Source: Eledone cirrhosa (taxonomy: Eukaryota). From it: a DNA stretch of 64,000 nt. A model generated the notes under the pieces. That model was not told where the DNA came from. It did not search any database and saw only the letters and a program-made list of their open reading frames with translations. Below, one piece after another: positions 1 to 64,000 of this stretch. The translations under genes were made by a program, and so were the position numbers. How positions within the stretch are numbered: the first letter of the stretch is position 1; each line of letters starts with the position of its first letter. The stretch is taken from assembly GCA_964016885.1 (NCBI GenBank), contig OZ024741.1, positions 193,378,001-193,442,000 of the forward strand. Reading direction: 5' to 3'.

Positions 1-100
1 CTGGACTAATGTTTTTTAACCATGCTTGAAACCTCCAATGCTCCAATGACAATCGGGACGACTTTCATCTCAGGTCAGTCCCAGAACTTTTGTATCGTGG
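1..100 (-). mobile_element. Dong/R4-type non-LTR retrotransposon, C-terminal fragment
   Basis: Minus strand reads MKVVPIVIGALEV, matching KVVPIVIGALG in the R4-like fragment at 44134-44397. Confidence 0.6.
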
Positions 101-715
101 CGGCACCCTTAGAGATAGTATTAGTATTCTTTTTCGGGACTCTAAATTATTATTTCGTATTAGTTTACTTTTTTACACTGGGTGGTTGCTGGCCTTGTGC
201 CTGGGGTAGAAACCTTTATTTATTATTTCGTGGTAGTTTCTTTAGTATTTTGGCCCCTCACTTGTTGACCCGTCACCGTAAGATATACTCGGTTTATTAC
301 TTATACCTCTTAAAAGGGTCTCATTATAATTCCGTCCCACCTAGTATATATATTTTTAGCCTAGCAGTACCAGTGAGAGACTTAGATCGTAGTAACCAGA
401 AATTGTTTTGTTTTTTTTTACATTTAATTGCTTTTTAACACTCTCAGTATTTTTCTATATATTTACCCCTTATTGTTCTACTTACTGTTTCGACTTCCTC
501 CCCTCCCCCTCCCTAGTATCTTCTTTGACCTCATGCCCAGCTGTAGTCGGCACTATCAACGCATGAATGGGTCTCCTCCACCCCTCTCCCTCTTTCTCCT
601 ACTGGCAGGTTTAGCTACTCCTTCCCACCACAAATTGCCATCATAGAATTATTATGTCTCAACAACAAACTTTTGACCAATCCCTGTGACAATCACTTTG
701 ACCATATATGGAATT

Positions 716-811
716 ACCCCTTGAGAAGCTCGGCTATTCAAATACCAGGATCAAAATGTTCATTTAGTCCAGAATTAGCCGTCGAAACGGCTTGAGCTCA
801 GCCGTCGGGGT
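716..811 (+). ncRNA. Type I hammerhead ribozyme motif, U3:A8 core variant, in a putative PLE terminus ending about 893
   Basis: Stem I ACCCC/GGGGT; core TTGAGAA (721-727); stem II CGGCTATTC..GAATTAGCCG; GAAA (784-787); stem III CGGCT..AGCCG; GTC cleavage triplet (804-806). Confidence 0.75.
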
Positions 812-914
812 CCTACTCGTTCCTATTACCCACTCTACTACCCTAAGTTGGTGCGTTATGGTCCACCTGGTTCCTTACCACATTTCCTCCGTTATATATA
901 TATCTTTCTCTACA

Positions 915-1365
915 GATGCTACAGAGTGAGCTAGCCTCCTCCTTGTCAATATGGTGTTTCACCCACTTCGTTCTGTGCAGTCAATACCATTTACTCTCTA
1001 GCTTTTTTAAGGGCTCTTCTTTTTAACCAGCTCCATTTCTGTGGATCACTGAATTCCGTTTTCTTAAAAAGGTGTTATGAAGGATTTTTTTCATAAATGT
1101 TGCTCCTCCTCTTTGTTGTTACTTCCTTCTTGGATATACCCTGGTCTTCTGATTCAGTACAACTTTAAGCATCGTCCCCCTACTCTCAGGCACATATTTG
1201 TGTAGACAGGTCTTCTCCATCTGAACACAGTCCTCTATGCTGATAAGACCTCTTCCGCCTTCAGATCTCTTTAAGTATAGTCTATCAACATCACTCCTCT
1301 TCTGGAACATTCTGTAGCTAGCCATTAGCTTCCCAGTCTTTCTATCCATTTCTTTTTGTTCAGTT
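915..1365 (-). mobile_element. Dong/R4-type retrotransposon fragment (post-RT region)
   Basis: ORF 1119-1394 contains MDRKTGKLM..DVDRLYLKRSEGGRGLISIED, typical of R4-clade ORFs. Confidence 0.8.
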
Positions 1366-1379
1366 ATTTTTATTATTAT

Positions 1380-1782
1380 TTGAAATACACACAATCAATT
1401 GTCGTACAGATGATGCCATAAGGGCACAAACAACAGTAAATATCTTTGCAAGGTTTTTAAATTGATAATTCCATTCGCAGGGCAGCATTATTTTCTGTAT
1501 CTCTTGCAGAGATGTCTTTCCAGATATCCGGTCCAAATACTTTTCAGTTCCCATTTTTATTATTCCAAGTGCACCGACTATCATTGGTTTGAACAGGCCT
1601 TAAGATGTCCCATTTTCTCAGGTTCAATTGATAGATCGTTATACACACTGAGCTTTCCAAACTCTTTCGAGGAGATGTTACGATCTGAAGGAATGCTCAT
1701 GTCAATTAAGAAACATTTTTCTCTTTATCGTCTTTTACAATTATATCAGGTCTGTTGGCCTTGATTGTTCTGTCCGTGTTCA
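1380..1782 (-). mobile_element. Dong/R4-type 3' fragment (restriction-like endonuclease + 3' UTR)
   Basis: Minus strand reads TDRTIKANRPDI..CFLIDMSIP and IVGALGIIK..IQKI; 3' end runs into AATAATAAT. Confidence 0.8.
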
Positions 1783-1785
1783 CAG

Positions 1786-1947
1786 GACGGTGGATTGGCA
1801 GTATCGGTTGAGCGTCGGATAGCATAATTTGTGGCTTATAGTTAGGGCCCTTTACGTTCTGACTTCAAATCACACCAAGATTGGCGTTGTGTTTTATCCT
1901 TACGGTGTCCGTAAAATAAAGTAGGCCTTGTGCCAAAAGTAGAAAAA
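1786..1947 (+). mobile_element. tRNA-derived SINE (young family), diverged, internally deleted copy
   Basis: A box TGGCAGTATCGG; degenerate B box; tail GGCCTTGTGCCAAAAGTAGAAA; homologous to 35848-36033. Confidence 0.8.
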
Positions 1948-2054
1948 ATCATCATCATCACCAGCAGCAGCAGCATCATCATCAGCAGCAGAAATAGTAG
2001 TATCATTACCATCGTCATCATTAACATCATCACAATACTTCCTTGATATCTATC

Positions 2055-2225
2055 TCGCTCGGCCGATAAGTTGGACAAAATGCTTTACGGTATTTGTTCC
2101 AACTCTGCGTCTTCCGTTCAAAACCATCTACGGCTAACTTTGCCTTTTAACATTCCACGTTAAATAAAATAAAATACTAGTCAAATATTGGAGTCGATGT
2201 AATCAACTATACATTTTCTCAAAAA
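2055..2225 (+). mobile_element. Older related tRNA-derived SINE, degenerate
   Basis: GTTCAAAACC B-box remnant followed by a degenerate core (AACTTTGCCTTT..ATAAAATA..TACTAG). Confidence 0.55.
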
Positions 2226-2931
2226 CAAGCTCTCATTAAGCTCTCATTAAGCTCTCATTAAGCTCTATATTGTGACATATTGCTATGTAAATTACTACGT
2301 CCATTTCTGTGTATCATCATAAGCGATAAGGTATATAAAGCCCTCGATTGTTTTTTTACTCTGATGTTTATACATACCTTCCGATGAGGACTAAATTGGG
2401 AGTAAAAATCGATTAAAAATGTTTATCATTTTTTTAATTAACATGGAAATGCATATATTTACCGTGTTTACATATCTATATAGTAAAAGTGTGTAAATGT
2501 TTATAAACATTTACGCAGTTACAATTACCTCTATTATTGTATACTTCGGTTGCTTTGTGCACAAGTTTATATATATATATATAAATGTGTGTGTGTGTGT
2601 TTTAACTTGTGTCTGTGTGTGTATTTACGCGCCACAAATTAGCGGTTCTACAACAACGAAATCGATAAATACTGGGCACAATATGGGCATCTAAATTAGT
2701 GACAATGCAATTCAATATTTCCATGAAAAAAAAGCATATAATTATATTTATTTTATATCATTAAGGATAACAATACTTATAAAAACATAACGCAAAATTA
2801 ACTGTCAACCTTTATGATATAAAATGAAATCATTTGCATTTACATTTCGTATGGAGTTCTAAATCAGACAATATTTTATCAATGTATAGTGTATACCAAT
2901 ATATGATATGCAACGACAATTTTACTTTAAC

Positions 2932-2939
<8 letters not shown>

Positions 2940-2963
<24 letters not shown>

Positions 2964-3121
2964 TATATACATGTATATATATATATATTTGTATATATAT
3001 ATATATATATATTTGTGTGTGTGTGCGTGTTTGAGGTGTCGGTGTGTGTATGTACGTAGATATATATATATATATATATAAACATACATGCGTATGTACA
3101 GACATACATACATACATACAT

Positions 3122-3164
<43 letters not shown>

Positions 3165-3190
3165 GGCAGGCAGACAGACAGACAGACAGA
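2940..3190. repeat. Compound microsatellite (CT/CA/TA/GT/CATA/CAGA)n
   Basis: Seen directly. Confidence 0.95.
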
Positions 3191-3574
3191 CATAATATCC
3201 AAAATTAATCACAATGCTTTTGTATGTTTCACTGAATCTAAACTAATATTTACATTAAAATGGTCGATAGTCTGAGTGTTTTCCTTATATTTTCACATCC
3301 CATCTTCATTGATTTTGCTCTCCTTTCTCATTTGTTAATTTAACTTTTCTTTATTGGTTGTTGTTTTTTGTTGTTAATACGTTTCCCATTGTTGTCTTTT
3401 TCTTTTGTTCGTCAAGTGTATTTGTGTATATTATAACTAAATATAAATCTTGGTGGCTATTTATGTTGTTGTATTGATATATATATATATAAAAGGAGAG
3501 AGAGGCGAATCGGAGGGGGAAAGAGAGGCATCGGTTGCTGATATGTATGCCTGTAGATAGTGTATATGTCTATA

Positions 3575-3667
<93 letters not shown>

Positions 3668-4116
3668 AGTGAACAGAAAGCGATGGAAATGTTTTCATCG
3701 TCTCTTCACTATTAACTCTGCGAAGGTACATGTAGAAAGACTGAATCGGACCCAGGAACATACATCCACCTAATGGTGACCCAAGAACCTACATCCACCT
3801 AATTGAGTCGCACAGTACAGGGCATCCAACCACGCAGGAAAATATTCTCTTAAGCACACCTGCAAAGAGCAATTCTGTATCTCCAAATAGTATATATATA
3901 TACAAATACACACACATATACACACATTCTTGGCTTGCTTCGTTTTGGGGGGCTTAGGTGGCTGATGGCTTCTTGATCGCCATCTCAGTTTGTTTGGCCC
4001 TTATAACCTATGTTTATTGCTCTGGTCTTTTTTTAGTACATGGAGCGCTTTCCAGCATAACTCGGATATTTCGTTTCGCTTTGTTTTCGACCACTGCCGA
4101 AATTCGATCTCGCTGA

Positions 4117-5147
<1,031 letters not shown>

Positions 5148-5404
5148 GACTGCACATAAGAAATTAAATCACGAAAGTTTAATTATATTCCCACAAAAAA
5201 TCAAGGGACTGGAAAGATTCGAAGCAAACCTACTCACAGTGTCACAGATAACATTTGTTAATGACTCTAATCCATTTCAAAACATTTTGAAAAGTGACAT
5301 CGCAATATAAAATGATGAGAGAAAGCCCCGTTGCTTTCAAGCAAAGCTAAAAATATTTACCAAATAGACATAGAAGCACCTACAGTCACTTACTGAAAAA
5401 TAAC

Positions 5405-5590
5405 TGTTTCTACTTTAGGCACAAGGCCAGCAATTACCCAGTGCATTACTGGTACTTTATTTTATCGGCCCCGTAAGGATGAAAGGCAAAGTCAACCTCG
5501 GCGGGATTTGAACTCAGATCGTAAAGGGACGTAACTATGCTGGAAAGCATGGCGTCCGACCCTCTACCGATACTGCTAATCCACCGATAC
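5405..5590 (-). mobile_element. tRNA-derived SINE with 19-bp target-site duplication
   Basis: TSD TCACTTACTGAAAAATAAC at 5386-5404 and 5599-5617; B box GAGTTCAAATCC on the minus strand. Confidence 0.92.
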
Positions 5591-6021
5591 TGCCAACTTC
5601 ACTTACTGAAAAATAACATCACTAGCAAATATATGAAAGCAAAACCAAACACCTACAATAGTATTCCTCGTCCGCCACTGCAACCAGTCTCTTTTCTCGC
5701 TCACACTGCTGAAGACGTTCTTTCTCGTCACACTTGCCAGGACTTATATCCGAAAGAAGTTTGTTAACTTGATATTTTTCCTCTCTTTACGTTGCTTCAC
5801 GTTTCATGTCTGTTTACGTTTTTTTCTCTCCCCTCCCCACTTTTTTTATCCCAATAACTTATTTTACTTATTGCTCGCACTAGGTTGAGGTATATTGTCT
5901 CTAACACGAAGAAATATCTATGATTCCTAGCAGACAACTGATGATGGATATTACCCTCTTTCGCCCGTAACCTTTTATTTTCATTATACTTAATTGCAAT
6001 CACACAGCCCGCCATTTTATT

Positions 6022-6055
<34 letters not shown>

Positions 6056-6069
6056 TATCTATCTCTCTC

Positions 6070-6118
<49 letters not shown>

Positions 6119-6134
6119 CTATCTATCTATATCC

Positions 6135-6181
<47 letters not shown>

Positions 6182-6214
6182 GTAAGACCAAAAGATGGTT
6201 AAAAGAGTTCCAAG

Positions 6215-6285
6215 TATTTTATTATGCGCATTTCAAAAACAAATATCATCATGGGAGGATATCTGCGTTCTCATCAGATAAAATA
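6215..6285 (-). ncRNA. Minimal type I hammerhead ribozyme motif
   Basis: TATTTTAT-CTGATGA-stem II-GAAA-TGCGCA (palindrome)-TA-ATAAAATA. Confidence 0.8.
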
Positions 6286-7058
6286 GGGAGACATGATATG
6301 AAGCTTAAAAAACACTTGTGAATAGTGAAGTTTTAAATCAACATATGAAAAATAAATTAAGATTGATGTATGAGATTGGGAAAAAGTGAGGGGGGGGGGG
6401 TAAGGAAGAGGAAGAAATAAGAGTAAAGGATGGTAGGGGAGGAGTATAAGAAGGAAGGATGAGAGAGGTGGAGAGATGGGTGATAGAGAGAGGGAGATAG
6501 CCTTTACAACTGAGAAAAAAATATTGTCTCACAGAGAGAAATTAAAAAGCCGTTGGAAGATAATAGATAATTTCAAAGATTTTGAAATTAAAAGTTAATG
6601 AGGTTTATGCATGAAGAAAAGGAATTAAGAATAGTATTAAATTAAGGTTTGTATATTGAAGGGTTTAATAATATGTACGAAGAAAAGAATTTATTAATAT
6701 GTATTATTATTTTTCTTCATGCATAAACCTCATTAACTTTTAATTTCAACATCTTTTAAATTATCTATTATCTTCCAACGGCTTTTTAATTTCTCTCCGT
6801 GAGACAATATTTTTTTCTCAGTTGTAAAGGCTATCTCTCTCTCTCTATCACCCATCTCTCCTCCTCTCTCATCCTTCCTTCTTATACTCCTCCCCCACCA
6901 TCCTTTACTCTTATTTTTTCCTCTTCCTTACCTTTTCCACACACACACCCCCCTCACTTTTTCCCCAATCTCATACATCAATCTTAATTTATTTTTCATA
7001 TGCTGATTTAAAACTTCACTATTCACAAGTGTTTTTTAGGCTTCATATCATGTCTCCC

Positions 7059-7129
7059 TATTTTATCTGATGAGAACGGAGATATCATCGCATGATGATA
7101 TTTGTTTTTGAAATGCACATAATAAAATA
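7059..7129 (+). ncRNA. Minimal type I hammerhead ribozyme motif (inverted partner copy)
   Basis: TATTTTAT-CTGATGA (7067-7073)-GATATCATC/GATGATATT stem-GAAA (7110-7113)-TGCACA-TA-ATAAAATA. Confidence 0.78.
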
Positions 7130-7271
7130 CTTGGAACTCTTTTAACCATCTTTTGATCTTATATTATTTATACTCCAGTCCTACAAACTGTAGAGTGCTA
7201 CTTATCAGATATTTGCATTGCTTTATTGTGCTACAATAAAATTCACCTCCTACATATATATATACTCGTAT

Positions 7272-11580
<4,309 letters not shown>

Positions 11581-11603
11581 GATATATATTTATATATATA
11601 TAT

Positions 11604-11705
<102 letters not shown>

Positions 11706-11839
11706 TATGAAGAGAGAAGAAACATTTAGATATAATTAGTAATAAAATGTATCATACCTAAACTGTTCCTAGCTCACAGTTGGGTGCGGATGCATTCATG
11801 TATATATGTGTGTGTCCGCATGTATCTGTGTGTTTCTTA

Positions 11840-11925
<86 letters not shown>

Positions 11926-12169
11926 TGGCTCAGAAATAAAAAGAAATGTTTTTAACTTAACAACCTGCACAACGAGATTGTTTTAATATATTAGTTTGTG
12001 CAGAGCCTATTTCACTGTTTCCGCTTAATTGTGTAGCCGGAACTAAACTGGGGCTCATTGTGTCACGTGCCGGGCATAAAAGAAAGTATCATGTATAACG
12101 TAATCACAAGATCCTATCAATAGATCATACTATTGTTTGTAGAGTGGAATCATTATTATAATCATTATT

Positions 12170-12172
12170 ACA

Positions 12173-12203
<31 letters not shown>

Positions 12204-12219
12204 TCACCATCATCATCAG

Positions 12220-12251
<32 letters not shown>

Positions 12252-12272
12252 CCATCATCATCATCATAATCA
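12170..12272. repeat. (CAT/CAC)n microsatellite
   Basis: Seen directly. Confidence 0.95.
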
Positions 12273-12759
12273 TTTTCAAATAATCTTATACACTGTACTC
12301 ATGGGAGGCTAAGGCAGTTCTATACCCTGAAGGAAACCTCCTGCATTTCGCTCCCAGACTGGTCAGATAAGTTTTGTTGATGTTGAGCTTCAATGTTTAT
12401 TAGTCGAAGTCCCCAGCGAAAACTCCTGTGTCGCAGTACTAAAGTAATAAGATTAGCTCAAATATTGTTGATGTTGTTGTTGCCTACCCCCAGGTTAGCC
12501 AGCCTTAATCTACCAGGCTTATAATCAATTGCATTATAGCTATGGTTGTTTTGACTTTTAACCTGACTGTGTATCGTGGATTACATGTTGATATTACTCC
12601 ACTTCGATACTATTTTGCATCAGTTAACGCCCTCAGTATAAGCATGAACATCACAAACTCCTATTTTCCTTTCATATCAAGTAGTCAAGTGCTAAACCTT
12701 AATTGTGGAATGCTTGGGATTTTTTAAAATGAATCTTAGAACATTTAAATTTTTTAATG

Positions 12760-12905
12760 TCGGCAGATTATCGTAATCTTCAGAGCAAGGGATGAGATGC
12801 TTTGCAGTATTTGTTCCAGATATTTTCGTTCTGAGTTTAAATCCCACTGTAGTCGACTTGGATCGTAGATTTAGTCCGTAACCCGGATTAATACCACCAG
12901 TATGC
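12760..12905 (+). mobile_element. Old degenerate tRNA-derived SINE
   Basis: ATGCTTTGCAGTATTTGTTCC..TTCTGAGTTTAAATCCC..GTCGACTT resembles the other SINE heads. Confidence 0.55.
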
Positions 12906-13224
12906 CCTTTGCTACTATTAGCGATGTACACTGTTTTAAGAATACCTCCCTCCCTTCTTCCTTCCCACCACTTTTAAAGGTTGTGAAAACGGTCATGGAC
13001 ATTGTCCTTCCTTCCATGGCGAAACAATAAAAAGGAAAAGACAGAGGAACACCCATGACTCTTTCCAAGACCTTCTAGACTATTGAAAGTGATAATAGAA
13101 GTAATCTTACGATGAGATACCTTGTGTGAATGCTTGCAAAAGAGTGGGTCTCTCTCCAGTCATGGACTAGGTGTTGGTGTTAAATCGGACGATAAATTAT
13201 GTCTACCACACAAGTGCAATAACT

Positions 13225-13392
13225 CCGATGGGCTTCCACGCAATTTCCGTCCATCAAATTTTACTCACAAAGCTTGAGTAGACCTGACTTTCTGGTAGAA
13301 GACACCTTCCCAAAGTCCCACGCTGTAAGATCGACCCCAGAACGGTAGAGTTGTAAAGTGAACTTCTTAACCACACAGTCAAGCTTGCGCCT
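13225..13392 (-). mobile_element. Second SINE family (CORE-type, resembling octopus OR SINEs), degenerate
   Basis: Minus strand head ..CTGTGTGGTTAAGAAG..GGGGTCGATC..TTTGGGAAGGTGTCTTCT; family recognised from memory only. Confidence 0.55.
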
Positions 13393-14076
13393 ACTGGATA
13401 TTAAACTTAATTAATCATACTTTGCTGGTGAAAATAAGTCACCCTTCCAATGGCCAATTGAACAACGTAGACATTATAGTTGTAATATGATGTTGGTGGA
13501 ATGATAGCCAAGTTAGCCAATGTAGCCAAAATGGCCGACGTCTATGCTGTAACTACTATACCAACGTAGCACGCCCACACAATATATCAAGTAACCTGAC
13601 ATGGAAAAAACATTCAAAATAGACAGAAAATATTTTAAAGATTTCCATTTTGCTTGCTCTTCAATGAAGTTATATCTGATGGTTGTGAGTCATGAAATAA
13701 AATCAGATTTCTTGAAGGAAATCATCTTAAATTTCCAGTAAATTCAATTTCAGATTGTTAAAGTTTACGTTCGATTCAATTGTTAAGTTAGCCTGAAGAA
13801 CACTCCACTACTGTGGTATGTCTACTAGAAACTTTAACAATGTGAAGTAGACAATAAGAAACTATTCCTCCCTTATCTCGTTTGTGGAGGCGACAACGAT
13901 GATTGTTGAGACGTCTCTGAGGTGTTGTTGTTTACTCCCGAGTTGACTGATCCAGCAGACGTAATGCAAAGTTATGACAATCTAGTATTTGTAGAGGTAT
14001 CGCACATTACAGATGCCGTTGAATATGAGATAGAGATGGGTGGTACATAGATAATTTCTTTGGATGTGCAGAGAAT

Positions 14077-14152
<76 letters not shown>

Positions 14153-14730
14153 ATATGGGAAGTTAAAAGGAAGAGAGGCAGTTGTATTAGTGATATAGGT
14201 GACAGGGAGAGGTAGTACATAGTCAGCTAGTTGAAGGAAATCGAGGTCACTGTAGTAGTGGTAAATTTTACAAAGGGGTGTCATATAGATTCCTTTCAGT
14301 TTTGTTGAGAGAAACGGAGGCTTGTAAGTTGAGAGGTACAGAGGATGCCGAAGCAGTGGTATTTGAGACAATTGGTGGTTGTTCATAGCTTGTTAGTTGA
14401 AACAGGTGGAGGTTGTACATCGTTAACAAGTTGAGAGGAATAAACTGTTGTAGTAGGGGTAGAGAGATGTGATCCGTAGCTTGATAGTTAAGAGGAACAG
14501 AAGCTGTTGTAGTAGTGGTAGAAGAAACAATTGAAGGTGATTTATAGCTAGCTAATTGAAAAAATAGAGACTCTTGTAGTAGTGGTAGATAAGGCAGTGG
14601 GATGTGGCCAAGAACTTAATGGCTGATAGGAACGAAGGCTGTTGTAGTAGTAGTAAAATACTCAGAGGGATATGGCATATATCTAGCTAACTGGAAAGAA
14701 CATATACTGTTGTAGTAGGGGTAGATGAAA
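14077..14730. repeat. (TAG)n tract followed by a diverged tandem repeat of roughly 55-60 bp
   Basis: (TAG)n 14077-14152; recurring GTTGTAGTAG(T/G)GGTAGA and ATAGCT..AGTTGA motifs. Confidence 0.65.
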
Positions 14731-15254
14731 CAGAGAAAAAACAACGCATGTCTTACGGTGGTTGTATTGTGTTGATTGGTGAGATTCTGCCAATCCATCG
14801 AATAGTCGTCTTTGGGATACGATCTAACATGTTTAGATGTCTGTAGCAACAACAGCAACACATGAGTAACAGTACATAGCAGCAGAAATAGCAGTGTCTC
14901 GAACCTGGAACCAGTACTCCATTGTTGGTCTAATTGGTGTTTTATGGGAAGGTCACAATCGATGATATTTGAAGTATTTTGTGACGCTACAGTGGAAGCC
15001 TCTCGTTTACAACAAGATCTAGGCTGTTATTGTGTGCAGCACAACGACTGTTACATAAACGTAAACAGTAGAGATTTTTCTTGAAATTTAAAGAAATGAT
15101 GGACAGGTTTAATTGGAACATCAATCAAAACAAACAGAAAGAAATGTTATATTACATATGTATTATGACGCAAACAGAAAGATGGACACACGTCTTTAGT
15201 AGAAACAATAGTGGAAATAAGCAGAAAAATATATAATGACATTAAAGGAAATAA

Positions 15255-15650
15255 TGAGAAAGCTGAAAGCCAACCGACCAGATATTACAGTCAAAGACCA
15301 CAAAGAAAAGAAATTCTTTCTAATAGATGTATCAATCCCCACAGACGACAATATACCTTCCAAGGAAATGGAGAAACTCTCCAAATATAAAGATCTAGAG
15401 ACAGAAATAACTCGAATGTTGAAAATGAAAACAGACATAATACTGATAATAATAGATGCTCTGGGAATGATAAAAAAAACTCAGATAAATACATAGCCAA
15501 AATACTTACAAATATATACAACATACAAAAGATAGCACTACTAGGCACTGCACACATATTACGAAAAGTAACATCAATTCAATAGAAACAACATCAGCAA
15601 AAACTCCACTGCTCATATCCAAGGCCTACATAACCGAGCTCGGTAAAGCA
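15255..15650 (+). mobile_element. Dong/R4-type 3' fragment
   Basis: KANRPDITVKD..FLIDVSIP..KLSKYKDLETEI..ALGMIK; flanked by degenerate (TAA)n. Confidence 0.85.
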
Positions 15651-15714
15651 GTAATGATGCGCAATAAAAATAATAATGAAAATAAAAATAATAATGGAAA
15701 TAATAGAGAAACGG

Positions 15715-16473
15715 AATAAACCCAAAGTGCTGATTCTGCAATGCTGAGGTTGAAACAGTGGATCACTTAGTCTCTGGATGTAAAGTTTTAGCACCAGTAG
15801 AATACAAATATAGACATGACAGAGTTGGCCAATATCTACACTGGGTAATATGTCGGCATTACAAAATCAAAGCTGAAGACAAGTGGTACAATCATCACCC
15901 TGAGGCTGTAACTGAAGGAGAAAAAGTAACAATTCTCTGGGACTTTCCTGTACATACTGACAGGACCATAAAAGCAAATGGACCTGACATCACTATAAAA
16001 TATCAACATAACAAGGTCTGTTTATTAATAGATATGAGCATCCCATGTGATCACAATATCGCGGCAAAAGAATTTGACAAGCTACGAAAATATAAAGATC
16101 TGCTTATTGAAATTGAGAAAATGTGGCGCCTCAAGGCCGTTACAATACCAGTGATTATGGGAGGACTGGGAATAATCAAGAAAGGAACAGAACAATATTT
16201 ACGAATGATTCCTAGTTTACCCTCTCTGCACGTGGTGCAGAAAATTGTTTTGACTGGTACTGCACGTATTGAGAAGAGCACTATCTCTGTAAGATTGATA
16301 TCCCTCCTTGTATTTACATATGCACATGAGTATATATGTATACTGTTTTTTTTTGTTTTTTTTTTTGTTTTTTAAATCATAATCAATGTGCTGTATTAAC
16401 TGGCTTACCAATGCACATTGTGAATTTATTTGCCATAGATGTCAGGAAGACACTCGGCATATATCTCAGAAAC
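15715..16473 (+). mobile_element. Dong/R4-type 3' fragment (CCHC + restriction-like endonuclease + UTR)
   Basis: DHLVSGC..RHDRVG..LWDFPVHTDRTIKANGPDI..KYKDL; followed by (TAA)n. Confidence 0.9.
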
Positions 16474-16519
16474 AATAATGAAAGAAAATAAAAATGATAA
16501 TAATAATAATAATAATAAT

Positions 16520-19500
16520 GCTTTCTTTATTGACCACAAGGGTTTACACAAAGTAGACATTAAAGACAATACAGGACAATACAGGACGGTACAAATGGGC
16601 ATTTCTGCGTGTAAAAAAAAAGACAGAGGATGTAACAAATAATAACAATGAAAAATTCCCCAATAGGGCGGAGACTTCCGAGGGACATTTGTGGAGAAAG
16701 CCCATTAAAAGGCCATAGTGACCCTGACCACCAGAGCAAGTGTTCTCTCCCAGTTTTCCACCTTTAACTTACAAACACATACTCAGAGTAGGCCCATTCA
16801 CTCGGGCCATTCTTGCTTCTCTCACCCATCTTTCAACAAAATGCTGAGAAGAGAGCACTTCCCTCTCTACCCTGATTTTCCTTTTCAAATGAAATTTGAA
16901 AGGCTTGATCAGGGCATCACCGAAGAGGTAAGTGCTCGTCTTCAGCCCTTTCAAACGTGTCCACCATACTATCTCTTTCACCATGGCCACCAGATAGATA
17001 AAAACTGCCTGCCCTTCCCGGCTAAAGGAAGAGGGCGGGGAAATCCTCACGATGGACTCAGCTGGTAGCTGGATCCGTCCTACACGCGACAGCAGGTGTT
17101 CGACATAAACCCACAAGTCAGCAATGCTCGGACATTGGACGAGTGCGTGCAGGACGATTTCATCGCCCTGCGCGCATCTCGGACATGCCCGGCTGACGGC
17201 ACCTCCATGCCTGTAGAGTTTATCCCGAACTGACAAAGCTCCTCGTTAGCACTGCCAAGCCAGGGATTTCTGGAGGTTGTCCATAGGCCCCGGGCCGAAA
17301 GTTCTTCCGAAGAGATTGGCTAGTTGATTTTCGTCGACGCCTAGAGTTTCCCCAAGTACGTCATCGCTCTTCTCCTCCACTAATCCTCTATAGTACGCCG
17401 AGGTGGAGTTTCCACCGATCACATTGCCCGATTGGTCGAGAGCTGTGAGCGCCTGAAGATATTCCAGTCTCCAAGCGCTACCTCTCGGTCTTCGCTTGAC
17501 CCAGGACTGCAGCTCCGTCAAGGAGACGAGCTGGGGAAAGACGCGTCTAGCAAACGGCGATCACACCTGATCACCGTAGAGGAAGAGGTGGAGATGTCGT
17601 AGCCTGAGCGCGTGTCTGCGCATCATCACGACATGCCCAGCCCTCCACGTAGCGGGTGTTGACAGCAGATGGACCGCCTGACCATCGGAGCGCGTCCCTT
17701 CCACAAAAGGCGAAAGAGCACACGATCCAGCGCATTCAGGCGTGGCTTAGAACAAGGTACAACGGTCAGGCGGTAGTAGATGACGGATGCCATGTGCGCG
17801 TTAGCCACCTCCGCTCGACCTTTCAGGGATAGCTTCCTCTCCGCCCATTTCTGGGTGAGAGAAGCCACCCTGCTCGTCACCTCGTCCCAGTGTTTGTCCG
17901 TCTGGAGGTCCGGACCGAACCAAACCCCAAGCAATTAAAGTGGTCCGTCCGTCCAGCGCCCTACGACGCTGTTGGACGGCATGGAGCTGCCTCCTCAGGT
18001 GCCGAGCTACAGGCCCACCGACTTTTCCTGGTTGATCATTGCTCCTGTCACCGCTTCGTATTCTCTTAGTGTAGTTCCGTTCGCCTCGATGTGTTTGGCG
18101 TCCGACACCACTACGTTGACTCGAGAGTCAATATGTACAAGAGGGACGAGAGGGGACATCCTTGGCGGACCGAGCGCATGATGTTGAACGGTTCCAAAAG
18201 GTGACCGTTCACTCTCACCACAGAGAAGATGTCGCTGTGCATGGCAGCGAACCAGCCTCTGAAGACGGTCCCAAAGCCAGCCGCCCTCAGGACTGCCGCT
18301 AAGTAACGATGGTCGACCCTATCGAAAGCTTTCGACTAAATTGACCAAAGACTCAGGTTCCCTAGCTACCCTCTCTACGATTTATCGCATGAGGTTGAGA
18401 TTGTCGTGGATGTATCTGTCGGGAATGGTGCATGTATGCGCCTCTCCCACCAGACCACCAACGACAAGCGTCAACCTCTTTGCTAGCACCTTGGCCAACA
18501 TCTTGAAGCCTGTGTTTAGCAGAGTTATGGGCCTGAAATCATCTATGTTATCCCCCTTGTTCGGATCCTTTCTCAGCAACGCCACAGCTCCTGGGCTCAC
18601 GGAGCTGGGAATTCTTCCGTTCTGTTGCCAGTTGCAGTAGACGTCCACCAAGAGGCCTCCAAACAAGTCTGGCATGTGTGCGTAAAGTTCATAGGGCAGA
18701 CCATCAAAACCAGGCGATTTACCCCTTGTGCAGCCAGTCATTGCCTCCCGTACTTCAGCGGCTGTTATCGGCTTTGCGCAACACTCCGCCTCAGTGGCCG
18801 AGAGCCGCGGCAGTCCGTCGAGGTAGACACTAAAGTCTATCCCTCGACCCGGCCCACCGCTGCCCCCGAACAGCTGAGCGAAGTGTCGCTGAAAAGCTTC
18901 ACACATTTTCCCGGGATCGAGTAGCATGCGCCCGTCGTGGTCCACCAAAGACCGGATCGTGGCTTTGTTGCCACGACGCGCCTCCGCCACTCGGGCCCAT
19001 TGAACGGCTTTCGTCCCCTCGTGTCTGAGAGCACACACCCTAGTTCTGACAACGCAGCCTTCGTGCTTTGCATTGAAGAATTGGTCAAGGGCCAATTTCG
19101 CCGCAAGCACGTCGGTCACGATGCCTTTGCTAAGCGCCTCGTCTAATTTTCTAACTAGTTCTCCCTCTGCTCTATTTTTCTCTATTGCTAAAGCCTTACT
19201 AAACCTAATGGATTCTATTCTAATCGCTCTTTTCAGAGTAAACCACCACTTGTTGTTGACGATGGCCCCCGTCAACGCCCGCTTAACTAGTTCGCTAATC
19301 TGGTCTCTGTATGCCTTGCGCGCTGGTAAGGACGCGTTTAGCTTCCAGTAGCCGGGTCCTCGTCTATGAAGCCTATCTAAGTCAACCACACAGATCACGA
19401 ATTTGTGGTCCGTGTAGCTGATTATCTTGAATTGTGGACAGCCTATGCTAGACCTATCTATTTCCCTACAAAATACTCTATCTAGATATGATCTGGATGA

Positions 19501-21630
19501 CCAGATGCGATTTGTCCAAGTCCACATTGGCACTTTCGGGAAATCCAATCGGTACCTGTCAGACAGTTCAAAACGCCTGAGCAGGTTGGTGAGGCTCTTG
19601 CACCCTCCACTCTATCCGCTAATCCCACACAGTCCCAGCGTGAATCTAAGATCCCGTTCCAGTCGCCCACTAACACTAAAGAGCGGGACGTTCCAAGAAA
19701 GTTCTCCAGACGCCGGAAGAAATCAGGCCGCCCTGCTTCTGTCGGGGCATAGACGGCCACTAGCCTGAAAGCTTGCCCGTCTCTGCTGGTCACGTCCAGC
19801 ACCACCAACTTACCCTCTGGGTCAAGGAAGATGGCCCGTATGGCGAGATCCAAACCTCTCCGAAAAAGTACAGCAACTCCTCCCTCCGATCCAGGACGGC
19901 TGGGAGATGCGTACACATCGTAGCCGCCGAAGATCGGTGCGAAGGCCCGTGCTTCGGAGATTCTGGTCTCGCTGATGGCCACTACATCTATGTTTAGTGA
20001 CCTGAGGTCGTTGAGCAGGTGACCCTGCTTCCATGACGACCCCAAGCCATGCGCATTTATGCTGCCTATTCTGAGTGAGGTCATGTTTAAAATAGAGTGG
20101 AAAAGATGGGAAAGACCACTTACCGTACTTTTCGTAGAGGAAGGATGGTTTCTCCATCCCTTTTCACTTGATCGTCTGGTGAAGGGACCGTTGAATTGTC
20201 CCTTCGGCTGGTCGTCGGCTCTTCTATGAGTATGTTCGAATATACTCTCCGGTTGAGAGTCCCTCCTAGGTCTCTGAAATCACCAACTGCGTTGGGGAAT
20301 TTCGTTTTAATGTTTGTGTATTGTTTCTGTGCTATTTTTAGCAGTCTTATATTCGTTGGCGTTTTGATTGGTGCTGGTATTATGTAGTCGTGCTGTGAAA
20401 TGTCTGTGTTCAATTATGTAAGTCATTAGTTTCTTGTGTGTATTTATTGCCGTAAATTTGTTTTTCTGAGGGTGGAGTGTGGTGCTGCTATTTTCTTGTC
20501 GTTGTTGCTGGGTGTGTGTGTTTTGTTGTGTTTGCGATGTTGGTACGTCTACTATCACATACTTTCTGCCTCGAGTGATGTGGGTTTTGCGTGCCCAGAC
20601 GCACCCCAAGGCCTTTTGGATTTGAGCCTTCGTGGCTCTCTCCACTCGATGTGAGATTTTGCTTACGGTGCGGTAAGTCACCGTCCGTAGCTGCTGGTCC
20701 TTGAAAAAATTGGGTGGAGGTTTCAGGGAAACTCTATTTGCGCTTCTTGTCACCATGGCCCCTGCGACTGCCATCTCCTCCTCTGTGACTAACACTGTCT
20801 CGATATTTCGGGCGACACCTGCAAAAGAAGTGGTCCCTTTTTCAGCAGCACCACTATTGCTGCCGCTACTGGTCTTACTGGTGGTGCTAAGGTCGCTATT
20901 ACAGGTATCGGTGTCATTCTTGTTGTTTTCGCTGGTACAGTTGTTGGTGTTGTTGTTGTTGTTTTCGTTGATACTATTGCTGTTGTTACTGTTATTGTGG
21001 CTGTTATTATTGTTCTTTTTGTTGATACTGTTCCTACTATTATTGTTGTTGTGGCTGTTGTTATTGTCATTGTTATTGTCGTTCTCGACCTTACCGCTGT
21101 TATTTTTGTTATTGTCGTTCTCGACCTTACCGCTGTTATTTTTATTATTGTCGTTCTCGACTTTACCGCTGTTATTTTTGTTGTTGCTGTTGTTATTGAT
21201 GGTGTTGTTGTTGGTGTTGTTGTTGGTGTTATTGTTGGTGTTGTTTGTGTTAGAAATATTTGTTAATTTTAAATCTGTAACAATCTTTTTTTCCTTTGTA
21301 ATATTTTCGTTTATATTTACCTCCGCTGGAACGCTGTCTTGTTGACATGCTGATAAAGTCTCCCTCTCTCTGTGTTGTCTGACAGCGCTCTCTCTCTTTC
21401 TTGTGTTATCCATGTTGAAAATTTTCAAAAACAATATTTTTGCACAAGTACGAATACGACACCCCGTAAAGAGGTGCCGTATTATTTACTATTGAACCCT
21501 TGTATTAGGTGGGTCACTTCTTCTAAACTTTTATCAAATTTAAAACTTGAATAAAAAGTTTAGAACGGTTGAAAAAGAGGTAAAACGTTGAAAAAAAACT
21601 GGAGGCGATAAGAAGCGTGGCTTCACCAAC
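16520..21630 (-). mobile_element. Tx1-like (L1-clade) LINE copy A: 5' UTR, Asn-rich ORF1, ORF2 (APE-RT-Cys/His), 3' UTR; decayed
   Basis: SINAHGL..ISETR, AVYAP, GDWN, TDHK, GYWKLN, KSPGFDGLP, RPITLLN, CPRC..HALVQC; YADD region deleted near 18115; both ends abut (TAA)n. Confidence 0.93.
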
Positions 21631-21651
21631 AATAATAATAATAATAATAAT

Positions 21652-21746
21652 TGTTTCTACTTTAAGCACAAGGCCAGAAATTAACCAGTGCATTACTGGT
21701 ACTTTATTTTATCGACCCCGTAAGGATGAAATGCAAAGTCAACCTC
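21652..21746 (-). mobile_element. 5'-truncated SINE in (TAA)n
   Basis: 3' half of the young SINE; AATAATAAT on both sides. Confidence 0.85.
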
Positions 21747-21755
21747 AATAATAAT

Positions 21756-22077
21756 CTGGAGATAGAAATTGGAAAAATGTGGAAATTGAGAACTAAAACA
21801 ATACCAGTGGTTGTAGGCGTTCTAGGAATGATACCTAAGGGGTCTAATGATTACTTATCGCAAATCCCAGGAAACCCACGTATAGGAGAAATACAAAAGA
21901 TAGTACTAATGGGAACTACCCATATACTAAGGAAGATTCTGTCAATATAAGTACATCACAAAGATGCATGTGTATGTATGTTCTTTCTTGAACATGGCGG
22001 ACCTTGTTGTCTCTTGAGGTCACTGGTTGTGACCTGGTGATAACTCGTATGAGCATAAAGCAAGATAAATGCAGCTG
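21756..22077 (+). mobile_element. Dong/R4-type 3' fragment
   Basis: LEIEIGKMWKLRTKTIPVVVGVLG..IQKIVLMGTTHILRK; flanked by (TAA)n. Confidence 0.85.
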
Positions 22078-22090
22078 TAATAATAATAAT

Positions 22091-22277
22091 TGTTTCTACT
22101 TTTGGCACAAGGCCAGCAATTACCCAGTGCATTACTGGTACTTTATTTCATCGACCCCATGAGGATGAAAGGCAAAGTTAACCTTGGCGGGATTTGAACT
22201 CAGAATGGCAAGGGACGTAACTCTATGCGTCAAAGCATGGCGTCCGACCCTCTACCGATACTGCCAATCCACCGCCC
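22091..22277 (-). mobile_element. Full-length young SINE in (TAA)n
   Basis: A and B boxes, core TTTCATCCTCATGGGGTCGATGAAATAAAGTACCAG, tail. Confidence 0.92.
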
Positions 22278-22578
22278 AATAATAATAATAATAATAATAA
22301 TGATAATAATGATGATGATGATGATTCATGAAAACGTGTTGTTTAATTCATCAGAAACATCCTGTTTTAATGTCATTTTGGCGCCAATATCGGTGAATTA
22401 GTTGTCAGAAAAATATTGAATTTTATTGTTCCTTGCTTGTATGTGCAGACGTTTTAATTAGTTAAAAAATCCGATAGCAGCAACAACAGCATCAATAACA
22501 ACAGCAAATAGGAAAACAAAACAAAATAATAATATAAGCAATCTTAGTGATAGTAATAATAAATAAAAAAATAATAAT

Positions 22579-22756
22579 GATTTCTTTATTAACCACAAGG
22601 GTTTACATAAAGTAGACATTAAGGACAGTGCAGGACAATACAGGACGGTACTAATGGGCATTTCTGCGTGTAAAAAACAAAAGCAGAGGATGTAACAAAA
22701 AAATAACAATGAAAAATTCCCCAATAGGAGGGAGACTTCGGAGGGACATTTGTGGA
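22579..22756 (-). mobile_element. Tx1-like 3' UTR-only insertion
   Basis: Homologous to 16520-16695 and 22785-22965; TAA runs on both sides. Confidence 0.88.
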
Positions 22757-22784
22757 AAAAAATAATAATATTAATAATAATAAT

Positions 22785-25700
22785 GCTTTTTTTATTAACC
22801 ACAAGGGTTTACACAAAGTAGACATTAAGGACAGTACAGGACAATACAGGACGTTACAAATGGGCATTTCTCCGTGTAAAAAAAACAAAAAATAGAGGAT
22901 GTAACAAAAAAGGAATCAATGAAAAATTCCTCAATAGGGGGGAGACTTCCGAGGGCCATCGTGGAGAAAGCCCATTAAAAAAGCCACGGTGACCCTAACC
23001 ACCAGGGCAAGTGACCTCTCCCAGTTTTCCACCTTTAATTTACAAACACATACTCAGAGTAGACCCATTCACACGGGCCATTCTTGCCTCTCTCACCCAT
23101 CTTTCAACAAAATGCTGGGAAGAGAGCATTTCTCTCTCTACCCTGACTTTCCTTTTCAAATGAAATTTTAAAAAGTTAATCAGGGCACCACCGAAGAGGT
23201 AAGTGCACGTCTTCAGCCCTTTCAAACAAGTCCACCATACTATCTATTTCGCCATGGCCACCAGACAGATAAAAATTGCCTGCCCTTCCCGGCTAATGGA
23301 AGAGGGCGGGGCAATAATCACGATGGACCCAGCTGATAGCCGGATCCGTCCTACACGCGACAGCAGGTGTTCGACATAAACCCACAAGTCAGCAATGCTC
23401 GGACACTGGACGAGTGCGTGCAGCACGGTTTCGTCGCTCTGCGCGCATCTCGGACATGCCCGGCTGACGGCACCTCCATGCTTGTAGAGTTTATTCCGAA
23501 CTGGCAAAGCTCCTCGGTAGCACTGCCAGGCCAGGGATTTCTGGAAGTTGTCCATAGGCCCCGGCCCGAAAGTTCTTCCGAAGAGATTGGCTAGTTGATT
23601 TTCGTCGACGCTTAGAGTTTCCCCAAGTACGTCGTCGCTCTTCCCATCCACCAATCCTCTATAGAACGCCAAGGTGGAGTTTCCACCGGTCACATTGCCC
23701 GATTGGTCGAGGGCTGTGAGCGCCTGAAGACATTCCAGTCTTCAAGCGCTCCCTCTCGGTCTTCGCTTGACCCAGGACTGCAGTTCCGTCAACGAGACGC
23801 GCTGGGGAAAGACGCGTCAAGCAAACGGCGACCACACCTGATTACCGTCGAGGAAGAGGTGGAGATGTCGTAGCCTGAGCGCGTGTCTGTGCATCATCAG
23901 CCACGGCATTCCAAGCCCTCCACGTAGCGGGTGTTGACAGCAGATGGACCGCCTGACCATCGGAGCGCGTCCCTTCCACAAAAAGCGAAAGAGCAAACGC
24001 TCCAGCGCAGTCAGGCGGGACTTAGGACAAGGCACGACGGTCAGGCGGTAGTAGATAACAGATGCGATATACGCGTTAGCCACCTCCACTCCACCTTTGA
24101 CGGATTGCTTCTTCTCCGCCCATTTCTGGGTGAGAGAAGCCAACCTGCTCGTCACCTTGTCCCAGTGTTTGTCCGTCTGGAGGTCCGGACCGAACCAGAG
24201 ACCTAGCAATTTAACCGGTCCGTCCGTCCAGCGCCCGACGACGCTGTTGGACGGCATGGACCTGCCTGTCCAGGTACCGAGCTGCAGGCCCACTGACTTT
24301 TCCAGGTTGATCATTGCTCCTGTCACCGCTTCGTATTCTCTTAGTGTAGTGCCGATCGCCTCGATGTGTTTGGCGTTCGACACCACTACGGTGACATCGT
24401 CCGCATATGCTGACACGGATCCTCCGCATCCTAGTTCGCGCGGGACCCCCTCAACGTCTCCAGTTTGTGCAGTAATGGCTCGAGAGTCAATACGTACAAC
24501 AGGGACGAGAGGGGACATCCTTGTCGGACCGAGCGCATGAAGTTGAACGGTTCCGAAAGGTAACCGTTCACTCTCACAACAGAGCAGATGGCGCTGTGCA
24601 TGGCAGCGATCCAGCCTCTGAAGACGGGCCCAAAGCCAGCCGCCCTCAGGACTGCCGCCAGGTAACGATGGTCGACCCTATCGAAAGTTTTCGACTGATC
24701 TAAATTGATCAAGGACCCACCCGTGCCAGGATCCCTAGCTACCCTCTCCACGATGCATCGCATGAGATGGAGGTTGTACGTCGGTCGCGATGCCTTTGCT
24801 AAGCGCCTCGTCTAATTTTCTAACTAGTTCTCCCTCTGCTCTATTTTTCTCTATTGCTAAAGCCTTACTAAACCTAATGGACTCTATTTTAATATCTCTT
24901 TTCAGGCAAACCACCACTTGTTGTTTATGATGGCCCCCGTCAACGCCCGCTTAATTAGTTCGCTAATCCGGTCTCTGTAGGCCTTGCGTGCTGGTAAGGA
25001 CACGTTTAGCTTCCAGTAGCCGGGTCCTTGTCTATGTGCCTATCTAAGTCAAGCACACAGATCCCGAATTTGTGGTCCGTGTAGCTGACTATCTTGAATT
25101 GTGGACAGCCTATGCTAGACCTATCTATTTCCCTACAAGATACTCTATCTAGATATGATCTGGATGACCCTATGCGGTTTGTCCAAGTCCACATTGGCAC
25201 ATTCGGGAAATCCAATCGGTACCTGTCAGACAGTTCAAAACGCCTGAGCAGGTTGGTGAGGTTCTTGCAGCCTCCTCCCCTATCCGCTAATCCCACACAG
25301 TCCCAGCGTGCATCTAAGATCCCGTTCCAGTCGCCCACTGACACTAAGGAGCTGGACGTTCCAAGAAAGGTCTCTAGACGCGGGAAGAAATCAGGCCGCC
25401 CTGCTCATGTCGGGGCATAGGGGGCCACTAGCCTGAAAGCTTGCCCGTCTCCGCTGGTCACGTTCAGCACCACCAACTTACCTTCTGGGTCCAGCAAGAT
25501 GGCCCGTATGGCGAGATCCAAACCTCTCCTAAAAAGCACATCAACTCCTTCCCCCGATCCAGGACGGCTGGGAGATGCATACAGATCGTAGCCGCTGAAG
25601 ATCGGTGCGAAGGCCCGTGCTTCGGAGATTCTGGTCTCGCTGATGGCCACTACATCTATGTTTAGTGACCTGAGGTCGTTGAGCAGGTGGCCCTGCTTCC

Positions 25701-27609
25701 ATGACGACCCCAGGCCACGCGCATTTATGCTGCATATTCTGAGTGAGGTCATGTTGAAAAGGAGTGGAAAAGATGGGAAAGACCACTTACCTTACTTCTC
25801 GTAGAGGAAGGATGGTTTCTCCATACTTTTCACTGCTTCTGGCCTCCTCCGGAAGGATGTCCTTATAAATCCTCCTGGAGAGTGCTTGTCGGAAGTCTCC
25901 GATGTCTTTGGGGAATTTTTGTTTTAGTGTCCTGTACGTTTTCTATGTGATGTGAGTGATTTGTATGTGTGGAGGTGGTGTGAACTTTTGGGGTGTTCTG
26001 TAGTCTTTTTCTGTGATGCTGGTGTTGTGTTGGATGTAGTGTAATAATTGGTTGTTGTTCAAATTTAATGCTGTGTAGTGTGTATCGTTTTGGTTGACTT
26101 GTTTTGTTTGCATTTGTTGTGGGTTTGTTTCTGTTTCGCTTTTGGTGACTTTTGTGGTGTTGGTGATGGTGATGGTGTTGGTGTTTGTGGTGATGGGGTT
26201 GGTGATGTTGGTGTGGATGGTGGCATAGCTGTCCTAACGCTTTTGTTTGTTAGTTTATTTGTTTCCCTCTGTATTTTGTTTTTGGAGGGGGAAGGAAGGG
26301 GAATTTTTCTTTTTTGGGTTCTTTCTCTTTTTTCTTTTTTCCTGATACAGTTTCCCACTCCTCGTCGTCACAATCAGTCTTCAGTTGCGATAGGTCGGGG
26401 AGTGGAACATCCTCCACATGCGTTGGTTTTGGTTGTGGCGTGGTGGATGCTGGAAGCGCTGGTACTAGTTCTGACGCGGTGGGTGGTGGTGGTGTTGATT
26501 TTGCTACTGTTGCTGGGGTTGTTGCTGTTACAGTTACTTCTGTTGTTGCTGCTACAGTTGTTGCTGCCATTTCTGCTGCTGGTGGTGTTGATGGTTGAGT
26601 CACCGTGGTGGGTAAGAAAGGTGGCCTTAACTTTTTAGCCTGAGGGCAGAAAGCCTTTAGGTGGGTTCCTTCACCACAAACGACACACGTAGGCCTTCTA
26701 CCCTCAACGATTACGGTGAGGTGGCTGCCGTCAGTGAGTTCTATCACCTCTGGGATTTCCTCAATGCTTTTTTGGTCCCCTTGGATCAGGAGCTCCATCC
26801 CAGATCCGGACCAGTTCTCCTGCTTTTCTTTTGTTATTTCAATTATTTTGGTGTTGGCTTCGATGCCGGCGAGGACGGCAGCCATTAGCTAGGGAATTTC
26901 GATGGTCGGTGGAACGTGGGTCACCCTGATCTTCACGAGTCTCTGGCCACAATAGCATGGGACGAGTGTGAAGTCGTCGCTTCTTAATGGGGCCATAGAG
27001 TGCTCTCTGGCTTCCTGTGGGGTTCCAAAGAACACGTCCACAGTTCCATACTTCTGCTCACGTCAGATGTGGGATTTTTCGCCTATACATGTCCCAAAGC
27101 TTTTTGTATTTGGGACTCGGATGCCCGTTCCACTCGGCGTGATTTTGTGTTTATCGGCCGATATGACACGGTGCATAGGCGCCGATGCTCCATTTTATTA
27201 GGTGGGGGGGGGGCTGACCCTGTACCCATCTTTTTTAAGACCTGCAGTTATTGATAATGGCGGGAAATGAATGTCTGCATGAGACAAATTTAAATTATTG
27301 CTATGCTACTGCTTATATTTTTAGTGTTGGCAAACGTAGTAATATTTACAATGATGGTGTTGGTGTGAGGTGTTAGTTTGTGAGGAAGGCTCTCAGCTTC
27401 GTGTGGCTGTGAGTCGTCCATAATTTTTTCAAAGAAAGTTTTTGTTTCATAATTATAAAAGTTTAAATTTTGGGCTCAATCTTTTTGAGTGTCCTTTTCA
27501 GAAAGCAATATATGTGAACTTATAAACGCTTAACAACAAACATTTTCCATAACAGGCAATTTGAAACAACTGAAAACAACAAACCTTACGATTTCCTACG
27601 TAGATCGCC
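22785..27609 (-). mobile_element. Tx1-like LINE copy B with a different ORF1 (CCHC knuckle)
   Basis: ORF1 piece has CVVCGEGTHLKAFC; ORF2 has APE, VRQGCPLS and SAYADD; large deletion at about 24778; (TAA)n at both ends. Confidence 0.92.
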
Positions 27610-27618
27610 AATAATAAT

Positions 27619-27802
27619 TGTTTCTACTTTAGGCACAAAGCCAGCAATTACCCAGTACATTACTGGTACTTTATTTTATTGACCCCGTAAGGATGAAAGG
27701 CAAAGTTAACCTCAGCGGGATGTGAACTCAGACTGTAAAGGGGCGTAACTATGCCAGAAAGCATGGCGTCTAACCCTCTACGGATACTGCCAATTCACTG
27801 CC
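27619..27802 (-). mobile_element. Young SINE in (TAA)n between two Tx1-like copies
   Basis: Homologous to the other copies; TAA runs on both sides. Confidence 0.9.
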
Positions 27803-27804
27803 TC

Positions 27805-27836
<32 letters not shown>

Positions 27837-27838
<2 letters not shown>

Positions 27839-30800
27839 TTTCTTTATTGGCCACAAGAGCTGACATCAAGAAAAACATTACAGACGGCACAGGACGGTAC
27901 GGTGTGGGTTTTGTGCGTGTAAAGATTTTTATTATTTATATAAGAAAATAAAAAAAGACATAGAAACATATATATATAAACAATAAAAATGAAAATTGAA
28001 AAAATGAAAAATTCCCCAATAGGGGGAAATCCTCCGAATGGTTACTCGTAGCGAAAACCACACAAAATACCACGGCCACCCTGACCACCAGGACAAGCGC
28101 CCTCTCTCAATTTTTCCATTTCTCAAACTACAGGCGTATATTCAGAGCGGTCCCGTTCACTCGGACCATTCTCGCTACATTCACCCACCTTTCAACAAAC
28201 TTGCTAGAAGGCAGCACTTGCCTCTCCACCCTGATTTTCCTCTTCAAGTGAAACTTGAAAAAGTTAATCAGGGATTCGCCGAAGAGGAAAGTGTCTGCCT
28301 TTAACCCTTTCAACCTTGTCCACCACACAATCTCTTTCGCCATGTCGATAACCGGATCAGTCCTACAGGCGACAACAACTGTTCGACATAGCTCCACAAG
28401 TCAGCAATGCTCGGGCACTGAACGAGTGCGTGCACTATGGTTTCGTCGCTCTACGCGCATCTCAGACAGGCTGGGCTGACGGCACTTCCGTGCCTGTAGA
28501 GCTTATCTCAAACCGGCAACGCTCCCCGGTAGCACTGCCAGGCCAGGGATTTTTGGAAGTTATCCATAAGCCTTGGGCTGAAAGTTCTCCGGAAGAGAGC
28601 AAACAGCTGATCTTCTTCGAAGCCCAGGATCTCTCCGAGAACGTCGTCGCTCTTCCCCTCCACTAGTCCTCTATAGAACGCCGAGGTGGATGTTCCACCG
28701 ATACTGGTGCCCAGCTGGCAGATGGCGGTGACCGCCTGGAGACATTCCAGTTTCCAAGTGCTATCCATCGGTCTTTTCCTGACCCAGGACTGCAGCTCCG
28801 TCAAGGAGACGAGCTGTGGGAAAACGTTCCTGGCGAACGGCGACCACACCTGTTCACCGTCAAGGACGCACCAGAGATGTCCAGTCCTCAACGCAACGGG
28901 TGTTGACAGCAGATGGATTGTCTGACCATGGGAGCGTGTCCCTTCCACAAAAAGCGGAAAAGGAGGCGCTCCATTTTGGTCAGAGTTGAGGCGGGGCAAG
29001 GGACGACAGTGAGGCGGTAGCAGATGACGGATGCGATGTATGAATTCGCCACCTTCGACAGGCCTTTCAGTGACAGCTTCCTCTCGGCCCATTTCTGGGT
29101 GAGGGAGGCCACCTTGCTCGTCACCTCGCTCCAGTTTTTCTCCATCTGGAGGGCCGGTCCGAACCAGACCCCGAGCAATTTAACCGTTCCGTCCGTCCAA
29201 CGGCCCACGACGCTGTCGGACGGCATGGACTTGTCTCTCCAGATGCCGAGCTGCAAGCCCAGCGACTTTTCCTGGTTTATCTTTGCTCCTGTCACCGCTT
29301 CGTATTCTCTGAGAGCGGTGCCGTCGGCGGCGTAAGCCGACGCGAATTTGCCGCATCCTAGTTCGATGGTCCGATGGTCGACCCTATCAAATGCTTTCGA
29401 TTGATCCAAGTTGATCAGGGCCCCACCCGTGCCAGGTTCCTTAACCACCCTCTCTATGATGTATCGCATGAGGTGGAGGTTGTCTTGTATGGATCTGTCC
29501 GGAATGGCGCATGTCTGCGCCTCTCCGGCCAGACCACCAACGACAAGCACCGACCTCGTTGCTAAGACCTTGGCCAAAATCTTGAACTCTGCGTTTAGCA
29601 GAGTTATGGGCCTTAAATTATCGATAACATCCCCTTTGTTCGGGTCTTTTCTCAGCAGCGTCACTGCTCCCCGGCTCACAAAACTGGGAATGCTCCCGTT
29701 CTGCTGCCAGTTGCAGTAGACATCTGCCAAGAGGTCACCGAACAAGTCTGGCATAAATGCATAAATCTCGTAGGGCAGACCATCCAAACCTGGCGATTTA
29801 CTCCTCGTGCAGTTAGCCATCGCTTCCCGTATTTCACCGGCTGTTATTGGCTTTTCGCAACACTGTGCTGTGGTCGTCGAGAGCCGAGGCAGTCCGTCGA
29901 GGTATGGACTGAAGTCCATGCCCCGATCCGGCCGCCGCTGCTCCCGAACAGTTCAACAAAGTGCTGCTGAAGAGCTTCACACATCTGCTTGGGTTCGAGC
30001 ATCACGCACCCGTTTTAGTCAGACAAAGACCGAATTGTGGCTTTGTTGCCACGTCGCGCCTCTGCCACCCGGGCCCATTGGACGGCTTTTGTCCCCTCGT
30101 GTTTCAGAGCTCGCGCTCTAGCTCTGACAACGCAGCCTTCGTGTTTTGCGTTGAAGAATTGGTCGAGTGCCAATCTCGCCGTAAGCACGTCGGTTGCGAT
30201 GCCTGTTCTAAACGCCTCTTCTAGCTTTCTGACTAGCTCTCCCTCTACTCAATTTTCCTTTATCACTAGTCCTTTGCTAACCCTAATCGACTCTACTTAA
30301 TTGCCCTTTTCAGAGCGAACCACCACCTGTTGTTGACGACCGCTCCCGGCAACGCCCGCTTAACTAATACGCTAATCCGGTCTCTGTAGGCTTTGCGCGC
30401 CGGGAACGAAGCGTTCAGCTTCCAGTAACCGAGTCCTTTCTATGAAGTCTGTCTATGTTGATCTCACAGATCACAAATTTGAGGTCTGCGTAGTCGACTA
30501 TTTTAAATTGTGGACAAGTTCTCTGCCGAATACCCTATCGAGATACAATCTGGATGACACGATGCGGTTTGTCCATGTCCACATTGGCACATTCGGGTGA
30601 TCCAGTCGATACCTGTCAGACAGTTCAAAACGTGTGAGCAGGTTGGTGATGCTCTTGCACCCTCCTCCCCTATCCACTAGCCCCACACAATCTCATCGTG
30701 CATCCAAGATCGCCCACTAACACTAAAGAGCGGGACGTTCCAAGAAAGGTCTCTAGACGTCTAAAGAAATCTGGCCTACCTGTCCCTGTCAGGGCATAGA

Positions 30801-31445
30801 CGGCTACTAGCCTGAAAGAGTTGCCTTCGGTGCCGCTTACGTCCAGCACCACCGACTCACCTTCTGGGTCCAGGAAGATGGTCCGTCTGGCGAGACCCAA
30901 ACCTTTCCGAAACAACACACCCACTCCGCCCTCCTCTCCCGGACGGCTCGGAGATGTGTACACCTCGTAGCTGTCGGAGATCGGTGCGAAAGCTTGCGTT
31001 TCTGAGATTCTTGTCTCGCTGATGGTCACCACATCTATGTTTAGTGACCTGAGGTTGTTAAGCAAGTGACCCTGCTTCCAAACCGAGCTCAAGCCACGCA
31101 CGTTTACACTTCCCATACTAAATACGGCTATGTTGGGTGAGGAACGGGGCAAGTGAGAAAAGATCACTTACCTTGATCGTCTGGTGAAGGGACCGTTGAA
31201 CCGTCCCTTCGGCTGGTCATCGGCTCTTCTGTGAGTATATCCGAGTATACTCTTCTGTGAGTATATCCGAGTATACCCTCCTAGGTCTCTGAAATCACCA
31301 ACTGCGTTGGGGAATTCCATTTTAATGTTTGTGTATTGTTTCTGTGATATTCTTACTAGTCGTATGTTCGTTGGTATTTTGATTGGTGCTGGTATTATGT
31401 AGTCGTGCTGTGAAATGTCTGTGTGTTCAATTATGTAAGTCACTT
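27837..31445 (-). mobile_element. Tx1-like LINE copy C, 5'-truncated, several internal deletions
   Basis: ORF1 C-terminus, APE (30670-31167), RT (28888-29919), 3' UTR ending AATAAAGAAATC then ATT. Confidence 0.92.
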
Positions 31446-31566
31446 ATATTGGGTGTGGTTGTCTTTTAGACTCCAGATATAAGCTGAAAGTGACGTCATA
31501 TTCCTTCTTAGTGGGTAAGAAAAGAATGGGTATGCATGTAAAGACGCTGCTTGAATCTATTGGCGG

Positions 31567-31626
<60 letters not shown>

Positions 31627-31630
<4 letters not shown>

Positions 31631-31720
31631 GAAATTCTCACTGCTTCTAACTAGCCTCTGTGTCACGTGATTGATTCTTTAGAATCGGCCATTTGACTTG
31701 AAGCAGTGAGAATTTCGGTA
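31627..31720. repeat. 94-bp MITE-like foldback with perfect 21-bp inverted ends
   Basis: TACCGAAATTCTCACTGCTTC (31627-31647) and GAAGCAGTGAGAATTTCGGTA (31700-31720). Confidence 0.8.
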
Positions 31721-31823
31721 CATAGAATCCAGTCCTCGCAAGCTGTTCGATCTACCGAATTATTATTATTTTTATATGAGCCGCCAGTGTCCGCGCATTG
31801 CCTGGAGACTTAACTGAGAATAG

Positions 31824-31905
31824 ACTTCCTGATGACGCAATGAATTCTCGACAGTTGGATTACGTAACTGTCTTTATCCCATTGCAGAAACTAATTAGTT
31901 GGAGT
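31824..31905 (+). ncRNA. Type I hammerhead ribozyme motif
   Basis: ACTTC-CTGATGA-GCAATG..GACAGTT/AACTGTC..CATTGC-GAAA-CTAATTAG (palindrome)-TT-GGAGT. Confidence 0.75.
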
Positions 31906-32089
31906 GAAAATTTAAGTAAGAAAAAAATTTTTTTAAATTTTTTAAAAAAAATATTTTCTTATTTTACGTCCTTTATATTATTGTTCTGCATTCTCCTGCA
32001 TTGAACCACCTAGGTACTATGACATAACCTGTGTATTTGCTGGCATGGGCGTGCATCTGTGCGCTTATGTTAGTTGATATATTAAATTA

Positions 32090-32134
<45 letters not shown>

Positions 32135-32164
32135 TAGATAATTCCGATATATATATATATATAC

Positions 32165-32373
32165 ATATAACGAAGGAAGTGTGGTAAGGTACCAGATGGA
32201 CCATAACGCACCAAAGTACTCAATACTTAGGGTAGTAGAGTGGGTAATAGGAACGAGTAGGACCCCAACGGCTGAGCTCAAGCCGTTTCGACAGCTAATT
32301 CTGGACTAGATTTAGTCCAGAATTAGCCATCGAATCGGCTTGAGCTCAGCCGTCGGGGTCCTACTCGTTCCTA
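32165..32373. mobile_element. Asymmetric foldback of the 716-893 PLE-terminus family
   Basis: Minus-strand full 3' end (32165-32310) joined to a shorter plus-strand copy ending GTTCCTA; in (TA)n. Confidence 0.85.
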
Positions 32374-32380
32374 TATACAT

Positions 32381-32479
<99 letters not shown>

Positions 32480-32875
32480 TTTACACATACACCAATTAAA
32501 CAAAGTCAGAGGTATATATGTGTTTTGGCAACTTTTCACGTTGTGGTTCAATGAATTAAATAATCAGAGCAAAATACTTTAGTGATTTAAGCCTGGTATG
32601 TATATAAGCATTTCTAACATTAATTTTTACCTAATTATGTATGGTTGACCGTATATTTAATTAATTTCCACGTGCTGTTGAAATGTTGGGTAAATATTCT
32701 ATAGCGGTTGTGCGCGAAGACGCCGCAGTGGTATATGTATTTACTATTTCTTCATAGATGCCATTTATTCTTATAGCCTGGTCTAATTGATTTTTTGTGT
32801 GGTTAATTATGTGTATTGGGAATAGAGATGATGTATATATATAATCAATTGATTCTCTGGACATGTTTTACTCTA

Positions 32876-32955
<80 letters not shown>

Positions 32956-33589
32956 GAAATGAAACGAAATTTCATTTCTCACTCTTAGTACGGCTGTTAC
33001 ATTTATTATAATGCTCGGTGTGTTTGTAAACAAACATCCCGAATTAAGCCGTACAGTGTCTAGCAACCATCGTTGCTCATTTGTTCAACCCTGACAAAGT
33101 AACGCTGTACTAGTTTCAAGCTTATTAGCTATCGTCAGCAACGTATGCCTTCCTGCCAGATGATTGAACGTCTGAAAGTATATACTTTCCTTATGCACAT
33201 CAACGGCTGAGCAGCCTAATTTGCATATCGAGTGAGTTAATCGGCCGGGGTACCGAAAACGATAAACGGAAAAAATGTAACGAAATTTCATTTCTCACTC
33301 TTAGTACGGCTGTTACTTAAATATAAGTATGTATACGTACATACATATATGAATACAGACGTACAGTAGTATGTATATATATATATACATATATGCATAT
33401 ATATATATGTACGCATGGACTCACCGAACATTTATTATAATGCTCGGTGTGTTTGTAAGCAAACATCCCGAACTTGTACAGCGTTCCTTTGTCAGGGTTA
33501 AACAAATTAGCAACGATGGTTGCTAGACATGTACGTATACATACTTATATATATATATATTGTTATATATATATATATATATATATGTA

Positions 33590-35395
33590 TTGTTATACTT
33601 GTTGGGGAGGGTCATATTGTTGTAATAATATTGCCAGAAATAATAACAAAACACACCCACTGATGGGTTGGTTTTCGCTTCTGTATTCTTTATATCTCCA
33701 CAGTTAATTCATTTGGTCCTCAATTTTTTATCATTGACTGACCAACGGTCAAAAATACAGATATAATATAGATATAAACACATATATATATAGTCTAACA
33801 AAGTTCTTTCGTTGCACATCTGCAACATCATCAGTGGTACTATTATGTTCCTCCTGTTGTCTTGTATATCTACGCCATTTTTATTTTATCTGTTTATTTA
33901 TTTATTTATTTTTGTCTTCTCTGCACATGTGTTTGCGTGTGTGTATAGTGTTTGGTGTGTGTTCGCGTTTGGGTGACTGTGTTTACTGGTGTGTGTTTAT
34001 ATGTGTTTGTTGTTATTGTGCTTGTATTTATTTATTTGTTTATTTATATTTCTCTTAAGTCAGTATTGTTTGTTTGGGTGTTGTTATTCCATTCATTTTT
34101 TCTGTTTAGCTTTGGCCTTCTAAGTTCTATTTCACTTGCTTCTCTGATTTTCCTATCTGCTGGGTCATATCTATGTTTAGATATTATTTTAATGTCTATG
34201 TTGTCTATGTTACCGTCATGTTGTTGTCTGGCGTGTTCGTATAGTACTGAACCGTTTTTTCGTCCTTTTAATTCCCCCCAGTGTTGGTCTATCCTTTCTC
34301 CTATTCTACAAGCTGTCTCGCTTATGTATGTTGTTGTCATGTTTCTGCAAGTACCCTCTGTACATCTGATGCTATAGACTACACTTCTAGTTTTACAGTT
34401 TATCTGGGTGTTTAGTTTACATATAACACATTTCCTATTAGTACAATGGGTTTTCTTAAAAGGGTATGTTTTGCTGATCAGGGATTTTATGGTAGTTCCT
34501 GGCTTTTCTACCACTTTAATCTTTAAGTGGGTTTTTCTCAGGGCCTTTCTACACTGGTTAGCTAATTTCCCTCCAGGGGTAGCGTCCACGAACATGACAT
34601 TCTGGTATCTCTGGTTGTCGTACCATGAGGTGGCTTTCCTTATCTTATGTTTAGTCCTATCTAAGCTATTCCATGATTTGCTCCTGTATAATAGGCAAAT
34701 TCCTTTCATGTCCAGTTCTATGAGGGTCTTATACTTCTCCGTGGCTCCTTCGTATACTCTGATTCTGTGTCAATGGTTGTAGCCAGAGAACTGCATGCGG
34801 TTGATGAAGTGTTGGATGTGTCTTACCATTTCTGTTGGGTCGCACATGCGGGACACGTTCTTCATCACTCGTACCAAGTCTGCGATCACAATATTAAACT
34901 TAGCACTACTGGACCTTGCTGAGTTTTTGGAGGTATTTGGAGGCCATGGGTTTAGCGTAGTGTGAGTGAAGAATTTGGGCCCTCTCGTCTATACTGTTAA
35001 TTCAGAGTTCCGTGTCTAATACAGGTAGTCTACTGTTAGGGTGTTTGGAAGGGTAGTCGATAGTTACAGTTATACTCTGGTGTATGGAGTTAGCTATCTG
35101 CTGGATGCTTTCCATTGTGCTACATTCTAAATCATACTTGTTAGTACTCTCTTGTGTGGTTGTCCTTATTACTATATTAATATCGTCTACGTAACGAGAG
35201 TATATGATGAGGTCTATGGAGCTCTCATCAAGGAGATCTTTGAGTCTCCTTTCCCACCATACCATAAAAAGGGTTGGCAACGTCACCAGCTATGCTGACG
35301 CCAATGGCTGCTCCCTCATTTTAGGTATAGATCTTTTCGTTGAATTTGAATATGTGGCCCTTTAGGGTAGTTTTAATACTAGCCCCTATTGCATG
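33590..35395 (-). mobile_element. Penelope-like element, 5'-truncated (RT + GIY-YIG + 3' pseudo-LTR)
   Basis: GAAIGVSIAGDVAN, YSRYVDDINIV, LPVLD; CTNRKCVIC..VVYSIRC..YISETA..R..QH..EASEI..PKLN. Confidence 0.9.
33796..33839 (-). ncRNA. Minimal hammerhead motif in the PLE 3' end
   Basis: TACCA-CTGATGA-T-GTTGCA GATG TGCAAC-GAAA-GAAC-TT-TGTTA. Confidence 0.65.
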
Positions 35396-35847
35396 CGCGA
35401 CCATTTTTCTTACCTGATCATATCACTGCCACTGCCATCTCACACATACACACACGCACCACACACTCCCTGCAACTACCCACAATTTCTTTCTCTATCC
35501 TATTTCACTATAGCCTTGCATTTCTACCCGGATACATGCATTTACCTCAGCCTTCCTGACTTTCGAACTCCTGGATTATACCCATCTCGGAGCCTACGCA
35601 TATGTACACACGCACACACCTATACATGCAACCATACCACTATACACACGCTCACACATATGTACAAACACACACCTCCACCAACAACACTTTCCACCTA
35701 CACACACGCAAACTCACAGTAATGTTCACCCCACCTACATACACCGTCGGCCTCACCCCCACCAGTATACCGGACTACTCCTCCTCTCTCCTCCTTTATA
35801 TTTTTTTATTTTAGTAATTTCTTCCTAGCGTTATTTGAATTACCTAC

Positions 35848-36033
35848 GGCGGTGGATTGGCAGTATCGGTAGAGGGTCGGACGTCATGCTTTGACGCATA
35901 GAGTTACGGCCCTTTCCATTCTGAGTTCAAATCCCGCCGAGGTCAACTTTGTCTTTCATCCTTACGGGGTCGATAAAATAAAGTACCAGTAATGTACTGG
36001 GTAATTGCTGGCCTTGTGCCTAAAGTAGAAACA
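35848..36033 (+). mobile_element. Full-length young tRNA-derived SINE (Meta/MESC-like core) with 14-bp TSD
   Basis: A box TGGCAGTATCGG; B box GAGTTCAAATCC; core TTTCATCCTTACGGGGTCGATAAAATAAAGTACCAG; TSD TTATTTGAATTACC at 35831-35844 and 36035-36048. Confidence 0.93.
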
Positions 36034-36366
36034 ATTATTTGAATTACCATTTATTTATTTTTATTTTTTGCCTTTTTCAGTCTTTAACGTTATTTTCTTT
36101 GCTATTTTCCTTTTGTGTTATTCCTGATGAAGGGCAAATACTCGATACGTTGGCTATATAACTCATTCTTCTTTCTCGAAGCGTGAAATTAATACATTTA
36201 ATGTTATTGCATCCTCTTGTTCGTTCGTTTCGTCTTTCCTTGACTTATACCTCCACGCTTACGCGGACTCCTACTCTTACCTCGGATTACCCTCGGATTG
36301 CCCTTCACCACTCCAGTATATGCCTACGGACTCCAGCGTCTGAATCTTTGTAATACCCCCCCCCCC

Positions 36367-36435
<69 letters not shown>

Positions 36436-36538
36436 GGCGGTCGACAGAGGTAGAAACTGCTAAATAGTCGATCGTCCTCTTGTCTCTGATTTTCAGCCCC
36501 ATGGATTTTATCTGTTATATTCCTTTGTTATATTTTGA

Positions 36539-36596
36539 ATACCTGATGATGTCACCGGATTCATACTGAACCCGGTCATTGAAATGATCATAGTAT
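36539..36596 (+). ncRNA. Type I hammerhead ribozyme motif in a 210-bp island between (TA)n tracts
   Basis: ATAC-CTGATGA-..ACCGG..CCGGT..-GAAA-TGATCA (palindrome)-TA-GTAT, then AATAAA. Confidence 0.75.
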
Positions 36597-36641
36597 AATA
36601 AACCTTTCAAGGATTTACACCAGTCCAGCCTCCTGTTATTT

Positions 36642-36732
<91 letters not shown>

Positions 36733-36735
<3 letters not shown>

Positions 36736-36919
36736 CGAAGGAAATGTGGTAAGGAACCAGGTAGACCATAACGCACCAAAGTACTCAATACTTAGGGTAG
36801 TAGAGTGGGTAATAGGAACAAGAAAGACCCCGACGGCTGAGCTCAAGCCGATTCGACGGCTAATTCTGGGAATTAGCCGTCGAAACGGCTTGAGCTCAGC
36901 CGTCGGGATCTTTCTTGTT

Positions 36920-36923
<4 letters not shown>
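36733..36923. mobile_element. Second asymmetric foldback of the 716-893 family
   Basis: Same layout as 32165-32373 with a different fold point; short arm again ends GTTCCTA. Confidence 0.85.
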
Positions 36924-36993
<70 letters not shown>

Positions 36994-37539
36994 CAACAGA
37001 AAGCCGGACTGGAAGATATGCTGTAAAATTTTAATTCCGTGAAATCACTATACATATTTCAATGGCCCAGCTCCATCATGCTAGACAGGAGATCTTATCA
37101 GATACATTTGACAGAATTAAAAAACAGGGTTACGTTGAACCCAAACTTATCATGGAAGATAGGAAAAAGAGAATAGGAAATTGAAAAATGAAAAATGAAA
37201 ATTGAAAATTAGACTTGGGGACTGCCTGTAAAAAGACTTTTGAGTGTGTGTAAATAAGCAAATAGGACTGTGAAATACATAAATCTGAATGTAGATACTC
37301 CTATAACAAACGCAAAGTAATCACTGGAAGTCCTTATGCGTAACTAATACACTCATTAAAACAAAGCCAATTACAAACTATATGTCTAAACTAGATCCAA
37401 GACATCCATAATTCCTGTCTCAAACATCAATAAGGAAATTAAATAAGAAAATACCATTAAAAAAATGAACTTGAAAACTCGAGATAATCAGAAACTTTTC
37501 TTGGAAGCATGAGGTTGCTTATTCCCACTGTAACTGTTG

Positions 37540-37762
37540 CTGATGGTGGTGGTGGTGGTGGTGGTGGTGGTGGTGGTGGTGGTGGTGGTGTTGATGGCGT
37601 CGGTTATGGTTGTGATGGTGGTGGTGCTGCTGCTGCAGGTGGTGCTGTTGATGGTGGTGGTGGTGCTACTGCTGTTGGTAGTGGTAGTGGTGCTGCTGCT
37701 GCAGGTGGTGGTGGTGGTGGTGGTGGTGGTGATGGTGGTGGTGGAGGCAGTACTGGTGGTGA
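37540..37762. repeat. (GGT)n-rich low-complexity tract
   Basis: Seen directly. Confidence 0.9.
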
Positions 37763-37857
37763 TAGTTTCGCAGTTTTTGTTGATCAATCTCTAGCTTTCT
37801 TTTTTCATGTTTCTCTGTAATCTCTATTCACCGTAGTAGGTTGATTATTTTACGTCG

Positions 37858-39517
37858 ACTGCCTAATATTTTTGATCAACCCAACCAAGTCTGAGGTGAC
37901 CGACATCAGCTTCGGAGAGGCCGAATTCCGCAACATTGTACTCTGCTCACATCCCGTCCTGGCCGCATGCATTCTCGGCTCCCTCATTCTCTCGAAAAGC
38001 ATAAGGGAACGCCGAGAGACCAAGCATGCTGATTTGTCCCGATTAGCAGAGAGATTGCGCCTCATTAACGCTCACCCCACGCTCTTCCTCTTGAGAGACT
38101 GTTTTGCCCTCCCCAAATTCACATTCACGTTGCGCAGTGCAACTTGCCACCCCTACGCAGATATTCTGGGGGAACTTGACGCCACCATTCGACGCTGTGC
38201 GGAACTCATCTGCAATGTCAGTTTCGATGGCGCAGGCTGGCAACAGGCGACACTCTCAGCGAGGTTTGGTAGCCTCGGCCTCCGAACAGCTTCGGACCTG
38301 TCTACCTCTCCTCTATCTCCTCTTGTCTCGCTCACGTCGGTGAGGTTCTCAGCCAGACGGCGGAACCTAACTGCCCCCTGACATGCAACAGGCTCTGGCC
38401 TACTGGAAGGCGAAGACCTCTCTATCCCCCAGTATACTACGGTCTAACATAACAGGTACGACATCAATTGCAGGTCTTCTGTCAGGAGGATCGAGTCTGG
38501 TTTGGACCAACGCCGCCTCGCCTGCCTCTGCTCCGCTTCTCAGCCCAACAGCGGCGCGTGGCTCAATTCAGTGCCCTCCTCATCAGCCGGTACCCTACTT
38601 GATGATGAGTGCACTCGCATCGGAGTAGCCCAACGACTTGGCCTCCACGTGTGTGAGCCACATAAATGCTGCTGCGAGGCGGTTGCTGACAAGTTCGACC
38701 TGTACCTTCTATCTTGCCGCCAGACCGCATGCCGGTTCCTCCGACACGCCGCTCTCAACGACATATTGAGGAGAAACCTGGACGCAGCTGGCTTGCTTTC
38801 CATCTCAACTGGAGCCATTTGGCCTACACCACGGAGATGGCAAGCGCCCAGACGGAATGACCCTCTTCCCTCATCTGGGACGCCACCTGCTGCGACACGT
38901 TCTCCGCCTCCAACTTAGTCGCTTCGACCACAAACCCCGGCATCGCGGCCCGCCTCGCAGAAGAACGTAAAATAAACAAATACCGGGGTTTGTCCGGCCG
39001 CTTCCTCTTCACACTGGTCACCGTCGAGACCTCAGGCGCACTTGGACCCCACACTGCCGCTCCTCTGCAAGTTCGGAACGCCGGCAACCCGTCTGAGGAG
39101 GGATCCCCGCGATGTTGGGTGGCTGTTGCAGCGAGTGTCAATGGCCATCGTCCGGAGGAATGCTTTTGCCGACTTGTCCGCGGAGCGCAGCACTCCTTCC
39201 CTCTTACCCTAGGCCCAAAGCCCAATCACTCTCTTCTGCAACAGCAGAGCTCTTGCCATCCCCTCCCCTTCCCGTTCTTTTTTTTCTTTCTTTTTCACTT
39301 TTTTCTCTATATTTCCCTATTCTTTCTTTCCCTTTGTTTCCTTGTTACGAACCAAACAGCAAGAGACCCAGAGGTAGACCCTGAGCAAGATGGCTCTCTT
39401 ATACCCATGAGCGTGGCTGGTTTTGCCTGGGGATCCAGCCGGGTTATTTTGAGACAGTTGCTTCTGACAGGACTCGCTGAAATGAGTGTCTGAAGACTCT
39501 GCCCCCACGACTCTCTC
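37858..39517 (+). mobile_element. CRE-like non-LTR retrotransposon, 5'-truncated (restriction-like endonuclease)
   Basis: QATLSARFGSLGLR, SGAWLNSVP, RLGL..C..RHAALND, DGKRPDGM, WDATC, AEERKINKY, VETSGALG across frameshifts. Confidence 0.85.
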
Positions 39518-39670
39518 AAGAAGAAGAAGAAGAAGAAGAAGAAGAAGAAGAAGAAGAAGAAGAAGAAGAAGAAGAAGAAGAAGAAGAAGAAGAAGAAGAA
39601 GAAGAAGAAGAAGAAGAAGAAGAAGAAGAAGAAGAAGAAGAAGAAGAAGAAGAAGAAGAAGAAGAAGAAG
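39518..39670. repeat. Perfect (AAG)n, about 51 units
   Basis: Seen directly. Confidence 0.98.
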
Positions 39671-39829
39671 AGCAGGAGGAGATAAACGAGCTAATGTAGA
39701 TCCACCGTTTTAGAAAGAACTGAACGTAGGAGGTATGGGGGGGGGGGGGGCTTGGAGTGTGGTGGTGTACACAAAACAAAATGGGTAAGGAGAAGAGGAA
39801 AAATTAATGAATTAGAAGGGTAGTGTCTG

Positions 39830-40140
39830 TGCGGGGATGATGAGTCTAGCCAGGGGTGAAGAAAAGGCGCCACTGTAGCAGCGTTCAGAAAAAGCAGTAT
39901 GTGTGTAGGTGATAGGTTGTAGTATGTTTGTCAGTGACTTTATATCAAGCAGTCGAGCGACATTTCTTTAGATGTAGTCTAAGTTGGCTATATGAGCACT
40001 GTGCCAGATATGCAAACAGTTCTCCATTGTGGGTCTCACTTACCCTTTGCATTTAAAGAACGAAATATTTTCTGAATCTAAAGAGGAAGCTCGGTTTTTT
40101 AAATTCTTATTGAAGTATATTACGGCTAATATTCACAGGT
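39830..40140 (-). mobile_element. Old CR1/Jockey-group LINE remnant (post-RT region)
   Basis: Minus strand reads VRPTMENCLHIW..LDYI..ARLL..LTNILQP, resembling the VRP.MEYCSHIW..LQPL pattern. Confidence 0.55.
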
Positions 40141-40384
40141 GGTCCTATTATGATCTACAATTAACAATGTTCTGCAGATAATGTGGTATCTATTGTAGTA
40201 TAACGCAGCTAACTTTCCCAGGTGGTGTGTTAACTATTATGGTCTATCCCAGATAATATTCTCCTGATGGCATCTGTGTGTACATCAGATGTAACGTTTC
40301 TAAATGGTCAGATACTTGTTGAGATCTGTTACAGGTAACATATACAAATGGTGTGGTACCTGTTACGATCAATCAAGCAGTGTT

Positions 40385-40645
40385 ACTGCCTAACAACTAA
40401 TATGTGACGTTACAACAAGGGATGTGACTTAACAACTAATCTTGAACGTCACAAACAGGATGTGACCTAACAACTATTCTGTGACTAATCTGTGAACTAA
40501 TAACTAATTTATAACGTAACAACAAGAGATGTGACCTGATAACTATTCTGTGACTCTACAATATAGGATGTGACTTAACAACTAATCTGTGATGTCACAA
40601 AAATGGGTGACCTAACAACCGTTTTCTGTGACCCGATAACTAGTG
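40385..40645. repeat. Diverged minisatellite, unit roughly 37 bp
   Basis: Recurring GATGTGAC(T/C)TAACAACTA(A/T)TCTGTGA. Confidence 0.75.
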
Positions 40646-41379
40646 TCTGTTGTTAGTTCAAGTTTAGATGTGGAGAATATTTAGCTATGGAATCATAATT
40701 ATAATTACAACACAGAGAACCACGTACCACATACAATCACTAAAACATACACAGACGCACACGCATAAACACTCACACACAGATGAAGGAATGCAACAAC
40801 AAATTTCACGTGGACATACTCATTCAATTATAAACAGATACGTACACAGAGAAAGACCTTCATTTGCACACATATACACACACACTTAGATACAAACACA
40901 CTCAAACATGCACGCACTTATACACTCATGCAAACACGCGTACACACGCATGCAAATACAGACGCACACTCACACGTGGGTATAGACACACTCAGATACA
41001 CACACACTCACTCAGATATAAACACACACTCTCACATAAACACAAGCATACATACACATATATATACACACTCACTCAGATACAAACCCAGACATGAGCA
41101 TAACACACACTTAGCACACATACTAAAACACAATCATACAAAAGTACACATACTCGAACATATAGAAATTTAATATATTGCTGTATCGCATGAAATATGT
41201 TTCTACTTTGTGGCAAAAAAGAGGTTTAGTTACGCTGTTAGTTATTTATCTGCTGATATATTGTGTGTCTGATGAAAGAGTTTATCTCCAAATAAATGTT
41301 TATAGTCAGATCTATTATTACGTTGCCATTTATCTTTCTTGGCCGTTTCCAACGTAACTGCGCCGAATCATAAAGACAA

Positions 41380-41750
41380 GACTCTACACCGTACAACCAA
41401 GTTTACAGAGTCAGCGAGTCAGCAAAGGAAAATTTCTACACGGCGTTAGCAAAAGAAAGACTCTACTACACGTAGTAAACAAAGATAAGACTCTACACGT
41501 TGTCAGAAAAGGTGAACCTCTACACGGAGTCGGCAATGTTGAACCTCTACAGGGAGTCACCACAGGAAATATCGACACAGACTTAGTAAGGGGAGGCTCT
41601 AATCTCTACAGAGCTTTAGTGAGGAATTATTCTACAACCAGTGGGTTAATTTCCTAGCCTCCACGCTGAGTCAGTGGAGGAAAGCACTAAAATCTACTCA
41701 GAGCCAGTGGGGGAAGAGTCTAGCCTTTACATTGCTTTAGGCAGAAAAGA
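41380..41750. repeat. Diverged minisatellite, unit roughly 30 bp
   Basis: Recurring CTCTACAC..AGTCAG..AAAG motifs. Confidence 0.55.
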
Positions 41751-42533
41751 CTACGGAATCATTCGAAATTTCCTTTAAATCTCACGCTATACTCTTTGAA
41801 GAAAGGCCACAGCAGACAGTGGGTCTGGATAAAAGAAAACAAAGTGGTTATTCACGCTCGGAACATATTTGGCTATAGGGCCATTGAATCAGTGCTTACC
41901 TGGGTCTAAACAACGAGAAAAATAAGAAATGACATATTAGAGAGTGTAGTCCTTTAAATTGCATTGTCTGAAAAATAACCTATCTAAAAAAGTTGAATCA
42001 GGGCTACCACTGGTCCAACAATTATAGATAATTTATATCCCATACAACAACAATTACAACAACAGCAACATAGCCAAATAACTACACTGAAATCTACATT
42101 TGATTTCGTTGTGCCGTTGAAATAATTTTAGTATCGGAGATAATTGCTTCGGTATTGATTGCATGTTTTTATAGCTTCAGAAAGAGTGAGAAATTGCTAT
42201 AATAGATAGAATGTTTAATATCTCCTCCATGTAACACTATATCATTTATAAAACTGGATGAGGGAACTGAATTCCACAGCGGAAGATGAGAAAGATAGAA
42301 TGAAAAAATATATAACAAAAATATATCATAAAAGAATATTTAACAACAATATATAACAAAATCTATGTAAAATTATATATATAATAAAAGACAAGAAAGG
42401 AAAACGTGCAACGTTTTTCTCTTAATTAATTATTTTCAATTGTTCCGCCATTTTAGAAATTAAGATATTTAAATAACTTTCTTTTTACTTAACCTCTTAC
42501 CATTACAACATTTCTTTCTTCTTCTTCTTCTTC

Positions 42534-42577
<44 letters not shown>

Positions 42578-42580
42578 GTT

Positions 42581-43814
42581 GTTGGTGAAGCCACGCTTCT
42601 TATCGCCTCCAGTTTTTTTTCAACAGTATACCTCGTTTTCAACCGTTCTAAACCTTTTATTCAAGTTTTAAATTTGATAAAAGTTTAGAAGAAGTGACCC
42701 ACCTAATACAGGGGTTCACTCGTAAATAATAGGGCACCCCTTTACGGGGTGTCGTATTTGTGTAAAAATATTTTTTGAAAAAAAAGATTTTTCAACATGG
42801 ATAACACAAGAAAGAGAGAGAGCACTGTCAGACAACACAGAGAGAGGGATACTTTAACAGCATGTCAACAAGACAACGGAGGTAAATATAAACGAAAATA
42901 TTACGAAGGAAAAGAGGAACAATATCATTTTTAATGATATTGTTACAGATTTAAAATTACCAAATATTTCTAACATAAACAACATCAACAAGAACACCAA
43001 CAACAACACCATCAATAACAACAGCAACAACAAAAATAACAGCGGTAAAGTGGAGAACGACAATAACAATGACAATAACAATAGCCACAACAACAATAAT
43101 AGTAGGAACAGTATCAACAAAAACAACAATAATAACAACATCCACAATAACAGTAACAACAGCAACAACAGTACCAACGAAAACATCAACAATGACATCG
43201 ATACCTGTAACAGCGATCTCAGCACCACCAGTAAGACCAGTAGCGGCAGCAATAGTGGTGCTGCTGGAAAAGGGACCACTTCTTTTGCAGGTGTCGCTCG
43301 AAATGTCGAAACAGTGTTAGTCACGGAGGAGGAGATGGCAGTCGCAAGGGCCATGGTGACAAGAAGTGCCAATAGAGTCTCCCTGAAACCTCCACCCGAT
43401 TTTTTCAAGGAAAATCAGGGTGGAGAGGCAAGTGCTGCCTTCTAGCAAGTTTGTTGGAAAGGTGGGTGAATGTAGCGAGAATGGTCCGAGTAAATATACG
43501 TCTGTAGTTTGAGGGATGGAAAAATTGAGAGAGGGCGCTTGCCCTGGTGGTCAGGGTGGCCGTGGTCTTTTGTGTTGTTTTCGCCACGAGTAACCCTCGG
43601 ATGTTCTCCCCCCCCCCCTTATTGGGGAAGTTTTCCTTGTTTCAATTTTCATTTTTATTGTTTATATATATATATGTTTCTGTCTTTTTTTCTTTTTTTC
43701 TTTTCTTATATAAATAATAAAAAAATCTTTACACGCACAAAACCCACATCGTACCGTCCTGTGCCGTCTGTAATGATTTTCTTGATGTCAGCCCTTGTGG
43801 CCAATAAAGAAATC
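42581..43814 (+). mobile_element. 1234-bp internally deleted Tx1-like element D with both termini
   Basis: 5' end same as copy A (GTTGGTGAAGCC); joins near 43410 to the C-type ORF2 end and 3' UTR; (ATT)n on both sides. Confidence 0.92.
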
Positions 43815-43842
43815 ATTATTATTATTATTATTATTGTAATTA

Positions 43843-43987
43843 CTCTTTGAGTCTCAGTCATTGATGTTAGTTAACTGGAAAGTTTGTTGAAATGAATATC
43901 AAGCCACTACCTGCAGCCTCAGATATTCAGGACGTATCGGAGGGTTCTTGCTGTTCCCAGCAAGCATGCCTTTTGAAGCGTTCCAAA

Positions 43988-44056
<69 letters not shown>

Positions 44057-44790
44057 GTTCTTTGAGTCTCAGACATTGATGTTAGTTAACTGGAAAGTTT
44101 ATTGAAATGAATATCAAGCCACTACCTGTAGCCTCAGATATTCAGGGCGTATCGGAGGGTTCTTGCTGTTCCCAGCAAGCATGCCTTTTGAAGTGTTCCA
44201 AAAAGCGGGGCGAGGCCAATTTTCTTTAACCATCCTTGGAAACACATTGAGATAGTACCTAGTGCGCCTATGACAATCGGGACCACTTTGACTTCATGGC
44301 AGTTCCAAATCCTTTTTACCTCCCACTTTAAGTCCTGGTATCGATTAATTTTCTCCCTCTCCTTCTCTTGCACTCTCGTGTCGAATGGGCAGGCCACGTT
44401 ATTATTAAGTCACGTATTTGTGTAGGTTGTTTTTCTCCATCTGAACACAGTCCTCTATGCTGATAAGACCTCTTCCGCCTTCAGATCAACATCACTCCTT
44501 TTGTGGAACATGTTGTAGATAGTCAATAGCTTCTTAGTCTCCCTATCCATTTCTTTTTGTTCAGCAATATTCCATCTCAGAATTCCCGCACTGTACCTAA
44601 TAATAGACACAGCTCGGGAATTTACTGCACTTATGGCATTCCTACTGTTCAGATGTGACTTTAATACGCTCCTTACTCTCCGAATGTATTCAGATCTTAT
44701 CAATTCCTTCATTTTTTTTTTTGTTCTTGATGTCATCTGCCTCCAGAACACCTAAATATTTGTATCGCTCTTCAGCATCAATTACATTTA
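43843..44790 (-). mobile_element. Two tandem Dong/R4-type 3' fragments (43843-43990 and 44058-44790) separated by (TTA)n
   Basis: YKYLGVLEADDI, YIRRVRSVLKSHLN, EKINRYQDL, VPIVIGALG, LQKACLLGTA; duplicated 3' UTR. Confidence 0.88.
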
Positions 44791-44816
44791 TCATTATTAT
44801 TATTATTATTATTATT

Positions 44817-45064
44817 GTTGTAGGAGGAAAACTGGAAGAGGGCATTTTCCCTAGCGGTCTGGGTAACCGTGGCTTTTCTTGTGGGCTCCCTCTCCACGAG
44901 CACTCCTCGGGGGTTTCCCCACTTTTGGGAATTTGTCATTGTTTCCTTTTGTTTTTGATTTTGTTTTTATACACGCAGAAATGCCCATTTGTACTGTCCT
45001 GTATTGTCCTGTACTGTCCTTAATGTTATACTTTGTGTCAACCCTTGTGGTTAATAAAGAAAGC
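44817..45064 (+). mobile_element. Tx1-like 3' UTR fragment E
   Basis: Ends AACCCTTGTGGTTAATAAAGAAAGC then ATTATT; (ATT)n upstream. Confidence 0.85.
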
Positions 45065-45169
45065 ATTATTATTTATTATTGTTATTGGTCTGATCGAACG
45101 TCTTTTTGTTCGCTTTCGTAAGTCTCTTTATTTACCTGTCATGAATTATTTATTGTTAAATTTTTATCG

Positions 45170-47062
45170 ATGTGTAAGGGATATAAGCCCTTGGACTCTG
45201 CAGGTACAGAAGTTGGGGAGAGAGAACTGGTCCGGTATTGGAATGGAGATGCTCATCCAAACCGACCAGGACTGCATCAACGCTATTCCTGACGTAATAA
45301 ACCTCGGGAGTGGCTCCCAACTTCCCATATCTGTGGAAGGAAGGTGCCAAAGTGCTTCAATTGTAGTTCGAAGTCTCACCTCAAGGCCTTCTACCCACAG
45401 AAAATAAGAAAGGCGAAGGTCCCCCTCCTTCCAACACCGGAACCGTTGCCACCAGAAACAGAACAGTCAGCAAAAAAATCGGGAGTTTCTACAGAGAGTA
45501 GGAGGACATCGTCCGTGGCACCCACACCAAAGCCACGGACAACAAAAACAGTGGCGGCACCTGCAGCAACGGAAACAGTTGCATTAGCTGCACCTGTGCC
45601 AAGACCAGGCTTCAGCACCAACAACAACAAAGACAAATGAGAGGGTAGAACTCATACCCCTCCCCGACCTCTCGCAGACGGACATGGAGTATGAGGCGGC
45701 TGAGGAGTGGAAAACGGTTGTCAACAAAAAAAAAAAACAAATGCATAAACACCACAACTTCTCGCTCCAAAGGCGAAGGCAAAAAAAGAGAGGTAAAGGC
45801 TGCAAGGAGACTTGCAGCAACAACACCACCATCACCATCTCTACCACAAGCATCATCACCGACAACAACCACACCAACACCAGCATCACCACAAACAGCA
45901 ACATCGCAAACACAAGAAAGTACACACACCCAACAGCAACAAAAGGAAAACAGCAACAAAATCAACCCCCCCCCCCCACACACACACACACACAAAAAAA
46001 AGTACACAGCCTTAAATATAACACACAAAGGATTAATGGAACATATAAAACAACACACAGACATTACAGACTTAAATTACCACACCCTATGAACACCAAG
46101 AACATTACCCAAAAACATTACAATTGTCGAAATTAAAATGGAAGACTATAAACAATTAGAGCAAAAATTCCCCAACGTAGTTGGGAATGTCAGAGGGTTA
46201 GTCTCCAAGAGAATCTATACAGATATTATCTTGGAGACACCCATGAATAGCCGAAGGGACGGTTCTACTGTCCCATCCCCACACGATCAATGTAAGTGAT
46301 CTTTTCTCACTTACCCGTTCCTCACCCAGCATGGCCGTACTCAGAATAGGCAGTGTACGTGGCCTGGGATCATCTTGGAAGCAGGGTCACCTGCTCAACG
46401 ACCTCAGGTCACTAAACATAGGTGTGGTGGCCATCAGCGAGACCAGAATCTCCGAAGCACGAGCCTTCGCACCATCTTCGGCGGCTACGATGTATACGCA
46501 TCTCCCAGTCGTCCAGAATCGGGGGGCGGAGTTGCTGTGCTTTTTCGGAGAGGCTTGGATCTCGCCATACGGGCCATCTTCCTGGACCCAGAAAGTAAGT
46601 CGGTGGTGCTGGACGTGACCGGCAGCGAAGGCAATGCTTTCAGGCTGGTAGCCGTCTACGCCCCAACAGGGGCAGGACGGCCAGATTTTTTCAGACGTCT
46701 AGAGACCTTTCTTGGAACGTCCCGCTCTTTAGTGTTTGTGGGCGACTGGAACGGTATCTTAGATGCACGCTGGGATTATGTGGGGCTAGTAGACAGGGGA
46801 GGAGGGTGTAAAAGCCTCAACAACCTGCTCAGACGTTTTGAACTGTCTGACTGAATTATCCGAATGTTCCGATGTGGACATGGGCAAACCGCATCGGGTC
46901 ATTAAGATCGTATTTAGATAGGGTATTTTGTAGGGAAACAGATAAGGCTAGTGTAGGTTGTCCACAATTTAAAGTAGTAGACTACACAGACCACAAATTT
47001 GCGATCTGTGAAGTTGACTTAGATAGACTCCATAGGCAGGGCCCGGTTACTGGAAGCTGAAC
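45170..47062 (+). mobile_element. Tx1-like fragment F (ORF1 with CCHC-like knuckle + APE)
   Basis: ENWSGIGME, CFNCSSKSHLKAF, ISETR, AVYAP, GDWN, TDHK. Confidence 0.9.
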
Positions 47063-47527
47063 CCCTTTAAGATAGAACAACCAACAAAACAAGCGTTTAT
47101 CAAATGTCTCCTCATCCCTAGCCCATAAATATCATACATGCATCCAGCAATTAATCTCTAATTTATTGTCTCTTTTATCGGACCCTCTACACGTATCTAT
47201 GTACATCTCGAATCTAGTTTCCCACCAACGAATCCTTATAAGAACACTTACTCAAAAATTACTACTATGTACTTACACGCTTTCACCTATTTATTTGTTT
47301 ATCTCTTTATATTTTCCATTCTCTCATTTTCTTACTTTTAAAGTACCCTATCTTATGTTTTACTTTTACTTTTTACATCTGTAACTTCTCTACCTATTTA
47401 ACATACATGTATTATTATTGATGTTATTGTTGAGATTATACGCTATTTTATTATTGATGTTATTGTTTTGATTATACGCTATTTTCCTATATAAGTCTTG
47501 CCTCGAGTGAATTAATTTCATATCTAC

Positions 47528-47638
47528 GTACTCTGATGTGTTGACCAGAGGTGAATAATGTATTGGAGATCGAATAACGCAACCTCGAGCGATTAGCGAA
47601 CTCTAGACCCACATGATCAACGAAACAATTGTCAGTAC
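47528..47638 (+). ncRNA. Type I hammerhead motif with one core lesion
   Basis: GTACT-CTGATG(T)-GTTGA..TCAAC-GAAA-CAATTG (palindrome)-TC-AGTAC, then AATAAA; A9 missing. Confidence 0.65.
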
Positions 47639-47697
47639 TTTAAATAAAGCCCATATTGTACAGCCAACCATGTTAATCTTCATTCTTTAACTATATA

Positions 47698-48583
47698 CGA
47701 GGTGTGTCAGAAAAGTTCCAGGACTTATGTCACAAAATATTTATTTCAAACCCAAACTTCACACTAAGAGTTTTCTCCTTCAAAGTAATCCCCCTGGAGT
47801 CTAATGCACTTTTCCATCCTTTTCTGCCACGCTTGCATGCACTCCTAGAAGGATTCTTCCGGGATCCTCCGCAGTTCCGTCGCCACGGCCATTTTGATGT
47901 CGTCCACGTCTTCAAAACGGGTCCCCTCCGGGTCGTACTCAAAGATCCACGATTCATCACCCGTGATGAGTGTCCCTAGCAAGTCTGGTTCGGTTTCAAG
48001 ACGTTCGACGATGTCCTGGCACACTTGCATACGTCGACCCTTCTGGTCATCGTTCAGCAGTTTTGGCACCATCTTCGCGCAGACTTTCCGCATGTCCAAA
48101 TCTTCAGTGAGAATCTTCCAGACGCTGTCCCGATTCATGCCCAGCTCATTTGCCATCAGTCGAACAGTCAGTCGACGATCGCTACGCACCATCTGCCTGA
48201 CGTGCTCAACGTTGACCTCAGTCCTGGTTGTTGAGGGCCTTCCGTTCCTGGGGTAATCTTGCACTACTCAAAAACACGTGAGCGTGACATCGTCTCATCT
48301 CCATACACTTGCTGTAGCAATCCCAGTGCTTCTGACGGAGTTTTCCCCAACCGTACCAGAAACGTCAAGTTTGTTCGTTGCTCTGTGCTCATTGCTTGAC
48401 GACCTGAAACAGAGGACATGTATATAAAATTATGAAGAAAAAAGTTTGATCGCTGCAGAGAACAAAGATTACAGTTACATACTCCAGGGAGTTTACTTTG
48501 AAGGAGAAAACTCTTAGTGTGACGTTTGGGTTTGAAATAAATCTTTTGTGACATCAGTCCTGGAACTTTTCTGACACACCTCA
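47698..48583 (-). mobile_element. Internally deleted mariner transposon, TIRs about 105 bp, TA TSD
   Basis: EQRTNLTFLVRLGK HTH, KMVPKLL, ITGDESWIFEYDPE fused to GTRFEDV (most of the catalytic domain lost). Confidence 0.93.
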
Positions 48584-48690
48584 TATATTGGGTTGTAACA
48601 TAAATTCCCGCCGTTTTTTTCTTAAGAGCATGTACGTGTGCATGTGCGCACGTGTGTGCATATATATATATTTATATATATATATATATA

Positions 48691-48769
48691 TTGGGTTGTA
48701 ACATAAATTACCGCCGTTGTTATAACACTTCTTAAGAAAAAAACGGCGGGAATTTATGTTACAACCCAA
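48691..48769. mobile_element. 79-bp mariner-type mini-MITE
   Basis: 28-bp TIRs TTGGGTTGTAACATAAATT(A/C)CCGCCGTT; TA on both sides. Confidence 0.85.
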
Positions 48770-49031
48770 TATATATATAAATATATATATATATGCACAC
48801 ACGTGCGCACATGCACACGTACATGCTCTATATACAAAACGATATTTTTCCTTTTCAGATAGAGGCGTTCGATCACCGTGTTTTGATCAACTTATACGAC
48901 AACACCAGAATCAACAGTTTTCCAAGCGCTGGTGATTGAATGAACTTGTTTTTTCTCAAAAAACATTTTTTCTTTCCTCCTATTGACCACTCTACTTTAT
49001 CTTTCTATTTCTTCCTTGATTTCTCATTCTA

Positions 49032-49068
49032 TTTTCTGATGAAGGACTAGCGTCCGAAACGTTAAGAC
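49032..49068 (+). ncRNA. Minimal PLE-type hammerhead motif
   Basis: CTGATGA-A-GGAC TAGC GTCC-GAAACGTTA; weak stem I. Confidence 0.65.
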
Positions 49069-49193
49069 CCTTTTCCTACCATATCAAGCGTAAAGCTAAT
49101 AATATATTTTTTCCTTGTACTGTGTCGTTTGTTTCGTTGTTTCTATTTACATTTTGCATACACACACGCACACGCACACACACACATATATAT

Positions 49194-49288
<95 letters not shown>

Positions 49289-49868
49289 CGCGTGTGTGTA
49301 TGCAAAATGTATATATGGGGGGGGGGGTGAGAGAATAAAAATTGACAAACACATACAAAATCAGTTTGTGTTATTAGATTCACGTTTTAGATTAAAAAAA
49401 TAGAAAAGTAATTCAACGTGTTGTCCGTTAGTCCTTTATCAGGAGAATGCAAGTAGATAGATTAGAAAATTTAAAAAAATAGAAAAAGGGGTACATATTA
49501 GTGAGTGTGTGTTGTTTTTAATCTTTTGTATATATCACTGTTTATATAAGTGGAATGGTCTATACATTGTTTGAGATGGTATCTACGGGTGCATGGCTGT
49601 ATGTAACATTGTCTTTGAGTGTTGTGTCTGTGTATGTATCAAATATAGAAGAAATTATTAGTGACAAATGTGTATTTATTCATTAAAAAAAACTGACTCC
49701 AAGGTGGTCAGCTGAAGTTGAAATAAACCCCAAAAAAATCAGTTGAATTGTTATAGCAACAACACTATACAGCACTACATGAGAAATGTGTTTATATGTG
49801 CTGATATGTGCGTGAGTGTGTGTGTGTGTGTGCATGTGTGTGTGCGTGCGCTTGTGCGTGTTTGTGTT

Positions 49869-49956
<88 letters not shown>

Positions 49957-50179
49957 CGTGTGTGTGTGTGTGCGCTTGTGCGTGTTTGTGTGTGGGTGTG
50001 TGTGTGTGTGTACATTTCAACGTGTCTGTTTATTAATAAGTGTATTAGTTTGTTTTTGTGTGTGCGTAATGTATCTAATTGTGTGTGAGTATTTCCGTGC
50101 GCGTGGATGAAGGAGGGTACGGAAATACTCACACACAAGTGTGATGCATTGGGTAGGAAAGGTTAGAGGAAGAGAGGCG

Positions 50180-50490
50180 GCATATTAAGGCGTAATTGTA
50201 TGTAGAAAATAAATAAGCCTCTGTTTCTTATAATGGTGCGTGTCTGGGGATCTGGTGCAGGAAACGAACCTGAATACAATAAACTGGCGTATGAAAGGAC
50301 CTACAGTGCAGAAATATCGGGCCACAGAGGATGGGTTGCCGACCCGGATGTTCAGCGAATCTGTCGGCCAGTCTGACCAATGTATATGGCCTCGCATAGT
50401 ATGCACCGGAACCTATAGATGAGGCTTGTAGAAGTCAACTGAAAGAGTCCCTAACATGAAAGATACGACCGTTAGGTCCGATGACAGTGG
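50180..50490 (-). mobile_element. GIY-YIG endonuclease remnant of a different (Neptune-like) PLE
   Basis: Minus strand reads GPNGRIFHVRDSFS..TSLIYRFRCILCEAIYIGQTGR..FAEH. Confidence 0.75.
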
Positions 50491-50494
50491 AGAT

Positions 50495-52800
50495 TGTTAT
50501 ACTTTGGGAGGGTCATATTGACAATAAAAACACGCGCTCCTGCTGGATTTAATTAAACTTATAAATTTCCGGTTGGTTGGTTGGTTCGATAACAGGATGG
50601 TTGTTTATATATTGTCAAAGCTCTTTCGTCACACATTATGTGACCTCCTCAGTGACTATGTTTTTGTGTGTCTCTCCTTAGTTCTGTCCTACACCATTTT
50701 GTTTTTGTGTGTTGTGTGTTGTGTGTTGTGTGTTGTGTGTTGTGTGTTGTGTGCTTGGTTTGCACATGCATTACATCTGGGTGTGCGTGTGTGTTTTTTT
50801 TATTTATTTATTTATTTATTTATGTGTTTATTTACTTGTCACTAGTTCGTTGTTTGTTCTATCTGTGTGTCTGATTTGTTTTGTTAGTTTGATTTTTGTG
50901 TGTATGTCTTCATTTTTTGTGTATGTTTTCATTTTGTCCTTAATTACTAATTGTGATGTTACTATTCCACTCATGTTTTCTGTTTAATTTTGGTTGAAGT
51001 TCTTTTATGTTTGTCACCTCTGTAATTTGTCTGAGCATTGCGTCGTTCTTGTGTGGGGGTATCATTTTTATCTCTATGTTCTCTAATATGTTCTATTTTC
51101 GCATGTTGTTGGAGTACTGATGAGTTTTTCCCATCCTGGAGTTCTCGCCAGTGTTCACTTATCCTTTCTCCTATGCTACGGGTTGTTTCACTTATGTATG
51201 TTGTGTTCTTATTCCTACACTGTCCCTCAGTACATCTTATGCTATATACTACATTCCTATTTTGCAGTTAGTTTGTGGGTTTAGCTTGCAGACTATACAT
51301 TTCCTATCAGTGCAGGGGGATCTTTAAAACGGATACGTTTTACTAATTAGGGTTTTTATGAGAATACCCGATCTTCAACTATTTTAATATTCAATTTTAG
51401 CTTGTCTAGAGCCCTTCTAAATCTGGGGTTACATTGACGAACATTACACTCTGGTATTTATTGCTATCATACCATGAGTTGATTTTATTTGTCCGTTTCT
51501 TAATCCTTTCTATTCTATTCCGAAATTTACTCCTATACATAGGGCAAGTCCCATTTGCATCATTTTCGACAATCTTTGCCTAATTGGTCCTGGCTCCTTT
51601 ATATACCCTCATCCTGTCTCTCTGATTCTAGCCATGCGGCGGATGAAGTGTTGTATGTGTCTATCTAATTCTTTAGGATTGCACATACGGGACACGTTCC
51701 TTCATTACTCTTACTACGTCCACAATCAGTATGTTGATTTTCATGTTATCTGAAACGGCTCGTTTCGATGGATCAGATACTTGGAGGTCATGGGTTTGGC
51801 ATAATACGAATGGAGGATTTGTGTCCTATTATTAATAGTTTCTAACCAGAGTTCTGTGTCTAGTACAGGTAATCTATGGTTAGGGTGTTTGGTTAGGTAG
51901 TCTATAGTAACTTTAATACTCTGCTGGATGGAGTTAGCTATTTGCTGGATGCTTTCCATGGTGTTACTCTCTAATTCCTGACCGTTCTCCTGTGGGGTTA
52001 TTTTCACTACGATGTTTATGTCATCTATTTAGCGAAAGTACATAGTCAGGGTTATAAAATTGTCATCTAAGCGTTTCTTAAGTCTTCTATTACACCATAC
52101 CATAAAGAGATTACTTGTGTCACCGGCAATACTGACGCCTATGGCTGGGTTAGTTTTATACTGGTCCCCACCGCATGTGCAAACATTTTCTTTAACACAT
52201 AGTTTTTCGGCGCTCCATCCTTCTGTGTTGGTCTTCTTGGCCATTGAGGTTATTGTAAGGGGTCTGTCTCTCTCTGGCCTTGTGGCTGCTAAGGTCATGT
52301 TTGTCTAAATAATCCTTATTGTGTGTGAGTTTAAGTAGGTGTCCCAGCTCACTGGTATCAATCTCACAGAATTCCACATCGCTATCGCTGATCATTTCTA
52401 CGCATTTTTTCACAACAGAACCAACGTCGATGGATGGGTGTAGGGACACTACATACATACTACCTATTGTACAGCCCGTCAGGTCCCCAAACAGGTTTGA
52501 TTCGTTGATTCTTCTGAGGAGGTCCTCCGTACTGTCGCATATGTTTGGGGACTTTTCGATTATAGGGATATGACTACTTCGAGACAGCATGGTATAGCAA
52601 GCCTCTTCGGACACTGGAACAATTCCTTTTGTCCTCCTTCCTCTGTTTCTCTCTATATCTTTATTATTAATATTAATATTGATGTGGTAATTTGAATTTG
52701 TAAATTTACCGTTACGCATATTTATTTTATTTTCTCTTGGTCTCTGACGAAATGATGGAGATAATATGTATTTTAAATTGAGTGACACTACCTTCTGTGT
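50495..52800 (-). mobile_element. Penelope-like element related to 33590-35395, decayed
   Basis: GSMYVVSLHPSID, AIGVSIAGDTSNLFM, IDDINIV, LPVLDTELW; GIY-YIG near 51000-51310; shared terminal sequence. Confidence 0.88.
50614..50656 (-). ncRNA. Minimal hammerhead motif in the PLE 3' end
   Basis: GTCA-CTGAGGA-G-GTCACA TAATG TGTGAC-GAAA-GAGC-TT-TGAC. Confidence 0.75.
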
Positions 52801-53063
52801 TTAGCAATTTTTAGACAACTCTATCATAGAAACAATTGTTAGACTCTGAATAAATTTACTTCTTTGTACTGTCGACCCTGTTATTCTTCAATTTTTCAAT
52901 TTTATTACTCCAAGATATACTTACACAGGAATACAAGTGAAGTCATAAACTCGTCATCCACGTAAACCTCTTGTTGAGTCTTACAACGCCGTACGCTTAA
53001 ACTATTCATGATAAGAAGTTTTCACAACCTCTAATCGGATTACCTTTAACGATATCTTGTTAT

Positions 53064-53155
<92 letters not shown>

Positions 53156-53236
53156 TAAATGTGAAGACTAAAATCCAAAGGGAGCTCGATAAGGATAAAT
53201 ATATATCAAATATATAAGAACATTAGAGCAAATATT

Positions 53237-53305
53237 TATTAAAATAACAGATTAATGTTTAAGCAAAGAATCGCTGCTTTCCCCCTTAACGGGATCTCTC
53301 TCTCA

Positions 53306-53351
<46 letters not shown>

Positions 53352-53930
53352 TATATATATATATATATCTACTATATATATCTATATATATCTACTATAT
53401 ATATATATATACTATATAAATTGGACGTTGTATATTGAAGTAAGTAAGTGTAGTCGGATAAACGTCGAAACGGCTTGGTGGAATGCAGCGAAAATTTACA
53501 CAGTTATGCAGAATGCCCCAAGAAGGCGTTGGGGCGACTTTTAGGGTACAAGCTTCTATGGTTACGGAGAAAATCGATGAAACAGGAATTTCCCATTCAA
53601 ATTGAACTGAGAGTAATCTGTGAACGTAGAAGTAAATATTTCGAGAAACGTTCCAACCGAACGAAAACAGGAAGACGATATTTTGGTTCGTGAAGACGTT
53701 CCCTGGCAATGAACGGAAAAAAAGCGAGGATAATACGTCGTTATGTGGACCGAGAAGAACAATTTCATGCAAAGACAAGACCAAGTTTATGGTATAAATG
53801 GATTCGTTAGACTAATATTCTATTTAAAATAACAGAATGATTTCCAGCCCCGGAGTTTAAGAATAATGTAAATAAAATTGAAAACGAAAATGACAGAGGT
53901 TATTAAAATAGTAAAAGTAAATAGTGAAGA
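53237..53930 (+). repeat. Unclassified non-coding interspersed repeat; second copy at 56985-57545
   Basis: Shared blocks, e.g. TTTAAGCAAAGAATCGCTGCTTTC and TTTGGTTCGTGAAGACGTTCCCTGGCAAT. Confidence 0.8.
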
Positions 53931-54319
53931 TTTAAGCCAGTACATACGTATGCCCCGACGGACATACACATACATACGCACACACAAATACATACCCCCC
54001 CACACACACACACACACACACACGGTATGTCATATATCAAATCATATATTTTATCTGATGAAGACGTACTGAAAAAAACAACACAGTACCTTTGAAATAT
54101 ATATATATATATATATATATATTTCTAACTTAGCTGGTTCTCATCAGTACAATCCCTCCCACTTTTGCGACTGCTGGACTTGAAAATAGTCGAGAATATA
54201 TAGTTTTCTCGTCTGTGTAAATGAGGTGACTAATCTCATTTGCATATGAAGCTGCATAAGTTGGCTCAACATACAGGTTAAAAAATAAGGATGGAAATGC
54301 ACAGAAGCTCTTTTTCTTT

Positions 54320-55565
54320 AATCTGATAAACCAAGTCTACAAATAAATGGCCTACAACGAAATTGAGTCTGAGACCAAACCAATTGATCTTTATTCATTT
54401 GGGCGCTAAATTCAAAAATTATACTTATTTTTGAGATTTAGCTCAAAGGCGGATTATTTATTTTTTATGAAAAGAATTGAAATTGAGTCTGGGATTGTGA
54501 TTGTAAGCCACAGTCAGTAGTTTAAAACCTAAAATTGAAGAAATATGGTCTAATAATTTCTTATTAAAAACAAAGATGGCTAACATTTGTTTTATATTGA
54601 ACATGTGATGATCAAAGGTAACTAAATAAACGTGAACAGTAACAAAGACTCGGCTGTGTGACTATGTGTGGTAGACGTCTGTTGATGATGCACTCATTGT
54701 CCATATTGCATCACCTACGAGTTGCTAACTGTTTTGATCTACTAATATTTTCATATTGCATCGTCCTAATCATTTACTTTTCATGAATCAAATATTACAG
54801 TGTATCGGAACACATTTTAATATTACAACCTGCGTCTTTATTTCTCGTACTTATCTAAACAATCCTGACAATATTTGTTACATTGTGGCAAAATAACCTC
54901 TACTGCACAAAAGAGAACAATGATGAATATTGTTAAACGAGCCTATCATCTTTATTTTGTGAGTGACCAAGGCAACAGCTGGGCGCCATATCTGTACTGC
55001 AATACTTATGCAACAAAACTTATCCAATGGTTGTAAACGAAAAGTAAATATGTGCCTTTTGCAGTGCCAATGGTTTGGTGTGAACCAACTAATCATTTAA
55101 ATGGTTGTTACATTGTATTGTGCAACCAGCTTGGAAAAGACTTAAAAGGAAGAGGTAAGGAAATGTTGATTATCCTGATATCCCTTGTTAGACGTCCAGT
55201 ACCACACAGCGAAAAACTACTAACCCCTGTGCCTCTAGAGATAATCCCTGAATTGAATGATGATGAAGACGGCAGCTTTGAAGTATAGTTTGAAGCTTCA
55301 ACATCAAATGATCCAGACTCTGCTCCAAATTATCCAACAAAAATATTACACATGACAAGACAACGTGAACTAAATGATTTCATCAAATATTTAGAGCTGC
55401 CAAAAAATAAAGTGGAATTGTTGGGCTCAATTTTCTTGCTGGTGGCGCCAGAGTATGTTTATTTAGAAACCATGATAAAGATTTTCGGCCATATTTTATA
55501 AAGAAGAGTAACCTTGTATGATGTTGTGACGTCGACGACCTTATGGCGGCTTTATGCATTGACCA
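54320..55565 (+). mobile_element. Decayed DNA transposon, N-terminal transposase fragment (possibly TcMar m44-type)
   Basis: NNPDNICYI, DQGNSWAP, MPFAVPMVW.EPTNH..CY, RPVPHS, ELND motifs; family name from memory. Confidence 0.65.
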
Positions 55566-55579
55566 AACTAAGCACGCAA

Positions 55580-55803
55580 CACACAACACACAAAATCAAG
55601 ATGTGTTAGGATAGAACAAAGGAGAGAAACACAAAATAAAAAACCACTGAGGAGGTCACAGAATTTGTGACGAAAAGGCTTTATAAACAATCATCCGGTT
55701 ATCGAACCAACCAACCAACCGGAAATTTATAATAAATTGAAGTGAAAACCAACAGATGCGGGTGCTTTTATTGACAACATGACTCTCTTAAAGTATAACA
55801 ATA
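55580..55803 (+). mobile_element. Inverted copy of the PLE pseudo-LTR with hammerhead core (55645-55685)
   Basis: CTGAGGA-G-GTCACA..TGTGAC-GAAA and TTATCGAACCAACCAACC match the reverse complement of 50495-50760. Confidence 0.82.
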
Positions 55804-55858
55804 TATGTTTCAACACACGTTTTCAGATAAGAAATCTCGCAAAACAAATTCAAAATCG

Positions 55859-55922
<64 letters not shown>

Positions 55923-56368
55923 GCATATATATGGTTATGTATATTCATGCTTGCGTGTAAAATTGTATTTACATAAAATGATCACGTAGACAAATATCAA
56001 TGGCATCCATAGCATAAACCAATAAAATAAACGATTTATTTCTGTTTCGTGTTCCATATCATATTACACTTATGTATTTATATATTTATATCTCTGCGTC
56101 TCCTTCTCTAGTTATACATATAAAAAGGTGGGGGGGAAGAGATGGAAGGATAGTATAAGCATGTTTATTCATTAGACAGTAGTGTAGGCAGTGGTTATGA
56201 CCTTTGTTCGCCTCCTTACAATTTGATATTTTTTGTGCTCAGTTTGAATCCCACTCACTCATAATATCTCACACTCCATCTCTCTCTTTCTCGCTCTCAC
56301 TCTCTTTCAGCCAGCACCAAACTCTCTCCTTCTCTCTCGCTCTCTCTTTCTGTTTTTATACACACACA

Positions 56369-56402
<34 letters not shown>

Positions 56403-56500
56403 GCACACATAAACACACACACACACAGTGGCCTAAGGAAATGTTAGAATTTCTCATCTATTATTAGAAACATTGACAGGAGCACACCAGCACAGAAGAC

Positions 56501-56587
<87 letters not shown>

Positions 56588-56660
56588 CATATATGTGTTA
56601 TGTATTTCTGTAGAAAAGGTAAAGGAAATAAGAGTGCTCTATGTATAGTACAGAGCTATC

Positions 56661-56926
56661 TAATTACATAATAAACAATACAATATAATTATTCCATTAC
56701 CAAAGGTTTCAAGAAACTAGACGATCTTTACAGAAACATCCAGCCCGTTCATCAGATGAAACAGTTGTTTTGGATATAAGTTTTAAAATAGATATCTATT
56801 TCAAAACTTATATCCAAAACAACTGTTTCATCTGATGAACAGGCTGGATGTTTCTGTAAAGATCGTCTAGTATCTTGAAACCTTTGGTAATCGACTAATT
56901 ATATTGTATTGTTTATTATGTAATTA
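56661..56926. mobile_element. 266-bp near-perfect palindrome with a hammerhead in each arm (56692-56761 minus, 56826-56895 plus)
   Basis: Centre GAT/ATC at 56793/56794; minus arm TTTCAT-CTGATGA-GCTGGATG/CGTCTAGT-GAAA-CCTTTGG-TA-ATGGAA. Confidence 0.85.
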
Positions 56927-57293
56927 TATATATGTGTGTATGTATTGTATGAATGTATTTATATATGTGTGTATATATATATATATTAAAATAACAGATT
57001 AAAGTTTAAGCAAAGAATCGCTGCTTTCACCCTGAAACTGAAAAAAAAATCAGTCTGTGAACGCAGAAGTAAATATTCGAAAGACGTTGCAGCCGAAGGG
57101 AAACAGGATACTTTGGTTCGTGAAGACGTTCCCTGGCAATTGACGGAAAAAAGCGAAGATAATACGTCGTTATGTGGAGCGTGGAGAACGATTACATGGA
57201 ACAACAAAACCACGTTTATGGTATAAATGGAGTTGTAGACTAATATTCTATTTAGGAAACCGAATGATTCTCGGCTTCGGAGGTAAGAATAAT

Positions 57294-57473
57294 TGTTTCT
57301 ACTTTAGGCACAAGGCCAGCAATTACCCAGTGCATTACTGGTACTTTATTTTATCGACCCCATAAGGATGAAAGGCAAAGTCAACCTCGGCGGGATTTGA
57401 AATCAGATCGTAAAGGGACGTAACTATGCTGGAAAGCATGGCGTCCGACCCTCTACCGATACTGCTAATCCAC
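57294..57473 (-). mobile_element. Young SINE with 17-bp TSD
   Basis: TSD TCGGAGGTAAGAATAAT at 57277-57293 and 57474-57490; empty paralogous site near 53851-53867. Confidence 0.93.
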
Positions 57474-57844
57474 TCGGAGGTAAGAATAATGTAAATAAAT
57501 TAGTAGAACGAAAATGACAGAGGTTATTAAAATCATAAAAGTAAACATATATACATTCACACATCTAAATACGTACATACACATGCATACGCAAAACACA
57601 CGCCATGTATGCATATACATGCACGCACACATAAACACGCGCACACGTACGTAAAGCGGCACGACACATATACCCGCACACATACGAACGTATACACCAA
57701 ATACACATAAATATATGCGTATATGTATACATATAATTATATATACATATGAAAATCTACACGCATAGATGTGTTTTTAGTAACTACACAGCTCCTTTCG
57801 TATCTTATCATTTTATATATACATATATATACATACATATATAG

Positions 57845-58222
57845 CCTGCTCTTCCTGGTCAAAGAAAGGCGGCGGTTCGATCTTCAGTATGGACTCGGCC
57901 GATAGCCGGATCCGTTCTACACGCGACAACAGCTGTTCGACATAACTCCACAAGTCAGTAATGCACGGACATTGGACGAGTGCGTGCAGAATGGTTTCGT
58001 CGCTCTGTGCGCATCTCGGGCAGGTCCGTCTGACAGCACTTCCGTGCCTGTAGAGTTTATCCCGAACCGGCAGTGCCAAGTAGGTAAGCGAGGGATTTCT
58101 GGAAATTGTCCATCGTCCCCGGCTCGAAAGTCCTCCGGAACAGACTGGTCAGTTCGACTTCGTCGAGGTCCAAAGCTTCTCCGAGTGCGTCATCGAACTT
58201 GCCCACCACTAATCCTCTAGAG
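57845..58222 (-). mobile_element. Tx1-like ORF2 3' fragment G
   Basis: LPVRDKL..CPRC..DETILHALVQC. Confidence 0.88.
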
Positions 58223-60639
58223 CACTGGTTCTCAACCCATTTAGGCCAAATCACGAAACGCCCCCTACCCTATTTTTCCATTTTTCAATATACTACTGAT
58301 TTTGATATCGGTAGATTACTAAAAAATTGATTAACAATAATCCAAAGATACCATTGCAGGCAGCTGAAAGTATAAATACATTCCTTGAAAGGAAATATAT
58401 AAATTTCAAAAAAAGGAACATAAATGTTCTTTTTTATGAATAAGGACCAGTTGAATTTGTTATATTCCCACCAGGTGATACCAGCTATTTTGAACATTTA
58501 TACAAGAGCAACTCTGTCTATCCCAAGTGTGCTCTTATCTGGAAGAAATTGGCAATTATATCATTTCAAAGCTTTCCAATGTTCCCTTTAATGAAACGGA
58601 CAGGATAAACGTTGATATCTAACTTGATGTCCCCTCCACTTTGTGAGCTTAGAGACCACGGAAGAGAGTTTTCATGACCACGTAAGAGGGTATATTTATT
58701 AGTAAATGGTAAAATATATACAACAAATATATACAACAAATGAGTAAGTGAATTGAAGTAGATGGTTTCCAGTCCAGTCAGACTGCAAGTACAAATAAAA
58801 AAATTGTTAGTTTGCTTTGTAACAATAGCATATCCAAGTTTTCGGATAAATCAACTTACTTTAACTTTAACCTTATTTCAATGGGACCCTTGATCTTCAT
58901 GGAGTCTAGCTAACTCTTTGACGCCAGGCTGGATTTTCATAAGATGTAGCCGGAGATCTCCACGTGTAATTACATTGTAGCGGTTGCGAGCCTTACTGTG
59001 CAGTCTGGAAACAGCGCCAAACCCCCTCTCGACTAAGTATGAGCTTGGAAAAGGCAGAGCAAATCTCTTAGCCTCTGCATGTAGGTGTGGAAATCGATGC
59101 AGAATTTCCTCTTGCATCCCAAAAAGGGGTTCACCTATTTTGGGAAATCTAATTTTGATCATGTCATCTGCTTGAAGTTCAATGAATTCTTCCTGAAATT
59201 TAACGTCCAAATCATCGACCTTAGCTATGAAGGTATCTGCTATCCACATCGGGATGTCCATCGGCAAAAGGTCAACAAACCGTTCTCTCATGTTGTCTTG
59301 TAGCGCACCGAGGTGAGTGGTATACATTTGGAGTTGGTCATTGCTTACAATGTTTTGAACATTGGCAACACTAGGAAAATTATAGAATTCCCGCCAATAA
59401 AGATTCTTTTCGGTGACATTCAATTTGGCCAGGAAAGTTTTCACAGCATTCCTTGCTTTAAGCAAGGTGATCTTCTTCCCCTGCAAAGCCAAAATGACGC
59501 TATTGCATTTGTCGAAGATGTCGGTGAGGTAGGCAGAGTCTTGCCTCACATCGAGGGTTTTCTTGTACAGTTCTGTGTTGCGTCCTCGCAGAAACTCAAT
59601 GATAGAATCGAAGAGTTCAAAGAAGTGAGTAAGGCACTTGCCCTTTGAAAGCCACCTCACTTCAGTATGAAGGAACAACTTGACGAATTCTTCGTCATTA
59701 TCTTGGCACGGTTGCTGGAAAATTCGTTCATTGAGGGAATGCCGTTTTATAAAATTGATGACATCAATGGCCACCTGCAAGGACTTGCTCAGCAGCTCGC
59801 TGAGTTTCTTCGCAGCCAAATGACAAAATGAACAGCAAATACAGATAGATTTTTCTCTCTTCAGAAGAGTGACGAAACCCTTATGTTGGCCGACCATTGC
59901 TCTTGCGTCGACCGTAGCACATGATACAATGTGTGTTGTATGTGGTCCTAGCTGTATGTATTACCTGATTATGTGTTGTATGTGGTCCTAGATGTTTGTA
60001 TTACCTGTTATGTGTTGTATGTGGTCCTAGATGTATGTATTACCTGCCTGTGTGTTGTATGTGGTCCTAGATGTGTGTGCTACCTCCTTATGTGTTGCAT
60101 ATGGTCCTAGAAGTGTGTATTACCTGCTTATGTGTTGTATATGGTCCTAGATGTGTGCATTACCTGCTTATGTGTTGTATGTGGTCCTAGATGTGTGTAT
60201 TATCCGATTATGTGTTGTATGTGGTCCTAGATGTGCGTTACCCGCTTCTGTGTTTTTTCTTTTCTTTTTTTATTTGTAATATTATTTATACAATAGGGAA
60301 TAAAATAGATCTACATAGTGTTAACTCGTTACGGTTGAGTCAATAACTTCAGACAGGAAATACATTGTTATCGGTGAAGGAAAGATAAGATTCTAACTGG
60401 CTGCGCTCAAAGTGTCCTTGACCCAGTTGACTGTGGGTTTTTTCCATTTTTAGGATCTCAATTGCTGGTTAATGTCTAGACACACCGGCACACCTGCTCA
60501 CAGCTGCGTTCAGACCATAGTTATGCTGTCTGCATGCTCATTCAAATAAATTCAGTCTGGCTGTCTCAAAGACATACAAATATGGCTTATAAAACTTACC
60601 AAACGCCCCCCTGGAGTTCAGAAACGCCCCCCCCCCCCC

Positions 60640-60640
<1 letters not shown>
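58223..60640 (-). mobile_element. hAT (Charlie/Buster-type) transposon, partial transposase 58878-59930
   Basis: HTEVRWLSKG, AYLTDIF, PFPSSYLVERGF; TIR-like CACTGGTTCTCAACC after the 8-mer CTCTAGAG; subterminal AAACGCCCCC at both ends. Confidence 0.88.
59933..60250. repeat. 40-bp minisatellite, about 8 copies
   Basis: Unit TGTGTTGTATGTGGTCCTAGATGTGTGTATTACCTGCTTA. Confidence 0.92.
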
Positions 60641-62729
<2,089 letters not shown>

Positions 62730-62746
62730 TCAATAATTATAATAAT

Positions 62747-62925
62747 TGTTTCTACTTTTGGCACAAGGCCAGCAATTATCTCAGTGTATTACTGGTACTT
62801 TATTTTATCGACCCCGTAAGAATGAAAGGCAAAGTAAACTCGGGATTTGAACTCAGACAATAAAGGGCCGTAACTCTATGCTGCAAAGCATGGCGTCCGA
62901 CCCTCTGCCGATACTGCCAATCCAC
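62747..62925 (-). mobile_element. Young SINE with 17-bp TSD
   Basis: TSD TCAATAATTATAATAAT at 62730-62746 and 62928-62944. Confidence 0.92.
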
Positions 62926-62944
62926 AATCAATAATTATAATAAT

Positions 62945-64000
62945 GATTTATTTATTGGCCACAGGGCTGACATCAAGAAAAACATTACAGATGGCACAGG
63001 ACGGTACAGGACGGTACAATGTGGGTTTTGTGCGTGTAAAGATTTGTATTATTTATATAAGAAAAAGAAAAAAGACGTAGAAACATATATATATATAAAC
63101 AATGAAAAATTCCCCAATAGGGGGGAAACGTCCGAGGGTAAAGGGTGGCGAAAACCACACAAAAGACCACGGCCACCCTAACCACCAGGACAAGCGCCCT
63201 TTCTCAATGTTTCCATTCCTCAAACTACAGGCATATATTCAGAGCGGTCCCGTTCACTCGGACCATTCTCGCTACATTCACCCACCATTCAACAAACTTG
63301 GTAGAAGGCAGCACTTGCCTCTCCACCATGATTTTCCTCTTCAAGTGAAACTTGAAAAAGTTAATTAGGGATTCGCCGAAGAGGAAAGTATCCGTCTTTA
63401 ACCCTTTCAACCTTGTCCACCACACAATCTCTTTCGCCATGGCCACCAGGCAGATGAAAACCGCCTGCCCTTCCTCCTCGAAGGAAGACGGCGAGAGCAT
63501 CTGCACAATGGACTAAGTCGATAACCGGATCGGTCCTACACGCGACAGCAACTGTTCGACATAGCTCCACAAGTCAGCAATGCTCGGGCACTGAACGAGT
63601 GCGTGCACGACGGTTTCGTCGCTCTGCGCGCATCTCGGACAGGCTCGGCTGACGGCACTTCCGTGCCTGTAGAGCTTATCTCGAACCGGCAACGCTCCCC
63701 GGTAGCACTGCCAGGCCAGGGATTTCTGGAAGTTATCCAAAGGCCCTGGGCTAAAAGTTCTCCGGAAGAGAGCAAACAGCTGATCTTTTTCGACGCCCAG
63801 GATCTCTCCGAGAACGTCGTTTCTCTTCCCCTCCACTAGTCCTCTATAGAACGCCGAGGTGGATGTTCCACCGATACTGGTTCACAGCTGGCAGAGGGCG
63901 GTGAGCGCCTGGAGACATTCCAGTTTCCAAGGGCTATCCCTCGGTCTTTTCCTGACCCAGGACTTCAGCTCCGTCAAGGAGACGAGCTGTGGGAAAACGT
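62945..64000 (-). mobile_element. Tx1-like copy I (C-type 3' end), runs off the window
   Basis: Close match to 27837-28830; 3' end abuts TAA repeats. Confidence 0.92.

Follow-up and report, generated by a model that had tools for sequence, protein, structure and literature searches.

The window analysed here, a 64,000-nt stretch of Eledone cirrhosa DNA (contig OZ024741.1, positions 193,378,001 to 193,442,000), holds copies of a Tx1-like LINE intermingled with a tRNA-type SINE of ~186 bp and an element with a restriction-like endonuclease (RLE). Positions below are those of the window.

1788..1945, plus strand: diverged SINE (76–81%), a counter-example, followed by an (ATC)n-rich tail-like tract and with no upstream copy
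5405..5586, minus strand: SINE lying outside any microsatellite, with a 19-nt duplication from GTTATT
16499..16519, minus strand: (ATT)7, E1 3′ junction
16520..21630, minus strand: E1, near-full-length Tx1-like LINE (Pfam Exo_endo_phos and zf-RVT, tblastn, sliding identity)
21631..21651, minus strand: (ATT)7, E1 5′ junction, serving at the same time as 3′ flank to a truncated SINE
21652..21746, minus strand: SINE, 5′-truncated, ATTATTATT on either side (junctions, nhmmer profile of ends)
22091..22276, minus strand: full SINE between (ATT)8 and (ATT)4
22579..22760, minus strand: F, 3′ end of a 5′-truncated LINE, flanked by a 14-bp duplication (ATTATTATTTTTTT)
22785..27609, minus strand: E2, LINE with a distinct 5′ UTR and ATTATTATT at either side (junctions, tblastn, translation)
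27619..27802, minus strand: SINE lying between E3 (at its 3′ end) and E2 (at its 5′ end)
27837..31443, minus strand: E3, LINE of a second subfamily, ~82% to E1 in ORF2, 3′ end joining (ATT)10
35848..36033, plus strand: SINE lying outside any microsatellite, duplicating 14 nt (TTATTTGAATTACC), with G before the upstream copy and A before the downstream copy
42581..43814, plus strand: E5, internally deleted LINE with both ends present, (ATT)n plus GT on each side (23-nt match)
43836..44790, minus strand: RLE element (translation, junctions) that we take from its motifs to be Dong/R4-like, a 5′-truncated copy at 44057–44790 plus an extra 3′ fragment at 43836–43987
44817..45064, plus strand: G, 5′-truncated LINE 3′ UTR with (ATT)8 immediately before it and ATTATTATT at its end
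45185..47062, plus strand: H, internal ORF1–endonuclease fragment with no natural-looking end (evidence includes tblastn)
57294..57473, minus strand: SINE lying outside any microsatellite, with an exact 17-bp duplication from ATTATT
57844..58225, minus strand: I, diverged internal ORF2 fragment (evidence includes tblastn)
60646..61481, minus strand: J, diverged endonuclease–linker fragment
62747..62925, minus strand: SINE with a 17-nt duplication from ATTATT, its upstream duplication copy joined by the E4 3′ end
62945..64000, minus strand: E4, LINE 3′ part whose 5′ end lies beyond the window

In E1, ORF2 (APE-RT-zf, ~16769–20084) is frameshifted and ORF1 has lost its middle to an internal deletion; sliding identity shows a mosaic of two subfamilies, in which the 5′ ~1.3 kb resembles E5 and E3 and the remainder E2. 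ORF2 of E2 is internally deleted, and its ORF1 contains a CxxC-x4-H-x4-C knuckle, read directly as CVVC-x4-H-x4-C, that is degenerate in H and deleted in E1. F, which is 87% identical to E2 and 91% to E1, was rejected as a tandem duplicate of the E2 end; the T run in its duplication ATTATTATTTTTTT may partly represent microhomology with the element. J may reach 5′ to ~62730, where it would adjoin ATTATTATAATTATT, and because tblastn gave no match for ORF1 homology upstream of J, this possible 5′ end was left uncounted. A spliced ORF1–ORF2 fusion via a conserved GTAAGTG was dropped, as the frames agree in E1 and E2 and not in E3 and H.

Across window copies and homologues, the LINE has a two-ORF layout in which ORF2 encodes an APE endonuclease (EN), a reverse transcriptase (RT) and a C-terminal zinc motif (PF03372, PF00078 and PF13966). 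EN catalytic motifs are present in translated pieces of the window LINE, the best PDB match is L1 ORF2p, and an NCBIfam search returned sub-threshold matches only. ORF1 proteins of the Tx1 clade carry a CCHC zinc knuckle; the ORF1 knuckle here gave no Pfam match. P0001, a proxy 72% identical to E1, scored 271–315 bits against four proteins labelled YTX2/TX1 (annotation names, not curated families) and 174 bits against human L1, bearing out the description of the element as Tx1-like in the sequence-only reading, and the RT motif reads DQSKAFDRVDH, compared with DQEKAFDRV in Tx1-labelled proteins and DAEKAFDKI in L1. A quick RT tree, from which no row was dropped and which has an open backbone, a long outgroup branch and no curated Kibi, Koshi, Keno or L1 rows, placed the window copies with P0001, P0012 and P0013 in a 100% group, and the vertebrate Tx1-labelled proteins, 35–40% identical to the window RT lineage, in a separate 100% group that presumably contains Kibi and Koshi. 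By protein sequence, the LINE is classed as Tx1-like in a lineage separate from the vertebrate group, and the suggested closeness to Kibi and Koshi is not established. Placement in Kibi/Koshi was rejected, the target being no pyrimidine repeat and the RT lying outside the vertebrate Tx1 group, as was placement in Dong/R4, the endonuclease being an N-terminal APE and not a C-terminal restriction-like enzyme. Target switching is expected within Tx1, and a poly(A) 3′ end is usual for the clade without defining it; such ends are present in the distant loci L038 and L040.

All seven LINE 3′ ends in the 64-kb window (16520, 22579, 22785, 27837, 43814, 45064 and 62945) run straight into ATTATTAT on the element sense strand, and none of the seven carries poly(A). 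An independent nhmmer profile of the LINE 3′ UTR recovered the same ends, all at E<1e-43, with one additional junk match at E 0.66; in agreement with the motif scan, this shows the coordinates first given for these ends to be exact. Since ATTATTAT occupies 94 of ~128,000 positions on the two strands of the window, the ATT junction greatly exceeds chance expectation, although these ends represent only about five independent sites in a single window. The junction is common to LINE subfamilies ~82% alike. When 26 element ends were supplied to a tract count that left out two diverged SINE ends, 9 of the 11 AAT-class tracts had a LINE or SINE end, against 0 of 104 other di- and trinucleotide tracts; none was found at AG or AAG tracts, so that a pyrimidine target of the Kibi/Koshi type was not encountered. 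PMC4494074 calls a non-LTR family target-specific when >20% of its flanks fall into a single sequence type, a measure that applies to all genomic copies; the LINE proportion, for this window only, is 7/7.

Six LINE copies have their two junctions inside the window, and five of these six also have ATTATTATT on the 5′ side, two of the five being 5′-truncated; only 0.27% of window positions have ATTATTATT within 15 nt upstream. The complete-looking 5′ ends at 21630 and 27609 do adjoin ATT directly, as reported, and that at 42581 is preceded by (ATT)14 plus GTT. Because the 5′ UTR at 27609 is dissimilar to those at 21630 and 42581, this end is only presumed to be complete. Two of the three 5′ ATT tracts double as SINE 3′ flanks. 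Better evidence for a target comes from the truncated copies at 22579–22760 and 44817–45064, which begin directly after ATT. Five duplications of 14–19 nt (chance 0.002–0.004 each) open with the ATT motif and extend into unique, non-repeat sequence, with 0–1 nt of extra ATT at five informative sites. ATT was present before insertion, as the sequence-only reading had argued in preferring a target to an element-made tail, and the duplications strongly imply empty alleles that carry the motif.

The opposite account holds that the element itself encodes ATT as a tail, that insertion takes place almost at random with no more than 1–3 nt of microhomology, and that 5′ ATT results from clustering. It could draw on the triplet tails that PMC3747384 and PMC6007223 describe as common among LINEs and SINEs, on the tail-like (ATC)n of the SINE at 1788–1945, and on E3 (27837–31443), a counter-example whose 5′ junction has neither ATT nor a duplication. 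Against it, ATT lies wholly within the duplications at the five informative sites, F and G start at ATT, and under the tail null P(dup>=14)=0.0025 for each site; we consider this account very improbable.

The target itself appears to be shorter than a microsatellite. RTTATT is joined by 7/7 LINE and 7/7 young SINE 3′ ends, and is absent after 2/9 SINE-type 3′ ends, both diverged and one bearing the tail-like (ATC)n tract. Four SINE copies have duplications of 14–19 bp beginning RTTATT, three of them outside any microsatellite. As three of seven young SINE copies, with the same 3′ end as the LINE, sit at a single RTTATT, the proposal that the (ATT)n microsatellite as such is the target is not established; should the SINE be moved by this LINE, the 6-mer would be the minimal target and (ATT)n only its richest source. 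No LINE copy at a lone RTTATT was seen in the window, and ATTATTAT stands at the 3′ junction of 7/7 LINEs versus 4/7 SINEs (Fisher p 0.19). The tRNA-type label of the SINE head is based on A- and B-box-like motifs only (A box 4/7, B box 7/7); ARAGORN and Rfam gave no match in the window. This SINE may resemble MetaSINE, in which a 66-bp Meta domain follows the tRNA head.

New here is that a tRNA-type SINE carries the terminal ~22 nt of the LINE in exact register, with an ungapped match, anchored at the junction, of 13.2 of 21 nt (shuffle p 5e-5). The shared sequence is shorter than the 35–61 bp that PMC11481361 gives for bivalve SINE/LINE pairs; a 9-mer similar to the shared tail is found inside bivalve V-SINEs. 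In 14/14 LINE and SINE ends, a CUUGU loop is placed 16 nt away from the junction. Stem covariation is 0.514 versus 0.269 (1 of 500 shuffles), taken as the best of seven registers and reflecting about three lineages, not 14 events; the hairpin is weak, with z from −1.5 to +1.0 and energies no better than shuffles, and an alternative fold beats it in 4/7 SINE ends. The common terminus suggests that the SINE is likely mobilised in trans by the LINE.

Taken together, these data favour, with a probability of roughly 0.68, a model in which a Tx1-like APE-RT LINE inserts at RTTATT by target-primed reverse transcription, moves the SINE in trans and has its site chosen jointly by nuclease and RNA. The LINE would insert at 5′-|RTTATT-3′, where a bottom-strand nick would leave AATAAY-3′OH; the target is duplicated over ~14–19 bp and no poly(A) is added. 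The RNA is probably recognised via its last ~22 nt, in which the CUUGU loop may act as part of a hairpin, and the SINE with the same terminal nucleotides would be carried along. Since (ATT)n tracts would be the densest source of the motif and every insertion would restore it, LINEs and SINEs would stack in arrays. Site choice is most likely joint, combining an EN preference for a short A/T motif with pairing of the primer to AUUAUU in the RNA. Read-through into AUUAUU is possible from every LINE copy, and such RNA could pair with the nicked primer; precedents for RNA–primer pairing are described in PMC3649969, PMC7265360 and PMC6007223.

Adjacent elements offer another explanation, namely that what the LINE seeks out is the 3′ flank of some other mobile element, SINE and Dong-like ends included, with ATT incidental. 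E1 and E2 each come right after a SINE 3′ end, E3 and E4 each right before a SINE, the Dong-like element is flanked by E5 and G, and PMC4494074 describes transposon-targeting Tx1 families, Tx1 and Tx1-Mar. Against this, the neighbours are mutually unrelated and differ in orientation, with ATT alone in common, and the 3′ flank of F is ATT followed by unique A/T-rich sequence; we consider this explanation improbable. The Dong-like 3′ ends are each followed by (AAT)n, placing them at the same ATT tracts as the LINE in the opposite orientation; the best PDB matches of this element are to the R2 C-terminus, weak at E 0.23. PMC3812793 gives the Dong target as (TAA)n, the R4 clade is RLE-bearing (PMC4640811), and a label in PMC13282606 places Dong in R4. 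Dong thus shares its repeat class with the window LINE, but uses a restriction-like endonuclease and has a sense strand ending in AAT. In this window, one repeat is used by an APE and an RLE element from opposite strands.

PMC4494074 describes further APE-RT elements with simple-repeat preferences, the Tx1 families Kibi, (TC)n, and Koshi, (TTC)n, and crocodilian families at (TTCC)n/(TTTC)n; the window target differs in being A/T-only and apparently a 6-mer, and its element in lacking poly(A). The same source reports Tx1-Mar and SINEU, likewise a Tx1 LINE and a SINE with a common target, where a duplication is enclosed between tandem insertions. The heads of SINEU derive from snRNA and it ends in poly(A), unlike the tRNA-type window SINE with its tailless shared 3′ end, and according to PMC4494074 a LINE with the SINEU-1 3′ terminus was not found. 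In human L1 (TT|AAAA, snap-velcro priming; PMC3649969) a short nick motif is likewise complementary to the RNA 3′ end, and ~15 bp duplications are described for L1 and for R1Bm/SART1 (PMC3649969, PMC7265360), R1Bm using downstream target sequence in its RNA (PMC7265360). Human L1 copies a poly(A) tail with loose RNA recognition, whereas the window LINE has no copied tail and its specific 3′ end seems to be shared. A literature search found no TAA/ATT-targeting Tx1 and no described cephalopod Tx1 target, and a Repbase or Dfam record may exist. The element would add an A/T-triplet target to those of APE-type site-preferring elements, apparently of an origin independent of Kibi and Koshi. If the partnership is real, it would name an engine for part of the large octopus SINE load, which PMC13282606 puts at 11.6% of the O. 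vulgaris genome, and predict SINE landing sites.

Relatives at 38 loci (L001–L037 and L042; 42–45% amino acid identity to P0001) share the two-ORF layout and the CCHC motif in ORF1, and are likewise site-clustered and without poly(A). Unlike the window LINE, they form pure head-to-tail arrays, with a period of 6.43–6.58 kb where measured. They hold no (ATT)3+ tract in 429 kb, leading us to reject ATT targeting as conserved across the wider lineage, and no run of >=3 TTAGG or TTAGGG units; Rfam gave no match in the 8/38 loci scanned. The EN hairpin loop of the window LINE is two residues shorter than that of the relatives and equal in length to that of human L1. This difference, and the presence of at least ATTATTAT at 7/7 LINE versus 4/7 SINE 3′ junctions, could be taken to mean that recognition of (TAA)n microsatellites falls to the APE domain alone, in the way proposed for Kibi and Koshi, with another partner moving the SINE. 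Yet the LINE/SINE difference does not reach significance, the SINE agrees with the LINE in tail, strand and phase, the EN hairpin has become shorter, down to the length in L1, and not longer, and EN recognition and RNA pairing are inseparable from junction sequences. We regard this reading as unlikely, and the description of the specificity as APE-encoded goes further than the junctions do, as a read-through AUUAUU RNA pairing with a nicked AATAAT-3′ primer would give identical ones.

More tentatively, and at less than even odds, we envisage a Tx1-lineage LINE that lost poly(A) priming, adopted recognition of a small 3′ hairpin and shortened its EN loop, its read-through AUU repeats priming against a self-regenerating RTTATT target. 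It would then supply the autonomous partner that an abundant octopod tRNA-type SINE has been missing, the two forming a tail-sharing Tx1–SINE pair without counterpart in the pair table compared, and would have reached Dong's target convergently, from the other strand and by means of a nuclease unrelated to Dong's. The two-residue EN-loop difference from the pure-array relatives provides a natural pair for weighing the nuclease against RNA–primer pairing in site choice.

All seven LINE 3' ends noted earlier in the window (16520, 22579, 22785, 27837, 43814, 45064 and 62945) proved exact, the same set being recovered by a motif scan and by a 3' UTR profile run with nhmmer, neither of which gave a further credible LINE 3' end there. 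At all seven, ATTATTAT is directly joined to the LINE on the sense strand and AATAAA lies six nucleotides before the junction, with poly(A) at none (0/7); the motif scan of the window counted ATTATTAT at 94 positions out of about 128,000. The three 5' ends named in the sequence-only reading all abut ATT. When 26 ends were entered against tracts at least four units long, 9 of the 11 AAT-class tracts in the window carried a LINE or SINE end, compared with 0/104 other di-/trinucleotide tracts, a count that omitted two diverged SINE copies, one of them adjoining an (ATC)n tract. Of the remaining two AAT-class tracts, one forms a Dong-like element's junction and the other is unexplained. The ATT-junction feature is real, and is partly reinterpreted here.

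The repeat had been proposed to be a target rather than an element-made tail. For six LINE copies the window contains both junctions, and five of them show ATTATTATT at the 5' side (chance expectation, 0.27% of positions). Because copies F (22579–22760, minus) and G (44817–45064, plus) are 5'-truncated, the ATT at their 5' side must be something other than the native 5' end of the element. In F a 14-nt duplication runs into a T tract, and the flanks of copy E5 (42581–43814, plus) match over (ATT)7 plus GT. The exception is copy E3 (27837–31443, minus), with neither ATT nor duplication at its 5' junction, possibly through a later deletion. The case named as refuting the proposal, an insertion that duplicates an element-made tail, is not expected from standard target-primed insertion, in which the 5' copy of the duplication is original target DNA. 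The proposal thus stands in that ATT pre-existed at five of six 5' sides and in the duplications, though not at E3; the target is pre-existing RTTATT/(ATT)n. The 5' ends at 21630, 27609 and about 62731 are unrelated, yet each starts with G straight after ATT, a base that is possibly cap-derived or else part of the target.

The junction recurs in a SINE of ~186 bp that bears motifs resembling A and B boxes and has seven young and two diverged copies in the window. All young copies have RTTATT at their end, in the strand and phase of the LINE (7/7), and neither diverged copy does (0/2). Four copies have 14–19 nt duplications that open with the motif and then run on into unique DNA (chance 0.002–0.004 each), and three of these sites lie outside any microsatellite. 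At five sites (these four and F) ATT extends 0–1 nt beyond the duplication; no tail was therefore copied. LINE and SINE ends alike (14/14) carry a CTTGT-type loop 16 nt from the junction, and without gaps the two 3' ends agree at 13.2 of 21 nt (p 5e-5 by shuffling). Around the loop, both sides of a 3–4 bp stem of unremarkable energy change between lineages (score 0.514 vs 0.269, 1/500; about three lineages only). The simplest reading of these ends would be that the LINE mobilises the SINE, its probable partner, in trans, with RTTATT as the minimal target. No LINE in the window sits at a lone RTTATT, non-lone junctions numbering 7/7 for the LINE vs 4/7 for the SINE (p 0.19).

Duplications starting at RTTATT imply a bottom-strand nick that would leave AATAAY-3'OH, by analogy with the L1 motif TT|AAAA (PMC6007223, in part). 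Because ATTATT follows every copy and just 6 nt separate the poly(A) signal from the element's end, transcripts probably contain AUUAUU, which could pair with the nicked primer; such pairing matters for L1 (PMC3649969, in part) and for R1Bm and SART1 (PMC7265360, in part). Site choice by the APE alone therefore cannot be read from the junctions: of the suggested APE-encoded specificity, the EN catalytic motifs are present in the window copies, but the APE as sole determinant is unproven. The loop before the YLD motif, which from residue mapping we take to be the specificity hairpin, is two residues shorter in 4/4 window copies than in the homologues P0007, P0015, P0002, P0121 and P0194; it equals human L1 in length, and homologue P0119 is likewise short. 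Such a loop would agree, weakly, with a short-motif nuclease, the EN hairpin having a specificity role in the relevant part of PMC6007223.

One LINE copy, E1, was annotated as follows.

16520–21630, minus strand: E1, two ORFs; ORF2 with APE, RT and zf-RVT in pieces

E1 is not intact but mosaic, its 5' part being 85–96% like E5/E3 and the rest 91–96% like copy E2 (22785–27609, minus). The switch point, at 20230–20430 just upstream of ORF2, suggests that subfamilies, of which the window holds at least three, have exchanged ORF1/5' UTR modules. In E2, ORF1 carries a CCHC knuckle. All copies have a GTAAGTG resembling a splice donor at their ORF1 stop (about 20120, 25790 and 31170, minus; 46293, plus), as does a 42%-identical relative (L019, about 5253); in the window copies a pyrimidine tract follows, and a conserved AG comes some 53 nt further on.

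The closest protein found to the E1 ORF2 piece is P0001 (72% identity). Among named relatives, the one nearest to P0001 comes from Argonauta hians (71%), so an octopod is the probable host. P0001 scores 271–315 bits against four YTX2/TX1-labelled proteins, with which it shares DQxKAFDRV, vs 174 bits against human L1 ORF2p. In a quick tree, whose rows held no curated family and no L1 and whose backbone was unresolved, the window copies and P0001/P0012/P0013 formed a 100% group apart from the vertebrate Tx1-labelled one. By similarity the LINE would thus be Tx1-like, as proposed, but not Kibi/Koshi. In Octopus vulgaris, 13 L1-Tx1 and five Dong-R4 families have been active recently (PMC13282606, in part).

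One scan of genome contigs gave 42 loci, comprising 38 eukaryotic-looking relatives and four distant ones. The 38 (L001–L037 and L042; 42–45% to P0001), all in one binned record, are full-length LINEs arranged head to tail without spacer, with a period of 6.43–6.58 kb in five measurable loci. These elements lack poly(A), and their 429 kb hold no (ATT)3+ tract; the ATT junction is therefore specific to the window's lineage. The record is filed as a bacterial MAG though its LINEs are eukaryotic, which suggests animal DNA binned in error and an array that targets itself or sits at a chromosome end. Two of the four distant Tx1-like loci, on MAG contigs, lie beside 5S rRNA (L039, 4422–4534; L040, 2726–2844), one following a poly(A) run; adjoining 5S rRNA is a known Tx1 habit (Mutsu), and both are presumably Mutsu-like.

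Two Dong-like elements were found.

43836–44790, minus strand: RLE-type element with Dong/R4-like motifs and a weak R2 match
about 950–1790, minus strand: second Dong/R4-like RLE fragment, split by a diverged SINE

The first, whose clade we assume to be Dong/R4, has (AAT)n at its 3' end, read on the element's sense strand, and an extra 175-bp 3' fragment, with (AAT)23 in between. It lies between E5 and G, with tracts in common and in opposite orientation, and serves as an internal control: one repeat brings together a known kind of TAA-targeter and the Tx1-like element. In the part of PMC3812793 concerned, (TAA)n is listed as a target for Dong only. Site-specific APE elements are confined to the Tx1 and R1 clades (PMC6007223, in part), and Tx1 targets comprise Tx1D, U2, (TC)n, (TTC)n, (TTCC)n/(TTTC)n, Mariner, Harbinger and LTR elements, with U5, 5S and satellites added in a legend (PMC4494074, in part). 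Portions of PMC4758252, PMC9115989, PMC11203168 and PMC4640811 name no cephalopod Tx1 target, and we found no report of an ATT/TAA-targeting Tx1 in literature outside Repbase, Kojima and Fujiwara 2004 and some supplements. Part 1 of the SINE/LINE pair tables has no Tx1 partner (PMC3747384, in part), bivalve SINE partners are CR1, CR1-Zenon, L2 and Nimb (PMC11481361, in part), and several MetaSINEs have no known partner (PMC4824008, in part). We give a chance of roughly one in three to the joint reading of a Tx1-lineage LINE that would dispense with poly(A) priming, recognise a small 3' hairpin, prime through AUU repeats on a self-regenerating RTTATT, carry a shortened EN loop, serve as autonomous partner of an abundant octopod tRNA-type SINE, and converge on Dong's target with an unrelated nuclease from the opposite strand.

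Elsewhere in the window, a 1-kb imperfect inverted repeat (6172–7172, 89.5% self-complementary) lies beside (TA)n. A 360-codon ORF between internal LINE fragments I and J (58878–59960, minus), without match in a Pfam search, reads to us like a hAT/Buster-type transposase. At 37845–39200 (plus), about 300 nt before (AAG)51, lies a C-terminal RLE-element fragment with what we take to be CRE-like motifs. A near-full-length LINE with APE and RT (7374–11582, plus), presumably of an RTE-type clade, has (AT)n directly on both sides and is possibly a second microsatellite-associated family.

Follow-up and report, generated by a model that had tools for sequence, protein, structure and literature searches.

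The closest described systems are pairs in which a LINE and a SINE have the same 3' end. In the L2 clade, UnaL2 with UnaSINE of the eel as well as ZfL2-1 and ZfL2-2 of the zebrafish have a shared 3' stem-loop end and no poly(A) in the DNA, with a conserved loop and a replaceable stem (PMC4176376, PMC3747384). For the ZfL2 proteins, both the cognate loop and intactness of the stem are required, which is a precedent for loop-specific and stem-dependent binding (PMC4176376). In this work, a SINE and a LINE of Eledone cirrhosa were found to resemble these pairs in the shared end and in the absence of poly(A) from the DNA. They differ from the L2-clade pairs in that the LINE belongs to the L1/Tx1 group, only 24 nt are shared, the stem has 3-4 bp, insertion is sequence-specific and binding is predicted. 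Furthermore, the repeat that follows the element consists, in the resolved copies, of target DNA.

An L1-group 3' end common to a tRNA-derived SINE has been reported for ZmSINE2 and ZmSINE3 with LINE1-1_ZM and for SINEX-3_CR with L1-1_CR (PMC3472496, PMC3747384). Like the pair described here, these plant and algal pairs were deduced from sequence; they share ~50-80 nt, and the Chlamydomonas pair ends in poly(A) (PMC3472496, PMC3747384). The maize/sorghum pair has a hairpin with compensatory changes, and both the loop and bases 3' of the stem are conserved (PMC3472496). The present pair, on the other hand, involves an animal Tx1-type lineage and a microsatellite target. Of the 58 pairs tabulated in 2013, the available text names no more than three SINEs whose tails are of the L1 clade, and these come from plants or algae (PMC3747384, PMC3472496), and the table as available contains no animal L1 or Tx1 partner (PMC3747384). 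The published case for strict L1-group recognition, as presented in PMC3472496, likewise consists of three plant and algal SINEs.

In animals, the crocodilian SINEU is also thought to be moved by a Tx1 element, Tx1-Mar, with a shared target and with tandem insertions one duplication apart (PMC4494074). SINEU differs in its snRNA heads and its Mariner target, and its link to Tx1-Mar was drawn from target, age and 5' heads and not from a shared tail (PMC4494074). Other Tx1-clade LINEs also insert into microsatellites, namely Kibi at (TC)n, Koshi at (TTC)n and crocodilian families at (TTCC)n/(TTTC)n (PMC4494074, PMC3812793), whereas the LINE studied here goes to Y|ATTATT and (ATT)n; for the Kibi/Koshi-type families the available text mentions no partner SINE. 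Dong of the R4 clade is (TAA)n-specific (PMC3812793), which is the same microsatellite class, and elements of this kind are present in the arrays described below. They differ from the LINE studied here by the opposite orientation, an unrelated 3' end and the lack of a match to the SINE tail.

In an annotated octopus genome, SINEs account for ~11.6%, most of the recently active SINE families are unclassified, and 80 L1-Tx1 families are listed, with no SINE partner named in the available text (PMC13282606). An octopus SINE-Tx1 pair is likewise absent from the available text of PMC4758252, PMC4824008, PMC8967140, PMC10294476, PMC5786205, PMC9115989 and PMC3531059. No shared-tail animal Tx1 pair was found in the literature searched; the SINE or its partner may already be named in Repbase, Dfam or SINEBase. 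The named octopus SINEs OK, OR1 and OR2 (from a 1994 paper) and Twin are possible prior names.

The SINE and the Tx1-type LINE

The SINE examined here is a full-length member of the short subfamily with a tRNA-type head (35848-36033, plus strand, 186 nt) and is ~90% identical to the other copies in the window, i.e., the whole analysed stretch of 64,000 nucleotides. Its head contains an A-box-like TGGCAGTATCGG at 35858-35869 and a B-box-like GTTCAAATCC at 35925-35934, both judged by the box consensus; neither ARAGORN nor Rfam returned a tRNA match for the head. The element is short, non-coding and high-copy and has target duplications and box-like motifs, as is usual for a tRNA-derived SINE. 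Two forms occur, a short one of 186 nt and a long one of ~216 nt. In 990 kb of evenly spaced DNA (99 stretches), 138 SINE ends were counted, which extrapolates to roughly 4 x 10^5 copies in the genome.

The LINE pieces in the window carry APE (PF03372), RT (PF00078) and zf-RVT (PF13966) domains. The ORF2, with an N-terminal APE, an RT and a C-terminal cysteine motif, is accompanied by a separate ORF1, which is the architecture of the L1 group. Full-length copies measure 5.8-6.0 kb, and one of them has open frames of 669 and 1,150 codons. The closest solved relative of ORF2 is LINE-1 ORF2p (E 7e-50), while R2 reached only 1e-20. The RT region scored 206 bits (42%) against an alligator protein whose automatically annotated name is 'transposon TX1 uncharacterized 149 kDa', and 96.7 bits against human L1. 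In a 42-row tree built without curated Tx1, Kibi, Koshi or human L1 rows, the LINE grouped with the TX1-named protein (85/86 support), apart from plant L1 and RTE; an Argonauta protein 71% identical to ORF2 fell in the same clade. The Tx1 name did not appear in the homologue searches, the cluster look-up or the protein atlas, and the RT-region search alone gave one. A CCHC knuckle (C-X2-C-X4-H-X4-C) is present in the F3 ORF1 and in decayed forms in F1 and F2 copies; Pfam gave no match on four ORF1 pieces, with neither an RRM nor Transposase_22 detected. A CCHC-type ORF1 is linked to Tx1 in the available account of ORF1 types (PMC5203782). By domains, RT scores, ORF1 and tree position, the LINE stands on the Tx1 side of the L1 group, and the label 'Tx1-like' of the first-pass annotation can be retained.

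Three LINE subfamilies, 75-84% alike over ORF2 DNA, were distinguished. They end in ACC-CTTGT-GGT (F1), GCC-CTTGT-GGC (F2) and GGCC-CTTGT-GGCY with AATAAATGAAA (F3), and F3 branches before F1 and F2 in the tree. The stem is kept over this divergence. When 30 loci were picked by the zf-RVT domain alone, 28 ended in this motif and the other two were interrupted. Poly(A) was found at none of the 28 ends. The absence of a poly(A) tail, which had been claimed for the family, is thus correct for the genomic DNA, but for the DNA only; an AATAAA signal is kept in every subfamily just before the end, and the LINE RNA may therefore still be polyadenylated. The SINE has no AATAAA.

The common 3' end and the target site

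The three ends on which the first-pass annotation had based its proposal were all located. In the SINE, the predicted hairpin at 36010-36020 consists of GGC (36010-36012), CTTGT (36013-36017) and GCC (36018-36020). It is followed by a 13-nt spacer at 36021-36033, made up of a variable 6-mer (here TAAAGT), AGAAA (36027-36031) and two terminal bases (CA, 36032-36033). LINE D (42581-43814, plus strand) is an F2 copy in which the 5' part (42581-43411) is joined to the last 407 nt (43408-43814), ~4.3 kb being missing inside; its end occupies 43791-43814, with the hairpin at 43791-43801 and AATAAA at 43803-43808. LINE E (44822-45064, plus strand) is a 243-nt 5'-truncated copy of F1 type whose end lies at 45041-45064 and whose hairpin lies at 45041-45051. 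Copy I (62945-64000, minus strand), the 3' part of an F2 LINE that runs to the window edge and has its 3' end at 62945, lacks one T of the loop, as had been noted.

The pattern CTTGT-N9-AGAAA-NN-ATT, with at most one mismatch, occurs 15 times in the window (nine SINE-type and six LINE ends) against 0.16 expected, and none of 100 shuffles reached 15. Across the genome (3.0 Gb), the exact pattern followed by ATTATT gave 188,693 matches and its reversed control 2. Separate counts gave 132,507 exact short-SINE ends, a lower bound for SINE copies, and 11,308 LINE-type ends. The third LINE type, F3, has one more base in the spacer and 2,579 exact ends; the 355 matches to a pattern that excludes the main F3 context represent variants and not the size of the F3 family. 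The last 20 bases of the LINE-type end alone gave 11,792 matches, and the first 100 listed all lay, by eye, behind the hairpin region, a minority of them with a point change. Anchored on the SINE's last 24 nt without gaps, F2 is identical at 16, F1 at 15 and F3 at 11 positions. Since only 29 of 1,177,168 non-element positions reach at least 16, the 15-16 anchored identities exceed chance. The match is also specific among the LINEs examined: five other LINE ends, placed by eye, agree at 5-8 of the 24 positions, so the SINE tail fits none of them better.

SINE copies were anchored on the body and not on the hairpin, with 166 of 189 anchors usable. The 11-nt hairpin was unchanged in 100/135 short and 14/31 long copies and AGAAA was present in 119/135 and 23/31, respectively, while the 6-nt spacer showed many recurrent variants. 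The proposal that loop and spacing are kept holds for the quoted ends, but F3 has one more base between loop and junction; measured from the base of its 4-bp stem, the distance is still 13 nt. Similarly, the CUUGU loop is shared by the SINE and F1-F3 but varies in sister Tx1 families, which keep the stem with loops CUGGU, CAUGU, CCUGU or CUUGU (five ends, among them L051, L309, L078 and L307). The loop is therefore not fixed across the lineage. In these sister families the end is followed by TATC or TATA (TATC/TA targets) instead of ATT.

The stem had been described as covarying three ways. Three stem variants do exist, but they amount to two independent double changes, and the inner C-G pair never varies. 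RNAalifold on 16 hand-picked and related 3' ends predicted a 3-bp stem, with the outer pair G-C in 12 and A-U in 3, the middle pair C-G in 9 and G-C in 5, and the inner pair invariant; CCTTGTG and GAAA were invariant in sequence. The covariation score of these related rows exceeded 500/500 shuffles and all slid controls, whereas the number of covarying pairs was matched by 265/500 shuffles and is not beyond chance. The hairpin was predicted with a probability of 0.74-1.0 in LINE 3' UTR folds (three copies) and 0.00-0.12 in whole-SINE folds (four copies). In 56-nt folds the values were 0.44-0.62 (LINEs), 0.47 (short SINE) and 0.21 (long SINE), and the SINE end folded no better than its shuffles (z -0.60 and +0.69). 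Loss of one pair from the F3-type GGCC/GGCC stem would also yield the stem of the SINE. A longer lower stem, in which the junction CAUUA is paired, was considered as the shared signal and rejected, since it is predicted for F1 and F2 only.

ATT does follow both elements, but it belongs to the target DNA, which the first-pass annotation had not said. These bases open the target-site duplication, which is 10-20 nt long and lies at Y|ATTATT, and they are not a tail, a finding that is new here. At the SINE of 35848-36033, TTATTTGAATTACC flanks the element on both sides, as (G)TTATTTGAATTACC at 35830-35844 and as (A)TTATTTGAATTACC at 36034-36048 (both plus strand), and it is the latter copy that had been recorded as ATT. 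The junction bases come from the target, because the GTT after the SINE at 5405-5586 (minus strand, 19-nt duplication beginning GTT) recurs in its upstream duplication.

Among 100 full-length SINE copies, 18 with another element ending at the 5' flank were set aside, and 82 were tested, part of which had been fetched by a pattern requiring ATTATT. An exact flanking repeat of at least 10 nt was found in 46 of the 82, and in 30 it was non-simple (10-19 nt), leaving 52 copies without a non-simple exact duplication. The mismatched-pair control gave 44/1,500. In 23/30, the non-simple duplication follows the last base of the element directly, and the base before the site in the 25 at offset 0-1 is always a pyrimidine (C 16, T 9). 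The bases following the 138 unbiased SINE ends of the 990 kb were A128 T120 T130 A119 T119 T105. LINE duplications are harder to resolve because most copies lie in (ATT)n or nested arrays. Of 118 LINE ends examined, 76 had a defined 5' boundary, and the 14 full-length copies among these are all flanked by ATT-rich sequence (13 flagged, one degenerate). Offset-0 duplications were seen at L136, L209 and L214, two of them by eye. Only 363 LINE ends fitted a short-run pattern; of 50 short-ATT ends, 10 had a 12-19 nt duplication from offset 0 (two by eye), nine of these beginning after C or T, and 14 ran off the locus. LINE E has a duplication of ~18 nt (44802-44819 and 45065-45083, one extra T). 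By comparing both elements, as had been suggested, the same Y|ATTATT site, offset 0 and 10-20 nt length are obtained, with longer ATT runs after LINE ends (median 4 vs 2 units, n = 41 and 81, p = 4e-5).

In an element-blind scan of the 990 kb, 13 of the 16 non-simple direct repeats starting with ATTATT enclose the SINE, none of the remaining three ends in an A-tail, and none of 15 repeats starting with AATAAT encloses it. The two elements also nest within each other: 30/187 LINE ends are followed by a SINE and 25/187 by another LINE head, and LINE pieces occur at SINE ends too (L125, L254). In the window, a SINE (62747-62925, minus strand) has inserted precisely where copy I ends on its 3' side, with ATTATTATAATTATTGA as its 17-nt duplication, and another (57294-57475, minus strand) has a 17-nt duplication, ATTATTCTTACCTCCGA. 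The pair thus has a shared end, a shared site, a precise junction, no A-tail, no added repeat in resolved copies and mutual nesting.

Recognition of the SINE and rival explanations

The Tx1-type LINE lineage very probably mobilises the SINE, as judged from sequence. The partnership is well supported because duplications starting with ATTATT mostly enclose the SINE and poly(A) is missing at all 28 LINE ends. A relaxed, poly(A)-recognising L1 does not fit these same 28 ends or the dominance of one SINE among the ATTATT duplications. Mobilisation by hairpin recognition had been proposed at the outset; this LINE is the only one examined that matches the SINE in end, target and duplication, while the hairpin step of that proposal is a predicted one. 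We infer that stringent hairpin recognition is the best single mechanism. The account that takes the shared last 24 bases, the site and the 10-20 nt duplication together, with ORF2 copying both RNAs via the predicted CUUGU hairpin, appears somewhat more probable than not; the narrower claim that the predicted 3-4 bp hairpin is required as a structure is only slightly favoured.

According to this account, the LINE ORF2 protein would grip the predicted 3-4 bp CUUGU hairpin near the 3' end and copy both LINE and SINE RNA; in ZfL2 the tail is bound by the segment between endonuclease and RT. From the biology of APE-type LINEs, the endonuclease would be expected to nick the bottom strand at 5'-AATAAT|R-3', the duplication would result from another nick at a distance of 10-20 nt, and copying would be target-primed. 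The RNA may run on into the donor's own duplication (AUUAUU), which would pair with the freed DNA end; pairing of read-through RNA with the primer has precedent in R1, R2 and L2 elements. The hairpin and the 13-nt spacer with GAAA would set the register, and copying would begin at the first AUU. AATAAA probably ends the LINE Pol II transcript slightly further on, so that poly(A) may exist in the RNA and remain uncopied. With every insertion, the 3' junction of the new copy would become another ATT site (in LINEs mostly one preceded by C), and this would explain the head-to-tail arrays. More tentatively, an animal Tx1 (L1-group) enzyme may be strict by means of a 24-nt module that combines the hairpin, a 13-nt ruler and GAAA, ignore poly(A) and prime on read-through AUU at Y|ATTATT, with one of the main octopod SINEs as its passenger. 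The most likely origin of the SINE tail is a captured 3' end of an ancestral LINE, and the Pol III SINE has lost the AATAAA signal of the LINE.

The partner may be the same and the handle another: ORF2 would select by primary sequence (CUUGUG, GAAA) and by read-through AUUAUU paired with the target, and the hairpin would serve the LINE only or be a relic of the captured tail. The poor prediction of the hairpin in whole SINE RNA (0.00-0.12), a covariation that consists of two events only, the invariance of CCTTGTG and GAAA over the 16 aligned ends, and a longer lower stem open to F1 and F2 but lacking in F3 and the SINE all agree with such a handle. However, both arms have changed together between SINE and LINE and again between F1 and F2, sister families keep the stem while the loop changes, and the SINE hairpin is fixed across subfamilies in which the spacer drifts. 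Moreover, long-range pairing predicted in whole-RNA folds is unreliable, and a 3-bp stem can be held by a bound protein. We consider selection by primary sequence unlikely, although it is the most serious competitor to hairpin recognition.

Copying of the SINE mainly by an older or extinct Tx1-lineage member with a looser target, so that living F1-F3 no longer carry it, would fit the failure to find the SINE's own GGC/GCC stem in any LINE among the first 100 listed of 315 variant ends, and also the shorter ATT runs and greater divergence of SINE copies. Divergence from their own majority was 6.7% (n = 103) and 13.4% (n = 20) for SINE copies, and 2.5-4.4% for sampled LINE ends, a sample that favours intact ends. 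Such an extinct partner is nevertheless improbable: the youngest short-subfamily SINEs are down to 1.1% from the majority and overlap the LINE range, SINEs are inserted at the junctions of F1-F3 and LINE pieces at those of SINEs, and the difference in run length can stem from LINE arrays and microsatellite growth, because spacers in tandem LINEs are often 18-21 nt, i.e., one duplication long. Hardly credible is a carrier from another clade (Dong/R4, RTE or CR1), with the Tx1 likeness due to chance or to convergence on AT-rich sites. Dong/R4-like elements do use the same microsatellite and abut 34/187 LINE ends, and rare LINE families were missed because the survey covered 590 kb plus the window. 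Yet Dong-like ends lie in the opposite orientation, RTE-like and CR1-like ends are followed by other repeats, the by-eye placed ends of these families match the SINE tail at only 5-8/24 positions, and repeats starting with AATAAT enclose the SINE in 0/15.

With a Tx1-type LINE as the favoured partner, the pair names a likely carrier for one very abundant octopod SINE family. The pair is also relevant to the question of which mode of recognition came first in the L1 group, the strict or the poly(A)-based one, and a 24-nt signal with natural variants of stem, loop, spacer and target makes this question testable with few mutants. If the strict reading is true, stringent recognition would exist in an animal L1 branch beside the relaxed mammalian L1, a very small portable tag for site-specific insertion would be available, and the sister families with other loops and other targets would serve as natural controls. 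If the hairpin is dispensable, the finding reduces to a Tx1-dependent SINE with a microsatellite target, of use for annotation and otherwise ordinary.

Arrays and neighbouring elements

A head-to-tail array of four LINE pieces and three SINEs, all on the minus strand, occupies 16520-31340 of the window. It contains a decayed near-full-length LINE with an F1 body and an F2-type head (16520-21630; ORF1, APE, RT and zf-RVT pieces, same 3' end), a 182-nt F1 3' fragment (22579-22760) within the ATT run of the next copy, a decayed F1 LINE with internal deletions (22785-27607) and a 5'-truncated F2 LINE (27837-31340) with a SINE after its ATT run. The SINEs are a 5'-truncated copy directly upstream of the LINE head at 21630 (21652-21746), a copy inside an ATT run (22091-22276) and a copy between two LINE copies of the array (27619-27802). 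Genome-wide, LINE ends recur at ~6-kb spacing on one strand, often with spacers of 18-21 nt.

Five of the 50 short-ATT LINE ends (L224, L241, L254, L259, L264) are inserts of only ~19-27 nt, i.e., hairpin and spacer, and four of them have a 12-18 nt duplication; L224 is a 27-nt insert with a perfect 17-nt duplication. The hairpin may be a place where 5' truncations accumulate, as would be expected if reverse transcription stalled at it. At L261, a full-length LINE is flanked by a repeat of at least 50 nt from the junction, far beyond the usual duplication length. A further hairpin, CCCC-TATT-GGGG, lies 130-200 nt before the LINE end (window 43608-43628). All of F1-F3 keep it and the SINE lacks it; the end motif was reached from 83 of 86 anchors of this kind, and the hairpin may be a second cis signal.

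At least five different 5' heads (first 300 nt) were found on the three ORF2 subfamilies (L121, L130, L132, L201, L205), four of them with a long hairpin directly before ORF1, which suggests that 5' ends have repeatedly been swapped among the LINEs. A candidate fifth head proved to be the reverse complement of a second Dong-like 3' end and was dropped. A SINE-type hairpin in the LINE 5' UTR was considered as the source of the tail and rejected, as it occurs in 6/19 copies of one head and in no other head; this CUUGU-loop hairpin is a loop variant of a longer hairpin.

Other LINE families were surveyed as carriers from frames of at least 170 codons in 590 kb plus the window, using a Pfam scan (77 frames) followed by reading of the ends. 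Two families, presumably of the Dong/R4 clade by a C-terminal motif, end in (AAT)n and lie tail-to-tail with Tx1-type LINEs in the same microsatellites (L036, L043 and others). The ends of one of them (23 ends) are followed by YAATAATAA on the sense strand, in the opposite orientation, and Dong/R4 was rejected as SINE partner on this orientation and the unrelated end. The window copy at 43836-44790 (minus strand) has its 3' end duplicated. RTE-like ends are followed by (GAT)n or (TA)n and a CR1-like end by (TA)n. Abundant RTE-like LINEs that end in (GAT)n have a PHD finger directly after the RT (L045, L065, L068, L072, L080), and at 8262-11580 (plus strand) lies a decayed RTE-like LINE in which pieces of APE and RT remain and which is followed by (TA)n. 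Long inverted repeats at 6172-7172 and 56650-56937, with arms of 230-245 nt at 93-94% and a 144-nt spacerless palindrome, are probably derivatives of DNA transposons.
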